Of a stretch of 64,000 nt of DNA, positions 1 to 64,000 are shown one piece after another (position 1 is the stretch's first letter; every line of letters begins with the position of its first letter). The stretch comes from Pseudomonadota bacterium. Lineage in GTDB: Bacteria > Pseudomonadota > Gammaproteobacteria > Burkholderiales > SG8-39. The stretch is from assembly GCA_021811085.1 (NCBI GenBank), contig JAJZPQ010000006.1, positions 4,914 through 68,913 of the forward strand, in the 5' to 3' direction. Under the pieces are notes generated by a model, which made no database searches, was not told the DNA's origin, and was given only the letters and a program-made list of their open reading frames with translations. The translations under genes were made by a program, and so were the position numbers.

Positions 1-412
1 GGCACTTGCGTGCGATCATGCTGCGCCCGACGGCCTGGGCGACGAAAAACGCCCCCTTGCAATTGGTGTCGGTGACGTAATCGTAGTCGGCTTCCTCGAC
101 CTCGGTCGCGCGCTGCTGCTTGCTCACCCCCGAATTGTTGAGCAGGATGTCGATGCCGCCCAGCGCGGACTCGGCGGCGGCCACGGCGCCGCGCACGCTC
201 GCGATGTCGGTCACGTCCATGTTCACAGCCCAGGCTTTGCCGCCGGCTTCCTCGATCTCGCGTTTGAGCTGCTCCAGCTTGTCCGTACTGCGCGCCGCCA
301 AAGCGACGCCGGCGCCGGCTGCGGCGAGAACCTGGGCGAAGCGCCAGCCGAGGCCGCTCGAAGCGCCGGTGACCAGCGCGGTCTTCCCGTCCAGCCGTAT
401 GCCTTGCTGCAT
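1..412 (-). CDS. short-chain dehydrogenase/reductase (SDR), 3' end outside the window
   Basis: My translation of the minus strand from the ATG at 412 gives MQQGIRLDGKTALVTGASSGLG...LLNNSG. The TGxxxGxG Rossmann motif and the NNxG motif are both present. The gene is absent from the ORF track because it runs off the window edge. Confidence 0.8.
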   Translation of the reverse strand, partial: MQQGIRLDGKTALVTGASSGLGWRFAQVLAAAGAGVALAARSTDKLEQLKREIEEAGGKAWAVNMDVTDIASVRGAVAAAESALGGIDILLNNSGVSKQQRATEVEEADYDYVTDTNCKGAFFVAQAVGRSMIARKC

Positions 413-512
413 GTGCTTTCCTTTCTACTATGACGATGGACAATTCCCGCGCCACGGTAGCGCGTTCTTGCGGCGACGGCAAGCTGGTAGACTTGCGCCG
501 AACACATCACCC

Positions 513-1712
513 ATGCGAGAGGACAGCGTGACCTGGCAACCGGAGATAGACGAGCTGCGCAAGCGCGAAGAACTGGGGCGCAGGATGGGCGGGCCGGAGA
601 AAATCCAGCGCCAGCATGCCGGCGGCAAGCTGACGGTGCGCGAGCGCGTCGCCGGCCTGCTCGACGCGGGTTCGTTTCACGAGATCGGCGCCATCGCAGG
701 CAAGGCGCGTTACAACGACGCGGGCGAGCTCATCGACATGGTGCCGACGAACCTGGTCATGGGCCGCGGCCGCATAGACGGGCGGCCGGTGGTGATAGCC
801 GGCGACGATTTCACCGTGCGCGGCGGCGCCAACGACGGCGGTCTGCGCGAGAAACTCGAGCGCGTCGAGATGATGGCCTACGAGCTGCGCCTGCCCATGC
901 TGCGTCTGGTCGACGGCACCGGCGGCGGAGGCTCGGTAAAGAATATCGAGCAGGATGGCAGGACCCAGATTCCGACGATCGCAATCTGGGAGCAGGTGGT
1001 GAAGAACATGTCGGTGGTGCCGGTGGTGTCGCTCGCGCTGGGGTCGGTCGCTGGGCTGGGCTCGGCGCGGGTGGCGGCGAGCCACTACTCGGTCATGGTG
1101 AAAGATACTTCGCAGCTGTTCGTCGCCGGCCCGCCGGTGGTGGCGCGGGTGGAGAAGAGCCACGAAAAGAACGAACTCGGCGGCAGCGCGATCCATACGC
1201 GCAATGGTGCGGTCGACGATGAGGCGCCGAGCGAGTCCGAAGCGTTCGCGCGCGCGCGGCGCTTCCTGTCCTATTTGCCGAGTTCGGTGTACGAGCTGCC
1301 GCCGCGCACGGCCTGCGACGACGACCCGGGGCGCAGCGACCCCTGGCTGATCGAGGCCGTGCCCAAGGATGCGCGCAAGGTATTCGGCGTGGCCGGCGCT
1401 GCGCACCAGAATTCGGGGCGCTACAACCTGCGCTATGTCTGGCCCTCGGGCGAGTGGGGTTCGCTGCCGATCGCAGGCGGCCTGGAAGCCGCTTACAGAG
1501 CCGATATTGAGGCTGCGCCCGATCCGGCGGCAAGAATGGCCGAGATCGAAAAGCGCCTGAAGGCGCTGACTTCGCCGTTTCGCAGCGCGGAGTCCTTCAT
1601 TGTCGAGGAAATCATCGATCCGCGCGACACGCGGCGACTGTTGTGCGAATTTGCCGATCTCGCGGCGCCGCTGCGCACGCCGGGCCGGACGGCGTTTGGG
1701 ATTCGGCCTTAA
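513..1712 (+). CDS. acyl-CoA carboxylase carboxyltransferase (12S/PccB-type) subunit with an internal in-frame deletion; possibly non-functional
   Basis: MREDSVTWQPEIDELRKREE... aligns end to end with the 520-aa paralog at 43189..44751. About 120 aa are missing between ...VPKDARKVF and GVAGAA..WPSGEWGSLP. The track ORF starts at 120, but that upstream part overlaps the SDR in antisense. Confidence 0.75.
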   Translation: MREDSVTWQPEIDELRKREELGRRMGGPEKIQRQHAGGKLTVRERVAGLLDAGSFHEIGAIAGKARYNDAGELIDMVPTNLVMGRGRIDGRPVVIAGDDFTVRGGANDGGLREKLERVEMMAYELRLPMLRLVDGTGGGGSVKNIEQDGRTQIPTIAIWEQVVKNMSVVPVVSLALGSVAGLGSARVAASHYSVMVKDTSQLFVAGPPVVARVEKSHEKNELGGSAIHTRNGAVDDEAPSESEAFARARRFLSYLPSSVYELPPRTACDDDPGRSDPWLIEAVPKDARKVFGVAGAAHQNSGRYNLRYVWPSGEWGSLPIAGGLEAAYRADIEAAPDPAARMAEIEKRLKALTSPFRSAESFIVEEIIDPRDTRRLLCEFADLAAPLRTPGRTAFGIRP

Positions 1713-2024
1713 CCGGTCCGCCAGCGGGGACATCCGGATAATCCTGGGCACCTCAAATACCGTCGCATGCGACGAAAACCCTTGCGCGCTGTGCGCGCCA
1801 ACCGTGTTTTCCGCACGGATAACAAGCGCATCCGTACAGAATACACGGTTATGGTTAACACCAAACAGGGTATCGGGTTTTATACATGGTCGCCGATTGC
1901 GTGTGGACGGCTTCTCGTCCGTACGCAATCGGCGATCCGCGCGGACGGGCCGCCGTCGGCGCAAGCTCTAGCGGTTGCTTTTCCTCCGCGCAACATCGTT
2001 TTTCACATATGCTAAAATCTTTTC

Positions 2025-2759
2025 ATGAATGTGAAAACTGCCGGCCGTACGCTGGACCTGTTCGAAGCGTTCGCGCGCGAAGGCAAGCCGCTGTCGCTGT
2101 CGCAGCTGGCGCGCGCGATCGATGCGCCGGTGTCTTCCTGCTTCGGCATCGTGCGCACGCTGGAGGCGCGCGGCTATCTGTACGAGGTCAAGGCGCGCGC
2201 CGGCTTTTATCCGACCAAGCTCTTGTTCGAACACGCGCGCGCGATCGCGAGCCGCGATCCTCTGGCCGAGCGCTTCGTGCCCCTGCTGGAAAAGCTGCGC
2301 GACCAGACCGGCGAGACGGTGCTGCTATCCAAGCGCGTCGACCGGCAGGCGGTCTATCTGGCGGTGCTCGATGGCCTGCACAGCATCCGCTACAGTCCGA
2401 AAGTGGGCGAATTCAGGCCGCTGCACGCGAGCGCAAGCGGCAAGGCGCTTTTGGGCAGCCTTGCGCCGGCGCTGCGCAATGAACTGCTCGAGGGCATGAA
2501 GCTGCCGCGTGTGACTTCGCGCACGATTACTTCGCGCGCGGCTCTGGAAGCCGATCTGGAGCAGGGACGCGCGCGCGGCTGGTACGTGACGCACGGCGAG
2601 ACCGTCGCCGATCTGATGGCAGTGGCGGTGCCGGTGGCGGCCAGCGGCGAAATCTACAGCGTCGCACTGGCCGGTCCGATGCAGCGCATGGAAGGCGCGC
2701 TCAAGCGCCACGCGAAACTGCTCGCCGAGTTGCGTGCCATTTTGGAAGATCACGCATGA
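2025..2759 (+). CDS. IclR family transcriptional regulator
   Basis: N-terminal wHTH (RTLDLFEAFAREGKPLSLSQLARAIDAPVSSCFGIVRTLEARGYL) followed by an IclR-type effector domain. Length is 244 aa. Confidence 0.85.
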   Translation: MNVKTAGRTLDLFEAFAREGKPLSLSQLARAIDAPVSSCFGIVRTLEARGYLYEVKARAGFYPTKLLFEHARAIASRDPLAERFVPLLEKLRDQTGETVLLSKRVDRQAVYLAVLDGLHSIRYSPKVGEFRPLHASASGKALLGSLAPALRNELLEGMKLPRVTSRTITSRAALEADLEQGRARGWYVTHGETVADLMAVAVPVAASGEIYSVALAGPMQRMEGALKRHAKLLAELRAILEDHA

Positions 2760-3901
2760 GTTGGCTGCCGCTATCCGGCCTCAAGGTCGCGGATTTTTCC
2801 GCGTTGATACCCGGGCCGTTCACCACCGCGATCCTCGCCGATCTGGGCGCGGACGTAATCAAAGTCGAACCGCCGCGGGGCGACTCGGGCAGGAGCCTGT
2901 TGCCCGCGGTGTTTCATGCGATCAACCGCAACAAGCGCTCGATTGCGCTCGACCTCAAGCATGCGGCGGCGAAACCGGTGATCGAGCGGCTCGCGCGCTG
3001 GGCCGACATCGTGATCGAGTCGAACCGACCGGGCGTAAGCGCGCGCCTGGGTATCGATTACGCCAGCCTGTCGGCGTTGAACCCCGGGCTCATCTATTGC
3101 TCGCTGTCGGGCTTCGGCCAGAACGGTCCCTGGCGCGACAAGCCCGGGCACGACATCGGCTATGTCGGTGCGAGCGGCGGGCTGTCGTACCCGGGTTCGT
3201 GGCTGGGCAAGCCGGCACGCTCGAGCATCCCGATCGCGGACATGCAAGGCGGCAGTTTCGGCACCATCGCGATCCTCGCCGCGCTGCACGAACGCAGCCG
3301 CAGCGGGCGCGGCGCCGAACTCGACTTGAGCCTGTACGAAGCGGGCCTGTTCTGCGCCGCGCTGCGCCACGGCATCGGCGGGCATACCGACCCGCGCGCG
3401 CATATCTGGCCGGTGAACGATCTGTTCGAAACCGCGGACGGCAGCGTGCTGATCCTCGGCATCGTCGAGCAGCATTTCTGGGAAAACTTTCGCGCCGCAG
3501 TGAAAGAGATGGAGCCCGGCGTGATGGACCCGAAATTCGACACCGATCCCAGCCGGCGCAAGCACGGCGACGAGTTGTCGCGCTTGCTGAAGCAGTTGTT
3601 CCTGAAGAAAACCGCGCAGCAATGGCACGATCTGCTGGAACCGCTCGACGTTCCGGCCGAGTTGCCCATGACGCCGGCCGAAGCCTGCAGGACCGAGTAT
3701 GCGGCGGCACGCAAGGACGTGGCCGAAGTCGATGGCGAGCGCCATATTCTGTTTCCGCTGTGGGCCAACGGCGAGCGCGGCGGCGCGCTCAGGCGCGGCA
3801 CGCCCGCGCTCAATGCCGACGGCGCGGCGGTGCTGTGCGAACTCGGTTTCGCGCCGGCCGAGGCCGAGCGCATCCTCGGCTCGGCCGCTGCTGCGAACTG
3901 A
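2756..3901 (+). CDS. CoA-transferase family III (CaiB/BaiF-type)
   Basis: LSGLKVADFSALIPGPFTTAILADLGADVIKVEPPRGD is the typical family III N-terminus. There is a 4-nt overlap with the iclR stop. Confidence 0.85.
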   Translation: MSWLPLSGLKVADFSALIPGPFTTAILADLGADVIKVEPPRGDSGRSLLPAVFHAINRNKRSIALDLKHAAAKPVIERLARWADIVIESNRPGVSARLGIDYASLSALNPGLIYCSLSGFGQNGPWRDKPGHDIGYVGASGGLSYPGSWLGKPARSSIPIADMQGGSFGTIAILAALHERSRSGRGAELDLSLYEAGLFCAALRHGIGGHTDPRAHIWPVNDLFETADGSVLILGIVEQHFWENFRAAVKEMEPGVMDPKFDTDPSRRKHGDELSRLLKQLFLKKTAQQWHDLLEPLDVPAELPMTPAEACRTEYAAARKDVAEVDGERHILFPLWANGERGGALRRGTPALNADGAAVLCELGFAPAEAERILGSAAAAN

Positions 3902-3903
3902 AT

Positions 3904-5070
3904 ATGGAATTTGCACTGTCCGCGGAGCAGCAGGCGATACGCGAGGCGATCGCGAGAATCTGCGCGCAATTCGACGCCGATTACTGGCTGGCGAAAGACC
4001 GCGCCGGCGAATTCCCGCATGAACTGCATCAGGCACTGGCGCGCGACGGCTGGCTCGGCATCGCGATGCCGGAGGCCTACGGCGGGGCCGGCCTGGGGAT
4101 CACCGAAGCGGCGGTGATGCTGCAGACCATCGCCGAGTCGGGTGCAGGTTTCTCGGGCGCTTCGGCCGTGCACATGAACATCTTCGGCCTGAATCCGGTG
4201 GTGGTGTTCGGCACCGACGCGCAGAAGCGGCGCATGCTGCCGCCGCTGATCGCCGGACGCGAAAAAGCCTGTTTCGCCGTGACCGAGCCCAATACCGGCC
4301 TCAATACGACGCGGCTCAAGACGCGCGCCGTGCGCGCAGGCGGTCGCTATATCCTGTCCGGGCAGAAGGTGTGGATTTCCACGGCCCAGGTGGCCGAGAA
4401 AATGCTGGTCCTCGCACGCACCACGCCGATCGAGGAGTGCCGCAAACCTGCCGACGGCTTGACGCTGTTCTATACCGACCTCGACCGGCGCTATGTCGAA
4501 GTGCAGGAGATCGACAAGATGGGCCGCGCCGCGGTCGATACCAACCAGGTGTTCATCGACGGGCTGCCGGTGCCGGCCGAAGACCGCCTGGGTGAGGAGG
4601 GCAAGGGCTTCGACTGCATCCTGCACGGCATGAACCCGGAGCGCATTTTGATCGCGGCGGAGTCGGTCGGCCTGGGACGCGCGGCGCTGGCGCGCGCGAC
4701 GCAGTATGCGAAGGAGCGCGTCGTGTTCGATCGGCCGATCGGCCAGAACCAGGGCATCCAGCATCCGCTCGCGGAGTGCTGGATGGAACTGGAGGCGGCC
4801 AACCTCATGGTGTTCAAGGCGGCGAGCCTGTACGACGGCGGCCAGCCCTGCGGCGCCGAGGCGAACGCGGCCAAATACCTTGCCGGGGAAGCCTGCTTCA
4901 AAACCTGCCAGCAGGCGTTGATGACCCACGGCGGCTTCGGTTATGCCAAGGAATACCACGTCGAACGTTACCTGCGCGAGAGCCTGATCGGGCGCATCGC
5001 GCCGATCACCCCGCAGCTGATCCTGTGCTTCATCGCCGAGAAGGTTCTCGGTCTGCCTAAATCGTATTGA
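3904..5070 (+). CDS. acyl-CoA dehydrogenase
   Basis: MEFALSAEQQAIREAIARICAQF...GWLGIAMPEAYGGAGLG...VTEPNTGLNT, ending with an ACAD C-terminal helical domain. The true ATG at 3904 is in frame inside the 778-aa track ORF. Confidence 0.85.
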   Translation: MEFALSAEQQAIREAIARICAQFDADYWLAKDRAGEFPHELHQALARDGWLGIAMPEAYGGAGLGITEAAVMLQTIAESGAGFSGASAVHMNIFGLNPVVVFGTDAQKRRMLPPLIAGREKACFAVTEPNTGLNTTRLKTRAVRAGGRYILSGQKVWISTAQVAEKMLVLARTTPIEECRKPADGLTLFYTDLDRRYVEVQEIDKMGRAAVDTNQVFIDGLPVPAEDRLGEEGKGFDCILHGMNPERILIAAESVGLGRAALARATQYAKERVVFDRPIGQNQGIQHPLAECWMELEAANLMVFKAASLYDGGQPCGAEANAAKYLAGEACFKTCQQALMTHGGFGYAKEYHVERYLRESLIGRIAPITPQLILCFIAEKVLGLPKSY

Positions 5071-5150
5071 AGTGTCGCGAGGCAATCGGTACGGCTGGAC
5101 GATGAATGGTTGCTTGACGCGATTGGGCGTCGTTTGCTTGTTCGCGCCTC

Positions 5151-6410
5151 GTGGGGATTGATTTGCCAAGAATACCGACGCACACGCGCACCGCACTCAC
5201 TGTGCTAGGCATTTGCGTGGTGTTGAACATGATCGGGCGCGGCACCGCCGACACCTACGTCGTGTTCCTGCTGCCGCTGGAGCGCGATCTGAGCTGGACC
5301 CGTTCGCAGACGACCAGCGTGTATTCGATTTACCTGCTGGTCACCGGCCTGAGTTCACCCATCGTCGGCATGCTGTTCGACCGCTTCGGGCCGCGTGCGC
5401 TCTATACCTGCGGCATGACCTCGCTCGCCTGCGCCTATCTGCTCGCGCCGCAGGTGCACACGCTGTGGCAGTTCTATGCCACCGTCGGCGTGATGACGGG
5501 CATCGCCGCCGCCTCTCTGGGCATGGTGCCTTCGTCCAGCCTGATCAGCCGCTGGTTCCGCGAGCGCCTGGGCACGGCGATTTCGGCGGCTTTCGCCGGC
5601 CTCGGACTGGGGGCGCTGTTCATCGTGCCGGGCGTGCAGTACCTGCTGCAGACCCATGGCTGGCGCGAGAGCTACCAGATCATGGGCGGCGTACTGCTCG
5701 CCTTTGTGCCGCTGGTGTTCTTCCTGCCGTGGAGACGCTTCGCCGAAGGCCATCCGGAATACGACCAGCTGAAGCGCAGCAGCGTCGCGCCCGAGCACGA
5801 ATGGACCGTGCGCACGGCGATGAGAACGCGCATGTTCTGGGGCCTGGTCTGGGTATTCTTTTTCACTTCGGTCGGCATGTATACGATCATGGTGCAGACC
5901 GTGGCCTATCTGGTGGAGCAGGGTTTCTCCCCCATCGTCGCTGCCACCGCGTTCGGCACTTCGTCGATGCTGTCGGTGGTCGGCGTGCTCAGCACTGGGG
6001 CCATCGCCGATCGCATCGGCCCGCGCCGCATCGTCAGCCTGACTTTCGTTGGCAGCATCGTCGGCGTGACCCTGCTGCTGCTCATGACCTGGTTCCCGCT
6101 GCGCGGCCTGCTTATCGCCTACGTGCTTGCGTTCGGCATCTGCCAGGGTGCGCGCGGCCCGATCGTGTCCTCGATCAGCACGCGCCTGTTCGCCGGAAAA
6201 AACGTCGCCGCCATTTACGGCATCATTTTCGCGAGCAATGCGGTAGGGGCGGGCCTGGGCTCGCTGATGGCCGGGCTGCTGCACGATTTTTCCGGCAGCT
6301 ATCGGCCGAGTTTCGTGTTTTCGGTGTGCGCGCTGTTTATCGCCGGACTGCCGTTCTGGCGCGTACCGGAGTTGCGCGATTTCCGCATGCGCCACGGAAG
6401 CCGTCCTTAG
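5151..6410 (+). CDS. MFS transporter
   Basis: 419 aa with about 12 hydrophobic segments. An MFS loop motif (FDRFGPR) follows TM2. The start codon is uncertain. Confidence 0.75.
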   Translation: MGIDLPRIPTHTRTALTVLGICVVLNMIGRGTADTYVVFLLPLERDLSWTRSQTTSVYSIYLLVTGLSSPIVGMLFDRFGPRALYTCGMTSLACAYLLAPQVHTLWQFYATVGVMTGIAAASLGMVPSSSLISRWFRERLGTAISAAFAGLGLGALFIVPGVQYLLQTHGWRESYQIMGGVLLAFVPLVFFLPWRRFAEGHPEYDQLKRSSVAPEHEWTVRTAMRTRMFWGLVWVFFFTSVGMYTIMVQTVAYLVEQGFSPIVAATAFGTSSMLSVVGVLSTGAIADRIGPRRIVSLTFVGSIVGVTLLLLMTWFPLRGLLIAYVLAFGICQGARGPIVSSISTRLFAGKNVAAIYGIIFASNAVGAGLGSLMAGLLHDFSGSYRPSFVFSVCALFIAGLPFWRVPELRDFRMRHGSRP

Positions 6411-6483
6411 CGCCGGGGCGTAGGCGGGCGGTTTGCGCTAAGATTCGCAGCAGTTCGCAAAGATCAAGAAAGCGGGGACAGCG

Positions 6484-7962
6484 ATGCAGAAATTGAGAAT
6501 GTACATAGGGGGCAAATTCGCAGATTCGGCCTCGGGCAAGTGGTTCGACAGCTACAACCCCTACAGCGGCGAACCCTGGGCGCAGATCGCGCAGGGCAAC
6601 GCGCAGGACGTGGACCGCGCCGTGCGCGCGGCGCAGCAGGCGTTCACGACCGGGCCGTGGCCGCAGTTCAACGCGAGCCAGCGCGGCATGCTGCTGCACA
6701 AGCTGGGCGAGCTGGTGGCGCGCGATGCGAACAAGCTGGCCGAAATCGAAGTGCGCGATAACGGCAAGCTGATCGCGGAGATGCAGGGCCAGCTCAACTA
6801 TATTCCGCAGTGGTACTACTACTTCGGCGGTATGGCGGACAAGATCCAGGGTGCGGTGATTCCGCTGGACAAGAAGGGGTTTTTCAATTTCACGCGCTAC
6901 GAGCCGCTCGGCGTGGTGGCCGCGATCACGCCCTGGAATTCACCCTTGCTGCTGACCGCGTGGAAACTCGCGCCGGCGCTGGCCGCCGGCAATACCGTGG
7001 TGATCAAACCATCCGAATTCACGTCGGCGTCGACGCTGGAATTCGTGAAGCTGTTCGAGGAAGCCGGATTTCCGCCCGGGGTGGTCAATGTCGTCACCGG
7101 CTTCGGCAAGGACGTGGGCATGCCGCTGGTCGAACACCCGCTGGTCAAAAAAATCGCGTTCACCGGTTCGGATGCGACCGGCCGCGTGATCAACGAGGCT
7201 GCGGCGCGGATGTTCAAGCGCGTGAGCCTGGAACTGGGCGGCAAGTCGCCGAACATCGTGTTTGCCGACGCGAATATCGAGGACGCCGTCAACGGGGCGG
7301 TGTCCGGCATATTTGCGGCCACCGGCCAGACTTGCATTGCCGGTTCGCGCCTGCTGCTGCAGGAGAGCATCCACGACGTCTTCATGGAGAAGCTGCTGGC
7401 CTTGGCGCAGACCGCGCGCATGGGCGACCCGATGAGCCTGGACACACAGGTTGGCCCGGTGACCACGCGGCCGCAGTACGAAAAAGTGCTGGGCTATATC
7501 GACATCGCGAAACAGGAAGGCGCGCAACTGCTGCTCGGGGGCGGGGCTGCCACGCGCCCCGAATGCGGCAAGGGCTGGTTCGTCGAGCCGACCGTGTTCG
7601 CCGGCGTGAACAACAAGATGCGCATTGCGCAGGAAGAGGTGTTCGGTCCGGTGTTGTCGGTGATCAAGTTCAAGGATGAAGCCGAGGCGCTGGAAATCGC
7701 CAACGACGTGCGCTTCGGCCTGGGCTCGGGGGTTTGGACCAGCGACATCGGCCGCGCCATCCGCATGTCCGAGCGCATCCAGGCCGGCACGGTCTGGGTC
7801 AATACCTACCGCGCAGTGAGCTACCTCTCGCCGTTCGGCGGCTACAAGGATTCCGGTCTCGGGCGCGAGAACGGCATGGACGCGGTGCGCGAATACCTGC
7901 AGCTCAAGAGCGTCTGGATCAACACCGGCGCGGTTACCGGCAATCCGTTCGTCATGCGCTGA
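6484..7962 (+). CDS. NAD(P)-dependent aldehyde dehydrogenase
   Basis: 492 aa with the ALDH signatures ELGGKSP and FAATGQTCIAGSR (catalytic Cys), plus EEVFGPV. Confidence 0.9.
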   Translation: MQKLRMYIGGKFADSASGKWFDSYNPYSGEPWAQIAQGNAQDVDRAVRAAQQAFTTGPWPQFNASQRGMLLHKLGELVARDANKLAEIEVRDNGKLIAEMQGQLNYIPQWYYYFGGMADKIQGAVIPLDKKGFFNFTRYEPLGVVAAITPWNSPLLLTAWKLAPALAAGNTVVIKPSEFTSASTLEFVKLFEEAGFPPGVVNVVTGFGKDVGMPLVEHPLVKKIAFTGSDATGRVINEAAARMFKRVSLELGGKSPNIVFADANIEDAVNGAVSGIFAATGQTCIAGSRLLLQESIHDVFMEKLLALAQTARMGDPMSLDTQVGPVTTRPQYEKVLGYIDIAKQEGAQLLLGGGAATRPECGKGWFVEPTVFAGVNNKMRIAQEEVFGPVLSVIKFKDEAEALEIANDVRFGLGSGVWTSDIGRAIRMSERIQAGTVWVNTYRAVSYLSPFGGYKDSGLGRENGMDAVREYLQLKSVWINTGAVTGNPFVMR

Positions 7963-8051
7963 AGCGCGCCATGCGGAGTCAAAATGCATAAGCAGGAAAA
8001 CAATTTGGCCGCCGAGGCAAAGCGAAACGCGGCGCCGCGGCGGGTGGGGGC

Positions 8052-9713
8052 ATGAACCAGGTTCTGGTCCCGCGTCCGGCCGCGACCCTGATTCTGGTGC
8101 GTGATGCGAGCGACGGCATGGAGGTGTTCATGATCCGGCGCACGCAATCGGCCGCATTCATGGGCGGGGCCCACGTGTTTCCGGGAGGAGGCGTCGATGC
8201 AAGCGATGCCTCGGCCGAGTTGGCGGCGCATTGCGAGGGTCTGGACGACGCCGAGGCGAGCCGCCTGCTCGGCGTGGAGCGCGGCGGCCTGGCCTATTGG
8301 ACTGCCGCCGTACGCGAGTGCTTCGAGGAGGCCGGCTTGCTGCTCGCGCACGACGCCGAGGGCCGCTATGCCGACCTGAACGATGAACAGCATGTCAGCG
8401 TCTATGCCGAATGGCGCGAATCCGTGCGCGCCGGGCGGGCGACGCTGGCCGACCTGTGCCGCGAGCGCGGCCTGCGCCTCGCGGCGGGACGGCTCGCCTA
8501 TTACAGCCACTGGATCACCCAGCCCGGGCGGCCGCGGCGCTACGACACGCGGTTTTTCGTGGCCGAGGCGCCGGCGGCGCAAACCGCTTCGCACGACAAC
8601 AGCGAGACCGTAGATCACCTGTGGGTCCGGCCCGGCGAAGCGCTGGAGCGGCATCGGCGCGGGGAAATGCAGCTCGTGTTTCCCACCATCAAGACGCTGG
8701 AGAGCATCGCCGGCTTCGATGCCGCGGCGGCGTTGCTGGCGTACGCGCGTTCGCCGCGCAAAATGCCGACCATGGCGCCGCGCACCGCGAGCAGCCGCGA
8801 AGGCAGCAAGCTGCTGGTGCCCGGCGACTACGCCTACGCCGAGGTCGGGCGGCTCGATCCCGAGAGCAGCGGCAGCGCATCCTGCGAAATCGTTCCCGGC
8901 AACGTAGTGCAGCTCTCGCCCAAGCTGCGGCGCATTACCGCGCCCAATCCGGGCTTCATGACCGGCCCGGGCACCAATACTTACCTTCTCGGTGCGGGCG
9001 CGGACGTCGCGGTGATCGACCCCGGTCCGGCTATCGACGCACATGTCGCGGCGGTGCTGGCGGCGGCCGGCGGGCGTATACGCTGGATCCTCGTCACGCA
9101 TACGCATCTGGACCATTCACCCGCGGCCGCGCTGCTCAAGGCGAGAACCGGGGCCGAGCTCCTGGGCATGCCCCCGCCGCCGTTCGAGCGCCAGGACCAG
9201 AGTTTTCGCCCGGATCGGGTGCTTACCCACGGCGAGCGCATCGAGGTCGCGGGTTGCAGGCTGCGCGTGATCCATGCGCCGGGGCACGCGTCGAACCAGC
9301 TGTGCTATCTGCTCGAAGAAGAGAAATTATTGTTTACCGGCGACCACGTCATGCAAGGTTCGACCGTGGTCATCAATCCGCCCGACGGCGATATGCGCGT
9401 CTATCTCGACTCCCTGCGCCAGCTGCAAAGCGAAGACCTGGCCTGGTTTGCGCCGGGACATGGATTTCTCATGGACAAGCCACAGGAAGCGCTGGAGCGC
9501 CTGCTGATCCATCGGCTCACGCGCGAAAACAAGGTGCTGAACGCGGTGCGCGTGGGCCGCGCAGCCACGCTGGAACAACTGCTGCCGGCAGTCTACGACG
9601 ATGTGTCGCCGCGCCTGTACCCGGTGGCGAGCCGCTCCCTGCTGGCGCATCTGCTCAAACTGAGGGACGAGGGCAGGGTGCGCGAAGCGCAGGGAAGCTG
9701 GAGCCCGGCATGA
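8052..9713 (+). CDS. Nudix hydrolase / MBL-fold metallo-hydrolase fusion protein
   Basis: The N-terminal half has a Nudix box (...AVRECFEEAGLLL). The C-terminal half has the HTHLDH (HxHxDH) metallo-beta-lactamase motif. Confidence 0.8.
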   Translation: MNQVLVPRPAATLILVRDASDGMEVFMIRRTQSAAFMGGAHVFPGGGVDASDASAELAAHCEGLDDAEASRLLGVERGGLAYWTAAVRECFEEAGLLLAHDAEGRYADLNDEQHVSVYAEWRESVRAGRATLADLCRERGLRLAAGRLAYYSHWITQPGRPRRYDTRFFVAEAPAAQTASHDNSETVDHLWVRPGEALERHRRGEMQLVFPTIKTLESIAGFDAAAALLAYARSPRKMPTMAPRTASSREGSKLLVPGDYAYAEVGRLDPESSGSASCEIVPGNVVQLSPKLRRITAPNPGFMTGPGTNTYLLGAGADVAVIDPGPAIDAHVAAVLAAAGGRIRWILVTHTHLDHSPAAALLKARTGAELLGMPPPPFERQDQSFRPDRVLTHGERIEVAGCRLRVIHAPGHASNQLCYLLEEEKLLFTGDHVMQGSTVVINPPDGDMRVYLDSLRQLQSEDLAWFAPGHGFLMDKPQEALERLLIHRLTRENKVLNAVRVGRAATLEQLLPAVYDDVSPRLYPVASRSLLAHLLKLRDEGRVREAQGSWSPA

Positions 9714-10531
9714 ACGTCAGCAGCATTTGCGCGGGACGCGATCAGAGCGAACCGCTGCAGCGCCGCGCGAAGACGCAGCCAAGCTGCGATGCGCTCGCAT
9801 GCAGATATTGCGGCATCTATAAGCTGTGCCTGCCGCTCGGGCTGGAGCGCGCCGACTCGACCCTGCTCGACAGCATAGTCAGGCGCAAGGCGGTGTTCAA
9901 GCGCGGACAGCTGCTGTTCCGGCCGGGGCAGCGCTTCGAATACGTTTATGCCATCCGCAGCGGCTCGGTGAAGAGCTATCTATGTGCCGAAGACGGCCGC
10001 ACGCAGATAACCGGGTTTCACATCGCGGGCGAGCTGCTGGGCTTGAGCGCGTTCCCGGCGCGCGAGTACAGCTGCGAGGCGCGGGCGCTGGAGACGACCT
10101 CGGTGTGCATGGTGGACGCCGCCCGATTCGAGGAACTGGCCCAGGAAGTTCCGGCGCTGCAGTATCAAATGCTCATCATCATGAGCCGGCAGATTTGCCA
10201 AGACGAGGAATTGATGCTGTTGCTGGGCAAGCGCAGCGCCGAGGAGAAACTGGCGGGCTATCTGGTCGGGCTGTCGCGGCGCTACGCCAGCCGGAATTAT
10301 TCGCCCACCGAATTCCACCTGAGCATGTCGCGCGGCGATATCGGCAACTATCTGGGAATCGCCGAGGAGACGGTATGCCGCGTGCTGGCGCGCTTTCGCA
10401 AAGACAAGCTGATTACGACGCAGCGCAGGCACATCCGTCTCAATGACATCAAGCGGCTGAGCGCGATGGCAGACATCTTTGCTGGCGCGCGCACAGCGCA
10501 AGTGCGCAAGGCAGTCGCCGGCCCCGTCTAG
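9710..10531 (+). CDS. Crp/Fnr family regulator, FNR-type with N-terminal Cys cluster (paralog 1)
   Basis: The N-terminus has the Cys cluster SCDALACRYCGIYKLC. A cNMP-like barrel (YAIRSGSVKSY...ITGFHIAGELLG) and an HTH (RGDIGNYLGIAEETVCRVLARF) follow. The ATG overlaps the upstream stop (ATGA). Confidence 0.85.
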   Translation: MNVSSICAGRDQSEPLQRRAKTQPSCDALACRYCGIYKLCLPLGLERADSTLLDSIVRRKAVFKRGQLLFRPGQRFEYVYAIRSGSVKSYLCAEDGRTQITGFHIAGELLGLSAFPAREYSCEARALETTSVCMVDAARFEELAQEVPALQYQMLIIMSRQICQDEELMLLLGKRSAEEKLAGYLVGLSRRYASRNYSPTEFHLSMSRGDIGNYLGIAEETVCRVLARFRKDKLITTQRRHIRLNDIKRLSAMADIFAGARTAQVRKAVAGPV

Positions 10532-10691
10532 TCGCGGTCCGCGCCGGGCTTGGACCGCCGAAGTTGACGCAGGTCAGGGTTTCAAATCGAAAATAACATT
10601 ACTATTATTGTGGCTATTGGGGGCCACTTATCGCTTCCCGGCCTGGACCAGCCAGAGCAGGAGCGAAGCCGGATGCGCCGGGGGCAAGGGT

Positions 10692-10705
10692 CTGATCCAA
10701 ATCAA
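10692..10705. promoter_or_regulatory. candidate FNR/Anr box upstream of ccoN
   Basis: CTGATCCAAATCAA has one mismatch to TTGAT-N4-ATCAA. It lies about 90 nt upstream of the ccoN ATG. Confidence 0.6.
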
Positions 10706-10794
10706 AGGGGCGAGCCAAAGCGGTTGCTAAAGTCGCCCATGGGGGCATATTCAGCGCAAGCGGGTTTTTGTCAATCGATTACAGCGAGACGCGC

Positions 10795-12222
10795 ATGGAC
10801 AAGACGAATACATACAATTACACGGTAGTCAGGCAGTTCGCGCTGATGACGGTGGTGTGGGGCATTGTCGGCATGCTGGTGGGGGTGGTGATCGCGGCGC
10901 AGCTGCGCTGGCCCGAGCTCAATTTCAACATTCCCTGGCTCACCTACGGACGCTTGCGGCCGCTGCACACCAACGCGGTGATTTTCGCGTTTGGCGGTTC
11001 GGCGCTGTTCGCCAGTTCCTACTACGTGGTGCAGCGCACTTGCCACGCGCGGCTGTTTGCGGGCGGCCTCGCGGCTTTCACGTTCTGGGGCTGGCAGGCG
11101 GTGATCGTGCTCGCGGCGGTAACGCTGCCGCTGGGCTACACCACCGGCAAGGAATATGCCGAGCTCGAATGGCCGATCGACATTCTGATCACCCTGGTGT
11201 GGGTGGCCTACGCCGTCGTGTTTTTCGGCACCATCGCCAAACGCCGAACGCCGCATATCTACGTCGCGAACTGGTTTTTCGGCGCCTTTATCCTGACGAT
11301 CGCATTGCTGCACCTGGTCAACAGCGCCGAGGTTCCGGTCACGTTTTGGAAGTCCTACTCGGCCTACGCCGGGGTGCAGGATGCCATGGTGCAATGGTGG
11401 TACGGACATAACGCAGTCGGCTTTTTCCTGACCGCCGGGTTCCTCGGCATGATGTACTACTTCATTCCCAAGCAGGCCGGCCGCCCGGTGTATTCCTACC
11501 GGCTGTCGGTAGTGCATTTCTGGGCGTTGATCTTTACCTACATGTGGGCCGGCCCGCACCACTTGCACTACACCGCACTTCCGGACTGGGCGCAGTCGAT
11601 CGGCATGGTGTTCTCGCTGATCCTGCTGGCGCCGTCCTGGGGCGGGATGATCAACGGCATGATGACCTTGTCCGGCGCCTGGCACAAACTGCGGCAGGAT
11701 CCCATCCTCAAGTTCCTCATCGTGTCCTTGTCGTTTTACGGCATGTCGACGTTCGAGGGGCCGATGATGTCGATCAAGACCGTGAACGCGCTGTCGCACT
11801 ATACCGACTGGACCATAGGCCACGTGCATTCGGGGGCGCTCGGCTGGGTCGGTCTGGTGACCATGGGATCGATCTATTATTTGATCCCGCGCCTGTTCGG
11901 GCGCACCGAGATGCACAGCGTGCCGCTCATCAACACGCATTTCTGGATGGCCACGATCGGCATCGTGCTCTACATCGCCTCGATGTGGATCGCCGGCGTG
12001 ATGCAGGGCCTGATGTGGCGTGCGGTCAGCGACGACGGCACGCTCACCTATACGTTCGTCGAGGGCGTCAAGGCGACCTATCCGTTCTACACCATACGCC
12101 TGCTGGGCGGCCTGTTGTATCTCAGCGGCATGCTGGTGATGGCCTACAACGTGTGGAAGACGGTAGCGGGCCGACAGGCGGTGAACGCCACCATCCCGGC
12201 GGTTGCGCCAGCGCACGCCTGA
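10795..12222 (+). CDS. ccoN: cbb3-type cytochrome c oxidase subunit I
   Basis: Polytopic heme-copper oxidase subunit ([29 protein letters not shown]), followed by ccoO, ccoQ and ccoP. Confidence 0.95.
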
Positions 12223-12237
12223 GCGGAGATAGAAATC

Positions 12238-12852
12238 ATGAATTTCAGTCACGAAATGATCGAGAAGAACAACGCCCTGATGATCGTGCTGATCATCCTG
12301 GTGGTGGCGGTCGGCGGTTTGGTGGAGATCGTGCCGCTGTATTTCCAGAAATCCACCACTGAACCGGTGGCCGGATTGAAACCCTACACGCCGGTGCAGC
12401 TGGCCGGGCGCGATATCTACCTGCGCGAAGGCTGCTACAACTGCCATTCGCAAATGATCCGGCCGTTCCGTGCCGAAACCGAGCGCTACGGCCACTACTC
12501 GGTGGCGGGGGAGTTTGTCTACGACCATCCGTTCCAGTGGGGCAGCAAGCGCACCGGGCCGGACCTGCAGCGCGTCGGCGGCAAGTACAGCGATGACTGG
12601 CACCGCACCCACCTCAACAATCCGCGCGATCTGGTGCCGGAATCGAACATGCCTGGCTATCCCTGGCTCGCCAAAACCCAGGTGCGCAGCGACGACATCG
12701 AGGCCAAGATGCGCGCACTGCGCAGCGTCGGCGTGCCCTACAGCGATGAAGACATCGCCGGCGCGCGCAAACTGCTCGCCGGCAAGACCGAGCAGGATGT
12801 ATTGATCGCCTACCTGCAGGTGCTCGGCACCGCGCTCAAGACGGTGAGGTAG
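12238..12852 (+). CDS. ccoO: cbb3-type cytochrome c oxidase subunit II (monoheme)
   Basis: One N-terminal TM segment, the heme motif CYNCHS, and a conserved FixO-type sequence. Confidence 0.95.
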
Positions 12853-12854
12853 CC

Positions 12855-13022
12855 ATGGATATCAATACGCTGCGCAGTGTCATTACCGTGGTGTCCTTCG
12901 CGATATTCATAGCCATCGTCCTATGGGCGTACAGCGGGCGCAGCAAGGCGGCATTCGACCAGGCGGCGCGCCTGCCATTCGATGAAGAGGACGAAGCGAT
13001 CGAATACGGAGAGCGGAAATGA
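12855..13022 (+). CDS. ccoQ: cbb3-type cytochrome oxidase small subunit CcoQ
   Basis: 55-aa ORF found by hand; it is below the track cutoff. MDINTLRSVITVVSFAIFIAIVLWAYSGRSKAAFDQAARLPFDEEDEAIEYGERK. It sits between ccoO and ccoP, and its stop overlaps the ccoP ATG. Confidence 0.8.
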   Translation: MDINTLRSVITVVSFAIFIAIVLWAYSGRSKAAFDQAARLPFDEEDEAIEYGERK

Positions 13023-13957
13023 GCGATTTCACCGGCGGTTTCTGGAGCATCTATATCAGCATCATCACGATCGTGAGCATCATCGCCTGCGGCGTGCTGT
13101 TGCAGGTGATGAGCACGCGCAAGGTGTCCGGGTCGAAGGTGGAAACGACGGGACATGCCTGGGACGAGGATCTGGTCGAATTCAACAACCCGCTGCCGCG
13201 CTGGTGGATCTGGCTGTTTTATATAACCATCGTCTTCGCCCTGGCTTACCTCGCGCTTTATCCGGGGCTGGGCACCTACAGCGGCTCGTACGGATGGACC
13301 TCGAAAAAGCAATATGAAGAAGAGGTGGCCAAGGCCGAGGCCCAGTCGGCGCCGATTTACGACAAATACGTCAAGACCGACTTGAAGCAGCTGGCGGCCG
13401 ATCCCGCGGCGCGCGCGCTTGGGCAAAAGCTGTTCCTGAACAATTGTGCGCAATGCCACTCGTCGGACGCGCGTGGCGGCAAAGGCTACCCGAACCTGAC
13501 CGATGCGGACTGGATCTATGGCGGCGAGCCGGAGACGATCAAGGAGACGATCCTGAAGGGCCGGCAAGCCGTGATGCCTCCCTGGGGTCCGGTGCTGGGC
13601 GACGACGGGGTCAAGGACATGGCCCACTACGTGCTCTCGCTCAATGGCAGAACCTACGATCCCCTGCGCGCGGCGCGCGGCAAGGAGAAATTTGCCACCA
13701 CCTGCGTTGCTTGCCACGGTCCGGAAGCGAAAGGCAATCCGGCCATAGGTGCGGAAAACCTCACTAAGGTGGCCCTGCTCTATGGTGCGGACGAACCCTC
13801 GCTGATCGAGACGATCAGCAAGGGCCGCATGAGCACCATGCCGGCGCAAAAGGAACTCTTGGGCGAGGCCAAGGTGCACATACTCGCTGCCTATGTCTGG
13901 GGCCTCTCGAATTCAGCAGGGACTGCCGCGCCGCCGGCCAAACCCAGTGCGCAGTAG
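13019..13957 (+). CDS. ccoP: cbb3-type cytochrome c oxidase subunit III (diheme)
   Basis: N-terminal TM segment and two heme c motifs (CAQCHS, CVACHG). Confidence 0.95.
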   Translation: MSDFTGGFWSIYISIITIVSIIACGVLLQVMSTRKVSGSKVETTGHAWDEDLVEFNNPLPRWWIWLFYITIVFALAYLALYPGLGTYSGSYGWTSKKQYEEEVAKAEAQSAPIYDKYVKTDLKQLAADPAARALGQKLFLNNCAQCHSSDARGGKGYPNLTDADWIYGGEPETIKETILKGRQAVMPPWGPVLGDDGVKDMAHYVLSLNGRTYDPLRAARGKEKFATTCVACHGPEAKGNPAIGAENLTKVALLYGADEPSLIETISKGRMSTMPAQKELLGEAKVHILAAYVWGLSNSAGTAAPPAKPSAQ

Positions 13958-14080
13958 TCCCGGCGCCGCCCCTGCCCGGGCGCGCCGCAATATACCGGAC
14001 GAGTTCGAAGCGGCTGTGCTGCCGCCCGTTGCCGGGACGCCACGGACGGGGCGTGCGGGCATATTTCAAGGCAAACAGCA

Positions 14081-15532
14081 GTGAACGACAGACCCAAGGA
14101 AGCGGACTTGATCCAGGCGGAAGAGGTGGTCGAGCAGCCGCTATACGAGGTCCGCAAGGAAATCTACGCGCGCGCAGTCAGCGGATGGTTCGCGCGCTGG
14201 CGCTGGGCGCTGGTATTTTTCACGCAGCTGGTGTTCTACGGCGGGCCGTGGTTGATCTGGAACGGGCGCCAGGCGGTGCTGTTCGACCTGGTCGCGCGCA
14301 AGTTCTATATTTTCGGCATCGTTTTCTGGCCGCAGGACTTCATCTACCTCACCGGACTGCTGGTCGTATCCGCGCTGTCGCTGTTCCTGTTTACCGCAGT
14401 CGCCGGGCGACTGTGGTGCGGTTACGCCTGCCCGCAAACGGTATATACCGAGATATTCATGTGGATCGAGCGCAAGGTCGAAGGCGACCGCTCGGCGCGC
14501 ATGCGGCTCGATCAGGCGCCGATGTCGCCGCGCAAATTGGCGCTCAAGGCGACCAAGCACGGCCTGTGGATCCTGTTGTCGCTGTGGACCGGATTTACTT
14601 TCGTCGGCTACTTCACGCCTATCCATCAACTCGCCGCGGAGGTCGGCGCTCTGCTTGCCTCCGGAGCGCAGGCCGGCGCGCCCACGCTGGGCGCGTGGGA
14701 GATATTCTGGGTGCTGTTTTACGGCTTTGCCACCTACGGCAATGCGGGCTGGATGCGCGAGCAGGTGTGCAAGTACATGTGCCCCTATGCGCGCTTCCAG
14801 AGCGCCATGTTCGATCCGGATACCCTGGTCATTACCTACGATCGCGAGCGCGGCGAACCGCGCGGCCCGCGCGCGCGCAGGCTCGAACCCAAGTCTCTGG
14901 GGCTGGGGCATTGCGTCGACTGCGATATCTGCGTTCAAGTCTGTCCCACGGGGATCGACATACGCAACGGGCTGCAATACGAATGCATAGGCTGCGCGGC
15001 CTGCATCGACGGCTGCAATCAGGTGATGGCGAGAATGGGTTATCCCAAGGGCCTGATCCGCTACACCACCGAGAACGCGCTGCAGCAGAAGTTGACCGGG
15101 CGCCAGATCATCGCGCGCGCGCTGCGTCCGCGCGTGCTCATTTACACCGCGATCCTGTGGGCCATAATCCTGGCGATAGCGGTGACGCTGTACACGCGCG
15201 TGTCGCTCAAGGTGGATGTGATCCGCGACCGGGCGAGCCTGTCGCGCGAGGTCGACGGCCGCTGGGTGGAAAACATCTACCAGCTGCAAATCATGAATAC
15301 GCAGGAGAAGCCGCACCGCTTCATCATCCGCGCGAGCGGAGCGGACACGCTGCAGGTGGCCGACGCGGACACGGTGGATATCCCCGGCGCGACCACGCGC
15401 ATGGTGCCGGTGCGGCTGCGCATCGAGATGGGCAAGTTGCCGCCCGGGTCGCATAAAATCGAATTCGAAATCAGCGCGACGGACGACGCCGCCCTGATCG
15501 CGCGCGAGCGCTCGATATTCCTGGTGAGATGA
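14081..15532 (+). CDS. ccoG: cytochrome c oxidase accessory protein CcoG (4Fe-4S ferredoxin-type membrane protein)
   Basis: TM segments plus CVDCDICVQVCP and CIGCAACIDGC ferredoxin motifs. Located immediately after ccoP. Confidence 0.9.
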   Translation: MNDRPKEADLIQAEEVVEQPLYEVRKEIYARAVSGWFARWRWALVFFTQLVFYGGPWLIWNGRQAVLFDLVARKFYIFGIVFWPQDFIYLTGLLVVSALSLFLFTAVAGRLWCGYACPQTVYTEIFMWIERKVEGDRSARMRLDQAPMSPRKLALKATKHGLWILLSLWTGFTFVGYFTPIHQLAAEVGALLASGAQAGAPTLGAWEIFWVLFYGFATYGNAGWMREQVCKYMCPYARFQSAMFDPDTLVITYDRERGEPRGPRARRLEPKSLGLGHCVDCDICVQVCPTGIDIRNGLQYECIGCAACIDGCNQVMARMGYPKGLIRYTTENALQQKLTGRQIIARALRPRVLIYTAILWAIILAIAVTLYTRVSLKVDVIRDRASLSREVDGRWVENIYQLQIMNTQEKPHRFIIRASGADTLQVADADTVDIPGATTRMVPVRLRIEMGKLPPGSHKIEFEISATDDAALIARERSIFLVR

Positions 15533-15539
15533 GGTGGAG

Positions 15540-16070
15540 ATGAACGCGAACGGCGTGCGCGCACAACCCTGGTATCGCGAACCCTGGCCGTGGATACTGA
15601 TGGCCGGTCCGGCGGCAGTCGTGGTCGCCAGTTTCTTTACTGCCTGGCTTGCCGTGCGCAGCGACGACGGGCTGGTGGCGGACGATTATTACAAACAGGG
15701 CCTCACCATCAACAAGACGCTGCGGCGCAGCGAGACCGCCGAACGCCTGGGCATCAAAGCGGAACTCACGCTCGTCGATGGCCGCGTGCGGGTGCAGCTC
15801 GGCGGCGCGCGCAGCGGCGCGCTGACGCTGCTGCTGGCGCATCCTACGCGTGCGGGCATGGATCAGAAAGTGAAACTGAGCATGGTGCAGCCGGGTGTCT
15901 ACGAGGGGCAGCTGCAGCCGCTGCGGGCCGGGCGCTGGCATGTGTTTCTGGAGCAGAGCGACTGGCGCCTCGAGGGCGACTGGATGCTGCCCGCGACGGG
16001 TGCGCTGGCGCTCGACGCTCACACACAGTTGCCGGCGGGCGAGGAGTATCCGAAGGGGGGCGGACGATGA
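15540..16070 (+). CDS. ccoH: FixH/CcoH family protein
   Basis: N-terminus PWYREPWPWILMAGPAAVVVASF..DDGLVADDYYKQGL is typical of FixH. A GTG at 15534 is an alternative start. Confidence 0.8.
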   Translation: MNANGVRAQPWYREPWPWILMAGPAAVVVASFFTAWLAVRSDDGLVADDYYKQGLTINKTLRRSETAERLGIKAELTLVDGRVRVQLGGARSGALTLLLAHPTRAGMDQKVKLSMVQPGVYEGQLQPLRAGRWHVFLEQSDWRLEGDWMLPATGALALDAHTQLPAGEEYPKGGGR

Positions 16071-16366
16071 CGCAGAGACTGATGTGGATCCTGTGGCCGG
16101 CGTTTTTGGTCGCAGGGGTAGCCGACGGGATCATCTTCACCTTGTTCGATCCGCGCGACATGCAGGTGTTCGGCGAATCCGTGAATCTTGGTCGGACGGC
16201 GGTCTATTCGATCGGTTTCTTTGTGTTTTGGGCTTTCGCTGCGGCATCGAGTGCGCTAACCTGTTTCCTGCAGCGCTCGCCGTTCGAAGTGAACCGCTGT
16301 CCGCTGCCGCAGGCCCAAAGGCCGGAAGGCTGCCCCCGGCGCGGCCAGCCGGGCGGGTGCTGCTGA
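16067..16366 (+). CDS. small membrane protein with Cys-rich C-terminal tail, unknown function
   Basis: 99 aa: MTQRLMWILWPAFLVAGVADGIIF...FFVFWAFAAASSALTCF...CPLPQAQRPEGCPRRGQPGGCC. The ATG overlaps the ccoH stop (ATGA). It is in frame inside the track ORF 15590..16366. Confidence 0.55.
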   Translation: MTQRLMWILWPAFLVAGVADGIIFTLFDPRDMQVFGESVNLGRTAVYSIGFFVFWAFAAASSALTCFLQRSPFEVNRCPLPQAQRPEGCPRRGQPGGCC

Positions 16367-16388
16367 TCACTTCTCTAAAGGAGATATC

Positions 16389-16832
16389 ATGTTCAAGAAC
16401 ATACTGATTCCGACGGATGGCTCGAAATTGTCGGCGCGTGCGATTAAATCCGGAATAGTTTTCGCCAAAAGCATCAAGGCTGAGATTACAGGCTGCTACG
16501 TGGTCGAGCCGTTCCAGCCGTATTATTTCGGCGATTACATCCCGCCGGACATGCCCACGCCCAAGGAATTCGAGCGCCATGCGCGTGAGGCGGGGGAGAA
16601 ATACCTGGAGTACATCGCAGCGGCGGCGCGCGCCGCCAGGGTGAAGTACCGCGGCTCGGTGGTGATGGCCGATACGCCTTACGCGGGCATCATCAGCGCG
16701 GCGAGGAAGGGGAAGTGCGACCTGATTTTCATGGCCTCGCACGGCCGCAGCGGCCTGTCGGGCGTTCTGTTGGGCAGCGAAACCCACAAGGTGCTGACCC
16801 ACAGCAAGATACCGGTGCTGGTCTACCGCTAA
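16389..16832 (+). CDS. universal stress protein (UspA family)
   Basis: MFKNILIPTDGS...DLIFMASHGRSGLSGVLLGSETHKVLTHSKIPVLV. The GGAG RBS is in place. Confidence 0.9.
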   Translation: MFKNILIPTDGSKLSARAIKSGIVFAKSIKAEITGCYVVEPFQPYYFGDYIPPDMPTPKEFERHAREAGEKYLEYIAAAARAARVKYRGSVVMADTPYAGIISAARKGKCDLIFMASHGRSGLSGVLLGSETHKVLTHSKIPVLVYR

Positions 16833-16870
16833 GAGACTGTTAGGGGGCGTTTCCCCTGGTTCGCGCGGTG

Positions 16871-17614
16871 CTAGGCCGGATCGCGGCCGAGTACGCTCTT
16901 CAGGCCTTCGCTGTCGAGGATGCGTATGTTCTTTTGCTGCACGCCGATCAGGCCGTCTTCCTGGAACTTGGAGAAGGTACGGCTGACGGTCTCCAGTTTC
17001 AGGCCGAGGTAGCTGCCGATTTCCTCGCGCGTCATGCGCAAATTGAATTCAGAGGCGGAATAGCCGCGCGAGGTGAAGCGCTGCGACAGATTGAGCAGGA
17101 ACGCGGCCAGCCGCTCCTCCGCGCGCATGCTGCCCAGGAGCAGCATCACGCCGTGCTCGCGTACGATTTCGCGGCTCATGACTTTGTGAAAGTGCTGCTG
17201 CAGCATGAACATTTCACGCGACAGTTCTTCCAGGCGGCCGTAGGGAATGACGCAGACCTCGCTGTCCTCAAGCGCGACGGCGTTGCAGGAATGCTGGTCC
17301 GATCCGATGCCGTCCATGCCGAGCATGTCGCCGGCCATATGAAAGCCGGTGACCTGATCGCGGCCGTCTTCCATCACCAGGGTGGTTTTGAAAAAACCGC
17401 TGCGTATGGCGTAGAGGGACCCGAATTTCTCTTCGGAACGATAGACACTGTCGCCGCGCTTGACGCGTTTGCGCGTATAGACCATTTGGTCCAGTTTTTC
17501 GATCTCGTCCTGGCTGAGTCCGGTCGGCAGGCACATCTCGCGCAAACTGCAGTTCGAGCAGGCACTCTTGAGCGCGCGTATGTCGATTACGCGGGCTAGT
17601 TTGGGGGCGCTCAT
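16871..17614 (-). CDS. fnr: Fnr/Anr-type oxygen-sensing transcriptional regulator (paralog 2)
   Basis: MSAPKLARVIDIRALKSACSNCSLREMC provides the C-x2-C-x5-C cluster. YAIRSGFFKT..VTGFHMAGDMLG follows, and the recognition helix is the canonical ETVSR. I prefer the ATG at 17614 to the track GTG at 17650. Confidence 0.9.
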   Translation of the reverse strand: MSAPKLARVIDIRALKSACSNCSLREMCLPTGLSQDEIEKLDQMVYTRKRVKRGDSVYRSEEKFGSLYAIRSGFFKTTLVMEDGRDQVTGFHMAGDMLGMDGIGSDQHSCNAVALEDSEVCVIPYGRLEELSREMFMLQQHFHKVMSREIVREHGVMLLLGSMRAEERLAAFLLNLSQRFTSRGYSASEFNLRMTREEIGSYLGLKLETVSRTFSKFQEDGLIGVQQKNIRILDSEGLKSVLGRDPA

Positions 17615-17641
17615 GCCAGCTGCGCGTAAGGGAGTATTGGT

Positions 17642-17655
17642 TTGATCCACATCAA
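17642..17655. promoter_or_regulatory. consensus FNR/Anr box in the divergent fnr-hemN intergenic region
   Basis: TTGATCCACATCAA is a perfect TTGAT-N4-ATCAA. It lies about 55 nt upstream of the hemN ATG and about 28 nt upstream of the fnr ATG. Confidence 0.75.
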
Positions 17656-17709
17656 CATTTCCGTCTTGGATTTCGGCAGACTTGGCCGATGAAAGTAACT
17701 GCCTTACGC

Positions 17710-19104
17710 ATGAATCCGCCCCAGAATAACCTCCAGGTTGATGCCGAGTTATTGAGAAAATTCAATATCAGCGGCCCGCGCTACACTTCGTATCCGACCG
17801 CAGACCGCTTTGTCGAGGCTTTCGACGAGGCCGCGTATCGCAGCTGGCTGGCGAAACGAAACGTCGGCGGCATGGCCAGATCGCTCGCATTATACGTCCA
17901 CTTGCCTTTTTGCGACACTATTTGCTACTACTGCGGTTGTAACAAGATCGTCACCAAGGACCATGGCCGTTCAGCTAAGTATCTGAAGTATTTGGGTTGG
18001 GAGATCCGCATGCAGAGCGCCGAGCTGGGTGGCCGGCGGCGCGTGACGCAAATGCATTGGGGCGGGGGCACGCCTACTTTTCTAAGCCAAGCCGAACTCA
18101 CCGAGCTGATGCAGATGATACGCGAGAGCTTCGATCTCGATGCGCACGGCGAATTTTCGATCGAAGTGGATCCGCGCAAGGTCGGGGCGGAAAAAGTGGC
18201 GCTGCTGGGCCAGTTGGGCATGAACCGCATCAGCGTCGGAGTGCAGGATTTCAATCCCGAAGTGCAGCGCGCCGTCAATCGCATGCAGAGCGTGGAAGAG
18301 ACGGTCACGGTGATCGACGCGGCGCGCAAGCACGGTTTCCAATCCGTCAACATCGATCTGATCTACGGTCTGCCCAGGCAAACGCTGGAAGGTTTCAGCG
18401 CGACGCTGGCGCAGGTGATCGCGTGCTCGCCGGACCGCATTGCACTGTATAACTACGCGCATCTGCCGGCCGTGTTCAAGCCGCAGCGGCGGATTCTGGA
18501 TGCCGACCTGCCGCAGCCTGAGGTAAAGCTTCAGCTCATGATCATGGCGATCGAAACGCTGCTGGAAGCGGGCTATGTCTACATCGGCATGGATCATTTC
18601 TCCAAGCCGGACGACGACCTTGCGGTGGCGCAGCGGCAAGGCCGCCTGTACCGCAATTTTCAGGGCTACTCGACCTACGGCGACTGCGACCTGATCGGAT
18701 TGGGTGTATCGGCGATAGGAAAAATCGGCCCGACCTACAGCCAGAACGTGCGCACCTTGGATGAGTATTACGACCGCCTCGACAATGACCTGCTGCCGGT
18801 GATGCGCGGCATCGAAGTCACTGCCGACGATCTGGTGCGGCGCGCCGTGATCCAGGCGTTGTCCTGCCATTTCGAGTTGTCGATGGAGGCGATCGGAATC
18901 GCGCACCTGATCGATTTTCCCAGCTATTTCGCCACCGAGCTGGCGGAGTTGCGCGCGTATGCCAAGGACGGGCTGGTGGAAATCGACGGCGATTGGATCG
19001 TGGTCACGCCCAAAGGCCGGCTGCTGGTGCGCATTCTGTGCATGGTGTTCGACAAATACCTGCGCCAGGCAAGCAGGCGCGCGAGTTATTCCAAGGTCAT
19101 CTAG
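17710..19104 (+). CDS. hemN: oxygen-independent coproporphyrinogen III oxidase (radical SAM)
   Basis: GPRYTSYPTADRF and the radical-SAM motif CDTICYYCGC, with the length and C-terminal domain typical of HemN. Confidence 0.9.
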   Translation: MNPPQNNLQVDAELLRKFNISGPRYTSYPTADRFVEAFDEAAYRSWLAKRNVGGMARSLALYVHLPFCDTICYYCGCNKIVTKDHGRSAKYLKYLGWEIRMQSAELGGRRRVTQMHWGGGTPTFLSQAELTELMQMIRESFDLDAHGEFSIEVDPRKVGAEKVALLGQLGMNRISVGVQDFNPEVQRAVNRMQSVEETVTVIDAARKHGFQSVNIDLIYGLPRQTLEGFSATLAQVIACSPDRIALYNYAHLPAVFKPQRRILDADLPQPEVKLQLMIMAIETLLEAGYVYIGMDHFSKPDDDLAVAQRQGRLYRNFQGYSTYGDCDLIGLGVSAIGKIGPTYSQNVRTLDEYYDRLDNDLLPVMRGIEVTADDLVRRAVIQALSCHFELSMEAIGIAHLIDFPSYFATELAELRAYAKDGLVEIDGDWIVVTPKGRLLVRILCMVFDKYLRQASRRASYSKVI

Positions 19105-19107
19105 ACC

Positions 19108-19812
19108 ATGGTGGCGGGGTTTGCGGCCGCCTTCCTGATTGGACTTCTGGGCGGCGTCCATTGCGTCGGCATGTGCGGCGGCATAGTCGGCGCGTTCACG
19201 GTGCAACTGCGACAAAACCGCCAGCGCACATGGGACTTGCATCTGGCGTACAACGCGGGGCGCATCGTGAGTTATGGCGCGGCCGGGGCAATCATGGGCA
19301 TGATCGGCGGCGCCGGGTTGTTGTTCAGCCACATCCTGCCGATGCAGCTGCTGCTCTACCTGCTGGCGAACCTCGTGCTGGTCGGTTTGGGCCTGTATCT
19401 TGCCGGGCTGGGCAATCAACTGGCCCGGGTGGAGGCGCTGGGTGCGTGGCTGTGGCGCCGGATTCAACCGTACGGCGCCAGACTCCTGCCCGCCGACACG
19501 CTAGCCAAGGCCTTCGCGCTGGGCAGCTTGTGGGGCTGGCTGCCCTGCGGCCTGGTGTACGGCATGCTTGCGACCGCTTTGGTGAGCGGCGGGGCCGCCA
19601 GCGGCGCTGCTGTGATGCTCGCGTTCGGCCTGGGCACGTTGCCGAATCTGCTGCTGGCGGGGATGGCGTTCAAGCGTTTGCGCGACTTTACTTCCCATCG
19701 GCGCGTCAAGCTGGCCGCCGGCCTGCTGGTCGCGGGATTCGGCTTCGCCGGTTTGGCCAAAGCCGCTCATTTGGGCGAGCATATCCGCCAGGGCTTGTTG
19801 TGTATCATGTGA
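19108..19812 (+). CDS. DsbD_2 / TauE-SafE-like integral membrane protein
   Basis: 234 aa and polytopic. GGVHCVGMCGG and WGWLPCGLVYG motifs resemble the membrane proteins commonly encoded next to hemN/cco accessory genes. Confidence 0.6.
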   Translation: MVAGFAAAFLIGLLGGVHCVGMCGGIVGAFTVQLRQNRQRTWDLHLAYNAGRIVSYGAAGAIMGMIGGAGLLFSHILPMQLLLYLLANLVLVGLGLYLAGLGNQLARVEALGAWLWRRIQPYGARLLPADTLAKAFALGSLWGWLPCGLVYGMLATALVSGGAASGAAVMLAFGLGTLPNLLLAGMAFKRLRDFTSHRRVKLAAGLLVAGFGFAGLAKAAHLGEHIRQGLLCIM

Positions 19813-19841
19813 TCAGAGCTTTCAACGTATAGGAGCATAAC

Positions 19842-20276
19842 GTGACCAAAATATTGATCGCAGTCGACGGATCCTCGCATTCGGCCAAGGTGGCCAAGGC
19901 GGCGATCCGGCAGGCCGCCGCGTGCCGGCAGACGCCGGAATTGCACCTGATCTATGTACATCTGCCGGTTCCGACCCTAGGCGGCCTGATCAGACCTGTC
20001 GGCCACGAAGCGCTGCAGCGTTACTATCGCGAGGAAGGCGAGGACGCCTTGCGCGGCGCGAAGAAACTGTTCGATCGCGCCAAGCTGAAGTGCAGCCTGC
20101 ATATCATGGTCGGGCCGATCGCGGAGAGCCTGGTGGGCGAGGCGAAAAAACTGAAATGCGACCTGATCATCATGGGCACGCACGGCATGGGCGCGGTGTC
20201 GGGGATGCTGCTCGGGTCGATCGCGACGAAGACGGTGCACCTTGCGCATTGCCCGGTGATGCTGATCCGGCAATAA
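19842..20276 (+). CDS. universal stress protein (UspA family)
   Basis: MTKILIAVDGSSHS...DLIIMGTHGMGAVSGMLLGSIATKTVHLAHCPVMLI. The start codon is GTG. Confidence 0.9.
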   Translation: MTKILIAVDGSSHSAKVAKAAIRQAAACRQTPELHLIYVHLPVPTLGGLIRPVGHEALQRYYREEGEDALRGAKKLFDRAKLKCSLHIMVGPIAESLVGEAKKLKCDLIIMGTHGMGAVSGMLLGSIATKTVHLAHCPVMLIRQ

Positions 20277-20299
20277 GCGCTCGCGCGCCTGGGGCAGGC

Positions 20300-21931
20300 A
20301 TGCTCGATTGGCTCAAGCAATTCGGCGCCAAGCCGGATCATCCGCTGCGCGACGCGCAGGCGGCGCAGGAAGCGCTCGCGGGTCTGCCCGAGGAGGTGTC
20401 GCTCGATACCCTGGAGCAAATCTCGCACTGGGTCGCTTCGGTCAAGGATACGCCGGGTTTTTCCTGCGACGACCGCCTGGCGGTGATGTGCCTGCTCGAC
20501 CAGGCCGCCGCCGCGCATGTCGGCCCGCTGTTCGATGAGTTCTTTCAAAAGATCCATCAGCAGGACCGGGCTGTGCGCAATATCTGGGATGCGCTGTGCG
20601 AGTACTGGGGGCGGCTCTCCGAGGGCTACGCCCAATGCGTCGCCGATTTCGAGCACGGCGAAAAGGGTGCAAAGCTCGTGGAGCCGCAGATGCCGCAGGC
20701 ACTGGCGCGCTCCCTGCGTGCGACCAGCGAGCGTTTCAAGCTGCGCTATTTGCGCTTTATCGGCATCGAGCCCAAGGCATGGGCGCCGCTGTACCGCCTG
20801 TACGCGTTCGCCGAGCTCAAGCAACTGGACGACAAGCCGGTCGTCGCCTATGTGCGTGAAGCACATACCACCGTGCGCGCCGAGTTGCAGAAGATCATGT
20901 TGTTGTACCTGGCGGCGCCGCACGAGTTTCCGCCGGTGCAGCTGGAACTCGCGTTTCGCATCCTGGCGCGGTTTGCGATCTCCGCGGATTGGTCGCGGGT
21001 GCCGCAGCCCGAGTGCAATTTCGGCTTCAATTTGGCCGGAGGCGGACCACCGGTGCTCGCGCCGGCAAAGGAGGCGCCCGGCGCAAACAAGCGCTTTGTC
21101 GGCGGCGGGCAGGCGCTGCCCAAGCTGGCCGAACTGCGCCTGTTATGCGAAAAGAACATGCTCAGCGAAGAGCAGCGTTTCGGCAAAGAGTTCTCGCCGG
21201 CGCAGATCATCACTGTGATCAAGCACCTGCAGCTCTACCTCGGCGTCGCGCCGCCACACCGGCGTTACGCGCGAATCAAAGCGGCAGCGCAGGTGAGCGT
21301 AGTGCATGGGCTCAAACCGATTTGCCAGCGCGTGACCAAGATCGAATTGGGCTCCAACGTGGCGCTCAGCGAAGACATGGCCCTCAAAGAGAAGACGTCC
21401 AACATCATGAAGCTGGTCGCGGAGGAAATCGAATCCATTCCGGAAACCTGGGTGCAACAAGACCTGAGCGAATGGGGGCTGGGCGCCGAAATACCGCCCG
21501 ATCTGGGCAAGTGGGCCGAGCCGGGCAAGCTCTGCGGCATACAGCTGCAATCAGACAAGGTGTGGTGGGTCGGCATCATCCGGCGCATGGACGCGGGTGC
21601 GGGGCTGCGCTGCGGCATACGCATATTCTCCAAGCGCCCGGTTTCCGTGTGGCTGCGGGTGATCGGTGCGGACGAACACAAGGCCGACAACTGGGCTTCG
21701 TCGACCGGGTCGTTTTCCTTCGATTACATGCGCGCGATCATGCTGCCCGATGCGCTGAAATCGCACGATCATCCGGTGATGATCCTCGAGAACAAGAGCT
21801 TCGTTCCCGGCCAATCGTGCGAGGTCATGATGGGCGAACACAGCCGCATCATCAAACTGGTGGAGTTCCTCGAGGAGGGCGAGGATTACATGCGCGCCGC
21901 ATTCGAGTGGCAGCAGGCGGACAAGGCCTGA
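20300..21931 (+). CDS. hypothetical protein (543 aa), possible degenerate PilZ-like C-terminal region
   Basis: Long ORF with coding-like composition that starts at MLDWLKQFGAK. I recognise no family. RRYAR (21260-21274) and DLSEWG (21461-21478) resemble the RxxxR / DxSxxG PilZ signatures, but the spacer is atypical at about 67 aa. Confidence 0.6.
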   Translation: MLDWLKQFGAKPDHPLRDAQAAQEALAGLPEEVSLDTLEQISHWVASVKDTPGFSCDDRLAVMCLLDQAAAAHVGPLFDEFFQKIHQQDRAVRNIWDALCEYWGRLSEGYAQCVADFEHGEKGAKLVEPQMPQALARSLRATSERFKLRYLRFIGIEPKAWAPLYRLYAFAELKQLDDKPVVAYVREAHTTVRAELQKIMLLYLAAPHEFPPVQLELAFRILARFAISADWSRVPQPECNFGFNLAGGGPPVLAPAKEAPGANKRFVGGGQALPKLAELRLLCEKNMLSEEQRFGKEFSPAQIITVIKHLQLYLGVAPPHRRYARIKAAAQVSVVHGLKPICQRVTKIELGSNVALSEDMALKEKTSNIMKLVAEEIESIPETWVQQDLSEWGLGAEIPPDLGKWAEPGKLCGIQLQSDKVWWVGIIRRMDAGAGLRCGIRIFSKRPVSVWLRVIGADEHKADNWASSTGSFSFDYMRAIMLPDALKSHDHPVMILENKSFVPGQSCEVMMGEHSRIIKLVEFLEEGEDYMRAAFEWQQADKA

Positions 21932-22036
21932 AATGCCGCAACAGCGGCGCGCCGCGAGCCGATTGCCGCACGCCGGCGGCCGAGTATTTGCGCGTATAAT
22001 GACGCATTCCAACTCGATCCAGAAAGAATCCCGCCG

Positions 22037-22402
22037 ATGAGAACAGTACCCGTATTGCTTGCCTTGGCTGTTTTTTCCGCTTACGCCGGCGCCCAGCCGC
22101 TGCCCGCCGGGCACCCCGGTGTGGGTCCGAGTGCGGCGGAGAAGGGCGCAGCCGCGGCGCAGTTGCCGCAAAAGGCCAAAGTCCTCAGCACGATCGCTGC
22201 GGCGCCGTATATCTACCTTGAGGTGAAGCAGGACAAGAAAACGCTGTGGCTCGCCGCCAACGCCGTGCCGGTGAAAAAAGGCGATGTGATCCGCTTCGAC
22301 AAGGGCATGGAAATGACCAACTTCCACAGCAAGACGCTGAACCGCACTTTCCCCAGCGTGCTGTTCGTCAACAGCGTGGTCGTCACCAAAGAAAAGGAAT
22401 AG
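22037..22402 (+). CDS. small exported protein of unknown function
   Basis: Signal peptide MRTVPVLLALAVFSAYAGA and 121 aa in total. The conserved-looking core is YIYLEVKQDKKTLWLAANAVPVKKGDVIRF..MEMTNFHSKTLNRTF. Confidence 0.6.
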   Translation: MRTVPVLLALAVFSAYAGAQPLPAGHPGVGPSAAEKGAAAAQLPQKAKVLSTIAAAPYIYLEVKQDKKTLWLAANAVPVKKGDVIRFDKGMEMTNFHSKTLNRTFPSVLFVNSVVVTKEKE

Positions 22403-22469
22403 GGCTGCGCGCGCCCGCCGGCGAGGCAGTCAAGCGGGCAGGCCGCGCCGCGTGGACGCAGGCGGTGAC

Positions 22470-23141
22470 ATGACAGCGGACAAAGCAGCGCAGATCTGGC
22501 GCTCCAGGCTCACCAAACACGGTCTCGATGAGGTGCGCAAACTGGCCGCAGTGCGGCCGCTGCGGTCGCGCGCGCGGCGTTTCATCTTTCTGCGCCACGG
22601 GGAAACCGAGGGCAATGCGCGGCGCGTTTATCAGCCGCCCGAAATTCCGCTGAATCCGACCGGATTGGCGCAGGCCAGGCGTGCCGCCGAATATCTGCGG
22701 GCGCACCCGGTCGAACGCATACTGGCGAGCGATATGCGCCGCGCCTGGCAGACGGCGCAGGCTGCGGCAGAGGTCGTGCGCGCGCCGGTGATTGCGGAAC
22801 CGCGCCTGCGCGAGAGATGGTTCGGCGATCTGATCGGCAAGTCTTCGGAGAACCTCGATTGGCGCGTGGAGCCGCCCAACGGCGAGTCATTGCGCGATTT
22901 TATCGAGCGCACCCAGGCAGGATTCAACGACGCCCTGGATAACGAAGCATCCACGCTGCTGGTCGCCCACGGCGGCCCGCTGTACGTGCTGGTTTTCAGC
23001 CTCGGCGCCGATTTGCTGGAGCAGCACATCGCCAACGCTACTCCGCTGTTGTTCGAATACGAAGCGCAGGCGGGCAGCTGGCGCATCAGCAATCTCGCGC
23101 CCGCACAGGTCACCGCAGGCTATCGCACCACTGCGAACTGA
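22470..23141 (+). CDS. histidine phosphatase family protein (phosphoglycerate mutase-like)
   Basis: Catalytic RHGE motif in FIFLRHGETEGN, with a downstream His in LLVAHGGPL. Confidence 0.8.
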   Translation: MTADKAAQIWRSRLTKHGLDEVRKLAAVRPLRSRARRFIFLRHGETEGNARRVYQPPEIPLNPTGLAQARRAAEYLRAHPVERILASDMRRAWQTAQAAAEVVRAPVIAEPRLRERWFGDLIGKSSENLDWRVEPPNGESLRDFIERTQAGFNDALDNEASTLLVAHGGPLYVLVFSLGADLLEQHIANATPLLFEYEAQAGSWRISNLAPAQVTAGYRTTAN

Positions 23142-23155
23142 ACCGCGGCGCCGCC

Positions 23156-23719
23156 CTAGAACAGGTGTACTGCGGTCGGCGCGAAAAATCCGAGGCTGCA
23201 GAACACGATCCCGACCAGCCCGAGCCCGCCAGCAATCCAAGTGAGCAGGACGACGCCGGTGATGATTTCGGCCGATGCGAGCACGATGGCGATCTGGAGC
23301 GCGGCCGAGGCAATCTCGTAATTGTGGTAGGCAGCGAGCGAGCGATCGCGCTGGTCCTCAGCGGTCTTTGCGCGCGCGGCGAGTTCTTTTCGTCCTTCTT
23401 GCGTTTGCGGCTCCGACTCGTAGCGGGCAATCCCTGCCTTCCAGTCGGCGATGCGCTTTTGCATGGCCTCTCTTTGCTCAGGACGGGAGACCTGCGCCAA
23501 TTCCACTTCGAGCGCTTCTGCCGCGGTGCGCAGCGTAGTGCTGCGTATGGTCTTCGCCTGGAAGAAGGTCCACAGGTTGGAAGCATGGATGTTGTGGCTT
23601 AGCGCAGCTGTTTGTGCACCCTTGCCCAAGGTCTCGGCAAACGCGAGCACCAAGGCGAGGATGGAAATCAGCAGCGCGATTTTCTTGTTGGACGGGTCTA
23701 CGTGGCCGTGTCCGGACAT
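23156..23719 (-). CDS. DUF4337-like membrane-anchored protein
   Basis: MSGHGHVDPSNKKIALLISILALVLAFAETLGKGAQT...HASNLWTFFQAKTIR, with a C-terminal TM segment. The family was recognised from memory. Confidence 0.6.
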   Translation of the reverse strand: MSGHGHVDPSNKKIALLISILALVLAFAETLGKGAQTAALSHNIHASNLWTFFQAKTIRSTTLRTAAEALEVELAQVSRPEQREAMQKRIADWKAGIARYESEPQTQEGRKELAARAKTAEDQRDRSLAAYHNYEIASAALQIAIVLASAEIITGVVLLTWIAGGLGLVGIVFCSLGFFAPTAVHLF

Positions 23720-23921
23720 ATTGCATGGCTCCAATCAACGTTTGGTACGAAATACAAGGTACGAGGCCGCTGCGGCAATTTGCAGACGGGTTGCAAGTTT
23801 ATCAGGCGGCGGCCAGGCCGGAGGCGGGGGATGCTGACAAGCCCGGAAAACGCGGTCGGAATCCGTCGTATCGTCTGCGTGGGATATAATCGGCGCGTCG
23901 TTCGCGAACAAGGAGCGCTCC

Positions 23922-24209
23922 ATGTCTAGTGTCGGTTATCACGAGCCAGTCGAGGAATTGTCCGATGAGACGCGCGATATGCACAGGGCAATCGTGTCGT
24001 TGATGGAGGAGCTGGAGGCGGTCGATTGGTACAACCAGCGCGCTGACGCGTGCAAGGACAAAGAACTCAAGGCGATCCTCGCGCACAATCGCGACGAGGA
24101 AAAAGAACATGCCTCGATGGTGCTGGAATGGATCCGGCGCAAGGATCCGGCGTTTTCGAAGGAGCTGAAGGATTACCTGTTCACCGACAAGGCCATCGCG
24201 CACAAGTAA
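23922..24209 (+). CDS. EncFtn-type (encapsulated-ferritin-like) ferritin-like protein lacking a C-terminal extension
   Basis: HRAIVSLMEELEAVDWYNQRADACKDKELKAILAHNRDEEKEHASMVLEWIRR closely matches the EncFtn core as I remember it from Rhodospirillum rubrum, and the Glu/His metal ligands are conserved. The protein is 95 aa and ends 8 aa after YLFT. Confidence 0.8.
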   Translation: MSSVGYHEPVEELSDETRDMHRAIVSLMEELEAVDWYNQRADACKDKELKAILAHNRDEEKEHASMVLEWIRRKDPAFSKELKDYLFTDKAIAHK

Positions 24210-24337
24210 TTGCGCTTAGGGCTGTTGCAGAACGGGGGGAGAGGCCCCGAAGGTCTCGATCCCCCTCGAGGGGAAAGCCCTCCGGGGGCGGGTGGAGGAT
24301 GCCGGAAACTTGGTTTTCAGCGGCGCCTGCGTCGCGA

Positions 24338-24490
24338 TTAAAGATGCAGATTGCCCGCGCCGAAAAGTCCGATCAAGCCGATGACAATCAAATACAGCGC
24401 GACGATGTAATTGAGCAGCCGCGGAATGATCAGGATCAGAATCCCGGCGATCAGCGATACCAGGGGAGCAAGCGCCAAGGTGATGTTCAT
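24338..24490 (-). CDS. DUF3096-like small membrane protein (50 aa)
   Basis: Hand translation gives MNITLALAPLVSLIAGILILIIPRLLNYIVALYLIVIGLIGLFGAGNLHL. A GGA-rich RBS lies upstream. The ORF is below the track cutoff. Confidence 0.55.
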   Translation of the reverse strand: MNITLALAPLVSLIAGILILIIPRLLNYIVALYLIVIGLIGLFGAGNLHL

Positions 24491-24720
24491 GGAGTAATCC
24501 TTTCTTCAGAGAAGGCGATGCGCGAAGTGCCGGGGTTCGGCCTTGCGTCGGTCGTACGCCATGTCAACATTTACGCCGAAGATGAGGCCGGCACCGTACG
24601 CTCCCGCACATAGCAGCATCGGTTGCTTGGCGGAAAAGGTTGCACGGATATGAAAAAAGCCGGAAACCCTTGCTGCTGCTTGGTCTTCCGGCTTCTGGCG
24701 AACTTCTTTGAAGGTTCGGA

Positions 24721-24795
24721 TGGTGGGCGATACTGGGATCGAACCAGTGACTTCCACCGTGTGAAGGTGGCACTCTACCGCTGAGTTAACCGCCC
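24721..24795 (-). tRNA. tRNA-Val (anticodon CAC)
   Basis: The reverse complement GGGCGGTTAACTCAGCGGTAGAGTGCCACCTTCACACGGTGGAAGTCACTGGTTCGATCCCAGTATCGCCCACCA folds as a cloverleaf. The anticodon loop is TTCACAC, and the CCA end is encoded. Confidence 0.9.
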
Positions 24796-24891
24796 GGCCG
24801 AGTGCGGATTTAATCACATACGGCCGCTCCCGGTCAATTCGAAAGCCGGTGTAATCCAGTAAAATGCGAGCTTTATGCAGCCGGCCTTCCC

Positions 24892-26292
24892 ATGATCCGC
24901 ACCCGTTTCGCTCCCAGTCCCACTGGTTATCTGCACGTAGGCGGCGCGCGCACCGCGCTGTTTTCCTGGGCCTACGCGCGCAAGCACGGCGGCAAGTTCG
25001 TGCTGCGCATCGAGGACACCGACCTGGAACGCTCCACCGAAGCCTCGGTGAACGCGATCATCGAGGGCATGAAGTGGCTGGGCCTGGATTGGGACGAAGG
25101 GCCGTTCCGGCAGATGCAGCGCCTGGCGCGCTACCGCGAAGTGGCGGAACAGCTGCTCGCCGCGGATAAGGCCTACTGGTGCTATGCGAGCAAGGACGAG
25201 CTCGAGCAGATGCGCGAGCAGCAGCGGGCGCGCGGCGCGAAGCCGCGCTACGATGGCCGCTGGCGCCCGGAGAATGCGAAAGCGGCGGGATTGAAGCCGC
25301 CGGCGGGCGTCAAGCCGGTGCTGCGCTTTCGCAACCCGGACGCGGGCGCGGTGACGTTCATCGACCTGGTGAAGGGGCCGATCACCGTCGCGAACGCCGA
25401 GCTCGACGATCTGGTGATCCTGCGCGCCGACGGCGTGCCCACCTACAATTTTGGCGTGGTGGTGGACGACCTCGACATGGGCATCACCCACGTGATTCGC
25501 GGTGACGACCATGTCAACAACACGCCGCGCCAGGTGAACATATTCCAGGCGCTCGACGCGCCGCTACCGCAGTTCGCGCATGCGCCGATGATCCTCGGCG
25601 CCGATGGCGAGCGTTTGTCCAAGCGCCACGGCGCGGTCTCGGTGATGCAGTACCCGGAGGACGGCTATCTGCCCGAGGCGCTGTTCAACTATCTCGCGCG
25701 CTTGGGCTGGAGCCACGGCGACGCGGAGAAATTCACGCGCGAGCAGTTCGTCGAATGGTTCGACCTCGCGCATGTGAGCAAGTCGACTGCCCAGTTCGAC
25801 ATGGCCAAGCTGGCCTGGCTCAACCACGATTACATCAAGCAGGCGGACCCCGCGCGCCTGGCCGAGTTGGCGGGGCCGCGCATAGAGCGCGACGGTGGCA
25901 GACTGGCCGACGGACCGGCACTGGTGGAAGTGGTGAAATTGCTCAAGGATCGCGCCACCACGCTGGAGCATATGGCCGAGGCGGCGATGATGTTCTACCG
26001 GCACATGGAACCAAGCAAGGCGCTTATTGCCGAACATCTGACGCCGGAGGTGATGCCCGCCGTGCGCGAACTCGCGAGCAGCCTGGAGCGGGTCGAGTGG
26101 CAACGCTTGAAACTGAACGAGGCGGTGAAAGCGGTGGTCGCCAAATTCGGCCACAAAATGCCCAGGATCGCGATGCCGCTGCGGGTGATGCTGCTCGGGC
26201 AGACGCAGACGCCGTCGATCGACGCGGTGATGGAGGTTTTAGGGCGCGAGGCGGTACTGGCGCGGCTGCAACCCTATCTCGCGGAAAGCTGA
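24892..26292 (+). CDS. gltX: glutamate--tRNA ligase
   Basis: [24 protein letters not shown] carries the HIGH-type motif, and RLSKRHG is the KMSKS-type motif. Length is 466 aa. Confidence 0.95.
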
Positions 26293-26341
26293 GCCGCCTT
26301 TACACGCGAGGGCGCAAACCGGTATAATTCGCGCCTTTCGT

Positions 26342-26417
<76 letters not shown>

Positions 26418-26454
26418 CACCGACCGGCAATTCTGGTTAGCACCAAGCCCTTTA

Positions 26455-26530
26455 GTCCCCATCGTCTAGAGGCCTAGGACATCACCCTTTCACGGTGAGT
26501 ACGGGGGTTCGAATCCCCCTGGGGACGCCA
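26455..26530 (+). tRNA. tRNA-Glu (anticodon UUC)
   Basis: GTCCCCATCGTCTAGAGGCCTAGGACATCACCCTTTCACGGTGAGTACGGGGGTTCGAATCCCCCTGGGGACGCCA has the anticodon loop CTTTCAC. Confidence 0.9.
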
Positions 26531-27229
26531 ATTTAATCAAATAGTTAAGGCGCGCTAGGCGCTAAGCTGCAGCCCCGTGCCAAATTGGTGCCAAACACGC
26601 GGCGCAAAAGTTGCCTCGCCCATCATCTCAGAGGGCACTCCTTTGTTCCATGTTGGCAGCGACGCATGGTCCGCCCGCAGCGCGAGCGAGGACGGACGCG
26701 TCGGCGATGCTGTGGCCCTAGGCACCCATGCTCATCCTTGCCTGTCGCATGCCTCTGCCTGTACCGTCATGGCGTTTCCCATTACCGTGGCGTGCGGCTG
26801 CGTGCGAGAGAAACGCCGCCCGCACGCCACCGTGGAAAACGCCGCAGATCTTTAGTTTGTCGTGTTGACGCTTGACACCTCCACTTTTGTGGATCACGAA
26901 CGTGCAGTCTTCCTGCGATCAGACTGCAGCAGGGTCGCAGTCGGCCTGCAGTCCTTTTGCAGTTTATTCGCCGTCTTTACGATAACCGCCATTGTTCTCT
27001 CTCAATTCTGATTCATCGGGTTTTGCCACCTTCTGGTTGCTGCCTTGATGCTGCTGGTGTGTAATGCCTGTCAGGTTAGTGTTTCTGTCCGTCTCGCCTG
27101 CTCAGCAGAGCGAGATCTACGAGGGACGCGGGACACCACTCCCGTTTCGTGCCGTTTGCTTTGCTGCTTGCCGCCGCGGCACGCGGCATTGGCGTCGATG
27201 GCGCTCCCTGTGGGAAGTCGATCCGTCGA

Positions 27230-27830
27230 GTTGAGCCATAACCCAAGGCTCGGGGGTGCGCGGGTTGCGCGCGAGATCAAACGACGCCCGTCGGGAACGG
27301 GCAGAGGGACGAACCGCATTGCGCGGTTGCTCGGTGTGATGCGCCAGGGAGCTCATCACTGGGTCGCGGAACGGGGAATATCGGCTGGAGAAGCCCGCCG
27401 ATATTGGTTCCGCACGCAGCGTCACTACCGGCTGGCGCCGGGGTAGTGACGCTGCGATTGGCGCAGATGGTTGACGCACACGGACAGCAGGTTGTTTGGC
27501 GCAGGTATCACGACGGACGAAGCCGCCGCGATCCATTGGCGCAGACCCGCTACGAGCTTACGAGCGCGATAAAGACTGCCGCAGCTTTCAACGGACTGAA
27601 ACAGCATTTACGGTGCCGGGACGAAGCCGCCCAGGCGAGAGGTACAAGCTTACGATTATCACCAGCCCTGCGGCCACCGGATCTCAGGGGATCTGTCCGG
27701 TTTCAGGCGCTCTTGCGAGCAAAGGCGATGCGCTAACGGGCATCAACCGGGCTGACTCAGCCAGCGTGAAAATTCTATTCGACGAACCGCGCGGGCGACT
27801 TGCTTCAATCGGCGCTGATCGCTCCTGTCC
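27230..27830 (+). pseudogene. possible heavily decayed IS3-family OrfB transposase remnant
   Basis: There are only weak echoes, spread over three frames: ..GRGTNRIARLLGVMRQ.., ..QTRYELTS..FNGLKQ.., ..KILFDEPRGRLASIG.. (compare FYNxxRxHSSLG). No intact ORF is present. Confidence 0.25.
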
Positions 27831-28139
27831 TTGCATCACAGGACCACACGGATCAACGAACGACAGGCCCCGCAGTTGACGGTGTGACCGCGACGACCTC
27901 TGCGAGTTCCATGCGCTACTACAAAATATTCACGCCGAGGTGTTTGCACTGCTAACACCTGATGCGATCGACTGGCGAGCGCGCAACGACTTCCCGCGCC
28001 GTCGGTATGTGCGCCCCTTTGCCAAACACAAGTGTCAAGCCGAATCGTGGCCTCGACGAAGCCATGAATCGGGGAGACAGCACGGCCGCGCCATGGAAAT
28101 ATGACTCCTCATTCCGCTACGAGCGATGAGGTGACAAAC

Positions 28140-28364
28140 ATGTCCGATCAATACCAGCAAGGGCTATCCATTCTTCGACGTAAGCAGGTCGAAGCCCGCA
28201 CGGGGCTTGCGCGCAGCACGATTTATCACCACATCAAGGCCGGCACATTTCCGCGACCGATCCCTCTCGGTCCCCGCGCGGTCGGGTGGCTCGAATCCGA
28301 CGTGAGCAACTGGATCGCCGAGCGGGTACGGATGGCGCGCGACGGTGCCAATCGCTCTGTTTGA
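28140..28364 (+). CDS. alpA: AlpA family phage/island regulatory protein (MerR-like HTH)
   Basis: MSDQYQQGLSILRRKQVEARTGLARSTIYHHIKAGTFPRPIPLGPRAVGWLESDVSNWI. A GAGG RBS lies 8 nt upstream. Confidence 0.8.
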   Translation: MSDQYQQGLSILRRKQVEARTGLARSTIYHHIKAGTFPRPIPLGPRAVGWLESDVSNWIAERVRMARDGANRSV

Positions 28365-28398
28365 TCGGATGCGCCTGGGGCAGTGGCACGAGGATGGC

Positions 28399-28998
28399 TC
28401 ACGCCGCGATTGTTGCGCGTGCGCCGGCCATGCCGTAGCGATCGAGCAGTCCCGTGTAGCGTACGGTGAAGTTCTTTTCTTCGGTCAGATTCTTGAACGT
28501 GGCCGACAGGCTGTCGCTGCGGTGCTCCTGCGGGGCGCCACCGGCTTGCCACAGGGCGTTCTGCAGCCCCTTGGACAACGTCTCGAAGCTCTCGCCACCT
28601 TCAACCACTTCCACATGCTCCCAGCACGAGAAGGCCAGCACGAAGTGGTACAGAATGTGCGCAAACGGCGCGTTGGCAATCGTGATGTGCAACTCGCCCA
28701 TCGCGGTGAAGTCCAACAGGCCACGATGGCCCGGCGCATGCTCTTGCGGGAAGAGCACTTCCTTGGGTGGTCCTTCCAGCGCGCGCCATTGCCGGACGTG
28801 ACGCTGCAGGGTGCGCAGCACGCCGTCGGGGAAGCTCTCGGGGTGATCGTCCTGGAGCTTACGCAGCAGCGTGATGGCCATCAGCTTGGTCGCGCTCTTG
28901 AGCAGCGGCACGACCTCATTGTCCCAGACCTGGGCAAACGGATCGGTTCGCGAGCGCCAATAGCGTCGGGGGGTTCTGTGAAGGCAACTTTGAGGCAC
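28399..28998 (-). pseudogene. 3'-truncated DDE (rve-type) transposase gene, possibly an IS21-like IstA type
   Basis: RRYWRSRTDPFAQVWDNEVVPLL..DGVLRTLQRHVRQWRA..GLLDFT..ILYHFVLAFSCWEHV..PQEHRSDSLSATFKN covers the N-terminal HTH and the first two catalytic Asp regions only. It ends about 35 nt from alpA. The family assignment is from memory. Confidence 0.55.
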
Positions 28999-29245
28999 TT
29001 CTGCTCCCGGCTTTCATCGAGCAACGCTTGCGCTTCTGCCGTGCCCGGCTCAAGCACCACGACGTCAAGCTCGTTTTCACTCGCTATCGCGATGATGCGC
29101 AAGTTCGCCAAACCCGGGTGATACGCCAGGATTCGGTGGCGCAGGCATCCCGATTACCGAGCGGATGCCACAACAGCTTCGGATACCTCGATTCGCATCG
29201 CATGATGACCGTGAAGCGCCCGGCCACTAGGCGTTACGGCGTTCA

Positions 29246-29347
29246 TCATTTCCAGTTTGCCAATATTTGTGACGCGCATCTCGACGTCTTGCTCTCCGCC
29301 GCACAGCACGTAACCCCGCGCTCACCGCGATTACGCTTCATCGCGCG
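29246..29347 (-). pseudogene. IS30-family transposase gene, distal fragment (continuation after the IS200-like insertion)
   Basis: Reads RAMKRNRGERG.. and then decays to a stop. Joining it to 31925..32038 restores ..NRQKSISRAMKRNRGERG.., the IS30-type HTH (xSxISRExxRN). Confidence 0.55.
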
Positions 29348-29368
29348 GCTAAACCAACATAGGATATC

Positions 29369-29385
29369 CCCCGGCTCTGCCGGGG
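29369..29385 (+). repeat. IS200-like left-end hairpin
   Basis: CCCCGGC-TCT-GCCGGGG, a 7-bp stem. The identical 17-mer occurs at 31901-31917. Confidence 0.75.
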
Positions 29386-29402
29386 AGGCAGTAGAAGTTT
29401 GA

Positions 29403-31313
29403 GTGCGCCGGGAGACCGGCAAGGAGTAGATGGTGCAAGTCCATTGTGATGAAGGCGTAGCGAGCCACATCAGCCCTGAGCCGTGCGCAGGCACCCGCGA
29501 GGGTGTAGGCGAAGCGTCGGCAGGGGAACGTGCAGGCCAGCCATTGAGCCGCGAAAGATACTTGATTTCGGGCGCCGACGCTGTTCAAACGGCGGAAGGC
29601 AACATGAACGGGTGCGCTCACGCGAGCGCCCGGACAGCCCGGCGTGGTCGGAGACCCTGGCATGCACGGACGCTCTTTGCGCGGGAACCGGGAGGTCTCC
29701 GGACTGGCCAGTGCGGCAGATGTGCGCTGGTCCGCATTGGGAAGGCGAGGAGCCGAAGCCAATGATGCACGGTCTGGAGAAGTCAGACTCCTCCATAAGA
29801 GCGAAGAAGTCGGCGAACAAACCTGGGCGACCGGGGGCGGAGTCGATGGAGCAAAGGGAGGGGACCAAGGAGAACACGGGAGAGTCACCCGCGAGCCGGA
29901 CACTGAGCCGGGAAATCGTGACTGGAGGGCTGGACCGTGTACGGCAAGCAGCAAGAGGCAACAAGAAGGAGCGGTTCACAGCGCTGATGCACCATGTGAC
30001 GATAGATCTTCTGAGGCAGGCGTACTACTGGCTTAAACGCAGTGCGGCCCCAGGGGTAGATGGCGTCACCTGGCATGACTATGAGGACAACCTAGAAGCG
30101 AAGCTCACCGATCTGCATACGCGCGTCCACCGTGGCAGTTATCACCCAATGCCATCGAGGCGCAAATACATCGCCAAGCCGGACGGGCGCAAACGCCCGC
30201 TCGGAATTGCCGCGCTGGAGGACAAGATCATCCAGCGAGCGGTGGTGGAGGTGCTCAATGCGATCTACGAGCAGGACTTCCTGGGGTTCTCGTATGGATT
30301 CCGGCCCGGGCGCGGGCAGCACGACGCGCTCGATGCACTGGCGGTCGGAATTTCGCAGCGGCACGTGAACTGGATTCTGGACGCGGACATCGCCGCTTTC
30401 TTTGATACGGTTTCCCACGACTGGATGCTTCGGTTCCTGGAACACCGTATCGGCGATCGCCGCTTGCTTCGCTTGATTGGCAAATGGCTCAAGGCGGGAG
30501 TGATGGAAGAGGGCGTGGTTTCAGCAACCGAGACCGGAACCCCGCAAGGGGCGGTGGTTTCACCAGCGCTAGCCAACGTTTATCTGCATTACGTCTTCGA
30601 CTTGTGGGCGCATCGCTGGCGGCAGCAGCAAGCCCGCGGTGCGGTTATCTTCGTGCGATATGCCGACGATGTAGTGGCGGGATTTGAGCACGAAGGAGAG
30701 GCCAGGCGCTTTCTGGTGGAGTTGCGGCAGCGAATGGAGAAATTTGCGCTATCGATGCATCCCACCAAGACGCGATTGATCGAGTTCGGTCGCTACGCGG
30801 CTGAGCGCCGAGGTAAGCGCGGTCTGGGTAAGCCGGCGACGTTCAACTTTCTTGGCTTCACGCACATCGCTGGACGGACTCAAAAGGGCCGCTTCCAGTT
30901 GATACGCAAGACCCGGCGTGATCGCATGCGGGCGAAGCTCAAGGCCATCAAGGAAGAACTACGACGGCGCATGCACCACTCCATTCCGCAACAGGGGCAG
31001 TGGCTGCGGCAGGTCGTGCGCGGCTACTTTGCGTACCACGCCGTGCCAACCAATCTCCAAAGTCTGTCGGCCTTTCGGTACTTTGTGGGGCGGCTCTGGC
31101 TGAAGACGCTGCGGCGTCGCAGTCAGAAGAACCGCTTCTCGCGGGACCGGCTTACCCGACTCGCTGCGGACTGGCTCCCTTCTCCGCGAATCCTTCACCC
31201 ATGGCCCGATGCCCGCTTTGTCGTCAAACATCCAAGGTAAGAGCCCAGTGCCCGAATGGGGCCCGCTGGGATCCGTGCGGGGGGTGCGCAGAAATGGGCA
31301 TCCCTACCGCGAT
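29403..31313 (+). mobile_element. bacterial group II intron (ribozyme plus RT/maturase ORF)
   Basis: The 5' end is GTGCG at 29403. A domain V-like helix with a 2-nt bulge (GAGCCCAGTGCCCGAATGGGGCCCGCTGGGATC) lies at 31241-31273. A domain VI-like helix (GGGGTGC/GCATCCC) has a bulged A at 31306, 7 nt before a ..GAT 3' end. The 3' boundary is inferred. Confidence 0.75.
29762..31240 (+). CDS. group II intron reverse transcriptase/maturase
   Basis: RT motifs RKYIAKPDGRKRPLGIAALEDKIIQ, TPQGAVVSPALANVYL and VRYADDVV (YADD) are followed by a maturase (X) domain. I see no obvious HNH domain. The start codon is uncertain. Confidence 0.9.
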   Translation: MMHGLEKSDSSIRAKKSANKPGRPGAESMEQREGTKENTGESPASRTLSREIVTGGLDRVRQAARGNKKERFTALMHHVTIDLLRQAYYWLKRSAAPGVDGVTWHDYEDNLEAKLTDLHTRVHRGSYHPMPSRRKYIAKPDGRKRPLGIAALEDKIIQRAVVEVLNAIYEQDFLGFSYGFRPGRGQHDALDALAVGISQRHVNWILDADIAAFFDTVSHDWMLRFLEHRIGDRRLLRLIGKWLKAGVMEEGVVSATETGTPQGAVVSPALANVYLHYVFDLWAHRWRQQQARGAVIFVRYADDVVAGFEHEGEARRFLVELRQRMEKFALSMHPTKTRLIEFGRYAAERRGKRGLGKPATFNFLGFTHIAGRTQKGRFQLIRKTRRDRMRAKLKAIKEELRRRMHHSIPQQGQWLRQVVRGYFAYHAVPTNLQSLSAFRYFVGRLWLKTLRRRSQKNRFSRDRLTRLAADWLPSPRILHPWPDARFVVKHPR

Positions 31314-31334
31314 CATTTAAGGGAGTCCACCGCA

Positions 31335-31380
31335 GAAACTTCCAACCGTGAGCCGCCAAAGCACACGAAAAGGGAGTTTC
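31335..31380 (+). promoter_or_regulatory. stem-loop sequestering the tnpA Shine-Dalgarno sequence
   Basis: GAAACTTCC (31335-31343) pairs with GGGAGTTTC (31372-31380) over 9 bp including one G-U. The 3' arm contains the SD just upstream of the ATG at 31384. Salmonella IS200 is known to occlude its RBS in the same way. Confidence 0.55.
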
Positions 31381-31383
31381 GCG

Positions 31384-31815
31384 ATGGACGAGTACGAAAG
31401 TTTAAGTCATACGAAGTACGAATGCATCTATCACGTGGTGTTCATACCGAAGGGTCGGCGCCGAGCGTTGTACGGGGAGTTGAGGAAACACCTGGGCGAG
31501 ATATTTCGGCGGTTGGCAGAGCAAAAGGAGAGTCGCATCGAGGAGGGGCACCTGATGTCGGATCACGTGCACATGATGATCCGGATTCCGCCGAAGTACG
31601 CAGTGTCGCAAGTCATTGGTTTCATCAAGGGAAAGAGCGCGATTCACCTGGCGCGGGTATACGGAGAGCGGAAGCGAAATTTCGTTGGGCAGAGTTTCTG
31701 GGCACGAGGGTATTTTGTGTCGACCGTGGGCAGGGATAAAGAGATGATTCGCGACTACATCCGGCATCAGGAAGAAGAGGACAAGCGGTTGGACCAGTTG
31801 AAGCTTTGGCAATAG
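31384..31815 (+). CDS. tnpA: IS200/IS605 family Y1 (HUH) transposase TnpA
   Basis: MDEYESLSHTKYECIYHVVFIPKGRR..SDHVHMMIRIPPKY carries the HUH motif, and WARGYFVSTVG carries the catalytic Tyr. Confidence 0.9.
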   Translation: MDEYESLSHTKYECIYHVVFIPKGRRRALYGELRKHLGEIFRRLAEQKESRIEEGHLMSDHVHMMIRIPPKYAVSQVIGFIKGKSAIHLARVYGERKRNFVGQSFWARGYFVSTVGRDKEMIRDYIRHQEEEDKRLDQLKLWQ

Positions 31816-31899
31816 GAGGGCCACCTTCAGGTGGCGACGAGAACTGGGGTCGCGTTAGCGCCCCCCATCAAGCCGCTTTGAGCGGCTCACAATTTAAGG

Positions 31900-31918
31900 C
31901 CCCCGGCTCTGCCGGGGG
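31900..31918 (+). repeat. IS200-like right-end hairpin
   Basis: CCCCCGGC-TCT-GCCGGGGG, an 8-bp stem. It is preceded by a second hairpin, AGCCGCT-TTG-AGCGGCT, at 31871-31887. Confidence 0.7.
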
Positions 31919-31924
31919 ATATTT

Positions 31925-32038
31925 ACTGATCGATTTTTGTCGGTTCATCACTCGGGCAATGTCGCTCTGATTATGTCCGGCTTTGTTGAGGATGGCAATT
32001 TGGTATCGTTCGTCTTGGGTGAGATGTGTGTAGTTCAT
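31925..32038 (-). pseudogene. IS30-family transposase gene, 5' fragment interrupted by the IS200-like element
   Basis: Hand translation from the ATG at 32038 gives MNYTHLTQDERYQIAILNKAGHNQSDIARVMNRQKSIS, the typical IS30-family N-terminal HTH. Confidence 0.7.
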
Positions 32039-32287
32039 TCCAGACAACTTTGACTTGGCGGTCGAGAGGCTCGGATGCTATCGTATCTCGCCGTCCCAAC
32101 CCGTTAATCAGAGTCGCACTTCAGTGTACGACCGAACAGGAACAGTACGTGCTTTCCTGTCGCACTGTCGCCACGGCGCCCGTCGCATGAAATCTCATTA
32201 TTGAGCTTGCCTCGCCGGAGGGGTCGCGGGCGACAAGATTTGTCGATGTGCTAATCGCCTGCGGCTAATCAGCTCTCGTGATGGCTT

Positions 32288-32992
32288 TTAGCCACGTTTG
32301 CGCAGTACGTTCACGCGCATCGGTCGGACGAACCGGACACCTTGAGGCGTGGCGTGGAGTTCGAAGCGCTGTTTCACCTCCACGAGCTGGTCGCCTACCT
32401 GCGTGTGGTCGCGGTGTGTGGCCCTGACGACGCGCTGGAAAAATTCGTCGAAATCGTGGAAGGCGAGCGGCGTGTCGAATCTCTCTTCTGTCACCACATC
32501 CATCAGCCCGGTCGAGATGGCGCGCCCGAGCGCGTCGTAGGCGGCCTTCCGCACGACTTCCTCGTCATTGAAGAGGCGCAGGATCTCGTTGAACTCGCCT
32601 GCAAACACCGGCTCGGAGACGTAGAGCAGACCGCCGGGCGCGAGCACACGCCCGATCTCGGCGAGTGCGCGGTCGAGGTGTTCGAGCGGTACGTGGTGCA
32701 GCGATTTAAGCATCATCGCGATGTCGAAGCTATTCGCGTCGAAGGGAATGTCGGCGGCACCGGCGAAGACGAAGTCGAGTCCCGCGACGGGCGTCGCGGT
32801 AAGGTTCTGAGTGTGCTGCACATAGTCTACTTCTAGTCCGGTCACCGAGGCGACCAGCCCGTCCTTCAGGAGGCGGCGTGGTATCTCCGCATTCCCGCAA
32901 CCGAGGTCGATCACCTTCGCGCCAGAAAGCGGCAGGAGCCGACGCATCAGGTTGACTTCATCTGGGATCAGCTCAATCGTGTTCACGTCCAT
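32288..32992 (-). CDS. class I SAM-dependent methyltransferase
   Basis: VIDLGCGNAEIPRRL is motif I, and LAPGGLLYVSEP is the post-II motif. Length is 234 aa. Confidence 0.8.
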   Translation of the reverse strand: MDVNTIELIPDEVNLMRRLLPLSGAKVIDLGCGNAEIPRRLLKDGLVASVTGLEVDYVQHTQNLTATPVAGLDFVFAGAADIPFDANSFDIAMMLKSLHHVPLEHLDRALAEIGRVLAPGGLLYVSEPVFAGEFNEILRLFNDEEVVRKAAYDALGRAISTGLMDVVTEERFDTPLAFHDFDEFFQRVVRATHRDHTQVGDQLVEVKQRFELHATPQGVRFVRPMRVNVLRKRG

Positions 32993-33092
32993 GGCCTGCC
33001 CTGGTTATCTGTCTTTCGTGGTCGATATCAGTTTCAGGTTTGACTGCTGCATCCGATCCTGGCGTGCGTGACTCCCGCTTGCGCGGGGATGA

Positions 33093-33743
33093 CTAATCCT
33101 CCGGTAGCGTCAGCATCCCGGCGACCCGTGCCGCACCTGGCGCCGCGAGATGCGGCACGCTGCCCAACAGAGGCGCGTCCAGCCGGGCTTGCAGCGCGGC
33201 GATGTTCTCCTGCACGCAGGCCATCTTTGCATCGACTTGATTGGCGATCCAGCCGGCCAGGCGTAGTCCGCGCGCGCGGACGGCTTCGGCTGTCAGCAGG
33301 GTGTGATTGATGCAGCCCAGCCGCAATCCCACCACCAGGATCACCGGCAGCCCGAGCCACGCGGCTAGGTCGGCGCTGTCGCGCGACTCGTCTAGCGGCA
33401 CGCGAAAGCCGCCGGCGCCCTCGACGACGAGGAAGTCGGCCAGCCCGCGCAGTTCCCCGAAGCACCGCGCGATGTGCGGGATGTCGATCGTCACGCCGTC
33501 GCGGCGCGCGGCAATGTGCGGCGCCAGCGGTTCGCGCAGCAGGTAGGGATTCACGCAGTCGCGCGGCGCGTCGACGCTGCTCGCGGTGACGAGGGCGTCG
33601 ACATCCTCGCTGCCGCCCGCCGCCACCGGTTTCATGCCAAGCGAGCGCATGCCTTGCGCGGCGGCGGCGTGCAGCAAGGCGCAGGCCGCGAGGGTCTTGC
33701 CGACTCCGGTGTCGGTACCGGTGAGAAAGTAGGCGCGGTTCAT
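33093..33743 (-). CDS. bioD: dethiobiotin synthase
   Basis: [24 protein letters not shown] carries the P-loop, and GMKPVAAG is present. Operon context with bioF and bioA supports the call. Confidence 0.9.
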   Translation of the reverse strand: MNRAYFLTGTDTGVGKTLAACALLHAAAAQGMRSLGMKPVAAGGSEDVDALVTASSVDAPRDCVNPYLLREPLAPHIAARRDGVTIDIPHIARCFGELRGLADFLVVEGAGGFRVPLDESRDSADLAAWLGLPVILVVGLRLGCINHTLLTAEAVRARGLRLAGWIANQVDAKMACVQENIAALQARLDAPLLGSVPHLAAPGAARVAGMLTLPED

Positions 33744-34885
33744 TCGAGTTCCATGACTGTCTCGGCAAGCCGCGCGACCTGCGCCTCGGTATGCGCCGCC
33801 GAAAGCGTGATGCGCAGGCGCGCCGTGCCGTCCGGCACCGTCGGCGGACGGATGCCCGGCACCCAGATGCCGCGCGCGAAGAGCCGGCTTGCCACATCCA
33901 TCGTTTCCGCGTTCTCCCCGATCAGCAGCGGGTGGATGGCGGTTTCAGACGGCAGCAGCTGCCAGCGCTTGAGTTTCATTGAACTGTGCAGCAGTGCGTT
34001 CAGACGGGCGAGATGGCCGCGGCGCTCATTGCCCTGCTCGATGAGGTCAATGCTCTTTAGCAGTGCGTGGGCGATGAGCGCGGGCTCACCGGTGCTGAAG
34101 ATGTAGGTGCGCGCTTTTTGCAGTATCCACTCGATGGCCTCCTGCGTCCCGGCGGCGAAGGCGCCGGCCGCGCCGGCCGCCTTGCCCAGCGTGCCCATGT
34201 AGATCAGGCGCGGCGAGGCAAGACCGAAATGCGCGGCGGCGCCGCGGCCCTGTGGCCCGAGCAGACCGAAGCCGTGGGCGTCGTCCACCAGCAGCCAGGC
34301 GTCGTGCCGCTCGGCGAGGGCGAGCAGGTCCGACAGTGGCGCGAGGTCGCCGTCCATGCTGAATACGGACTCCGTGATGACCAGCTTGCGCCGCGCATGC
34401 GCTGCGGCCAGCCCGCGTTCCAGCGCCGCCAGGTCGAGGTGGGGGTAGATGTTGAGGTCGGCGTGGGACAGGCGTGCAGCGTCGATCAGCGAGGCGTGAT
34501 TGAGCCGGTCGCAGAAGAGGGCGTCGCCGCGCCCGGCAAGCGCCGGCACGATTCCCAGGTTGGCCATGTAACCGGTGGAGAACAGCAGCGCGCGCTCCAT
34601 GCCCGTAAATTCGGCCAGGCGACGCTCCAGCGCAGCGTGCGGCCTCACGTGGCCGTTGATGAGCGGCGAGGCGCCCGAGCCGACGCCGTAGAGCCGGGCG
34701 CCTTCCTGCGCCGCTGCGACCAGCGCGGGGTCGTTTGCCAGGCCGAGGTAGTCGTTGCTGCAGAAGGCCAGCGCCGGGCGGCCGTCGACGATGAGTTCCG
34801 GTGCGCAGGGCGAATCGAGGACGCGCCGCCGGCGCCGCAGCGCCAGCGCATCGAGTTCGGCGAGCTCCGCGTCGAAATCGCTCAT
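33740..34885 (-). CDS. bioF: 8-amino-7-oxononanoate synthase
   Basis: [37 protein letters not shown] (PLP Lys). The ATG at 34885 is in frame inside the 805-aa track ORF. There are 4-nt overlaps with both bioA and bioD. Confidence 0.9.
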
Positions 34886-36198
34886 GGCAGCACGTCGTCC
34901 AGCGCGGCCTGCGTGCCGGCGACGAGCAGCTCGATCTCGTCGCCGCCGATCACGTAGGGCGGCATAAAATACACGGTGTTGCCGATCGGGCGCAGCAGCA
35001 GGCCGCGCGCCAGCGCTGCCTGGTGGAAGCGGCGTGCGAAGAGCGGGTCGTCGGTGGCGGCATCGAAGGCCCAGATCATGCCGGTGTTGCGGAAGTGGCG
35101 CACGCGCGGATCGGCGGCGAGCGCCGCCGCCCGCTCGTTCAGTCGCGCGGCGGTGCGGCGATTGGCATCGATCACATCGTCTTCCTCGAAGATCGTCAGC
35201 GTGGCCAGGGCGGCGCGGCAGGCGAGCGGATTCCCGGTATAGGAATGCGAATGCAGGAAGCCGCGCGTGGAGCTGTCGTCGTAGAAGGCGGCATATACGG
35301 CGTCGGTAGTCAGCACCACCGAGAGCGGCAGGGTGCCACCGCTGATGCCCTTGGACAGGCACAGGAAGTCCGGCATGATGCCGGCCTGCTCGCAGGCGAA
35401 GAACGTGCCGGTGCGCCCGCAGCCGACGGCGATCTCGTCGGCGATGAGGTGCACGCCGTAGTGCTCGCACAGGGCGCGTGCCCGGCGCAGGTATTCCGAG
35501 TCGTACATGGCCATGCCGGTGGCGCATTGCACCAGCGGCTCGACGATGAACGCTGCCGTCTCGGCGTGGTGCTCGGCGAGATGGGCCTCCAGCGCCGCGG
35601 CGGCGACCAGCGCCGCGTCGCGCGGCGACTGACCCGGCGCCGCGTGCCGCCAGTCGGGGCTGGGCACCGTGGCACCAGCGCGCAACAACGGGGCGTAGAC
35701 GTCGCTGAAGAGGGCTACGTCGGTCACCGCCAGCGCGCCGAGGGTTTCGCCATGGTAGCTGCCAGTGAGGCTGAGGAAGCGGGTCTTCTGCGGCCGGCCG
35801 CTGTTGTGCCAGAAATGGAAGCTCATCTTCAGCGCGATTTCCACCGCCGAAGCGCCGTCCGAGGCGTAAAAGCAGTGGCCGAGCGCATGGCCGGTCAGCG
35901 CCGAGAGCTTTTCCGACAGCTCCACCACCGGCATGTGGGTGAAGCCGGCCAGCATGACGTGGTCGAGTTGTTCGAACTGCTCGCGCAATGCGGCGTTGAT
36001 GCGCGGGTTCGCGTGCCCAAACAGGTTCACCCACCAGGAGCTGATGGCGTCGAGGATGCGGCGTCCGTCGAAATCCTCCAGCCAGACACCCTGTGCTCGG
36101 CGGATGGGCACCAACGGAAGGATTTCGTGCAGCTTCATCTGTGTGCACGGGTGCCACACCGCAGCGAGACTGCGCTCCAGTAGCGATTGGTTGTTCAT
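34882..36198 (-). CDS. bioA: adenosylmethionine-8-amino-7-oxononanoate aminotransferase
   Basis: Class III aminotransferase with WHPCTQM, GSYHGETLGALAV, and DEIAVGCGRTG..LCLSKGISGG (PLP Lys). Confidence 0.9.
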   Translation of the reverse strand: MNNQSLLERSLAAVWHPCTQMKLHEILPLVPIRRAQGVWLEDFDGRRILDAISSWWVNLFGHANPRINAALREQFEQLDHVMLAGFTHMPVVELSEKLSALTGHALGHCFYASDGASAVEIALKMSFHFWHNSGRPQKTRFLSLTGSYHGETLGALAVTDVALFSDVYAPLLRAGATVPSPDWRHAAPGQSPRDAALVAAAALEAHLAEHHAETAAFIVEPLVQCATGMAMYDSEYLRRARALCEHYGVHLIADEIAVGCGRTGTFFACEQAGIMPDFLCLSKGISGGTLPLSVVLTTDAVYAAFYDDSSTRGFLHSHSYTGNPLACRAALATLTIFEEDDVIDANRRTAARLNERAAALAADPRVRHFRNTGMIWAFDAATDDPLFARRFHQAALARGLLLRPIGNTVYFMPPYVIGGDEIELLVAGTQAALDDVLP

Positions 36199-36365
36199 CG
36201 TCTAAGGCCGACTTTACGGCGGCGTGCTTTCTGAGGCGTCAATTCCGGCAAGCCGAATGCGGTGCTGACGTTGGTCAGCGCCAATAAGGAAAAGCATATC
36301 ACCATCAATCACCCTCGAGCCGAAGCGATTGCAGGGCCGCGCCGCCAAGTGCGTGACGGGCGCAA

Positions 36366-37373
36366 CTAGAACGGATGCATGCCCAGCTTCGCGAGCAGGA
36401 CGCGATCCTTCTCCGTTTCGGGGTTGCCGGTGGTAAGGAGTTTTTCTCCATAAAAAATCGAGTTTGCCCCGGCAAAAAAACATAGTGCCTGCACCGCTTC
36501 GGGCATCTCTTGGCGGCCGGCCGAAAGCCTCACCATGGCCTTCGGCATGCTGATGCGCGCCACAGCGATGGTGCGCACGAATTCGAGGGGATCGAGTGCT
36601 TCGGTGCCGTGCAGCGGTGTGCCTTCCACTTGCACCAGATTATTGATGGGCACCGACTCGGGGTAGGGGTCGAGGTTCGCAAGCTGCGCCACCAGACCCG
36701 CGCGCAGCCGGCGCGATTCGCCCATGCCGACAATACCGCCGCAGCAGACGTGAAGTCCCGCATCGCGCACTTTTTCCAGCGTGTCCAACCGATCCTGGTA
36801 TTCGCGGGTGGTGATGATGTCGCCGTAGAACTCGGGCGCGGTATCCAGGTTGTGGTTGTAATAATCGAGTCCCGCCTGCTTCAGCTGCTCGGCTTGTCCC
36901 TCCTTGAGCATGCCAAGGGTGGCGCAGGTCTCCAGTCCCAGCGCGCGCACCGCCGCGATCATCTCGGCAACCTTGTCCAAGTCCTTTTGCTTGGGGCCGC
37001 GCCAGGCCGCACCCATGCAGAACCGGCTTGCGCCCTGTTCTTTGGCCGCGCGCGCCGCGCCCACCACTTCTTCCAGCGTCAGCAGGTCTTGGTTTGCAAT
37101 GCCGGCGTCGTGGCGCGCGGATTGCGGGCAGTAACCACAATCCTCGGAACAGCCGCCAGTCTTGATCGAGAGCAAGGTCGAGAGCTGCACCGCGTTGGGG
37201 TCGTGGTAATGCCGGTGTACCTGGTGTGCGCGGTGCAGGAGATCGCTGAATGGCAGATCAAACAGGGATTGCAACTCGAACACCGTCCATTTTTCTATCT
37301 GCGCCTTGTCAACGTCGGCGACTGGCTTCACGGCAGAGGGTTGATCGTGCTCGGCGATAGCGACGGGATTCAT
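36366..37373 (-). CDS. bioB: biotin synthase (radical SAM)
   Basis: [11 protein letters not shown] is the CxxxCxxC motif. YNHNLDT and GGIVGMGES are also present. Confidence 0.95.
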
Positions 37374-37720
37374 TGATGTCCTTTCATTTTGTCGTGGGTC
37401 CGCAGCTCTGCGGTCCGCATTTATCTTTATCCGGGTCGACGCCCTCTAGTGAGGCAATAAATGCGCCGTAACGGAGTCATAAAGTTGACTGAATTTGCCT
37501 CATATTTAATAGTATGAAAACAAGATTGTCAACAAATAGTTTGCGCTACTCTTTAGTTGGATAGAATGCCGAGCGGCAGAGTAAAAACATAATTGAAACA
37601 TGCAATAATGATATTATTAGCAAGCCAATGTCGCTCCGACAGGCGGCAGTTGGCTGACGGACGCAGCTAATTGAAATTAGCATAATATATCTATATAAAT
37701 GTGTTGCGCAAATTTAATTG

Positions 37721-37750
37721 TTGACAAAAATGTCAACTGTTGTTTATAGT
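37721..37750 (+). promoter_or_regulatory. candidate sigma70 promoter embedded in an 18-bp palindrome upstream of the GntR gene
   Basis: TTGACA (37721-26), an 18-nt spacer, then TATAGT (37745-50). The -35 element is part of the perfect palindrome GTTGACA-AAAA-TGTCAAC (37720-37737). Confidence 0.45.
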
Positions 37751-37844
37751 CGCGCCATCCCGGTTTATCGAGATTGTCTCAAGCCGGAAAAACGGAATCA
37801 AACAGGCTTGCCTGTTTTTCCATCCACTCTCTCCTGGAGGACGC

Positions 37845-38552
37845 ATGGCGACGCGGTTGAAAAAGGCGGTCCAGGTTGAGCAACGCCCCGGAGCAAAGGG
37901 CGGTCCTCACGGCAAACGCGGGATCGATCTGCAAAAGGTGTTGCGCGAACGCATCGCGAAGCAAGAGATTGCCCCCGGAAGCAAATTGCGGGAACAAGAG
38001 CTTTCCACAGAATTCGGCGTGCCGCGCGCCCTCGTGCGCGAAACACTTTGCGCCCTGGAACAGCGCGGTTTGATCGAGCGTATTCCCAACCGCGGCGCAG
38101 TGGTCGTTCGTCTCGATTTGTCCCAGGTGTTCGAAATTTACGACTTGCGCGAAGTGCTGGAGGGACTGTGTGCGCGGCTGGCCGCCCAGAATACGTCGCC
38201 CGAATCCTGGCAGGACATGGTCGACATGTTCGAAGGACCAATGGAGGAGTACGTAAAGCGAGGCGATTATGAGTCGTTTCTTGCGGGCTACGCAGTATTT
38301 CGTCGACGGCTGATCGAGGCGGCGGCCAATCCGGTACTCGCCGACATGCTGGACAGCATCTACGAAAAGACCCAAGCCATCATCCGCCGCATCATTATTC
38401 TGCCGGGGCGTGCGGAACAAGGACTCTCGGAACATCGGGCAGTGCTCGCGGCAGTGTGCCGTGGCGATGCCGAGGCAGCCGAGCGCTTGCGGCGAGAGAA
38501 CATGCGCAGCGGCAAGGATTACCTCAAGCGATATCAAAGTTTCGTACTGTAG
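37845..38552 (+). CDS. GntR family (FadR/FCD-type) transcriptional regulator
   Basis: LREQELSTEFGVPRALVRETLCALEQRGLIERIPNRGAVV forms the wHTH, followed by a helical FCD-like domain. A GGAGG RBS lies at 37836-40. Confidence 0.85.
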   Translation: MATRLKKAVQVEQRPGAKGGPHGKRGIDLQKVLRERIAKQEIAPGSKLREQELSTEFGVPRALVRETLCALEQRGLIERIPNRGAVVVRLDLSQVFEIYDLREVLEGLCARLAAQNTSPESWQDMVDMFEGPMEEYVKRGDYESFLAGYAVFRRRLIEAAANPVLADMLDSIYEKTQAIIRRIIILPGRAEQGLSEHRAVLAAVCRGDAEAAERLRRENMRSGKDYLKRYQSFVL

Positions 38553-38628
38553 GGCATAGGCACAGTTCCCCGGCAGACGCGAATTTGGCCAACACGGACA
38601 CCACAGTTTGAAACCGAGGCAAAAAAAC

Positions 38629-39894
38629 ATGAATGAAATTTCGCCCGGCGGCCCATTGTCCGGCTACCGGGTGCTCGAGATGGGTTCCACCGTGGCCGGA
38701 CCGTTTTGCGGACGGCTTCTCGCGGATTTTGGCGCGGAGGTGATTAAGGTGGAGCCGTTCGAAGGAGATGCCGTGCGCACGATGGGCAAGCGTTTTCATG
38801 GGAAATCGCTGTATGCGGCGAGCATTTTCAGAAACAAGTCGCTGATCTCGGTGGATTTGCGCAAGCGCGAAGGCCAGGAAATCATCAGGAAGATTGTCAC
38901 CAAGTGTGACCTTGTGGTGGAGAATTTTCGCCCGGGAGGCTTGGAAAAATGGAGCTTGGGATACGCAGATCTCTCACACCTCAACCCGGGGATCATCATG
39001 GTGCGCATCAGCGGCTTCGGTCAAACTGGCCCTTACAGCCAGCGTGCCGGTTACGGTGTGATCGGCGAGGCAGTCAGCGGCCTGCGCCATATCACCGGTG
39101 ATCCGGATCGCCCACCTAGCCGAGCTGCGGTGTCGATCACCGACTACATTACCGGCTTATACGGTGCTTTCGGTGCGGTCATGGCATTGCTTGCTCGCGC
39201 CAAGACCGGGCGGGGGCAGTACATCGACACCGCGCTCTACGAATGTGCTTTCAGCTTTATGGAGCCGCACGTCCCCGCATATGAAAAGCTTGGGCACGTC
39301 GCCATGCGCGCCGGCTCGCGACTGCCTGACAGCACGCCGAATAATCTGTACGTGACCCGCGACCGGCAATTCATTCATATCACGGCGATGGGCGATGCCG
39401 TGTTCAAGCGCCTGACGGCTTGCATGGGCCAGTCCGAACTGTTCGATGACCCGCGTTTTGGCGACCCGGTCGAGCGTTCCCGTCACGACCAGGATCTCGA
39501 CGACATCATTACGCGCTGGACCGAAAGCCACGACCTCGCTGAACTGGAAAGTGTGCTGAATGCGGCGGCGGTACCTGCAACGCGCGTTTTCACCATGGCT
39601 GACATTTTCAGAGATCCCCAATACCAGGCGCGCGAAATGCTCGCGCAAGCACCCGATGACGACCTGGGCACGGTAGCTATGACGGCGCCGGTGCCACGAT
39701 TGTCGGAGACCCCTGGCAGCATCCGCCACGCCGGCAAGCGCATCGGGCAGGACACGCGCCGGGTACTTTCCGAAATTGCAGGACTGTCCGCCGGGGAGCT
39801 GGACCAACTCGAGACCGCACGCGTGATTTTCAGTGACCGAGGGCTATCGGGGCAGATTGCCACTCCCGTCGGAGCGTGGGCGGGTGCAGCGTGA
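38629..39894 (+). CDS. CoA-transferase family III (CaiB/BaiF-type)
   Basis: GPLSGYRVLEMGSTVAGPFCGRLLADFGAEVIKVEP..NFRPGGLEKWSLGY..ISGFGQTGPY. Confidence 0.85.
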   Translation: MNEISPGGPLSGYRVLEMGSTVAGPFCGRLLADFGAEVIKVEPFEGDAVRTMGKRFHGKSLYAASIFRNKSLISVDLRKREGQEIIRKIVTKCDLVVENFRPGGLEKWSLGYADLSHLNPGIIMVRISGFGQTGPYSQRAGYGVIGEAVSGLRHITGDPDRPPSRAAVSITDYITGLYGAFGAVMALLARAKTGRGQYIDTALYECAFSFMEPHVPAYEKLGHVAMRAGSRLPDSTPNNLYVTRDRQFIHITAMGDAVFKRLTACMGQSELFDDPRFGDPVERSRHDQDLDDIITRWTESHDLAELESVLNAAAVPATRVFTMADIFRDPQYQAREMLAQAPDDDLGTVAMTAPVPRLSETPGSIRHAGKRIGQDTRRVLSEIAGLSAGELDQLETARVIFSDRGLSGQIATPVGAWAGAA

Positions 39895-39996
39895 GGAGGA
39901 TCGCTACCTGCAGTCGCGACGAGGGGCCGTGCGCCGCCTATGTATCTGAACAGACGGCCGCATATCAGTCGCAATGGGACCAACGAGGACGACATC

Positions 39997-41532
39997 ATGG
40001 CGTTTGAAGAACTATTGATCGAATACGAAGAACGGCGCGCAAAAGCGATTGCGATGGGCGGATCCGAGAAATTGGAGAAGCGGCGCGCAGCAGGACTGCT
40101 CAATGCGCGCGAGCGCATCGAGTACCTGGTGGACCCGGGCAGTTTCATGGAGTCGGGACTGTTCGGGACTTCGGCAGCGTATGAGCACGACCGCGAAAAG
40201 ACACCGGCTGATGGAAAGGTGGCGGGCTACGCGCGTCTCGGCGGCCGCGACATAGCAGTCATCTCCAATGATTTTACCGTCAAGGGCGCCTCCAGCAGCG
40301 CAACTAACGGCAGGAAGATCGGCCAGATGAAACGCGTTGCGATCCAGCGTGGTCTACCGTTGGTGTTTCTGGGCGAGTCCTCCGGGGCACGCATGCCTGA
40401 CACCATGGGCTCGCGCGGCATGGGCACCATGCTTGGCAACGACCCCACGCAGTACCGGCGCATGCGCGAAACGCCCTGGGCCGGCGCGGTGCTGGGTTTG
40501 TGCTACGGTTCCTCGACTTGGTACACCGGCTATTCCGATTTCAGCGTGATGCGCAAGGGCGCCATCATGGCCGTATCCAGCCCGCAGCTCGTGTCGCTCG
40601 CGATCAGGGAAAAAGTGGATCCGGAAGAAATCGGAGGATGGAAGCTTCACAGCGAGGTGACCGGGCTTATCGACCAGGTGGTGGACACCGACGAAGAGGC
40701 GCTCGACGCGATCAAGAAGTTTCTGTCCTACATGCCGGCCCACCACAACGAGGCGCCGCCCGTGCATCCGGTGCCTGCTGGATCGGGCGAGGGCATGCAG
40801 GACATCGTGAACCTGCTGCCGCCCAAGCGCACCCAGGTATACGACGTGCGCAAGATCATCAAAACCATCGTTGACCGCGACAGCTACTTCGAACTCAAGC
40901 CGCGCTTTGGCAAAGTGGCGGTGACCGCTCTCGCGAGGATCAATGGCCGCAGCGTCGGCATCATCGCCAACAATCCTTTGTTCAAGGGCGGAGCGCTGGA
41001 CTCGGACGGGTGCGATAAAGCCACCAGCCTTACCGTCATGTGCGACTCATTCAACATCCCGATTGTCATGCTCGTGGATACGCCCGGATTCATCATCGGC
41101 CTCGATGCAGAGCGCAAACGCGCGCCAGGCAAGATCGTGAATTTCATGGGCGCGCTGTCGCTGGTGACGGTGCCCAAGCTGACGATCGTCCTGCGCAAGA
41201 GCTACGGCCAAGCTTATCTCAACATGGGCGGGGGGCGCAATTCCGACGAGTTTGCGGCCTGGCCCACGGCCGAAATCAGCTTCATGGATCCGAACTTCGC
41301 CGCCAGCATCGTGCATGGACTCAATCCGGGCGACCCCGGCTACGAGGAAGCCGTTGCGGAAATGGCGCGCGGCAACAGCGTCTGGGACATTGCGTCGATG
41401 TATGCGGTGCAATCGGTGGTTTTGCCGAGCGAGACGCGCAATTACCTTATCCGCATGCTGGAGGTGCATCAATCGCGTCTATCTAACGGCGTGGGCGAAC
41501 ACCTGATGCGCACTTGGCCGACCACTTTCTGA
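39997..41532 (+). CDS. acyl-CoA carboxylase carboxyltransferase subunit (12S/PccB-type), paralog A
   Basis: GLLNARERIEYLVDPGSFMESG..DFTVKGASSS..GIIANNPLFKGGALD..LVDTPGFIIG. Length is 511 aa. Confidence 0.85.
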   Translation: MAFEELLIEYEERRAKAIAMGGSEKLEKRRAAGLLNARERIEYLVDPGSFMESGLFGTSAAYEHDREKTPADGKVAGYARLGGRDIAVISNDFTVKGASSSATNGRKIGQMKRVAIQRGLPLVFLGESSGARMPDTMGSRGMGTMLGNDPTQYRRMRETPWAGAVLGLCYGSSTWYTGYSDFSVMRKGAIMAVSSPQLVSLAIREKVDPEEIGGWKLHSEVTGLIDQVVDTDEEALDAIKKFLSYMPAHHNEAPPVHPVPAGSGEGMQDIVNLLPPKRTQVYDVRKIIKTIVDRDSYFELKPRFGKVAVTALARINGRSVGIIANNPLFKGGALDSDGCDKATSLTVMCDSFNIPIVMLVDTPGFIIGLDAERKRAPGKIVNFMGALSLVTVPKLTIVLRKSYGQAYLNMGGGRNSDEFAAWPTAEISFMDPNFAASIVHGLNPGDPGYEEAVAEMARGNSVWDIASMYAVQSVVLPSETRNYLIRMLEVHQSRLSNGVGEHLMRTWPTTF

Positions 41533-41541
41533 GGGATGCGC

Positions 41542-42882
41542 ATGTTCGATAGAGTCGTCGTCGCCAATCGCGGAGCTGTCGCCGCCCGGGTCCTGCGCGC
41601 GCTCAACGCTATGCGCATCCATTCGATCGCGGTGTATTCGGAGGCTGATGCTGGCGCGCCCTACCTTGAACTCGCCAGTGAGACCCACGCGATCGGCCCG
41701 GCGTCCCCGCGCGAAAGCTACCTCAATCAGGAGACTCTGCTCGATATTTTCCGGCGCTCGCGCGCGGACGCAATGCATCCGGGCTACGGTTTTCTCTCGG
41801 AGAACGCCGGATTTGCGACTCGGGTGGAGTCTGCGGGCACGCGTTTCATCGGACCGGCGCCGCGCTGGATCGAGGCGATGGGACACAAGACCCGTGCCCG
41901 CGCCCTCGCCCGAGAGTACGGACTGCCAGTGGGCAGCGGATCTGACATCCTACCCGCGGACAAGGACATTGTCGCCGCTGCGGCAAGGCGCATCGGCTTT
42001 CCCGTGTTGGTCAAACCGGCGGCCGGCGGCGGCGGCATCGGTATGCTGCCGGCCTACGACGAGACTCAACTGGTCGAGGCAGTGGAGCGCGCGCGCTCCA
42101 TGGCGCAGCGCGGTTTCGCCAATGCCGAGGTGTATTTGGAAAAGCTGCTGACGCGACCACGCCACATCGAATTTCAAGTGCTGGGGGACCATTTCGGCTC
42201 GGTCCGACATCTGTTCGAGCGCGACTGCTCGGTGCAGCGCCGCCATCAGAAGGTGATCGAGGAAGCACCCGCACCGCTCGTCGAGCGCAATCAGATCGAA
42301 GGCCTTGCCGACAGCGTTGCGGCGATCTTGCAGAAAATGGGCTACGACAATATCGGAACGGTAGAAATGCTCATGGGAGCCGACGGCTCGTTTTCCTTTC
42401 TCGAGATGAACACCCGCCTCCAGGTCGAGCACGGCGTGACCGAGGAAGTCACCGGCGTCGACCTGGTTCAGGCACAGATCCGGTCGGCCGCGGGCGAAAG
42501 GCTGGAGACAATTTTGCCTGCGCACATTAAATTGGACGGTCACGCCATCCAGGCGCGAGTATACGCCGAGGACCCCAAGCGTTTTTTCCCATCGCCGGGG
42601 AAACTCAATGTATTCCGTCCCCCGGTGGATCCCAGCGTACGCATCGAGACTGGCTACGTCGAGGGCCGCGACGTGACGCCGCACTACGACCCGCTCCTGG
42701 CCAAGGTGATCGTGCACGCGCCGACGCGCGAGGCGGCGATCGGGCGTCTGTGCGATGCGCTCGAGGAGTTCGCGATCGAGGGCGTGAAGAACAATATCCC
42801 GGCGCTGCTGACGATTTTGCATTCGGCGCCTTTCCGCGCAGGGCAGGTTCATACCGGGATCGTGGCGGAAGTGATTTCCTGA
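41542..42882 (+). CDS. biotin carboxylase (stand-alone ATP-grasp BC subunit)
   Basis: MFDRVVVANRGAVAARVLRA..HPGYGFLSEN..KPAAGGGGIGM..FLEMNTRLQVEHGVTE. No fused BCCP. An ATG at 41536 is an alternative start. Confidence 0.9.
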   Translation: MFDRVVVANRGAVAARVLRALNAMRIHSIAVYSEADAGAPYLELASETHAIGPASPRESYLNQETLLDIFRRSRADAMHPGYGFLSENAGFATRVESAGTRFIGPAPRWIEAMGHKTRARALAREYGLPVGSGSDILPADKDIVAAAARRIGFPVLVKPAAGGGGIGMLPAYDETQLVEAVERARSMAQRGFANAEVYLEKLLTRPRHIEFQVLGDHFGSVRHLFERDCSVQRRHQKVIEEAPAPLVERNQIEGLADSVAAILQKMGYDNIGTVEMLMGADGSFSFLEMNTRLQVEHGVTEEVTGVDLVQAQIRSAAGERLETILPAHIKLDGHAIQARVYAEDPKRFFPSPGKLNVFRPPVDPSVRIETGYVEGRDVTPHYDPLLAKVIVHAPTREAAIGRLCDALEEFAIEGVKNNIPALLTILHSAPFRAGQVHTGIVAEVIS

Positions 42883-42918
42883 TCCCGTATCACCTAATAC
42901 ACATGGAGAACAAGCAAA

Positions 42919-43140
42919 ATGGCGACAGTGGAACTTAAGTCCGAGGTGACCGGAGCGGTCTGGCAGATCAAGAAGCAGCCGGGCGAGGTTGTCGCCGAAG
43001 GGGACATCGTTATGATTTTGGAGTCGATGAAGATGGAGATTCCAGTGATAGCGGAACAAGGGGGCACGCTCAAGGAACTGGTCGTGAAAGAGGGCGAGCC
43101 TGTGGCCGAGGGCCAGACCGTTGCGATCCTCGAAACCTAA
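42919..43140 (+). CDS. minimal biotin carboxyl carrier protein (biotinyl domain only, 73 aa)
   Basis: VMILESMKMEIPV carries the MKM biotinylation motif, with the Lys codon at 43030-43032. There is no N-terminal or linker region. Confidence 0.8.
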   Translation: MATVELKSEVTGAVWQIKKQPGEVVAEGDIVMILESMKMEIPVIAEQGGTLKELVVKEGEPVAEGQTVAILET

Positions 43141-43188
43141 CCCGGTATATCGGCGCTGTTTCATATCCAACTCTTCAAGGGTAATTAA

Positions 43189-44751
43189 ATGACGTGGTTA
43201 CCGGAAGCAGAAGAAATCGCATTGCGCCGCAAATGGGCGGAAGAACTGGGCGGGAAGGAGGCCATCGCCCGTCATCACGCACAGGGGCGACTTACGGTGC
43301 GCGAGCGAATTGGCGGCCTCGTGGATGCCGGTTCGTTCCAGGAAGTCGGCAAGCTGACCGGAAACGGCACTTACGTCGACGGCCAAGTCACAAAAGTGAC
43401 GCCGGCCCCTTACGTAATGGGGCTCGCCAGTGTCGACGGACGGTCAGTTGCAATAGGCGGCGAAGATTTTACCGTGCGCGGCGGCACCAGTTGGGGCGGT
43501 GATCGACGCAAAGGTGGTCAGGGCGGCTTCGTCGAGGACCTGGCTGCGCGGTATCGCATTCCATTGATCAATCTGATCGACGGCGCCGGCGGCACCGTAA
43601 CCTCGGCAAAGCGACGCGGCCACACTGTGTTCCCCGGCGTGGACGGGTACGAGCGCGCGGTGCAGTTGCTGGGAACGGTGCCGGTGGTCAGCGCGGTCAT
43701 GGGAACGGCGGCCGGCGGCCCGGCCGGGCGGGCGATACTGTCCCACTGGTCGGTGATGGTAAAGGGCTCGAGCCAGATTTTTGCTGCGGGTCCACCGGTC
43801 GTTGAACGCTCCTTGGGGCAAAAGGTGAGCAAGGATGAACTCGGTGGAACCCGGATGGCGGTTGACACTGCCGGCACCGTAGACAATGCGGCCGAAAGTG
43901 AGGAAGACGCCTTTCGTCTGATTCGGCGTTTTCTCAGCTACATGCCGCAGAACGTGTGGGAGCTGCCACCGGTTACGAGTTGCGATGATCCGGTGGACCG
44001 CCGCGAAGAGGCGCTGCTTAATCTGGTGCCGCGGGAGAGGCGGCAGCCGTACAACATGAAGAAACTGATCGAAATGGTGGCCGACCGGGGCTCGATATTC
44101 GAGATTCAACCTACTTTTGGCCGCGCCGTGATCACCTGCCTCGCGCGCATGAACGGAAAGGCAGTCGGCATCATCGCCAACAACCCCATGGTCTATGGTG
44201 GCGCAATGGACGTCAGGGCGGCGCGAAAGCAGATCCACTTCATCGAGTTGTGCGACACATTTCATATACCGCTCATTTTTCTTGTGGATCTGCCCGGGTT
44301 CATGGTTGGCATGCAGGCAGAGGCCGCGGCCACCTTGCGCGATGGCATGCGCGCCGTGTACGTAGGGCTGCAGGCAAGCGTGCCGATTCTCACCTTGGTG
44401 ATCCGCAAGTGCTACGGCATGGCAGGCATGGGCACGACCGACAAGAACGGTCTGGATTTCAAGATCGCCTGGCCATCGGCCGAATGGGGCTCGTTGCCGG
44501 TCGAAGGTGGTGTGGCGGCAGCGTTCAAGCGCGAGATTCAGAATGCTACAGATCCGGCGCAGCGACAAAAGGAGCTTGAGGAAGAGTTGCGCGAGTTGGA
44601 TTCGCCTTTTCTCACCGCCGAAGCGTTTGGCGTGGAGGACATCATCGATCCGCGCGAAACCCGACGCTATCTGTGCCGCTTCATTGACTTGGCGCAGGGG
44701 CGGCTCAAGACGGAAGTCGGCGTCAAACTGAAGACGGGTGTGCGCCCCTAA
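43189..44751 (+). CDS. acyl-CoA carboxylase carboxyltransferase subunit (12S/PccB-type), paralog B
   Basis: QGRLTVRERIGGLVDAGSFQEVG..DFTVRGGTS..GIIANNPMVYGGAMD..LVDLPGFMVG..WPSAEWGSLP. Length is 520 aa. Confidence 0.9.
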   Translation: MTWLPEAEEIALRRKWAEELGGKEAIARHHAQGRLTVRERIGGLVDAGSFQEVGKLTGNGTYVDGQVTKVTPAPYVMGLASVDGRSVAIGGEDFTVRGGTSWGGDRRKGGQGGFVEDLAARYRIPLINLIDGAGGTVTSAKRRGHTVFPGVDGYERAVQLLGTVPVVSAVMGTAAGGPAGRAILSHWSVMVKGSSQIFAAGPPVVERSLGQKVSKDELGGTRMAVDTAGTVDNAAESEEDAFRLIRRFLSYMPQNVWELPPVTSCDDPVDRREEALLNLVPRERRQPYNMKKLIEMVADRGSIFEIQPTFGRAVITCLARMNGKAVGIIANNPMVYGGAMDVRAARKQIHFIELCDTFHIPLIFLVDLPGFMVGMQAEAAATLRDGMRAVYVGLQASVPILTLVIRKCYGMAGMGTTDKNGLDFKIAWPSAEWGSLPVEGGVAAAFKREIQNATDPAQRQKELEEELRELDSPFLTAEAFGVEDIIDPRETRRYLCRFIDLAQGRLKTEVGVKLKTGVRP

Positions 44752-44924
44752 TGGTGCGTCGTGAGCATTCGGTGTGGCGGACCTTCATCTTCAAAAGACA
44801 AAGACATTATCAACGAATGGAACAGGAGGCAGATGGATCAACCGATTACATGGTCACGCATTTACATAACTAGACGCACACCAATGACATGCGTTCAACT
44901 CATTGAGCAATAGGAGGAGGTAGA

Positions 44925-45935
44925 ATGAAATTTCCCAGATTGATTTCTTTGTTTTTCGTTGCGATTGTCACCCTCGCCGGAATGGCCGGAAATGCATCGG
45001 CTGAAGCGAGCGAAGTCAGGATCGCACTGCAGTTTGGTATTGGTTACTTGCCACTTACCGTAATGCAGCACGACAAGCTTATCGAAAAGCATCTCAAGGC
45101 TTCTGGCCTTGACAATACCAAAGTGGTTTGGTCAAAGACGGGTGCCGGGTCTGCGATGAACGATGCGTTGCTCGCAGGTCAATTGGACTTTGCCTCTGGC
45201 GGGATTCCGCCGTTTTTGCTGCTGTGGGGCAAGACTCGCGACAACCTTGACGTCAGGGGCGTGGGTGCATTGTGCTCGATGCCCAATTTCCTCAACACCA
45301 GCAATCCGAATATCAAATCGGTGAAGGATTTCACGGACAAGGACAGAATTGCGGTGGCCGGAGCTGGATCATCGGTTCAAACTGTTTATCTGCAGATGGC
45401 GGTTGCCAAGGCTTACGGGGACGCACACTATAACAAGCTCAACCCGATTATGGTAAAGCTATCCCATCCAGACGGCATGGTGGCGCTGCTATCGGGCCAG
45501 ACGATCGATGCCCAATTTACTTCGCCGCCGTTTCAGTACGAGGAGCTGGAACACCCTGGTATTCATAAGGTGCTTAGCTCATACGACGTAATGGAAGGGT
45601 CAAATAGTTTCCTCATGATGTGGGGTACGGGGAAATTCCGGAAGGAAAATCCGAAAACGTACCAAGCGGTCTTTGATGCCTTCAAGGAAGCCACCGAGTC
45701 GATTAATCAAGACAAAAAAAGAGCCGCCGAGATTTACGTAGAGAGTGTCAACGGAAAGGCCTCACTGGACAGTATCCTTAAGATGCTCAACGACCCGGAA
45801 ATCAAATATACCTTGGCGCCGGAAGGGATCATGCAATTCGTTCAGTTCATGAACAAAGTGGGTACCCTAAAGAGCAAGGCTGCGTCATGGAAGGATCTGT
45901 TTTTCCCCGAAGTCTATAACCTGCCTGGCAGCTAA
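44925..45935 (+). CDS. ABC transporter periplasmic substrate-binding protein (NMT1/NitT-TauT-like)
   Basis: Signal peptide MKFPRLISLFFVAIVTLAGMAGNASA. Length is 336 aa, and cognate ATPase and permease genes follow. Confidence 0.8.
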   Translation: MKFPRLISLFFVAIVTLAGMAGNASAEASEVRIALQFGIGYLPLTVMQHDKLIEKHLKASGLDNTKVVWSKTGAGSAMNDALLAGQLDFASGGIPPFLLLWGKTRDNLDVRGVGALCSMPNFLNTSNPNIKSVKDFTDKDRIAVAGAGSSVQTVYLQMAVAKAYGDAHYNKLNPIMVKLSHPDGMVALLSGQTIDAQFTSPPFQYEELEHPGIHKVLSSYDVMEGSNSFLMMWGTGKFRKENPKTYQAVFDAFKEATESINQDKKRAAEIYVESVNGKASLDSILKMLNDPEIKYTLAPEGIMQFVQFMNKVGTLKSKAASWKDLFFPEVYNLPGS

Positions 45936-45955
45936 CTGCAGCGAGCTGTAGTTAG

Positions 45956-45997
45956 AAAGGCGGGTTCGCCAGAGTCCGCCTTTCGTGGCTTTTTTTC
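45956..45997 (+). terminator. intra-operon hairpin / partial terminator after the binding-protein gene
   Basis: AAAGGCGG-(12 nt)-CCGCCTTT gives an 8-bp stem. A T7 run follows at 45990-45997, displaced by 6 nt. Confidence 0.4.
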
Positions 45998-46026
45998 AGC
46001 CGCGAGCCTTATAGAGGAGTGTGGAG

Positions 46027-46824
46027 ATGGACGAGGACCAAGGCGCGCTGCCCTTACTAAGCGTAAGCGACGTCACTTTGCAGTATAAGACCAAGGAGCA
46101 CCTGGTGACCGCCACTTACCGGGTGAGCTTCCAGGTGTTCAAATCGGACCGCTATGTCCTGCTGGGGCCTTCGGGCTGCGGCAAGTCGACGCTGCTGAAA
46201 GCCGTGGGTGGCTATCTCACCCCGGTGGAAGGCGCTATCCGCCTGAAAGGCGAGACAGTCACCAAGCCCGGTCCGGACCGGATGATGGTGTTCCAGGAGT
46301 TCGACCAGTTGCTTCCCTGGAAGACGGTGAAGCAGAACGTCATGTTTGCTCTCGTTTCGAGCGGTAAATACAAGGGTAAGGCCGCTGAAGACAAGGCGAT
46401 GCACTGCATCGAGAAGGTGAACCTCACCAAGTTCGCCAACAGCTTCCCGCACACGCTCTCAGGAGGCATGAAGCAGCGCGTCGCCATCGCCCGGGGAATG
46501 GCGATGGAGCCTGACGTGCTCCTTATGGACGAACCCTTCGCAGCGCTCGATGCCTTGACGCGCCGCAAGATGCAGGAAGAGCTCTTGCAGCTCTGGGATG
46601 ACATCCATTTCACCGTATTGTTCGTGACCCACTCGATCCCCGAGGCGGTCAAGATTGGCAATCGCATCCTGCTGCTCTCCCCCCATCCCGGTCAGGTCAA
46701 GGCTGAGTTGAACAGTAGCGGGCGCGACGAAGAAGACCCGGTGACCGGCAAGCGGCTTTCCGACCGCATCCACAACATGCTGTTTGCCGACGAGATCGAA
46801 GAGGAAGAGGTGACCCATGTCTGA
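46027..46824 (+). CDS. ABC transporter ATP-binding protein (NitT/TauT family)
   Basis: Walker A GPSGCGKST, signature LSGGMKQRV and Walker B LLMDEPF. An AGAGGAG RBS lies 7 nt upstream of the ATG at 46027. Confidence 0.9.
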   Translation: MDEDQGALPLLSVSDVTLQYKTKEHLVTATYRVSFQVFKSDRYVLLGPSGCGKSTLLKAVGGYLTPVEGAIRLKGETVTKPGPDRMMVFQEFDQLLPWKTVKQNVMFALVSSGKYKGKAAEDKAMHCIEKVNLTKFANSFPHTLSGGMKQRVAIARGMAMEPDVLLMDEPFAALDALTRRKMQEELLQLWDDIHFTVLFVTHSIPEAVKIGNRILLLSPHPGQVKAELNSSGRDEEDPVTGKRLSDRIHNMLFADEIEEEEVTHV

Positions 46825-47686
46825 CTTACAAGTGCAACGCGCGGAGTTCGTGCGGGAACAGGTGGAAATGAGCGCGTTCGGCGTGGTGGAGAAGCCCCTC
46901 ACTGTCTGGGAGAAGGTCTTCAACCGGGACGAAGTGCGCAAGGGGCTCATCCTGGTGGCACTCGCCGTGATCTGGCAGGCCTACGCCGCCCACCTCAACA
47001 ACCCGCTACTTTTCCCCACCTTCAGTTCGACCATAGAGGCCCTGTGGGACCACATGGTGAACGGCAGCCTGCTCACCAAAGCGTGGTTCTCCATCAAGGT
47101 GCTGCTCATGGGTTACGCCGCAGGGGTCGTGCTGGCCACTTTGCTCACCATGGTCGCGATCACCTCCCGCCTGGGCAACGATTTTCTGGAAACACTGACC
47201 GCGATGTTCAACCCCCTGCCGGCCATAGCGCTGCTGCCCTTGTCCCTCATCTGGTTCGGGCTGGGCAACGGCAGCCTCATCTTCGTTCTGATCCACTCGG
47301 TGCTGTGGCCGGTAGCGCTGAACACTCACTCCGGGTTCATGTCGGTGTCCAACACCATGCGCATGGTTGGGAGAAACTACGGCCTTGGCGGGTTCCGCTA
47401 CGTTTCCAAGATCCTGATCCCGGCGGCGTTCCCCAACATTCTCGCGGGATTGAAGATCGGCTGGGCGTTCGCCTGGCGGACCTTGATTGCCGCCGAGCTC
47501 GTGTTCGGTGCGACCTCCGGGTCGGGGGGCTTGGGCTGGTTCATCTACGAGAACAAGAACGAGCTCGAAATCCCCAGCGTGTTCGCCGGGCTGTTCACCG
47601 TGATCCTCATCGGCCTCATCGTAGAGAACCTGATCTTTCGCAATATCGAGCACAGGACCGTGCGCAAGTGGGGAATGCAGAACTGA
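46817..47686 (+). CDS. ABC transporter permease (NitT/TauT family)
   Basis: 289 aa with 6 predicted TM segments and an EAA-like loop (WAFAWRTLIAAELV). Overlaps the ATPase stop by 8 nt. Confidence 0.85.
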   Translation: MSDLQVQRAEFVREQVEMSAFGVVEKPLTVWEKVFNRDEVRKGLILVALAVIWQAYAAHLNNPLLFPTFSSTIEALWDHMVNGSLLTKAWFSIKVLLMGYAAGVVLATLLTMVAITSRLGNDFLETLTAMFNPLPAIALLPLSLIWFGLGNGSLIFVLIHSVLWPVALNTHSGFMSVSNTMRMVGRNYGLGGFRYVSKILIPAAFPNILAGLKIGWAFAWRTLIAAELVFGATSGSGGLGWFIYENKNELEIPSVFAGLFTVILIGLIVENLIFRNIEHRTVRKWGMQN

Positions 47687-47806
47687 GCGGCGGGACGGCG
47701 GTGGTTCCTCCGGCATCGCCAATTGCCTGTTGCGGGTGCTCGCGTTTTGCAGTGATATCTTGACGGGCCGATTCGGCGGCGCCTTAGCTGGGAGCGCAGG
47801 CCGGGA

Positions 47807-49876
47807 TTAATTGCGTGCCGGTTCAACGCCGGTATCAGCATGTCGCGGCTCTTGGCAAAGCATCGCGCCGCTTTCGTGCAATTTCACTGACCAGTTAGGC
47901 GGTACTACAGAGGTACCGCCTGCCTCTTCCACTATGGCGGGCCCGCTAAACGTGAACTCGGGCTCCAAGGCTTCGCGTAGGTAGACCGGACAGTCGACCC
48001 ACCCGTCGAACCACACGGAGCGCCGTTCGATCAGTGGCTTCCCGCCCTGCGCAGGCTTGTATTTGAGCTGTGGTTTGTCGACGTCGCCGAGGGAGACCAG
48101 GCGGATATTGACGATTTCCACGTCGTGTTCGACAGAGGAATAGCCGAAGTTCTCCTTATGGCGGGCATGAAATGCTTCGCGTAGTGGCGCCCAATCCCTG
48201 TCGGTGGGGTTCCATTCGATCGGAAGCGTAAACGACTGCCCGACGTAGCGAAGGTCGAGCGAGTACGTGTGGCGATGCCGGTGTACGGAGATGCCGTCAC
48301 CCAACAGGAGTTTCTCCGCCGATTCGCGCAGACAGGCGGCGCGTGCTTTCAACTCCTCAATGCCTAGAACGCTCAACTTTCCGCCAGAAGCAAGGACGAA
48401 ATCCCGGTGGATATCGGCCAGCATCTGGCCAAGTGCGCAAAGGTGGCCAGGTAAGCGGGGAATCATCACGCGCGCTATGCCCAGTTCCTCGGCGACATGG
48501 AAGATGTGCATCGGTCCCGCGCCACCATATCCGACCAAGGTAAAGTCCCGCGGATCGAATCCGCGGTGAACTGAGACCTCGCGCACTGCGCCGGCCATTT
48601 TCGTAACTGCGATGCGTAACGCGCCGTCGGCTAGTGCAACGATGTCCGGAACTCGCAATTCTTCGGCAATGTTGCGGAATGCCCGCTCGGCGTGTCCCTT
48701 GTCAAGCTTTAGACCGCCGCTGATTGGGCGCCGGGTGGGCAGCCGGCCGAGGATCAGGTTGGCATCCGAGATGGTCGGTTGGTTGCCGCCGCGACCATAG
48801 CAAGCCGGGCCAGGTACTGCACCGGCGCTTTGTGGGCCGATCTGGAGCGTTCCGTCTGCGCCGATCCAGATGATTGAGCCTCCTCCTGCACCGATGGCAT
48901 GGATGTCAAGCTGTGGCATCTGGAGCGGGTAGGCGTCGATCTGGTTGTCGTAGGACATGAGCGGTTTGAGTGCGTGCACGAGTGAAACATCGGTGCTTGT
49001 GCCCCCCATATCAAACGTGATGATGTTGGCAATTCCGGCAAGCTCGGCGACCCGAATTGCGCCGCTAACGCCGCCGACCGGCCCCGAGAGGAACGTGCCG
49101 GCCACACATTGCGAGGCCGCTTGCAGTGTCATCGCTCCGCCGTTGGAGCCCATGATGTTTACAGGTGCTACGACGCCGCGTTCTTTTAGCGCAGCAGTTA
49201 GGGTGCGGAGGTATTCCACCATCAGGGGCGTAAGATAGGCGTTCAGTACGCAAGTGGACGTACGCTCGAACTCTCCACGTTCGCGAACCAGCGCAACGGA
49301 CTGGGATATCGCAGCTTCGGGCATCAGTCTTTGCAATGCGGCAGCTGCCGCAGTTTCGTTAGTGTCGTTCATAAAGCTGTTGATGAACGCCACTGCGATT
49401 GACCGTATGCCCTTTCGGCGGAATTCATCGACGATCGGCACTAGTTCAGCTGCATCGATTTCGCGCTGGATCACGCCTGCAGCAGTCGCTCGTTCAGACA
49501 CCTCAAAGCGTAGATCTCGCGGCACGATCGGTGCCGGCCGTTGCCACACGATATCGAACAGACCTCCGATTAGCCGGCGTCCCTTGCCGATTTCAAGAAC
49601 GTCCCGGAAACCGCGCGTTGTGACCAGACCGGTTGGCGCTCCCTTGCGCTCGAGCAGTGCGTTCGTCGCGATAGTAGTGCCATGAACGAACGCCCGAATT
49701 GAATCCGGGGCGATGCCAAGCGCTGCCAATGCGTCGAGGACCCCTCGCCATTGCTCGCCGGGCAGCGAAGGGACCTTTGCGGCAAGAAGCTCTTGTTCTG
49801 CCGCGTTGAATGCCAGGACGTCCGTAAATGTGCCGCCGACATCGATTCCGACGAGATAAGTAGGACGAATCCCCAT
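47807..49876 (-). CDS. hyuA: hydantoinase/oxoprolinase family protein, A (HyuA-type) subunit
   Basis: YLVGIDVGGTFTDVLAF..FDMGGTSTDVSLV shows the ASKHA-fold ATPase motifs. Length is 689 aa. Confidence 0.9.
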   Translation of the reverse strand: MGIRPTYLVGIDVGGTFTDVLAFNAAEQELLAAKVPSLPGEQWRGVLDALAALGIAPDSIRAFVHGTTIATNALLERKGAPTGLVTTRGFRDVLEIGKGRRLIGGLFDIVWQRPAPIVPRDLRFEVSERATAAGVIQREIDAAELVPIVDEFRRKGIRSIAVAFINSFMNDTNETAAAAALQRLMPEAAISQSVALVRERGEFERTSTCVLNAYLTPLMVEYLRTLTAALKERGVVAPVNIMGSNGGAMTLQAASQCVAGTFLSGPVGGVSGAIRVAELAGIANIITFDMGGTSTDVSLVHALKPLMSYDNQIDAYPLQMPQLDIHAIGAGGGSIIWIGADGTLQIGPQSAGAVPGPACYGRGGNQPTISDANLILGRLPTRRPISGGLKLDKGHAERAFRNIAEELRVPDIVALADGALRIAVTKMAGAVREVSVHRGFDPRDFTLVGYGGAGPMHIFHVAEELGIARVMIPRLPGHLCALGQMLADIHRDFVLASGGKLSVLGIEELKARAACLRESAEKLLLGDGISVHRHRHTYSLDLRYVGQSFTLPIEWNPTDRDWAPLREAFHARHKENFGYSSVEHDVEIVNIRLVSLGDVDKPQLKYKPAQGGKPLIERRSVWFDGWVDCPVYLREALEPEFTFSGPAIVEEAGGTSVVPPNWSVKLHESGAMLCQEPRHADTGVEPARN

Positions 49877-49892
49877 AAAGAAGATGCTCTCT

Positions 49893-51902
49893 CTATTCGG
49901 GTAGGACGGAGACCGCCCGGATCTCGGCCATGGTTCCCGGCGCGGCGTTCAGTACGGCCAGCCCGCGTGGGCCGATGTGTAGCGCAGTGCCATTGTCCTG
50001 TAAGCAGGCCCAACCTCGAAGGGCAGAGGCCGACGTGCTGGCCACCAGTTCGACCAGTGCACCATTGGCTACACCGAGTCGGGCGGCGAACTCACCGGAA
50101 AATTCGAAGCGCCGGCGCGGGCCGTCGTACACGTCGGTCTCAGCTTGCTCAAGCAAGATGCGGACGCGGTCTTTTCTCAGCTGCTCGCGCTCGGCGGTTG
50201 TACCCTCAGCATCCGCACGTCCCTCTTGACTCAGCACAACCCCAAAGCGGCGCCGCGCGTGCTCCGCCGTGAGGTAGCCGAGCGCGACGTCCGACTCTAC
50301 TCTGCCGACATCGCGTAGCAGAGGGTCGCCGTAGCCCCCGCCCCCTGCGGTCTCGATCCGCACGATGTCTCCCTGCTGAAGTGCGAACCCACCGACCTTC
50401 CCGGGAATGGGGGATGGGTCGATTACCATTCCGTCGCGTAAGACGATGAACCGGTTGCCTGCGCCGCTTTTGGCGGTCGCCGTGCCGAACGGCGGAATAA
50501 CACACTTGTCGGCAAGGACCGAAAGGCTTGCGTTTTTGCTTAGAATGCGCAGGTCACGCCGAATTCCGCAGCCGCCGCGGAACTCGCCGTCGCCGCATGA
50601 CCCTTCCCGGATGCCGTACTGCACCACTTCCACGGGACATTGGGATTCCACTACCTCGACCGCCCACACGGCGTTGAAATCGCCTTCGGAATAGGCGCGT
50701 ACGCCATGGTTTCCGTCGAACCCGCGCGTCGCTCCGGTCCCGCCTGCCGGATACTCGTACATGAGGAAAAGGCTGCTGTCCTCGAGCAGACCAGAGAGGT
50801 ATACATGATTGGCGCCGCCTTTCAGGTCGCCAACGCGCTTATTGGGCAGCGCGAGCCCGAGGGCGGAGACTACGAGTGAAGAGAGCAGTGCCCGGCATTC
50901 GACCATTCCGCCGCAAGGGGCGGGTAGTGTCGCGTTAAGAAAGCTTCCGGCCGGATTGACTATTTCCAGGGAATTGAAGGAGCCGTGATTGACTGGCGTG
51001 TAGGGGTCAAGGAATGCCTTGACCATGGTCGCCACCGCGTTGAACGCCATTGCGGGGCCGACATTAATCGGCCCCCTGGTTTGCGGGGAGGATCCGGTGA
51101 AGTCAGCAATCAGCCGATCGCCCGTTACAGTCATCTTAAGCCGTCCAACCAAGGGATCCGGGCTATGGCCGTCGCTGTCCATGTAGCCCTCGGCATAATA
51201 GGTGCCGTCAGGCACCTCTGCGATGCGTTGGCGCATGACCCGCTCAGCGCGAGCGATGAGTTCATCGATCCCTGAGAGTAGTTTTTCGCCGCCAAAGCGC
51301 CGAAAAAGCCGCCGCAGGTGCTCCGCTGCCTTACGCGAAGTCCCGAGCATCGTGTTGAAATCGCCCTTACGCTCGTGGGGGATGCGCATATTCGCGAACA
51401 GCAGGTCAAGAAATGCCTCGTTCATCCGGCCGCTCTCACAGATGCGAGTCGGAACGATCCGTAGTCCCTCTTGATAGATTTCTTTCACCCGGCCGGAAAG
51501 GCTGCCGGGAGTCATGCCTCCCACGTCGCCCCAGTGGCACCGGACCGCGGTAAAAAGCGCCAAGCGTCCCTCGAGAAACACAGGGTAAAGCATCAGCACA
51601 TCGTTCAGGTGTGTGCCACCCGTGTAGGGATCGTTGTGCAGGAAGATGTCGCCTTCGTTGATATCGTTGCCAAAGCGTTTCACGACTTCGGCGGTCGAAT
51701 AGGGAACGGCGAAGATATGAAGCGGATTATCGTCCAGACTTTGCGCGACCAGCCTGCCGTCTGCAGCAACCAGCCCACAAGAGAAGTCGTGGCCCTCGTA
51801 GATGATTGACGAATACGAACTATGGATTACGTTCGCGCGCATCTCGTTGACAACCGCCACGAGCGACTCGCGGATTAGTTCAAGACGTCCTAGTTCGTTC
51901 AT
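49893..51902 (-). CDS. hyuB: hydantoinase/oxoprolinase family protein, B (HyuB-type) subunit
   Basis: LIRESLVAVVNEMRANVIHSSYSSIIYEGHDFSCGL..NDPYTGGTHLNDV. Length is 669 aa. Confidence 0.9.
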   Translation of the reverse strand: MNELGRLELIRESLVAVVNEMRANVIHSSYSSIIYEGHDFSCGLVAADGRLVAQSLDDNPLHIFAVPYSTAEVVKRFGNDINEGDIFLHNDPYTGGTHLNDVLMLYPVFLEGRLALFTAVRCHWGDVGGMTPGSLSGRVKEIYQEGLRIVPTRICESGRMNEAFLDLLFANMRIPHERKGDFNTMLGTSRKAAEHLRRLFRRFGGEKLLSGIDELIARAERVMRQRIAEVPDGTYYAEGYMDSDGHSPDPLVGRLKMTVTGDRLIADFTGSSPQTRGPINVGPAMAFNAVATMVKAFLDPYTPVNHGSFNSLEIVNPAGSFLNATLPAPCGGMVECRALLSSLVVSALGLALPNKRVGDLKGGANHVYLSGLLEDSSLFLMYEYPAGGTGATRGFDGNHGVRAYSEGDFNAVWAVEVVESQCPVEVVQYGIREGSCGDGEFRGGCGIRRDLRILSKNASLSVLADKCVIPPFGTATAKSGAGNRFIVLRDGMVIDPSPIPGKVGGFALQQGDIVRIETAGGGGYGDPLLRDVGRVESDVALGYLTAEHARRRFGVVLSQEGRADAEGTTAEREQLRKDRVRILLEQAETDVYDGPRRRFEFSGEFAARLGVANGALVELVASTSASALRGWACLQDNGTALHIGPRGLAVLNAAPGTMAEIRAVSVLPE

Positions 51903-51953
51903 TGGTGGGTTCGTGTTTGCCGAGGATTCGAACGTGCGGGGGAGGAACCCCGT

Positions 51954-53291
51954 TCAGAGTCGGGTCACCTTGCCAGCATCGATCAAGTCCTTTACCGCGC
52001 CCGCAAACGCTTCTAGCGTCGGGTCAATATCAGCGTCCGTGTGGGCGAGCGAAGTGACTCCGCCGGTGTACGACATAAAATCGACGCCGCGCTTGCGAAG
52101 GCCGCAGGTATAGACATCGAGCGCGTCGCGCTTCATCGAGCGAATCGCGTCGGGGGGAACCTGGTCGATAATGGAGCGTCGGGCATGCTGCCCAAAGTAG
52201 ACGTGGAAGGTTGAAGCTTCGCCATAAACGATGGCATCGACTTGCAGTTGGTCTAGCACCCGTTGCATGCCGGCACGCAGCTGGGCAGCAATGCGGTTTG
52301 CCTGACGGTGGGGCTCACCGGTGCGGATAACTTTAAGGGCCGCCACCGCGGCAGCCGATACTATGGGGCTCGCGTTAAACGTGCCGCGGTGGATGATGGG
52401 TGGCTTGAATCCTTCGATCTCTTGCCTCGGGTCTAGCAGCCGCATAATCTCAGCGCTGCCACCGATCGCGCCGCCGGGCATGCCGCCGGCCACAATCTTC
52501 GCCATGGTCGTCATGTCAGGCTTGATACCGAGCAATGCCTGCTTGCCACCAGGACTCCAGCGGAACCCCGTGATTACCTCGTCGAAGATCAGGACGCAGT
52601 CGTAGCGGTCGCAGAGTGTGCGCAAGGCTCTCAGGAGCTCGTCGGCGATGGGAACGCTGCCCCAGTTAGCGCCTGACACCTCGCAGATCACGGTGCCGAT
52701 CTGTCGATCGGCCTTGAGCCTACTTTCGACCTGATGCGCGTCGGTCGGGCACACCACCATAGTTTCCCGTATGCAATCAGGAACACCCAGCGTGGGAATC
52801 CGGTCGTACGGTGTCTTCATACCTTGGACGACGTAGTCGTGCCAGCCGTGGAAGTGGCCCTCGAAACGCAGGACCTTCGGGCGCTTCGAGTAGGCGCGCG
52901 CGACGCGAAGTGCGAGCATCGTTGCCTCGGTTCCGGACGCGACGAAGCGCACGCGCTCGGCTGAGGGCACGAGTTCCTGTACCAGTTCAGCCCATTGAAT
53001 TTCGAGCGGGTGGACCGTCGCGAAGAACGTGCCCTCGCTCGCCTGTGACACGAGTGCCGCAACAACGTCTGGATGTGAATGGCCGAGCATCATCGCGGCG
53101 CTTCCCATTGCGTAGTCGATGTACTCGCGTCCCTCGACGTCCCATTTCCGCGCGCCTCGGGCGCGGCTGAAATAGGCGGGATACGGTGGTAAGAAGCGCC
53201 CGTCGTGCGAGACACCGCCTGCGAGGGAGATCTGTGCGCGCTCCCAGAGCTCCCTAGACGAAAGGCTCCTCACGTCCACGTTTGCGTTCAT
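51954..53291 (-). CDS. class III (omega-type) aminotransferase, glutamate-1-semialdehyde aminomutase-like
   Basis: GREYIDYAMGSAAMMLGHSHP..ASGTEATMLALRVAR..FDEVITGFR..TMAKIVAGGMPGG (PLP Lys). I chose the ATG at 53291, which has a GGAG RBS. Confidence 0.85.
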   Translation of the reverse strand: MNANVDVRSLSSRELWERAQISLAGGVSHDGRFLPPYPAYFSRARGARKWDVEGREYIDYAMGSAAMMLGHSHPDVVAALVSQASEGTFFATVHPLEIQWAELVQELVPSAERVRFVASGTEATMLALRVARAYSKRPKVLRFEGHFHGWHDYVVQGMKTPYDRIPTLGVPDCIRETMVVCPTDAHQVESRLKADRQIGTVICEVSGANWGSVPIADELLRALRTLCDRYDCVLIFDEVITGFRWSPGGKQALLGIKPDMTTMAKIVAGGMPGGAIGGSAEIMRLLDPRQEIEGFKPPIIHRGTFNASPIVSAAAVAALKVIRTGEPHRQANRIAAQLRAGMQRVLDQLQVDAIVYGEASTFHVYFGQHARRSIIDQVPPDAIRSMKRDALDVYTCGLRKRGVDFMSYTGGVTSLAHTDADIDPTLEAFAGAVKDLIDAGKVTRL

Positions 53292-53417
53292 CCCAGTTCT
53301 CCTTGACAATAAACAAGTACGTGGTTTTGGCTGGTTTGCAGGAATGTCGACATTTATGCAGAGTGCCACAACTTTGTGGAACAGGCAATTGCAGAAGCGA
53401 AAATGGGAGGAGACTCA

Positions 53418-54173
53418 ATGGATCTTCAGTTGCGGGGAAGGGTCGCAGTGGTTACCGGGGCCAGCGCGGGAATCGGGCGAGGTATCGCGTCCGTCCTAGC
53501 GCTTGAAGGCGCGCAGACCGTGCTTGTAGCACGCCGCGCTTCGCTGCTTGAGCAGCTTGCAGAGGAGATTGCGCAGTCCAAAAGTCCCACGCCATTAGTA
53601 ATCTTGGCTGATCTGCGGGACCGCGAGGCACCGCGACGCGTGGCGGAGGAGGTGCTGATGAAGTTTGGGCGCACGGACATATTGGTAAACAACGCTGGGG
53701 GGTCAAGACCTCTGTCAATCGATGCCAACGACGATCTTTGGGAGGAAGCGTTGAGCGTAAATTTCACCGCTGTTCGGAAGATGGCTCAGGCGCTACTTCC
53801 CGCTATGCGGGCGCGGCGTTGGGGTCGGATAGTCAACATCACGGGGTCCTTGGAGCCGAGGACCGTCAACGGAGCGAACGTTGCTAAGGCGGGCGTGCAT
53901 GTATGGGCGAAGGGCCTTGCCTGCGACGTGGCGAAGGAGGGCATTACCGTGAACTGCATCGGCCCAGGGCGCATTCATAGCGAGCAAATTGACGAGCGCA
54001 TGCATCCTACGCCAGAGAACCAGGCCGCATTCGCTGCACTCAACATACCGATGGGCTATTTCGGCGACCCTGAAGACATCGCCTACTTGGTCGCTTACTT
54101 GTCCTCCGAAAAGGCGCGCTATATAACGGGACAAAGTCTGTACGTAGATGGAGGCATGCACCGCGCTATCTGA
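53418..54173 (+). CDS. SDR family oxidoreductase
   Basis: RVAVVTGASAGIGRGIA is the TGxxxGxG motif, with LVNNAGG. A Y/K catalytic region lies in AKAGVHVWAKGLA. Confidence 0.85.
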   Translation: MDLQLRGRVAVVTGASAGIGRGIASVLALEGAQTVLVARRASLLEQLAEEIAQSKSPTPLVILADLRDREAPRRVAEEVLMKFGRTDILVNNAGGSRPLSIDANDDLWEEALSVNFTAVRKMAQALLPAMRARRWGRIVNITGSLEPRTVNGANVAKAGVHVWAKGLACDVAKEGITVNCIGPGRIHSEQIDERMHPTPENQAAFAALNIPMGYFGDPEDIAYLVAYLSSEKARYITGQSLYVDGGMHRAI

Positions 54174-54220
54174 GCCCGGTTCTAGCTCGGCCCACACGTC
54201 ATTGTGGCATTGCCGGTCCG

Positions 54221-54955
54221 TCACTTCTTCGCAGGGACCGACGTCGTGCGATTCACGCGAGCTAAGGAGGTGCGCTCGCTGCGCTCGCGGCGTTCTAGCT
54301 CGGCGAGAGCGGCGACAAGATTTTGTGTGGACAGGCGGCGGTGCAAAGTCTCGGCCAGTTCGGCATCGCGTGCGGCAATTGCCCGAAGTAGGCGCGCCCA
54401 ATTCGCGAGCGACTGCTTACGGCGTTGGGGTTGGCTCAGTCCCAATCGGGTGTATCTTCCAATGCGCAACGCAAAATCGGCGATATAGTCCGTAAGCTGT
54501 TGATTTCCGCTTAGGTGTGTGAACACGGCGACGAGGTCTGCGCTCGCTCTTGCATAGGCGGCGGCATCGTTCTTCGCTGCCTGCAGCTTGCTGTACCCTG
54601 CGTAAAGCGTGCGCTTTACCTCGGGCGAATAGTTGAGCGCAACTCTGCGAGATACAAGCCCGAGCAAGACCGCTCGTATTTCAAACAGATCCTCCAATTC
54701 TCGGCGCGACAGTTTCGTCACCTGAGCGCCGCGCTGCGGGACAATGGATACAAGATTGCGCTGTTCGAGGATCCGGAGCGCCTCGCGGACCGTGGCGCGA
54801 CTCACCCCAAAACTTTTCGCGAAGACAACTTCCTTCAGGCGTTCTGCCGGGCGCAGCTTCTCCTCAATGATCAATGCGCCGATGCGTTCTGCAATCTGCA
54901 AAGGTAGTGTTCGCGTTATTGGGGACGCGGTTAGGGACGTATCCATAGTACCCAT
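54221..54955 (-). CDS. GntR family (FadR/FCD-type) transcriptional regulator
   Basis: LKEVVFAKSFGVSRATVREALRILEQRNLVSIVPQRGAQV forms the wHTH, followed by an FCD-like domain. The gene is divergent from the 55048 operon. Confidence 0.85.
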   Translation of the reverse strand: MGTMDTSLTASPITRTLPLQIAERIGALIIEEKLRPAERLKEVVFAKSFGVSRATVREALRILEQRNLVSIVPQRGAQVTKLSRRELEDLFEIRAVLLGLVSRRVALNYSPEVKRTLYAGYSKLQAAKNDAAAYARASADLVAVFTHLSGNQQLTDYIADFALRIGRYTRLGLSQPQRRKQSLANWARLLRAIAARDAELAETLHRRLSTQNLVAALAELERRERSERTSLARVNRTTSVPAKK

Positions 54956-55047
54956 TATAGAGGCTGATACTATTTTGCCCTAATGTCGACATTATGGCAG
55001 AATGAACTAGAGACTTTACGCAAATCACCAACAGGAGGGTTCAGCAT

Positions 55048-56745
55048 ATGTCCAGCATGTCTGGAGGAAAGGCCGTCGTCGAGTCGCTTCGGGCCGAAGG
55101 CGTAAAGGACGTATTCGGACTCATCGGATCTGCGGGAATGGAGATCTTCGATGCGCTCTACGATGCTCGCGACATTCGATTCATTGGGGTTCGCAACGAA
55201 TGCACTGGCACCCATATGGCAGACGGTTATGCGCGGGCCTCAGGCCGCGCCGGGGTGATTATCGCCGGGCAGAACGGTCCGGGAGCGACGAATCTAGTCA
55301 CTGGCCTGGCGCAGGCATACGCGGCCTTTTCGCCGGTGGTGGCCCTAGCCGGGTCGCTGTCCTCAGCGCATATCTATCGCGATGCTTTCCAGGAGGTCGA
55401 TCAGCAGGCGCTGTTTCGGCCGATCACCAAGAAGACCTGGACTGCTACGCAGTCGGCAAGGCTTCCTGAAATGATGCGAGAGGCGTTCCGCACGGCGCTG
55501 ACACCGCGTTGCGGACCAGTCGCGTTGAACCTTCCGCGGGATCTTCTTGCTGAGGTGGTTGAGATTGCCGAGATCTTTGGTCCGAGCGGGCGCGAAGCCA
55601 TGGGCCGCTCGGCAGGCGATTGGGAGTTGATCGAGCAAGCGGCGCAGCTGTTAGCTGGTGCGAAGAAGCCGCTTATTATCGCTGGGGGCGGGATTAAGAA
55701 CGGGCGGTATCACCGCGAGTTGCTGGCGCTCGCGGAGTTGCTGAAGGCACCTGTCGCTTTGTCGCCCGGGCACGGCGATGCGTTGCCCTGTACCCATGAA
55801 CTGTATGCTGGCCAAGTAGGCCCGCGGGGCAATGCCGTCGCTTCGGCGCTTGCGCTCGAGGCCGACGTCATTCTTGCCATCGGTACACGGCTCGGTTTCA
55901 ACACTACGTTCTACTCTTGGGACAACCTGAATCGATCGGCGAAGATAATTCAGGTGGACATTGAGCCCACTGCCGTGGGTCGATTCTTCCCGGTCGAGAT
56001 CGGAATCGAAGGTGACGCCGGCCGCGTGGCGGTCGCACTGACCCGGGCGCTATCGAGCCACAAGGCCACGGCTTCTGTCGAGTGGACGAAAACCTTCATG
56101 GCAAAGCGCAAGGTTCTTCTCGCCGAGCGGGAGGCGACTGCGGCGGAGGCGGGCGGGTCTCCTATCCAACCGGCCGCGCTCTTCGCGGCGTTACGAGTCG
56201 CGCTCCCAGATGACACGATGTTCACCGTGGATGCAGGGACGCTATGCCTGCAGGCAACTGACCAGATGCTCTATCGTCACCCGCCCGCGCTGTTTTCCCC
56301 GCTTGACTTTGGGCTGGTTGGTTTCTCCTACGCGGCCGGGCTCGGGATAAAGATCGCCTGCCCGGAACGCACGGTGGTCAGTCTGATGGGCGACGGCGGC
56401 TTCGGCATGACACTTGGCGAGATCGGCACGGCTGTCTCTAATGGCATCAACACAGTCTGCATTGTAATGAACAACGGCTGCTGGGGCGCTGAGAAGTCCT
56501 ATCAGAAGGACTTTTTCGGCGAGCGCTACATCGGCGCCGACGTGCCCAATCCGCCCTACGATAAGGTCGCCGAACTCTATGGTGCGAAGGGTTACCGCGT
56601 CGAGCGAACCGAACAAATAGCGCCTATGGTTCGCGCGGCCGTGGAGTGTGGCAAGCCAGCTATTGTGGACATCCAGGTTGACCCCGCCGCGCTCTACAGC
56701 TTTCGCCGGGATTCCTTTAAGCACAGGGACAAGGCAGCCAAGTGA
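55048..56745 (+). CDS. thiamine-diphosphate-dependent enzyme (acetolactate synthase large-subunit-like family)
   Basis: N-terminal Pyr domain (GVRNECTGTHMADGYARASGR). C-terminal TPP motif GDGGFGMTLGEIGTAVSNGINTVCIVMNNG (GDG-X-NN). Confidence 0.85.
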   Translation: MSSMSGGKAVVESLRAEGVKDVFGLIGSAGMEIFDALYDARDIRFIGVRNECTGTHMADGYARASGRAGVIIAGQNGPGATNLVTGLAQAYAAFSPVVALAGSLSSAHIYRDAFQEVDQQALFRPITKKTWTATQSARLPEMMREAFRTALTPRCGPVALNLPRDLLAEVVEIAEIFGPSGREAMGRSAGDWELIEQAAQLLAGAKKPLIIAGGGIKNGRYHRELLALAELLKAPVALSPGHGDALPCTHELYAGQVGPRGNAVASALALEADVILAIGTRLGFNTTFYSWDNLNRSAKIIQVDIEPTAVGRFFPVEIGIEGDAGRVAVALTRALSSHKATASVEWTKTFMAKRKVLLAEREATAAEAGGSPIQPAALFAALRVALPDDTMFTVDAGTLCLQATDQMLYRHPPALFSPLDFGLVGFSYAAGLGIKIACPERTVVSLMGDGGFGMTLGEIGTAVSNGINTVCIVMNNGCWGAEKSYQKDFFGERYIGADVPNPPYDKVAELYGAKGYRVERTEQIAPMVRAAVECGKPAIVDIQVDPAALYSFRRDSFKHRDKAAK

Positions 56746-58367
56746 ACGAATCGATTTTTGACTACGTGGTCATTGGTTCCGGGTCTGCCGGTGCGGCTCT
56801 CGCAGCCCGGCTTACGGAGAGCGGTCGGCACCGCGTCCTAGTTCTTGAGGCGGGCGGCGAAGGCCGCAACATTTGGATTCACGTCCCACTAGGTGTCGGA
56901 AAGCTGCTGAACAACGAGCGGTATGTATGGAAATTTCAGACGGAACCTCAGGCGACTTTGCATGGGCAAAGCATCTACTCACCGCGCGGCAAGGTACTTG
57001 GGGGGTCGAGTGCGCTAAATGGCATGGCCTATGTTTGGGGCGATCCGACGGAATTTGATAGCTGGCGCGAGAAAGGTTGCCGGGGATGGGGCTTCTCCGA
57101 CGTGCTGCCCTACTTCCGGCGGATGGAGGCCAACCTCTTTAGTAAGCAGGTCGGGCGCGGTCGGGAAGGGCCGATGCGCATTACGGACCGTGCGGTCCGC
57201 GATCCTGATGCCCTATCGGATGCCTTTGTACGCTCCTGCGGCGAGGCTGGAATTCCGCCGACGGCCGACTACAATGTGGGTTCCTATGAAGGAGTACGCT
57301 ACCTCGAGCAGACGGCCTTTAACGGGCGCCGCTGGAGCACGGCAGTAGCCTACCTTGGGGCGGCGCGTCGCCGGCAGAACCTCACCATCGAGACCCTCGC
57401 GCAGGTCTGCCGTGTGGTATTCGAAGGAACCCGTGCCGTTGGCGTCGAATACGTGAAGCACGGCGAGAAGCGCACGGTGCGCGCGGCTCGCGAAGTTCTG
57501 CTTTGCGCTGGTGCGATCCAATCGCCGCAATTACTGGAGCTTTCTGGCATAGGGGATGCGGCACGGCTGCAGCAGCTCGGAATTCCGGTCGTCGCTCATA
57601 GTCCAAACGTCGGCGAGAACATGATTGATCACCTGCAGGTACGGTGCACGTACCAGACAACCTTGCCAATCACCATCAATGACATCATGCGAAGCGCTTG
57701 GCACCGCATGCGCGTGGGCCTGCAGTATCTCGCATATCGCAAGGGTCTATTAGCGGGAACGTCATCCACCGCTCATGCGATTACCCGGTCCAGCGCGTCG
57801 CTTTCGCGTCCGGACGTGATGGTGCGAATCTATCACATCAGCGGCAAGGACAGGTACTCACGCTCGCCAGGCCAGGGTATCGATCCGTTCTCGGGTTTCT
57901 CGATCGGTGGATTCAAGCTCTATCCGGAGTCGCGTGGCTTCTGCCACATCGACTCGCCTGACCCGCTAGTACATCCACGCATACAGCCGAATTATCTGGT
58001 GAGCGAGGGCGACCAAAATACCGCGGTAGCGCTCCTGCGTCTGATCCGGAACATCGCCGCGCAGCCCTCCCTGAGCGAACTGATCGTTAAGGAGCATCGA
58101 CCTGGTCCTGCGACAACTGAAGACGCGGCGTTGCTGGAATACATACGCGAATCGGGCCAGACGGCATGGCACACAGTCGGAACCTGCGCTATGGGAGGCG
58201 CGCCCGATTCCGTCGTCGACGAGCGACTCCGAGTGCGCGGCGTTGAGGGTCTGCGAGTTATTGACATTTCCGTTATGCCCACTATTGCCTCATCCAACAC
58301 TAACGCGCCCGCCATCATGATTGGTGAAAAAGGCGCCGATCTGGTCGCCGCAGACGCGCGTGTCTGA
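56742..58367 (+). CDS. GMC family FAD-dependent oxidoreductase (choline dehydrogenase-like)
   Basis: FDYVVIGSGSAGAALAARL forms the GxGxxG FAD fold, with the GMC signature GGSSALNGMAY and a C-terminal active-site region (HTVGTCAMG). Overlaps the upstream stop (GTGA). Confidence 0.9.
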   Translation: MNESIFDYVVIGSGSAGAALAARLTESGRHRVLVLEAGGEGRNIWIHVPLGVGKLLNNERYVWKFQTEPQATLHGQSIYSPRGKVLGGSSALNGMAYVWGDPTEFDSWREKGCRGWGFSDVLPYFRRMEANLFSKQVGRGREGPMRITDRAVRDPDALSDAFVRSCGEAGIPPTADYNVGSYEGVRYLEQTAFNGRRWSTAVAYLGAARRRQNLTIETLAQVCRVVFEGTRAVGVEYVKHGEKRTVRAAREVLLCAGAIQSPQLLELSGIGDAARLQQLGIPVVAHSPNVGENMIDHLQVRCTYQTTLPITINDIMRSAWHRMRVGLQYLAYRKGLLAGTSSTAHAITRSSASLSRPDVMVRIYHISGKDRYSRSPGQGIDPFSGFSIGGFKLYPESRGFCHIDSPDPLVHPRIQPNYLVSEGDQNTAVALLRLIRNIAAQPSLSELIVKEHRPGPATTEDAALLEYIRESGQTAWHTVGTCAMGGAPDSVVDERLRVRGVEGLRVIDISVMPTIASSNTNAPAIMIGEKGADLVAADARV

Positions 58368-58381
58368 AGTCCGGAGGACAT

Positions 58382-58789
58382 ATGCCGAAAAAGAAGCAAC
58401 CGAAGACCCCTCATACCGATGCACAGAGAAAAACCGGGGACTGGAATCCACTGTGGAACACATTCGCCGAATGGGATCCCGAGTTCCTTGAGGCCTATCT
58501 GCGCCTACGGAACGTGCCGATTGAAAACGGGCCGCTTCCGAAGAAAATCAAGGAGTTAATTCTGGTGGCGATCAATGCAGCCACCACTCACTTGTATGCG
58601 CCCGGGGTGCGCCGGCATATTCGTAATGCGCTGCAGCATGGCGCAACTCGGGAAGAGATTCTGGAGGCGATCGAGCTGACGACGGTGTTAGGTATCCATT
58701 CGAGCAACATTGCAATTCCGATTCTCGCCGAAGAGCTCGCCGAAAGGGCTAAAAAAGGGCCCGCAAAAAAAAGACTTGGAAAGATATAG
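58382..58789 (+). CDS. carboxymuconolactone decarboxylase (AhpD-like) family protein
   Basis: 135 aa. WDPEFLEAYLRLRNVPIENGPLPKKIKELILVAINAATTHLY is typical of the CMD domain. Confidence 0.75.
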   Translation: MPKKKQPKTPHTDAQRKTGDWNPLWNTFAEWDPEFLEAYLRLRNVPIENGPLPKKIKELILVAINAATTHLYAPGVRRHIRNALQHGATREEILEAIELTTVLGIHSSNIAIPILAEELAERAKKGPAKKRLGKI

Positions 58790-58847
58790 ATGTTTGCATA
58801 TCATTCGGCTTTCAACGATTATAAATACAACTACGACCACACTTGAA

Positions 58848-60197
58848 ATGACGCCCATAACGCGCGAGATTGCTACGTTGATTGCCTCGACCCAGTTCGA
58901 AGACATTCCGAACGATGTCGCCGAGTACAGCAAGACGCTCGCCATGAGCGCCCTCGGCGCGATGATCTCCGGTCCCGCCTGTTTAGGTTCAGACATTGTC
59001 ACGCGCTACGTGCGCCGCGCCGGCGGTGCGGCCGAAGCAACGGTACTCGGTGGGGGATTCAAAACGTCGATCGAGGGAGCGGCGCTGGCGAACGCCACTT
59101 ACGCCCATGCCACGGAATACGAAGACGATAGCTTTCCGGAGGCAGTGTCCAGTTATACTATTTTTCCGGCGATCTTCGCGCTCGGCGAACACCTGCGCTC
59201 GGATGGCCGCAGCACGCTGGAGGCATTCGTGCTCGGTTACGAGACCCAAGCGCGTATCGGTCTTGCCTGCCGCGAGGCGAGACGCCTAGGCTACATGGTT
59301 CTTACTCTGGCCGGGTCCATCGGATGCGCGGCGGCAGGAGCTAAGCTTCTCAAGCTAGATGAGCGCAGAACAGCAAACGCGCTCAGCATCGCCGCCTCTC
59401 AAGGAAGTGGGTTAGGTTATCAGACGGGGTCGATGTCACACATCGTCGAGATGGGGTTCGCCGCACGTAATGGATTGACCGCAGCATTACTCGCGGCAGA
59501 TGGCTTCACGGGGCAGCCGGACATCTTGGAGGCGCCCAGAGGGCTGTTCAACATCATCACCGGGGGCAAGGTGGAAAATGTCGACGGGATCCTCGCCGAC
59601 TGGGGCCGGTCTTATCGGGTGCTAGAGGTCGGAATCAAGCAGTATCCCTGCTGCTACCACCTCCAGCGGATCATCGAATCGACTGTGGCATTGCGCGATG
59701 CTGGTAGGTTGGCTCCAGATAATGTCGAGGAAATCCAGGTGGAGGTGAACGCCTTCTTCCCGACGGTCGTGCAGCATCCGGAGCCCCGCGATGAGATCCA
59801 GGCGCAGTTCAGCCTGCCGCACGCGATAGCGTCTGCGCTGCTCGAGCCGCGTGTGCTGCCCTCCAGCTTTTCTAAGGCGAAGATCGATGCGCCCGCATTC
59901 GAGCAGCTTCGGCGCAAAGTGAAGATGGTGGTACGGGAGGACTGGGGCTGGACACCCACCGGGTGGACTCCAAGGATAACTTATCGGCTTCGCAGCGGAA
60001 CTGAATTGGTTGAAGAGCCCAAGCTCTGCAAAGGCCAACCGCCTGCGCTGCTATCCTTCGACGAATGCATCGAAAAATACCGAGGATGCGTCGAAAGCGT
60101 GTTACCCGAGCACAAGGTTGCCGACTCAATCGAGACCCTCCGGTCACTCGATGTTTGTGGAAATGTCGACCTACTGATGCGCACAGTCACCCGCTGA
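58848..60197 (+). CDS. MmgE/PrpD family protein (2-methylcitrate dehydratase-like)
   Basis: TREIATLIASTQFEDIPNDVAEYSKTLAMSALGAMISG... Length is 449 aa. The ATG at 58848 is in frame inside the track ORF 58710..60197. Confidence 0.85.
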   Translation: MTPITREIATLIASTQFEDIPNDVAEYSKTLAMSALGAMISGPACLGSDIVTRYVRRAGGAAEATVLGGGFKTSIEGAALANATYAHATEYEDDSFPEAVSSYTIFPAIFALGEHLRSDGRSTLEAFVLGYETQARIGLACREARRLGYMVLTLAGSIGCAAAGAKLLKLDERRTANALSIAASQGSGLGYQTGSMSHIVEMGFAARNGLTAALLAADGFTGQPDILEAPRGLFNIITGGKVENVDGILADWGRSYRVLEVGIKQYPCCYHLQRIIESTVALRDAGRLAPDNVEEIQVEVNAFFPTVVQHPEPRDEIQAQFSLPHAIASALLEPRVLPSSFSKAKIDAPAFEQLRRKVKMVVREDWGWTPTGWTPRITYRLRSGTELVEEPKLCKGQPPALLSFDECIEKYRGCVESVLPEHKVADSIETLRSLDVCGNVDLLMRTVTR

Positions 60198-60210
60198 AGC
60201 GCCACAGCCT

Positions 60211-60705
60211 ATGTCCGGATCAACGCCTTTCACGAATGACGATGTCGAGCAAATCCTTCGGGTCGTCGACCGTCTGTCAGACGTCGAGGTCCGCTTCGAG
60301 TTCGGCGATATTAAGCTTCATGTGCGCAAGTCCTCGGCGACTGGAGCGGTTGCGGAAACGCCGATGCCCCCGAGGCCGCCTGCGCAAGTGCAGCGTCCGC
60401 AGCCGCCCGCCTCGCAATCTGCACCGAGATCTTCTTCCGGCAAGGAAGTCCCGTTGCCGCCCGGTACTGTCGCAATCCGCGCGCCGATGCTCGGTACATT
60501 CTATCGGTCGCCTTCGCCCACCGAGCCGCCGTTCGTCGAGGTCGGAAAGCGGGTTGCGGCTGACGACCCTGTCTGCCTCATCGAAATAATGAAGTTGTTC
60601 AATACCGTGAACGCAGGAGTCGACGGTGTCATCCTAGCGATGGCCGTAGAGAACGGGACGATGGTCGAGACCAACGACATCCTTTTCCTGGTGAAGATTG
60701 ACTAG
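60211..60705 (+). CDS. AccB-type biotin carboxyl carrier protein
   Basis: N-terminal domain, Pro/Ala-rich linker, then IRAPMLGTFYRSPSPTEPPFVEVGKRVAADDPVCLIEIMKLFN. The biotinyl-Lys codon is at 60592-60594. The architecture matches E. coli AccB. Confidence 0.85.
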   Translation: MSGSTPFTNDDVEQILRVVDRLSDVEVRFEFGDIKLHVRKSSATGAVAETPMPPRPPAQVQRPQPPASQSAPRSSSGKEVPLPPGTVAIRAPMLGTFYRSPSPTEPPFVEVGKRVAADDPVCLIEIMKLFNTVNAGVDGVILAMAVENGTMVETNDILFLVKID

Positions 60706-62196
60706 ATGGGCAACCAGCCTAGCGTCTGGCCGAATTCCGATCGCAGCGTCGAGATCATCGATACGACGCTGCGGGATGCGCAACAATGCCTGTGGACTAC
60801 CCGGATGACGGCGGCAATGATGACGCCGATCGCGGACATGATGGAGCAGGCCGGGTTCGCGATGATCGACTTCATGGCGCCCGTGCAGTTCGACGTCTGC
60901 GTTCGCTATCTTAGGGAAAATCCCTGGGAGAAGGCTCGTTTTTTTCGCGAGAAATTCCGCACCACGCCGCTGCGCGGTTACTGCCGCAGCAAAAGCCTTG
61001 TCGGCTTCAGCATGGTTCCGGACGATATCGTCGAGTTGTGGATCGAACGGCTAAATGCCAACGGTTTTCGCGTTGTCGGCACGCTTGATGCGCTATTCGA
61101 CGTCGAGAACATGCTCGTGAGCGTGCGCCACGCCAAGCGGCTAGGGATGTATTCGGTCGGTGCCTTGGTTTTTTGCGACAGCCCTGTTCATACCGACGAG
61201 GTTTATGCACGCACCGCTCGCGAGCTGATTGAGCGCGGCGGTGTTGACTCGATTATGATTAAAGACTCGGGCGCGCTGCTCACCCTCGATCGCATTCGAA
61301 CGCTCGTGCCGGCACTACGGGAAGTCATGGGAGGGCGGCCGATCGAGTTGCATAGCCACTGCAATACCGGACTTGCACCCCTCGTTTACCTGGAAGCAGC
61401 CAGACTCGGCGTGCAGCGGCTCCATACCTCGATCGCGCCCTTGGCAAGCGGCCCGGCGCAGCCCGCGACGCAGTTGATGCTGCACAATCTGCAGGTCAGC
61501 GGGTTTAGAACCAACGTGAACCGCGATCGCGTCAATTCTATCAGCGAATATCTGACGGATCTCGCCGCGCGCGAAGGCTTTCCCGTCGGCGAGCCGATGG
61601 AGTACGACGCCTTCCACTACCGGCATCAGATGCCTGGCGGGATGCTGGCCAACTGGAGGTATCAGCTACGCCAATCCGGAATCGAGGATCGTTTCGACGA
61701 AATCCTCGAAGAGATTGCCCGGATCCGCCCGGAGCTTGGCTGGCCGATTATGGTCACACCATTCTCCCAGATTATTGCGGTGCAGGCGATGCTGAACGTC
61801 GTCGGTGGTGAGCGCTACCGTAGCGTGCCCGACGAAGTCAAGATGTACGCGCTGGGGCACTTCGGCAAGCTGCTCGCACCAGTGGATCCCGACGTACTGG
61901 ACCGGATCGTTGAAAACGGGTCGCCGAGGATCCCGCTCCGCCCGCAACCGCTCGCGCCCGCGGCGGTTGAGCTGCGCAGGGCCTATCCGGATGCGGACGA
62001 CGACGAGCGCTTACTACGTTACATGTTCGCAGGCAACGAGGTGGACAACATGCTGGCGGCGGGACCCCTGAAGGTTTCGGTGCCCGGCGCCAGCCCGGTG
62101 GCGCGGCTGATCGAAGCCCTTGCCGAGCGACCGGCGGTGAAATATCTGGAAGTCGAGAGAAAAGGCGCGCGCTTGGTCTACTCAAAGGCCGCGTAA
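60706..62196 (+). CDS. pyruvate carboxylase subunit B / oxaloacetate decarboxylase alpha-like carboxyltransferase without a biotinyl domain
   Basis: HMGL-like TIM-barrel start VEIIDTTLRDAQQC, then IMIKDSGAL and ELHSHCNTGLA (HxH), followed by a PYC_OADA-like region. The protein is 496 aa and ends without a biotin-lipoyl domain. Confidence 0.8.
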   Translation: MGNQPSVWPNSDRSVEIIDTTLRDAQQCLWTTRMTAAMMTPIADMMEQAGFAMIDFMAPVQFDVCVRYLRENPWEKARFFREKFRTTPLRGYCRSKSLVGFSMVPDDIVELWIERLNANGFRVVGTLDALFDVENMLVSVRHAKRLGMYSVGALVFCDSPVHTDEVYARTARELIERGGVDSIMIKDSGALLTLDRIRTLVPALREVMGGRPIELHSHCNTGLAPLVYLEAARLGVQRLHTSIAPLASGPAQPATQLMLHNLQVSGFRTNVNRDRVNSISEYLTDLAAREGFPVGEPMEYDAFHYRHQMPGGMLANWRYQLRQSGIEDRFDEILEEIARIRPELGWPIMVTPFSQIIAVQAMLNVVGGERYRSVPDEVKMYALGHFGKLLAPVDPDVLDRIVENGSPRIPLRPQPLAPAAVELRRAYPDADDDERLLRYMFAGNEVDNMLAAGPLKVSVPGASPVARLIEALAERPAVKYLEVERKGARLVYSKAA

Positions 62197-62255
62197 GCGA
62201 GGTGAGGAGTTGGCGGGGAAGGTGTTTTAGTGGCGTTGTTAACCTAGGAGGACAT

Positions 62256-63257
62256 ATGCAGCGAATCAAGCGAATGAAAGCAGTACTTGTGCTTGCGACC
62301 CTGTTGTCTTGGTCGTTCGGCACGCAGGCTATCGCCCAGAGCATTACGCTCAAGCTGGCACATGGCGCGACGCCGGCCATGGCGGTTGGCAAGGGAATGA
62401 TCCGGTTCGCCGAGCTGGTCAATTCAAAATCCAAAGGTAGCGTAAAAGTTGACTTGTTCCTTTCCGGCTCGCTGTACAACGAGCGCACCTCGCTCGAGGC
62501 AATAGTGAACGGCGCGATCGACTTAGGCGGCGCGTCCAACGCCAACTGGGCGGCGTTCACGGACGCGCTGCTCTTTATGGATCTGCCATATGTATTTAAT
62601 GATGAAGAATCATTCAGCAAGGCGATGCAAGGCCAGGTAGGTGACGAAATACGCAACCGGTTTGCTAAGGATGGCTTCAAACTCTTAATGATTATGGATA
62701 ACGCCGGGTTCCGCGACGTGGTGAACACGAAGCGCGAAGTGCGAGTACCAAGTGACATTAAGGGGCTGAAGATGCGCACGACTGCTTCACCGGTTGAGAT
62801 CGCGATGATGCGCAACTGGGGCGCCGTGACTACCGCGGTTGACTGGGGCGAGGTCTACAATGCCCTTGGCTCCGGGGTCGTGGACGGCGAGTTCGTGCAG
62901 CCCATATGGCTCGCGTTCGCCAAGCATTTCGAGGTGCTTAAGTATGCGACCGAGGTTAAAGCGGTAATAGGTATCAACACGCTTGCCATGCGCAAGGACC
63001 GGTTCGAAAAGCTGCCGGTGTCGGCGCAGAAGGTTATCCTCGACGCAGCCGCCGAGGCTCAGGCGTATTCGAACAAAATCGACGCTGAACAGATGCAGGA
63101 TGGCATCGCGATCGGCCGCAAGCTCGGAGTTAAATTCTACAAACCAACCCCTGAGGAAATGAAGATCTGGCAGTCGACGGGTCGGGCCATCTGGAAGGAC
63201 TTTGACAGCAAAATTGACAAGGCACTGCTAAAAACGGTCCTCGACGCGCAAAAATAA
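62256..63257 (+). CDS. dctP: TRAP transporter substrate-binding protein (DctP family)
   Basis: Signal peptide MQRIKRMKAVLVLATLLSWSFGTQAIA. DctP-like core (LKLAHG, MRTTASPV). An AGGAGGA RBS is present. Confidence 0.85.
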   Translation: MQRIKRMKAVLVLATLLSWSFGTQAIAQSITLKLAHGATPAMAVGKGMIRFAELVNSKSKGSVKVDLFLSGSLYNERTSLEAIVNGAIDLGGASNANWAAFTDALLFMDLPYVFNDEESFSKAMQGQVGDEIRNRFAKDGFKLLMIMDNAGFRDVVNTKREVRVPSDIKGLKMRTTASPVEIAMMRNWGAVTTAVDWGEVYNALGSGVVDGEFVQPIWLAFAKHFEVLKYATEVKAVIGINTLAMRKDRFEKLPVSAQKVILDAAAEAQAYSNKIDAEQMQDGIAIGRKLGVKFYKPTPEEMKIWQSTGRAIWKDFDSKIDKALLKTVLDAQK

Positions 63258-63326
63258 GTAAGCCGGGGGAGAGAAATGCGGGGAAGGGGCACGGCCCCTT
63301 TTCCGTAGATTATAAGGAGAGGGGCC

Positions 63327-63863
63327 ATGTTGCCAAACGAGAAGTCCAAAGTTGGCCTGGCGTGGTTCGTGCTGGTCCGCATCCCGGAACTCATCCTTGC
63401 GCTGCTGGTGGCGGTGCTTGTCGTGTTCCTATCGCTCGCGGTGCTGGGGCGCTACGTGTTCGACGTCGGGCTCGACTGGTCGGATGAACTCGCACGCATG
63501 CTCTTCGTGTGGGTGGTGTTCCTTGGGTTCGCGGTGGCCATCCGGCATCGCGGCAACATAGGTGTCGAAATGCTCGTGGATCGTTTGTCGCGGCGCAACC
63601 GGCACCGGTTGGTGCTGATGCAAGACATCGTGATACTCGCATTCTCCCTGTTCTTCACCTGGGAGGCCGAGGTGACAGTCCGCTTTTCCTTGATGCAGCG
63701 CCTGCCCGTGCTGCAGATCACGATAGCCTGGATGTACGCGGCAGTGCTTGTCGGCGGGGTAATGATGGTGGGCTATGCGGCGGCAAATCTCTGGGATACG
63801 TTGAGCGGCAGGACGCTTCGCGCCGACGAGCAGGGGCAAGACGCCATCCACCACAGCGAATAG
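63327..63863 (+). CDS. dctQ: TRAP transporter small permease (DctQ family)
   Basis: 178 aa with 4 TM segments. WSDELARMLFVWVVFLG is typical of DctQ. Confidence 0.85.
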   Translation: MLPNEKSKVGLAWFVLVRIPELILALLVAVLVVFLSLAVLGRYVFDVGLDWSDELARMLFVWVVFLGFAVAIRHRGNIGVEMLVDRLSRRNRHRLVLMQDIVILAFSLFFTWEAEVTVRFSLMQRLPVLQITIAWMYAAVLVGGVMMVGYAAANLWDTLSGRTLRADEQGQDAIHHSE

Positions 63864-63872
63864 GACAACCCG

Positions 63873-64000
63873 ATGACACTCGCCATCCTCGTAGTTTCCT
63901 TTGCCGTCCTGGTCGTGCTCGGACTACCGATCGCCTTCGCGATGGCGATATCATCGCTAATCACGGTGCTTTACCAGGGGGGCATCCCTCTCAATGTCAT
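63873..64000 (+). CDS. dctM: TRAP transporter large permease (DctM family), 5' part only
   Basis: Hand translation gives MTLAILVVSFAVLVVLGLPIAFAMAISSLITVLYQGGIPLNV. The gene runs off the window. Confidence 0.8.
   Translation, partial: MTLAILVVSFAVLVVLGLPIAFAMAISSLITVLYQGGIPLNV

Follow-up and report, generated by a model that had tools for sequence, protein, structure and literature searches.

A candidate ATP-dependent cyclic-amide hydrolase encoded in an operon with a class-III aminotransferase in a conserved catabolic gene island

In Pseudomonas jessenii, the caprolactamase genes capAB are clustered with genes for a class-III omega-aminotransferase and a dehydrogenase (PMC6061476), and in the N-methylpyrrolidone pathway nmpAB occur with an amino-acid oxidase (PMC6987047). 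We analyzed a 64-kb stretch of burkholderial DNA (64,000 nucleotides, hereafter the window), in which a module of this kind had been proposed from the following three genes.

51954..53291, minus strand: class-III PLP aminotransferase (AT), GSAM- and D-phenylglycine-aminotransferase-like, 445 aa, first gene of the operon
49893..51902, minus strand: HyuB-type metal/hydrolysis subunit, 669 aa; catalytic domain at residues 6-527 (50322-51887)
47807..49876, minus strand: HyuA-type subunit (ASKHA ATPase, substrate-activating), 689 aa

The open reading frames (ORFs) agreed with the original prediction in order, length and strand, and the gaps were 51 nt between AT and hyuB and 16 nt between hyuB and hyuA; AT-hyuB-hyuA is a genuine three-gene operon. 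At its full extent the AT ORF spans 51954-53369(-), but the most probable start codon is the ATG at 53291, because it is preceded by an AAGGAG Shine-Dalgarno sequence. Gene calls made on public contigs of identical sequence give the same 445-aa protein, and the start agrees with that proposed earlier. The module resembles the known lactam-degradation modules.

HyuB matched Pfam PF02538 (492 bits, residues 6-527), and HyuA matched PF05378 (158 bits), PF01968 (312 bits) and PF19278 (40 bits), confirming both subunit labels. As defined in PMC8453981, the nucleotide motifs of HyuA (D12VGGTFTD, D289MGGT and G352AVPGP) and the Asp-His-Asp-His metal tetrad of HyuB (D39/H98/D101/H123) were all intact. 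In comparisons with PDB entries, HyuA scored 400 bits against the caprolactamase alpha subunit (CapA, 6yra_A; full-length alignment) and 384 bits against N-methylhydantoinase, but 266 and 198 bits against acetophenone and acetone carboxylase subunits, respectively. The corresponding scores of HyuB were 230 bits for N-methylhydantoinase (over ~560 residues), 212 bits for CapB, and 135 and 64 bits for the carboxylase subunits. Judged by these similarities, HyuBA is closer to the hydrolases than to the acetone/acetophenone carboxylases. The top NCBIfam matches of the pair were CapA and CapB; however, the scores (505 and 269 bits) were half or less of the equivalog cut-offs of 1000 bits, so that orthology to caprolactamase was rejected and the proposed identity as a caprolactam/valerolactam enzyme was not sustained. 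A literature search for members of the HyuBA subfamily found no match, and HyuBA belongs to a previously uncharacterised hydantoinase/oxoprolinase subfamily.

The alignments of CapB and N-methylhydantoinase (7hk5) to HyuB end at HyuB residues 572-573. The region beyond had no Pfam match at E<=0.01, and its AF2 model (pLDDT 89.9) was matched by Foldseek against the PDB to VAT/p97 N-domain double-psi beta-barrels and FwdD (E about 3e-6, TM 0.6-0.77).

49914..50165, minus strand: double-psi beta-barrel (DPBB) at the HyuB C-terminus, about residues 580-663, from the structure model and Foldseek

Sequence relatives of the DPBB numbered only 53 among 1.84 billion representatives. It is a newly found, subfamily-specific addition to HyuB that is not present in CapB or N-methylhydantoinase.

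The DPBB bears on a different reading, in which HyuBA is an acetone/acetophenone-type ATP-dependent carboxylase: AT would first convert an amine to a ketone or aldehyde, which HyuBA would carboxylate to a beta-keto acid that is then activated as a CoA ester. The family includes such enzymes, both types have this metal site and these ATP motifs, AT is the first gene of the operon, and the DPBB could replace the missing small subunit; furthermore, the gene island described below comes with CoA-transferase or CoA-ligase genes and with many carboxylase genes, and a benzoate-CoA-ligase-like gene lies beside hyuB in a marine group of related loci. However, the similarity to carboxylase subunits is far below that to hydrolases, no gene for a gamma/epsilon-type subunit is present, and the 50 Foldseek matches listed for the DPBB contained no carboxylase chain. 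The DadA-like and class-IV partners found in relatives act on alpha-amino acids, and their 2-oxo-acid products are unsuited to carboxylase chemistry. We consider a carboxylase improbable; since the carboxylases of the family have the same fold, motifs and metal site, sequence alone leaves this reading some room. Gene order is silent on whether AT acts before or after HyuBA.

AT matched Pfam PF00202 (187 bits), and its NCBIfam scores were 319 bits for the GSAM subfamily (cut-off 398) and 298 bits for hemL (cut-off 527). Among solved structures, AT is closest to D-phenylglycine aminotransferase (D-PhgAT, 2cy8; 265 bits, alignment spanning residues 41-394 only) and to the GSA aminomutases (about 220 bits), but it falls under every NCBIfam cut-off and its specificity is not readable from the sequence. 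GabT scored about 129 bits, and PjAT gave no match at E<=1e-20 in the PDB search. Thus, the class-III, GSAM-like character named in the original prediction stood, but AT is not an 'omega' enzyme of the GabT, DavT or PjAT type. Similarly, the HyuBA subfamily does recur beside deaminating enzymes, as a lactam pathway would have it, but the type of AT differs from that of the known lactam pathways. D-PhgAT supplies a ThDP-dependent decarboxylase within its own pathway, and by analogy the ThDP enzyme adjacent to the operon might take the AT product.

The features around the operon are as follows.

44925..47686, plus strand: NitT/TauT-type ABC transporter (SsuA-like binding protein, ATPase, permease), convergent with hyuA
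53343..53354: perfect 12-nt palindrome AATGTCGACATT in the region from which AT and SDR diverge, predicted to be an operator of the GntR/FadR type
53418..54173, plus strand: short-chain dehydrogenase/reductase (SDR), 251 aa, PF13561 and PF00106, divergent from AT
54221..54955, minus strand: GntR/FCD-family regulator (PF00392 and PF07729), between the two operator copies, kept in island loci
54982..54993: second AATGTCGACATT copy, predicted operator, in the region from which GntR and TPP diverge
55048..56745, plus strand: ThDP (TPP) enzyme, Xsc/acetolactate-synthase-like, Pfam TPP N, M and C, heading a long plus-strand operon
56742-58367, plus strand: GMC flavoprotein oxidoreductase (Pfam; choline-DH/alcohol-oxidase-like in the PDB)
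58382-58789, plus strand: CMD-family protein (Pfam)
58848-60197, plus strand: MmgE/PrpD-family protein
60211-60705, plus strand: biotin carrier
60706-62196, plus strand: OadA/PycB-type carboxyltransferase
62256-63257, plus strand: TRAP transporter DctP
63327-63863, plus strand: TRAP transporter DctQ

Past the end of the window, the series continues with DctM, another ThDP enzyme and an Amidohydro_2 gene. The SDR, TPP and carboxylase genes named earlier are present, and the tie of the SDR and TPP genes to the hyuBA operon is backed by synteny and a common operator. SDR was kept in nine of the 10 island loci (58-84% identity); in the remaining one, L060, none was detected within 6 kb of hyuBA, and a 55%-identical match was found about 9 kb upstream. 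In Caldimonas, Variovorax and other Burkholderiales, SDR directly follows hyuA. The top NCBIfam match of the ThDP enzyme was sulfoacetaldehyde acetyltransferase (441 bits, cut-off 620). Copies 65-87% identical to it occur in all complete island loci, and in the alphaproteobacterial versions it lies directly upstream of hyuB. The GMC and CMD genes are conserved along with the island, and the PrpD, biotin carrier and carboxyltransferase set is also found in L001, L060 and L084. The top PDB match of DctP was the isethionate-binding IseP (175 bits), with the ligand contacts kept in part only. In Variovorax and other Burkholderiales dctPQM lies directly upstream of AT-hyuB-hyuA, and this sharing of an operon suggests an anionic substrate.

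Exact copies of AATGTCGACATT numbered two in the window, both in divergent promoter regions. Its core recurs at the position equivalent to the AT/SDR site in L001, L002, L003 and L084, sites equivalent to the GntR/TPP copy were found in L001, L003 and L084, and in L087, L084, L032 and L034 dctP is preceded by a TGTCGACA core. The GntR protein is predicted to bind both palindromes, and AT-hyuBA, SDR, GntR and the TPP-GMC-CMD-PrpD-carboxylase-TRAP operon would form one regulon, in which no aldehyde dehydrogenase gene was found. A transporter similar to the ABC transporter adjoins hyuBA in L007 and lies farther off in L004; no operator copy was found upstream of the ABC transporter in the window, and it appears weakly tied to the hyuBA module.

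The AT-HyuB-HyuA trio was found in 10 related loci (AT 54-83% identical) in two gene orders, which argues that the adjacency is not due to chance; all 10 also keep the ThDP enzyme. By these comparisons, the operon sits in a conserved, and by prediction co-regulated, catabolic gene island, which occurs in rearranged form in beta- and alphaproteobacteria, including the cultured Variovorax defluvii. Of the related loci, 52 had flanks of 5 kb or more on either side, and in 30 of these a deaminating enzyme was encoded within 6 kb of HyuBA, namely a class-III aminotransferase of the GSAM-like kind, a class-IV aminotransferase or a dehydrogenase resembling DadA. In about 21-25 marine alphaproteobacterial loci, a different GSAM-like aminotransferase (33% identical) comes within 50-140 nt after HyuB-HyuA, and alanine dehydrogenase is often close by. 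In its stead, other loci have a class-IV aminotransferase immediately upstream of HyuBA or a DAO-family oxidoreductase immediately downstream, and in L060 a DadA-like D-amino-acid dehydrogenase (479 bits, above the cut-off of 383) comes after AT.

The 22 loci without such an enzyme speak against a lactam scheme and would suit an accidental adjacency, with AT and hyuBA serving different pathways within one catabolic island, as would the occurrence of a 59%-identical AT clade without hyuBA. That clade, however, adjoins another amidase, a dimethylformamidase-like protein. The AT-hyuBA neighborhood has outlasted rearrangement across two proteobacterial classes, three kinds of deaminating enzyme have been recruited to the same position at gaps of only 16-140 nt, and AT-hyuBA shares its operator with island genes, all of which make accidental adjacency very improbable.

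The surroundings also bear on the classical functions of the family, namely an L- or D-specific 5-oxoprolinase or an ATP-dependent (N-methyl)hydantoinase, with AT as a neighbor that removes the amino acid product. N-methylhydantoinase is the top PDB match of HyuB, gamma-glutamyltransferase adjoins hyuBA in two related loci, Asp/Glu/hydantoin-racemase-family genes occur near the marine operons, and D-specific partner enzymes would fit D-glutamate released from 5-oxo-D-proline. However, the hydantoinase similarity is limited to about 230 bits across 560 residues, glutamate requires no dedicated ThDP/SDR/GMC regulon, no D-glutamate cyclase gene was found in the hyuBA loci, and the island loci examined were all free of carbamoylase, creatinine and sarcosine genes. 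Among the annotated ORFs across the window, carbamoylase, gamma-glutamyl-cycle and acetone-carboxylase gamma-subunit genes were absent, as noted earlier. We regard a classical function as doubtful.

The original prediction itself had a caprolactamase/valerolactamase-type enzyme open an unsubstituted omega-lactam (2-pyrrolidone, delta-valerolactam or epsilon-caprolactam), with AT producing a semialdehyde. Besides the CapA/CapB matches, it has the precedent of the capAB-aminotransferase cluster, a family-III CoA-transferase 9 kb away (top match succinate-glutarate CoA-transferase), and lactonase-like MBL genes in the island that, with the GMC oxidoreductase, suit a parallel lactone/hydroxy-acid branch. 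The low NCBIfam scores, the equal nearness of HyuB to N-methylhydantoinase and CapB, the distance of AT from GabT- and PjAT-type enzymes, and the regulon's lack of a semialdehyde dehydrogenase nevertheless make this version unlikely. Moreover, TRAP transporters carry organic anions and neutral lactams need none, and relatives bear DadA-like and class-IV partners.

We think it reasonably, though not strongly, probable that HyuBA is a two-subunit ATP-dependent cyclic-amide (lactam-type) hydrolase that feeds the co-transcribed AT and then co-regulated enzymes under GntR control. If the pair works like caprolactamase, HyuA would spend ATP on activating the amide oxygen, and the metal site of HyuB would hydrolyse, rather than carboxylate, the intermediate so formed. 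The released amino acid would then be deaminated by the GSAM/D-PhgAT-like AT, and the oxo compound taken on by the ThDP enzyme, SDR and GMC oxidoreductase, the whole set being predicted to be controlled by the GntR regulator through the AATGTCGACATT operator. The CMD, PrpD-like and biotin-carboxyltransferase genes find no place in this scheme. Considering the DadA-like and class-IV partners in relatives and the co-operonic TRAP genes, an acid-bearing lactam that gives an alpha-amino acid is at least as likely as a plain omega-lactam. Our best guess for the substrate is a small carboxylated, possibly sulfonated, lactam rather than caprolactam or valerolactam, possibly yielding a D- or racemic alpha-amino acid.

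Compared with known systems, HyuBA shares homologous subunits, metal ligands and ATP-dependent substrate activation with Acx/Apc, but the similarity is much lower (64-266 bits), gamma/epsilon-type subunits are missing, and the context is deamination, not ketone metabolism. N-methylhydantoinase (7HK5), which like the ATP-dependent hydantoinases is a member of this family, is the top PDB match of HyuB and the second of HyuA, a similarity no greater than that to caprolactamase; it is a fused A-B protein, whereas the subunits here are separate, HyuB carries the DPBB extension, and carbamoylase, creatinine and sarcosine genes are absent. CapAB (PDB 6YRA) is likewise a two-subunit, B-then-A gene pair with the same ATP motifs and Asp-His-Asp-His site, and is the top PDB match of HyuA and the second of HyuB, which differs in its extra DPBB of about 95 residues. 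Both clusters contain a class-III aminotransferase, of the GSAM/D-PhgAT-like subgroup here and a 6-aminohexanoate aminotransferase there, but this locus has no 6-oxohexanoate-type dehydrogenase and a different regulon (ThDP, GMC, SDR, CMD and TRAP). The system of nmpAB (HyuAB-type), nmpC (amino-acid oxidase) and nmpF matches in logic, in that a lactam is opened at the cost of ATP and the product is then deaminated oxidatively; AT replaces the oxidase here, no succinate-semialdehyde dehydrogenase was found in the window, and the nmp logic is mirrored by the related loci in which a DAO-family oxidoreductase follows HyuB-HyuA.

An open reading frame (ORF) scan and Pfam searches placed three genes on the minus strand, in the order AT (class-III aminotransferase), hyuB, hyuA:

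51954–53369, minus strand, AT, from the ORF scan (Pfam Aminotran_3)
49893–51902, minus strand, HyuB, 669 aa (Pfam Hydantoinase_B, residues 6–527, 492 bits)
47807–49876, minus strand, HyuA, 689 aa (Pfam Hydant_A_N, Hydantoinase_A and Hydant_A_C)

The HyuA domains scored 158, 312 and 40 bits and, like the HyuB domain, exceeded the gathering cut-offs. The likeliest start codon of AT is the ATG at 53291, which gives a 445-aa product: AAGGAG precedes it, and identical public contigs carry the same 445-aa gene call. The intergenic gaps are 51 and 16 nt, and hyuBA is bounded by AT on one side and by a 121-nt convergent spacer on the other. A promoter and terminator scan of 47.4–55.2 kb returned fewer matches than shuffled sequences did. 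Since ORF positions and Pfam assignments agree with it, the original prediction was right in its coordinates and gene labels.

HyuA carries intact nucleotide motifs (DxGGTxTD, DxGGT and GxxPGP, present as D12VGGTFTD, D289MGGT and G352AVPGP) in alignment to the caprolactamase subunit CapA. The Asp-His-Asp-His metal tetrad of HyuB corresponds to D39, H98, D101 and H123, assigned by motif position and not by direct alignment to CapB, and the HNDPY..GxTH..D block was aligned to the N-methylhydantoinase 7hk5. The ASKHA nucleotide motifs of the A subunit and the tetrad of the B subunit have been defined for caprolactamase and its relatives (PMC8453981). Against solved structures, HyuA scored 400 bits with caprolactamase alpha, 384 with N-methylhydantoinase, 266 and 147 with two subunits of acetophenone carboxylase and 198 with acetone carboxylase; the corresponding HyuB scores were 230 (N-methylhydantoinase), 212 (caprolactamase beta), 135 (acetophenone carboxylase) and 64 (acetone carboxylase). 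The hydrolases thus scored 212–400 bits, against 64–266 for the Acx/Apc subunits, which is far below the Apc equivalog cut-offs (1250–1500). The best NCBIfam models were those of CapA (NF050156, 504.9 bits) and CapB (NF050157, 269.0 bits), each with an equivalog cut-off of 1000. Because of these structure scores, and of NCBIfam scores far below cut-off, HyuAB appears to belong to the hydrolase side of the family, as an orthologue of neither solved hydrolase.

A role of HyuBA as a carboxylase acting after AT is disfavoured by this pattern of similarity, by alpha-amino-acid-type partners and by the lack of extra small subunits: no ORF for Acx gamma or Apc gamma/epsilon flanks hyuBA, and the gene lists of related contigs agree. 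A classical 5-oxoprolinase or hydantoinase is likewise made less likely by the genomic context and by the missing carbamoylase. Neither the window nor the annotated island loci encode an N-carbamoyl-amino-acid amidohydrolase, and no D-glutamate cyclase was found in the hyuBA loci. A gamma-glutamyltransferase gene adjoins hyuBA only in two related loci (L010 and L014), and the window contains no gamma-glutamyl-cycle gene. The earlier statement that carbamoylase, acetone-carboxylase gamma subunit and gamma-glutamyl-cycle genes are missing therefore holds for the annotated ORFs of the window.

The alignments of HyuB to CapB and to N-methylhydantoinase end at residues 572–573, leaving about 95 residues. 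This C-terminal region is present in all of at least 120 homologues (650–726 aa, 67–98% identical), where its conservation falls well below that of the catalytic part (32–62% identity, nine invariant residues). An AlphaFold model built on the homologue alignment reached a pLDDT of 89.9, and Foldseek matched it to VAT/p97 N-domains, designed double-psi beta-barrels (DPBBs) and FwdD (E 3e-6 to 1e-4, TM up to 0.77), with no carboxylase chain among the 50 matches listed; the domain is therefore modelled as a DPBB fold. Since Pfam gave no match at E≤0.01 and a search of 1.84 billion representative sequences returned just 53 relatives, mostly short or fragmentary proteins, the DPBB domain appears essentially private to the present HyuB subfamily. 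In four loci from gammaproteobacterial MAGs (L018, L019, L021 and L030), HyuB matches the query up to residue ~632, the C-terminal domain being divergent or missing; a biotin carboxylase and an OadA/PycB-like gene follow HyuB-HyuA there, in place of a deaminating enzyme.

AT scored below every NCBIfam cut-off, including those of the GSAM subfamily (NF000818, 319 against 398), hemL (TIGR00713, 298 against 527) and GntE (259 against 525). Its nearest solved relatives are D-phenylglycine aminotransferase (D-PhgAT, 265 bits) and GSA aminomutases (~220 bits), followed at a greater distance by beta-phenylalanine aminotransferases (~149 bits) and GabT (~129 bits). No chain of the Pseudomonas jessenii 6-aminohexanoate aminotransferase (PjAT) occurred among the structure matches of AT at E≤1e-20, and no usable specificity determinants were found in the literature on D-PhgAT. 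The sole aldehyde dehydrogenase of the window sits 40 kb away. A clade of 59%-identical aminotransferases without hyuBA adjoins a dimethylformamidase-like amidase, so that an amide hydrolase again lies beside an aminotransferase of the present kind. In three such loci (L088, L089 and L090, about 1500–12500), the aminotransferase gene is divergent from that of the dimethylformamidase-like (DMFA2_C) protein; an Amdase-like gene, a gamma-glutamyltransferase gene and a D-glutamate cyclase gene lie 6–9 kb off, with several transposases among them.

A perfect palindrome, AATGTCGACATT, was observed at 53343–53354 and 54982–54993, once in each divergent intergenic region around the SDR-GntR block. The first site precedes the start of AT by 52 nt and that of the SDR gene by 64 nt; the second precedes the GntR start by 27 nt and the ThDP gene by 55 nt. 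These are the only two exact copies in the whole 64 kb; allowing up to 2 mismatches gave 7 matches, compared with 1.6 expected. AATGTCGACATT recurs at equivalent intergenic positions in four related loci (L001, L002, L003 and L084), and in L087, L084, L032 and L034 dctP is preceded by a TGTCGACA core. GntR/FadR-family operators typically have the form T.GT..AC.A, and such a palindrome, a predicted operator, is found here in the promoter regions of both the GntR gene and its presumed target operons. We therefore predict one regulon comprising AT-hyuB-hyuA, the SDR gene, the GntR gene and the ThDP-GMC-CMD-PrpD-BCCP-OadA-DctPQM operon, apparently a conserved catabolic island under a single regulator. 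On identical contigs, the ThDP operon runs past the end of the window into DctM, a second ThDP enzyme and an Amidohydro_2 gene. No copy of AATGTCGACATT was found at the convergent SsuA-like ABC transporter or at the CoA-transferase/carboxylase operon, the latter having its own GntR regulator with different palindromes upstream.

This second GntR/FCD regulator (37740–38552, plus strand) lies upstream of an operon (38608–44751) for a CoA-transferase, a carboxyltransferase, a biotin carboxylase, a BCCP and a carboxyltransferase. The region 37374–37740 upstream of its gene contains the palindromes TTGTCAACAA and TTGTTGACAA...TGTCAAC, which resemble a motif that precedes hyuB and the ThDP gene in L060, an alphaproteobacterial locus. 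Within 39940–44751, the biotin carboxylase and a 73-aa biotin carrier (42919–43140) lie between two carboxyltransferase paralogues of the PccB/MmdA-like type (530 and 520 aa), an unusual acyl-CoA carboxylase arrangement whose parts recur beside the island in L032, L047, L074 and L087. A biotin synthesis cluster (32288–37373, minus strand; BioC-like methyltransferase, BioD, BioF-like, BioB) adjoins this biotin-enzyme-rich island. Its BioF ORF is listed at 805 aa with a family match limited to residues 463–800; the first 386 codons have no Pfam match and lie where the window reaches its highest G+C content (0.695), and the ORF may be over-extended or hide another gene. A group-II-intron-type reverse transcriptase (RVT_1, 585 aa) followed by an IS200/Y1 transposase occupies 29483–31815, between gltX and the biotin operon. 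Two ORFs are without a Pfam match, one of 669 aa at 19922–21931 (plus strand, coding-like GC3 of 0.74, E≤0.01) and one of 258 aa at 28345–29121. Unrelated to hyuBA, the cbb3 oxidase cluster (ccoN/P, fixG-like) at 10768–19812 is an ordinary one; an Fnr/Crp-type regulator, a hemN-like radical SAM protein and DsbD_2 are encoded with it.

When one genome was scanned for each GTDB species, 291 relatives were obtained; these roughly 290 species genomes range from Burkholderiales of soil and freshwater to marine Rhodospirillales. The best 80 of the 291 were all from MAGs (57–83% identical); window proteins were mapped onto these 80 loci and recurrent neighbours were annotated. PLSDB plasmids contained no subfamily member, all matches being <38% identical and without the C-terminal domain. 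In Class A, which has the island of the window, the core consists of AT, HyuB, HyuA, SDR, the GntR gene and the ThDP enzyme. Usual additions are a GMC oxidoreductase, a CMD protein and TRAP DctPQM genes; frequent ones are a PrpD-like gene, a biotin carrier with an OadA-like carboxyltransferase, a lactonase-like MBL protein, and an acyl-CoA carboxylase with a CoA ligase or transferase. This class was found in Betaproteobacteria (L001, L002, L003, L011/L084 from Caldimonas, L032 and L034) and, in the different order ThDP-GntR-HyuB-HyuA-AT-DadA-like, in Alphaproteobacteria (L047, L060 and L074). The DAO-family gene after AT in L060 passes the NCBIfam D-amino-acid dehydrogenase cut-off (479 against 383). 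An AT search identified a cultured host, Variovorax defluvii, with the genes on contig BAABGJ010000058.1 of GCA_039541515.1, whose operon dctPQM-AT-hyuB-hyuA-SDR-MFS-MBL adjoins GntR, ThDP, GMC and CMD genes. In L084 (8649–18592), the operon reads AT-HyuB-HyuA-SDR-GMC-CMD-MBL(lactonase-like)-TauE, with a DmsABC-like molybdoenzyme next door; it is the only locus with a TauE/SafE-type exporter. The betaproteobacterial loci L002 (9009–12397) and L003 (14084–17712) contain a second HyuB/HyuA pair, convergent to the first and 32–34% identical, whose HyuB (~514 aa) has no extension.

Class B comprises about 21–25 marine Rhodospirillales-like loci, in which a benzoate-CoA-ligase-like gene is divergent from HyuB-HyuA, and a GSAM-like aminotransferase (33% identical to AT), a 231-aa protein and a PcaC-like CMD protein follow; an alanine dehydrogenase gene and an Asp/Glu/hydantoin-racemase-family gene are nearby. 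The 231-aa protein had no Pfam or NCBIfam match. It is conserved (L042, 15460–16161; paralogues in about 21 loci), shows an internal duplication and always lies between the aminotransferase and CMD genes of the marine hyuBA operons; a few kb off, there is often another copy. Class C has the order HyuB-HyuA-DAO-SDR, with a gamma-glutamyltransferase upstream in two loci, and in a few further loci a class-IV aminotransferase gene is directly upstream of hyuB. Among the best 80 of the 291 loci, a deaminating enzyme was encoded within 6 kb of hyuBA in 41, and in 30 of the 52 with at least 5 kb on both sides. A fortuitous adjacency of AT and hyuBA is very unlikely, because the adjacency survives rearrangement and the operator is common to the genes. 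Judged by sequence and synteny, HyuAB probably represents a distinct, uncharacterised subfamily with a DPBB-fused B subunit, habitually coupled to deaminating enzymes. A literature search on hydantoinase or hyuAB with aminotransferase, sulfoacetaldehyde or lactam retrieved no description of the present cluster.

On the best-supported reading, HyuBA would be a cyclic-amide hydrolase driven by ATP, and the co-transcribed AT would deaminate the amino acid that it produces. By analogy with caprolactamase (PMC8453981), HyuA would activate the substrate with ATP and then transfer it, and HyuB would carry out metal-assisted hydrolysis; the released amino acid would be deaminated by AT, and the oxo product would enter the co-regulated ThDP, SDR and GMC enzymes. 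The coupling to deamination is proposed because of synteny and of two precedents: in one, capAB is accompanied by a class-III aminotransferase and a dehydrogenase (PMC6061476), and in the other, nmpAB is accompanied by an amino-acid oxidase (PMC6987047). The original prediction of a lactam-opening module of the caprolactam/valerolactam kind thus stands in part: similarity to the hydrolase side and recurrent deaminating partners favour lactam opening, but sub-threshold scores and the type of AT speak against that particular kind. Plain caprolactam or valerolactam is disfavoured for these two reasons, and also because a semialdehyde dehydrogenase is missing and the TRAP genes of Burkholderiales lie in the same operon.

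Among solved structures, the TRAP binding protein is closest to IseP, an isethionate binder, and to others that bind small hydroxy-acids. The island may be linked to organosulfonates, as suggested by this IseP-like protein, an Xsc-like ThDP enzyme, the GMC enzyme and the TauE of Caldimonas. However, the ThDP enzyme scores are below the Xsc equivalog cut-offs (441 against 620 and 424 against 676 bits), the binding protein keeps the IseP contacts R156, R177, S95, N98 and W200 but not Y153, N217 and H244, and TauE is restricted to one lineage. For the cyclic-amide hydrolase, the relatives of the binding protein and the D-PhgAT-like, DadA-like and class-IV partners allow a reasonable guess, no more, that the substrate is an acid-bearing lactam yielding an alpha-amino acid, possibly D or racemic. 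It is conceivable, but in our estimation doubtful, that HyuB(DPBB)-HyuA founds an unrecognised, widespread route in which a natural acid-bearing lactam is opened at the cost of ATP, a possibly D amino acid is deaminated and a ThDP enzyme follows, with the DPBB as a new substrate-gating or subunit-coupling element.

To our knowledge, ATP-dependent lactamases are few, namely caprolactamase, OplBA, 5-oxoprolinase, the hydantoinases and NmpAB. Such enzymes are wanted for mild hydrolysis of stable lactams and for recycling of nylon monomers. The present subfamily has a distinct sequence and a new domain and is common in uncultured Proteobacteria, including marine lineages; once its substrate is identified, carbon and nitrogen turnover would gain a reaction and biotechnology a new biocatalyst. 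The cultured host V. defluvii, the predicted regulator with its defined operator and the binding protein, which lends itself to ligand screening, make the question testable. Nothing in the window overturns existing knowledge of the hydantoinase/oxoprolinase family. Whereas the window operon has neither partner, the known CapAB cluster combines its lactamase with a PjAT-type aminotransferase and a 6-oxohexanoate dehydrogenase (PMC6061476).

Follow-up and report, generated by a model that had tools for sequence, protein, structure and literature searches.

To our knowledge, few substrates are known for biotin-dependent carboxylases with a carboxyltransferase (CT) of the pyruvate carboxylase (PC) type: pyruvate, 2-oxoglutarate and, since 2022, phosphorylated aryl methyl ketones. 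The latter are the substrates of the acetovanillone/hydroxyacetophenone carboxylases AcvCDE and HpeCBA, which are three-subunit enzymes composed of an AccB-like, an AccC-like and a PycB-like protein, and enzymes of the Acv/Hpe/Xcc type perform an ATP-dependent carboxylation beside a carbonyl group, giving a beta-keto acid (PMC9618137; bioRxiv 10.1101/2022.04.28.489975).

In the window, i.e. the whole stretch of 64,000 nucleotides that was analysed, an AccB-like carrier and a stand-alone CT are encoded side by side in an apparent operon, the genes of which are as follows:

54221-54955, minus strand: GntR/FCD regulator (Pfam), divergently transcribed; from its position, the probable regulator of the operon
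55048-56745, plus strand: ThDP enzyme, first gene of the apparent operon, nearest to sulfoacetaldehyde acetyltransferase but below the cut-off (NF005713, 441.5 bits vs. 620)
56742-58367, plus strand: GMC (choline-dehydrogenase-like) flavoprotein oxidoreductase, co-located with the CT in loci L003, L012 and L013
58382-58789, plus strand: CMD/AhpD-like protein, 135 aa (PF02627)
58848-60197, plus strand: MmgE/PrpD-family protein, 449 aa (PF03972 and PF19305), 13 bp upstream of the carrier gene
60211-60705, plus strand: AccB-like biotin carboxyl carrier protein, 164 aa, with N-terminal domain, Pro/Ala-rich linker and biotinyl domain
60592-60594, plus strand: codon of the predicted biotinyl lysine K128 (EIMKL), inside the Biotin_lipoyl match
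60706-62196, plus strand: stand-alone CT of the PycB/OadA/5S type, 496 aa, without biotinyl domain (PF00682 and PF02436)
62256-63257, plus strand: TRAP solute-binding protein of the DctP family (PF03480)
63327-63863, plus strand: TRAP small membrane subunit DctQ (PF04290)
63873-64000, plus strand: first part of the gene for DctM, the large TRAP membrane subunit, which runs on past the end of the window (L001:13168-14454 in the extended sequence, see below)

We consider it likely that the carrier and the CT belong to an ATP-dependent biotin carboxylase of three subunits, together with an AccC-type biotin carboxylase (BC) encoded downstream. Gene content, synteny, residue conservation and fold were observed directly; that the carrier is biotinylated, that the BC is the partner, in which direction the reaction runs and what kind of substrate is used are inferred.

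The first-pass annotation had described a carrier of AccB architecture, supplied in trans by the gene directly upstream of the CT, and this description holds. The carrier stop codon (TAG) lies at 60703-60705 and the CT ATG directly follows at 60706, both in the list of open reading frames and in the DNA. A single Biotin_lipoyl domain (PF00364) was found by Pfam at residues 88-159, with K128 as the lysine that would be biotinylated. The NCBIfam AccB model TIGR00531 spans the whole protein (residues 12-162 vs. model positions 6-155 of 156) with a score of 105.8 bits, below the cut-off of 115.2, so that the architecture of AccB is present and membership of that family is not reached. The genomic partner of this carrier is the PycB-like CT, not accC with accA/accD.

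Concerning the CT, both Pfam domains of the superfamily score above their gathering thresholds (HMGL-like PF00682, 45.1 bits vs. 29; PYC_OADA PF02436, 103.5 bits vs. 27), which places the protein among the PC/OAD/5S-type enzymes. Each NCBIfam model for PC, OadA (oxaloacetate decarboxylase alpha) and transcarboxylase 5S, for its part, scores under its own cut-off: 390.4 bits vs. 402 for the best one, NF006761 (pyruvate carboxylase subunit B), 329.9 vs. 734 and 237.7 vs. 1182 for the other PC subunit B models NF010644 and NF010645, 340.7 vs. 756.5 for the OadA equivalog TIGR01108, and 266.1 vs. 827 for the 5S equivalog NF008984. Sequence matches among PDB entries were 2nx9, 5ks8_C and 1rqb, the OadA entry 2nx9 being the top match among solved structures (8.8e-78). 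The AlphaFold2 model has a mean pLDDT of 76.9, with a weak part at residues 290-410 (pLDDT 50-70). Foldseek returned 5ks8 as its top match, together with 1rqb and 2nx9 (E-values from 1e-29 to 1e-33, TM 0.77-0.80), and a fold of the PC/OAD/5S type was thereby confirmed for the predicted structure.

As first annotated, this CT ends without a biotinyl domain: no Biotin_lipoyl (PF00364) match was detected in it by Pfam, and the biotinyl motif is present in none of its 120 closest homologues (448-530 aa). A missed frameshift past 62196 that would hide such a domain was considered and rejected. The next open reading frame is the DctP gene, which is preceded by an AGGAGG ribosome-binding site and starts at 62256, and there is therefore no room for the domain. 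The wording that the enzyme had been stripped of it was, on the other hand, misleading, since, in addition to these homologues, most of the nearest full-length clusters at 50% identity (62 of 83) lack the domain, which speaks against a recent loss. Several NCBIfam OadA/PycB models (465-468 positions) have no biotinyl domain, and the same is true of 5S. Judging from these sequences, stand-alone CTs of the PC-type fold are a large old group, and those accompanied by their own AccB- and AccC-like genes make up many deep clades in Pseudomonadota.

The segments of the CT gene that correspond to the active site of this superfamily are the following:

60760-60789, plus strand: DTTLRDAQQC motif, in which R23, D24 (metal ligand) and Q27 are kept, with Q26 in place of His and C28 in place of Ser
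60868-60894, plus strand: DFMAPVQFD segment, found where the canonical enzymes have (E)xWGGATFD; V60 takes the place of Ala59 of 5S
61261-61269, plus strand: K186-D187-S188, with K186 at the position of the carbamylated metal-bridging lysine and S188 in place of Met186 of 5S
61351-61359, plus strand: metal-binding HxH, H216-S-H218, from the alignment
61756-61767, plus strand: T351-P-F-S354, with T351 at the position of Thr882 of Rhizobium etli pyruvate carboxylase

In an alignment of 18 sequences of the clade, R23, D24, Q26, Q27, C28, R94, K186, D187, S188, H216, H218 and residues T351 to Q355 (the VTPFSQ region, including S354) are invariant. The metal site of the superfamily (D24, K186, H216 and H218) aligns with the canonical residues, so that the KD and HxH elements are indeed kept, as had been claimed. 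Using the numbering offset from the match to 2qf7, the equivalences with the R. etli enzyme are D24=D549, K186=K718 and H216/H218=H747/H749; the same offset, together with the residue spacing from HxH (133 in both proteins), maps T351 to Thr882, which is essential for catalysis (PMC5895798). The catalytic Thr and the substrate-binding Arg/Gln/Arg triad (R23, Q27 and R94) thus appear to be in place, and the CT is predicted to be an active enzyme by its invariant catalytic residues and its fold. A loss of the catalytic Thr had at one point been read from the variable residue in PGGML(A/N/T/E/S)N; this reading was abandoned, as Thr882 maps instead to the invariant T351. The PGGMLxN position is simply less constrained in the clade than in OadA, PC beta and 5S.

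The remainder of the pocket differs from the canonical one: RDAQQC (60772-60789), APVQFD, RSKSLVGF (with Phe replacing the canonical Tyr) and KDSGA are found in place of RDAHQS, GGATFD, RGQNLLGY and KDMAG of the canonical PC subunit B, at residues in which OadA, PC beta and 5S are alike. The H-to-Q and S-to-C changes had been noticed from the start; they are fixed in the clade and were not seen in the alignments of OadA, two-subunit PC beta and 5S. Among the 120 closest homologues, DTTLRDAQQC occurs in 95 and DTTLRDGQQC in 19, while the DFMAPVQFD segment reads DFMAPVQFDVCVRY in 110. The RDAHQS motif itself turned out to be less strongly conserved than first stated, since its His is not so outside the canonical enzymes; among the nearest uncharacterised clusters, Q is the most frequent residue at this position. 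Overall, the CT is 32-36% identical to PC beta, OadA and 5S, which share 57-59% with each other. As read from the alignments, the pocket of the clade is remodelled (RDAQQC, APVQFD, KDSGA) with the metal ligands and the catalytic threonine kept. We presume, from mutant work on 5S and PC, that changes at the positions of Ala59 and Met186 of 5S have an effect on the pocket; the titles of PDB entries 1s3h, 1u5j and 3hb9 indicate that those 5S/PC pocket positions had been studied.

The candidate third subunit was found after the window sequence had been extended by 10 kb on the same contig (L001). A BC of 457 aa is encoded at L001:19414-20787, which would correspond to window positions 70119-71492, starting about 6.1 kb past position 64000 and 7.9 kb downstream of the CT. 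The statement that there is no adjacent BC is thus correct inside the window and does not hold for the contig. In this genome, seven genes, one of them on the opposite strand, separate the BC from the carrier and the CT. Synteny was analysed in a set of 80 genome loci by tblastn and clustering of open reading frames. In 25 of the 30 orthologous loci, many of them incomplete, a BC is close to the CT, and where the locus reaches about 10 kb to either side, it is missing only in L013 (Modicisalibacter), where neither carrier nor BC was found within 10 kb. The genes are in the order BC, carrier, CT in five alphaproteobacterial relatives (L011, L014, L016, L017 and L031), and the orthologue of the BC in L022 passes TIGR00514 (655.5 bits vs. 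a cut-off of 626.5). In a quick neighbour-joining tree without support values, the L001 BC groups with BCs that adjoin a carrier and a CT. All this suggests that the downstream BC is the partner of the carrier-CT pair. A second carboxylase encoded beside this BC, formed by a PCC-beta/12S-type CT, a carrier of 73 aa and an ADP-forming acyl-CoA synthetase, is probably served by it as well.

As to the recurrence of the carrier and CT beside PrpD and TRAP genes, which had been proposed as a check, a carrier homologue is close to the CT in 26 and a PrpD-like one in 20 of the 30 orthologous loci, and DctP orthologues adjoin the CT in at least 10 loci. Orthologues of the ThDP enzyme are close to the CT in L003, L012, L013 and L019. 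The MmgE/PrpD-family protein is far under the PrpD equivalog cut-offs, its nearest solved relatives being iminodisuccinate epimerase and cis-aconitate decarboxylase, and the top solved relative of DctP is the isethionate-binding IseP (8t9t, 174.6 bits). IseJ of the isethionate gene cluster is, we assume, a GMC enzyme as well. Past the CT, L001 encodes the TRAP subunits DctPQM, another ThDP enzyme, an amidohydrolase_2, a reductase of the PRISE type, a GntR/UTRA regulator and the BC, after which comes a Carboxyl_trans gene. As a whole, the companions of the clade are PrpD-like, amidohydrolase_2 and enone-reductase-like proteins, a PCC-type CT with a small carrier, an ADP-forming CoA ligase and TRAP subunits; the PCC-beta/12S/MmdA-type CT, the 73-aa carrier and the ligase are each present in 12-18 of the 30 loci. 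In alphaproteobacteria, BC, carrier, CT and amidohydrolase form one unit, and acyl-CoA CT, small carrier and ligase another. A DUF1330-like protein of about 100 aa beside amidohydrolase_2 was examined as a core member and set aside, being found in 13 related loci and not in this genome. As previously noted, no OadB/GcdB-type gene was found in the annotated parts of the window, nor in those of the 10 kb beyond or among the called genes of locus L002, and no PEP-utilising, PPDK-like or phosphatase genes were found in the window, L001 or the orthologous loci. A literature search on PrpD/MmgE combined with biotin carboxylase or pyruvate carboxylase subunit B, CT and TRAP returned nothing relevant.

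Stand-alone CTs of related clades have other neighbours. In the clade of about 46% identity, BC, CT and beta-keto-acid cleavage enzyme (BKACE) genes overlap (L046), and a BKACE gene comes after the CT in 45 loci of this clade and in L026 and L028, so that the product in these relatives may be a beta-keto acid. One CT-linked BKACE passes the NCBIfam equivalog for 3-oxoadipate:acetyl-CoA acetyltransferase (459 bits vs. 350), and one may speculate that the BKACE-linked clade converts levulinate to 3-oxoadipate. Sulfite exporters are also found, with BKACEs, beside related CTs. A Burkholderia plasmid has the gene order CT-accB-accC, and genes for carbonic anhydrase and biotin synthesis are nearby; a CT homologue flanked by such genes is 57% identical. 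Related clades have BC-CT or CT-carrier-BC and no acyl-CoA CT. Coupling differs by clade: BKACE with sulfite exporters, carbonic anhydrase with biotin synthesis or, for the present clade, some ten recurrent gene families. The members are labelled in databases as 'pyruvate carboxylase subunit B' or 'oxaloacetate decarboxylase alpha', which is probably wrong for the clade studied here and perhaps for others.

From what is known of the enzyme family, the proposed reaction would begin with carboxylation of biotin on K128 of the carrier by the BC, with MgATP and bicarbonate, after which the carrier would swing over to the CT. There, a divalent metal held by D24, carbamylated K186, H216 and H218 would polarise the substrate carbonyl, R23, Q27 and R94 would assist in substrate binding, and T351 would shuttle a proton as CO2 is added to the carbon beside the carbonyl, with a beta-keto acid as the product. 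The substrate is probably not pyruvate, because the pocket differs from that of OadA, PC beta and 5S, the NCBIfam models stay below their cut-offs and the operon, with its transporter and regulator, looks catabolic; given the intact Arg/Gln/Arg triad of PC, pyruvate or another 2-oxo acid could still be used. More likely it is another anionic oxo compound, imported by the adjacent TRAP transporter or derived from the solute of the latter. It could be an oxo-alkanesulfonate or an oxo-dicarboxylate, in view of the isethionate-type TRAP protein, the ThDP enzyme resembling sulfoacetaldehyde acetyltransferase and the sulfite exporters and BKACEs beside related CTs, the oxo-sulfonates being speculation. 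A more tentative extension is that the clade carboxylates a class of substrate new to biotin enzymes and catalyses the entry step of a so far undescribed catabolic pathway in which one BC charges two carriers, the AccB-type one for the PycB-type CT and the 73-aa one for the propionyl-CoA-carboxylase-type CT. Two successive carboxylations would then take place, one of a free oxo compound and the other of a CoA ester, and the PrpD-like, amidohydrolase_2 and enone-reductase-like enzymes would also be used.

Other readings of the locus were weighed against a three-subunit carboxylase. The first-pass annotation had named, as its alternative to BC sharing, a transcarboxylase or a decarboxylase, of which only the former is retained, as a rather unlikely minority view. 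According to it, a 5S-like CT and a 12S-like acyl-CoA CT would swap CO2 via biotin, with a CoA ester of the (methyl)malonyl type on one side and an oxo acid on the other, and the BC would merely prime or top up the system. The presence in the cluster of a PCC-beta/12S/MmdA-type CT, of a 73-aa carrier resembling 1.3S and of the CoA ligase, with a single BC for two CTs, agrees with this idea, whereas the separate carrier for each CT, a conserved BC phylogenetically tied to the carrier-CT pair, the two gene units of alphaproteobacteria and the related clades devoid of acyl-CoA CT do not. An ordinary anaplerotic PC, with its beta subunit split into CT and carrier, would account for the top NCBIfam match (390 vs. 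a cut-off of 402), the top structural match to the two-subunit PC 5ks8 and the retention of the triad, metal ligands and catalytic Thr; we hold it to be improbable in the face of the changed pocket residues, the low identity to PC beta, OadA and 5S, and an operon with transporter, regulator, PrpD-like, ThDP and GMC enzymes, the whole set co-varying like a catabolic island. A pump-less enzyme of the oxaloacetate decarboxylase type, acting on a beta-keto acid from the neighbouring enzymes, could be argued for from the homology to OadA and from the BC not being immediately adjacent in this genome; it is very unlikely because the BC is conserved with the CT. Furthermore, biotin is not required for the ready decarboxylation of beta-keto acids, the annotated related loci did not show an OadB/GcdB-type gene either, and the carbonic anhydrase and biotin-synthesis genes beside the 57%-identical homologue suggest carboxylation. 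Finally, the proposal that the pair lacks its own BC and relies on the one at 41536-42882 (given earlier as 41542), the sole BC within the window, is scarcely credible: that BC belongs to a separate acyl-CoA carboxylase cluster (CoA-transferase, CT, BC, 73-aa carrier, second CT), is 44% identical to the downstream BC and forms the outgroup of the BC tree, and a dedicated BC beyond the window, which was recognised beforehand as a weakness of the sharing idea, is present and supported by synteny and by that tree.

The three-subunit reading makes the locus less striking than first held, because the split architecture and the missing BC are not real anomalies. Identification of the substrate would nonetheless reveal a carboxylation reaction and a catabolic route that are both new, and cultured hosts of the clade are available for genetics (Bordetella bronchiseptica, Variovorax defluvii, Marivibrio halodurans and Modicisalibacter muralis).

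Compared with known systems, the two-subunit PC (PycA/PycB of Methylobacillus flagellatus, 5ks8) has a separate BC as well and agrees in CT fold, metal ligands and catalytic Thr; the C-terminal part of the present CT aligns with the region after the CT domain of the PC beta subunit. PycB, however, has its own C-terminal biotinyl domain, a part played here by a third polypeptide, the carrier, which has an N-terminal domain of the AccB type; the pocket residues also differ, and the identity is about 35%. Transcarboxylase 5S (Propionibacterium, 1rqb) likewise has no biotinyl domain and works with a separate small carrier and a 12S-type acyl-CoA CT, as in the conserved cluster here with its 12S-like CT and 73-aa carrier. 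Transcarboxylase has no BC, whereas one is conserved with the CT here, and the 5S pocket is canonical (RDAHQS, GGATYD, KDMAA). OadA (2nx9) has a canonical pocket too, needs the OadB membrane pump and comes without BC, unlike the present CT; some OadA NCBIfam models (465-468 positions) are, like this CT, too short for a carrier domain. We know of only one other named PC-type CT acting on a 2-oxo acid other than pyruvate, that of 2-oxoglutarate carboxylase CfiAB (Hydrogenobacter thermophilus), whose CT subunit presumably carries a biotinyl domain.

The subunit plan is that of AcvCDE (Sphingobium sp. SYK-6), HpeCBA (Rhodococcus rhodochrous GD02) and XccABC (Aromatoleum aromaticum EbN1), namely an AccB-like carrier of about 17 kDa, an AccC-like BC and a PycB-like CT without biotinyl domain. 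The combination of an AccB-type carrier with a PycB-type CT, which had seemed odd, therefore has a precedent in AcvCDE and HpeCBA. All three parts are encoded together; here the BC is 7.9 kb away, and in five relatives it adjoins the other two genes. Outside the clade, the closest annotated relative (38-39% identity) is the CT of a plasmid locus, L083, called hpe-like by its gene content alone and standing in here for HpeB, AcvE and XccC; it groups with the stand-alone CTs in a neighbour-joining tree without support values. Its motifs are RDGPQS and LEDAAG vs. RDAQQC and IKDSGA here, and it has the partner kinase (phenylphosphate-synthase/CreHI-like) and phosphatase genes of Acv/Hpe/Xcc, none of which occur at this locus. 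The gene neighbourhood, non-aromatic, is wholly unlike that of L083 and Acv/Hpe/Xcc. The split three-part design was thus already known; what is new is a clade with its own active-site signature and a conserved neighbourhood.

The AccB-like biotin carboxyl carrier protein and the PycB/OadA-like carboxyltransferase (CT) encoded side by side in the window probably belong, together with a biotin carboxylase (BC), to a three-subunit ATP-dependent carboxylase of the Acv/Hpe architectural type, from an uncharacterised clade with a remodelled pocket, acting on an oxo substrate that is probably not pyruvate and within a conserved multi-gene pathway. Both genes lie in a run of nine on one strand, separated by gaps of 0–69 bp, which suggests a single operon, with a GntR/FCD regulator gene transcribed divergently. 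The nine genes, all on the same strand, are:

55048–56745, ThDP enzyme
56742–58367, GMC oxidoreductase
58382–58789, CMD-like protein
58848–60197, PrpD-like protein
60211–60705, AccB-like carrier, 164 aa
60706–62196, CT, 496 aa
62256–63257, DctP (TRAP binding protein)
then DctQ and DctM

The ORF list and the DNA agree with the first-pass annotation on the carrier and CT coordinates and on the carrier stop (TAG) directly abutting the CT start (ATG); DTTLRDAQQC is at 60760–60789. The carrier has one Biotin_lipoyl domain only, with K128 as the lysine of EIMKL, and aligns end to end with TIGR00531 (AccB) at 105.8 bits, slightly under the cut-off of 115.2. As for the CT, its domains are HMGL-like and PYC_OADA, with no others. 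A biotinyl domain hidden by a missed frameshift is ruled out, since DctP, preceded by a good ribosome-binding site, begins at 62256 and leaves no space. The CT had been described as stripped of this domain; its absence is confirmed, and a recent loss is not, as no biotinyl motif was found in the best 120 CT homologues (448–530 aa) or in 62 of 83 full-length proteins representing the nearest 50%-identity clusters. The length of several NCBIfam models for OadA and PycB is likewise only 465–468 positions. By these comparisons, the CT is not a stripped protein.

The CT was aligned against OadA (2nx9), the two-subunit PC beta (5ks8) and 5S (1rqb). R23, D24, Q27, R94, K186, H216 and H218 are kept and are invariant across the PrpD-linked clade to which the CT belongs, as is T351 (VTPFSQ). 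By residue spacing, T351 matches Thr882 of Rhizobium etli PC; replacing that Thr by Ala (T882A) inactivates the enzyme (PMC5895798). The variable position of PGGMLxN was considered as the catalytic Thr and rejected, Thr882 mapping to T351. This motif reads PGGMLAN in the CT (residues 311–317, 61636–61656); ahead of Asn, OadA, PC beta, 5S and the more distant clades at 46–59% identity have Thr or Ser, and in the PrpD-linked clade this residue varies (Ala 59, Asn 22, Thr 11, Glu 6, Ser 3; n = 120). At the following sites the three canonical enzymes agree with each other and the clade differs:

RDAHQS to RDAQQC
WGGATFD to MAPVQFD, V60 replacing 5S Ala59
RGQNLLGY to RSKSLVGF, Phe replacing Tyr
KDMAG to KDSGA, S188 replacing 5S Met186
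HxHxxT to HSHCN

Concerning RDAQQC, both changes noticed at first reading are real, the exceptional status given to them being overstated. Among the loci compared, H-to-Q is confined to the PrpD-linked clade and S-to-C also occurs in the 46–59% clades (RDA[H/P]QC); among wider uncharacterised homologues the His position is variable, with Q the commonest residue, and a final Cys is rare (about 7 of 83 cluster representatives). Judged from the alignment, the motif marks a remodelled pocket in a catalytic site that appears otherwise competent.

That no dedicated BC exists, as the window alone had suggested, is contradicted by the next 10 kb of the contig (locus L001). After DctM come a second ThDP enzyme, a 69-aa ORF, an amidohydrolase_2, a PRISE-type (progesterone-5-beta-reductase/iridoid-synthase-like) reductase on the other strand, a GntR/UTRA regulator, a BC of 457 aa (L001:19414–20787) and a Carboxyl_trans gene. 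From the CT stop to the BC start is 7.9 kb, which puts the BC about 6.1 kb beyond the window end; a dedicated BC there is what the first-pass annotation had named as weakening its BC-sharing idea. A total of 80 genome loci with CT relatives was collected and 25 probe proteins were mapped onto them; all ORFs were then clustered for the 30 loci, many of them incomplete, with CT orthologues at 54–100% identity.

Occurrence of gene families in the 30 loci with CT orthologues
AccB-like carrier: 26
BC: 25
Amidohydrolase_2: 21
PrpD-like: 20
PRISE reductase: 19
Acyl-CoA-type CT: 18
73-aa carrier: 18
GntR/UTRA regulator: 17
ADP-forming acyl-CoA synthetase: 12–14

The CT of the cluster's second carboxylase is nearest to propionyl-CoA carboxylase beta, the 12S subunit and MmdA. 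This carboxylase has the 73-aa carrier and an ADP-forming CoA ligase and no BC of its own, so that a single BC probably works for both carrier/CT pairs. Also conserved is a protein of about 100 aa that matches DUF1330 weakly (L015:11493–11789, L022:11466–11792 and 11 other loci). Betaproteobacterial loci encode it between CT and amidohydrolase_2, some alphaproteobacterial ones on the opposite strand; the window's genome lacks it.

Four other readings were weighed. A transcarboxylase has a parallel in 5S, likewise without a biotinyl domain, and is unlikely beside a BC that recurs with carrier and CT. Less probable again is a split pyruvate carboxylase: an AlphaFold2 model of the CT (mean pLDDT 76.9, weak at residues 290–410) matches 5ks8, as well as 1rqb and 2nx9; on the other side, two of the replaced residues, 5S Ala59 and Met186, are the sites of the A59T and M186I mutant structures (1s3h, 1u5j) and also of A610T in S. 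aureus PC (3hb9). Those mutations reportedly impair pyruvate handling. The match to OadA would also suit a decarboxylase without a pump, a very improbable reading given the same recurring BC. Finally, borrowing of the BC at 41536–42882, which does lie in the window, is close to negligible: this BC is an outgroup in a BC neighbour-joining tree, is only 44% identical to the L001 BC and sits in a cluster of its own, so that with a downstream BC present borrowing is both unneeded and unsupported. The same tree places the L001 BC with the BCs adjoining carrier and CT in five alphaproteobacterial loci (L011, L014, L016, L017, L031), where the order is BC, carrier, CT, amidohydrolase_2; BCs from more distant CT clades fall outside this group. 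The initial observation stands and its interpretation is supported in part; the three-subunit carboxylase with its downstream BC is the most likely reading.

The BC at 41536–42882 belongs to a self-contained acyl-CoA carboxylase-like cluster (38608–44751):

CoA-transferase family III, within 38608–44751
39940–41532, Carboxyl_trans
41536–42882, BC
42919–43140, 73-aa carrier
43189–44751, second Carboxyl_trans

Its two CT paralogues are only about 34% identical and score far under every NCBIfam cut-off. In L025, a CT, small carrier and CT set 69–73% identical to the window's adjoins a BC-carrier-BC-CT set. A third Carboxyl_trans-type ORF (120–1712, 530 aa), 42–52% identical to the CT at 43189–44751, gives two overlapping tblastn pieces (528–1448 and 1374–1664).

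Concerning the substrate, the ThDP enzyme at 55048–56745 is nearest to sulfoacetaldehyde acetyltransferase (441.5 bits, under the cut-off of 620). Polaromonas (L012), Modicisalibacter (L013) and L003 likewise have ThDP and GMC genes next to the CT, and Caldimonas (L019) has the ThDP enzyme there. The best solved relative of the TRAP binding protein is the isethionate-binding IseP (8t9t; 174.6 bits, the next reaching 129.7). Equivalents of IseP Arg156, Arg177, Ser95, Asn98 and Trp200 are kept and those of Tyr153, Asn217 and His244 are missing; the roles of these ligand-site residues are described in PMC11668362, and both arginines and two of the three residues of the reported sulfonate-specific site are conserved. 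Upstream of its PrpD-like gene, L004 has a TauE gene; L013 has a TauE fragment that adjoins the ThDP and GMC genes. The IseP-like protein with the ThDP and GMC enzymes makes an organosulfonate possible, and these neighbours, TauE included, hint at a sulfonate or a hydroxy/oxo-acid.

In L013 (Modicisalibacter muralis; CT at 9890–11464, 72% identical), ThDP, GMC, GntR/FCD and TRAP genes are neighbours and transposase genes also lie near the CT. Carrier, BC and PrpD-like gene were not found within 10 kb of it; either its partner genes are located in another part of the genome or this locus is in decay.

Two further groups of window genes were recorded:

44925–47686, ABC transporter with an SsuA/NMT1-like binding protein of aliphatic-sulfonate type, below cut-off
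47807–49876, minus strand, HydA of a caprolactamase-like ATP-dependent lactamase
49893–51902, minus strand, HydB
51954–53369, minus strand, class-III aminotransferase nearest to glutamate-1-semialdehyde aminomutase

HydA, HydB and the aminotransferase are all under equivalog cut-offs. In L010 the trio is immediately upstream of the genes for the PrpD-like protein, the carrier and the CT, and in L003 and L019 aminotransferase orthologues border the cluster; this arrangement suggests that the carboxylase pathway is linked to a lactam or amino-acid route.

As for the related clades, the one at 46%, found in Pseudolabrys and Xanthobacteraceae genomes, has a BKACE gene in 45 loci (it is also present in L026 and L028). 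In L046 (8641–12270) and 44 other loci of this clade, overlapping BC, CT and BKACE genes come with an AccB-like carrier and a divergent IclR regulator. At 459 bits, the BKACE of L046 is above the cut-off (350) of the NCBIfam equivalog for 3-oxoadipate:acetyl-CoA acetyltransferase. An arrangement of this sort suggests that a biotin-dependent carboxylation yields 3-oxoadipate or a sulfonate analogue, e.g. from levulinate; no enzyme of this type is known to have been described. A TauE sulfite exporter and an SsuA/NMT1-type ABC transporter, similar to that of the window, are frequent neighbours of 46%-clade CTs, L046 included. On a Burkholderia sp. THE68 plasmid (L084:4070–20851), accB and accC come after a CT gene whose product is 57% identical, near carbonic anhydrase, bioA-like, bioF, bioD and bioB genes, an acetate symporter and an acetoacetate-decarboxylase-like gene; the region resembles a plasmid-borne module for carboxylation, complete with its own cofactor supply. 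Such contexts fit an ATP-dependent carboxylation of ketones to beta-keto acids that are processed further. The apparent anomalies dissolve; the window clade with its neighbourhood offers a concrete lead, open to testing, towards a new carboxylation reaction.

In a rough NJ tree, the stand-alone CTs (the window clade, two clades at 54–59%, the one at about 46% and an hpe-like CT) stand apart from OadA, PC beta and 5S, which share 57–59% identity with each other and only 32–36% with the window CT. The hpe-like CT, 38–39% identical to the window's, comes from a Rhodococcus pyridinivorans plasmid cluster with hpe gene content (PEP-utilising/PPDK-like kinase genes, carrier, BC, CT, thiolase, phosphatase). 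In AcvCDE of Sphingobium sp. SYK-6, AcvC is AccB-like, AcvD is AccC-like and AcvE shares 26% identity with PycB (bioRxiv 10.1101/2022.04.28.489975). HpeCBA of Rhodococcus rhodochrous GD02 has been purified, with about 0.7 biotin bound to each HpeC, and each carboxylation of 4-phospho-acetovanillone or 4-phospho-acetophenone costs it one ATP (PMC9618137); XccABC of Aromatoleum aromaticum is a homologue according to both papers. Since AcvCDE and HpeCBA share the subunit plan of the window system, its split architecture is of an already known kind, and their conversion of ketones to beta-keto acids is the same chemistry as that proposed for the related clades.
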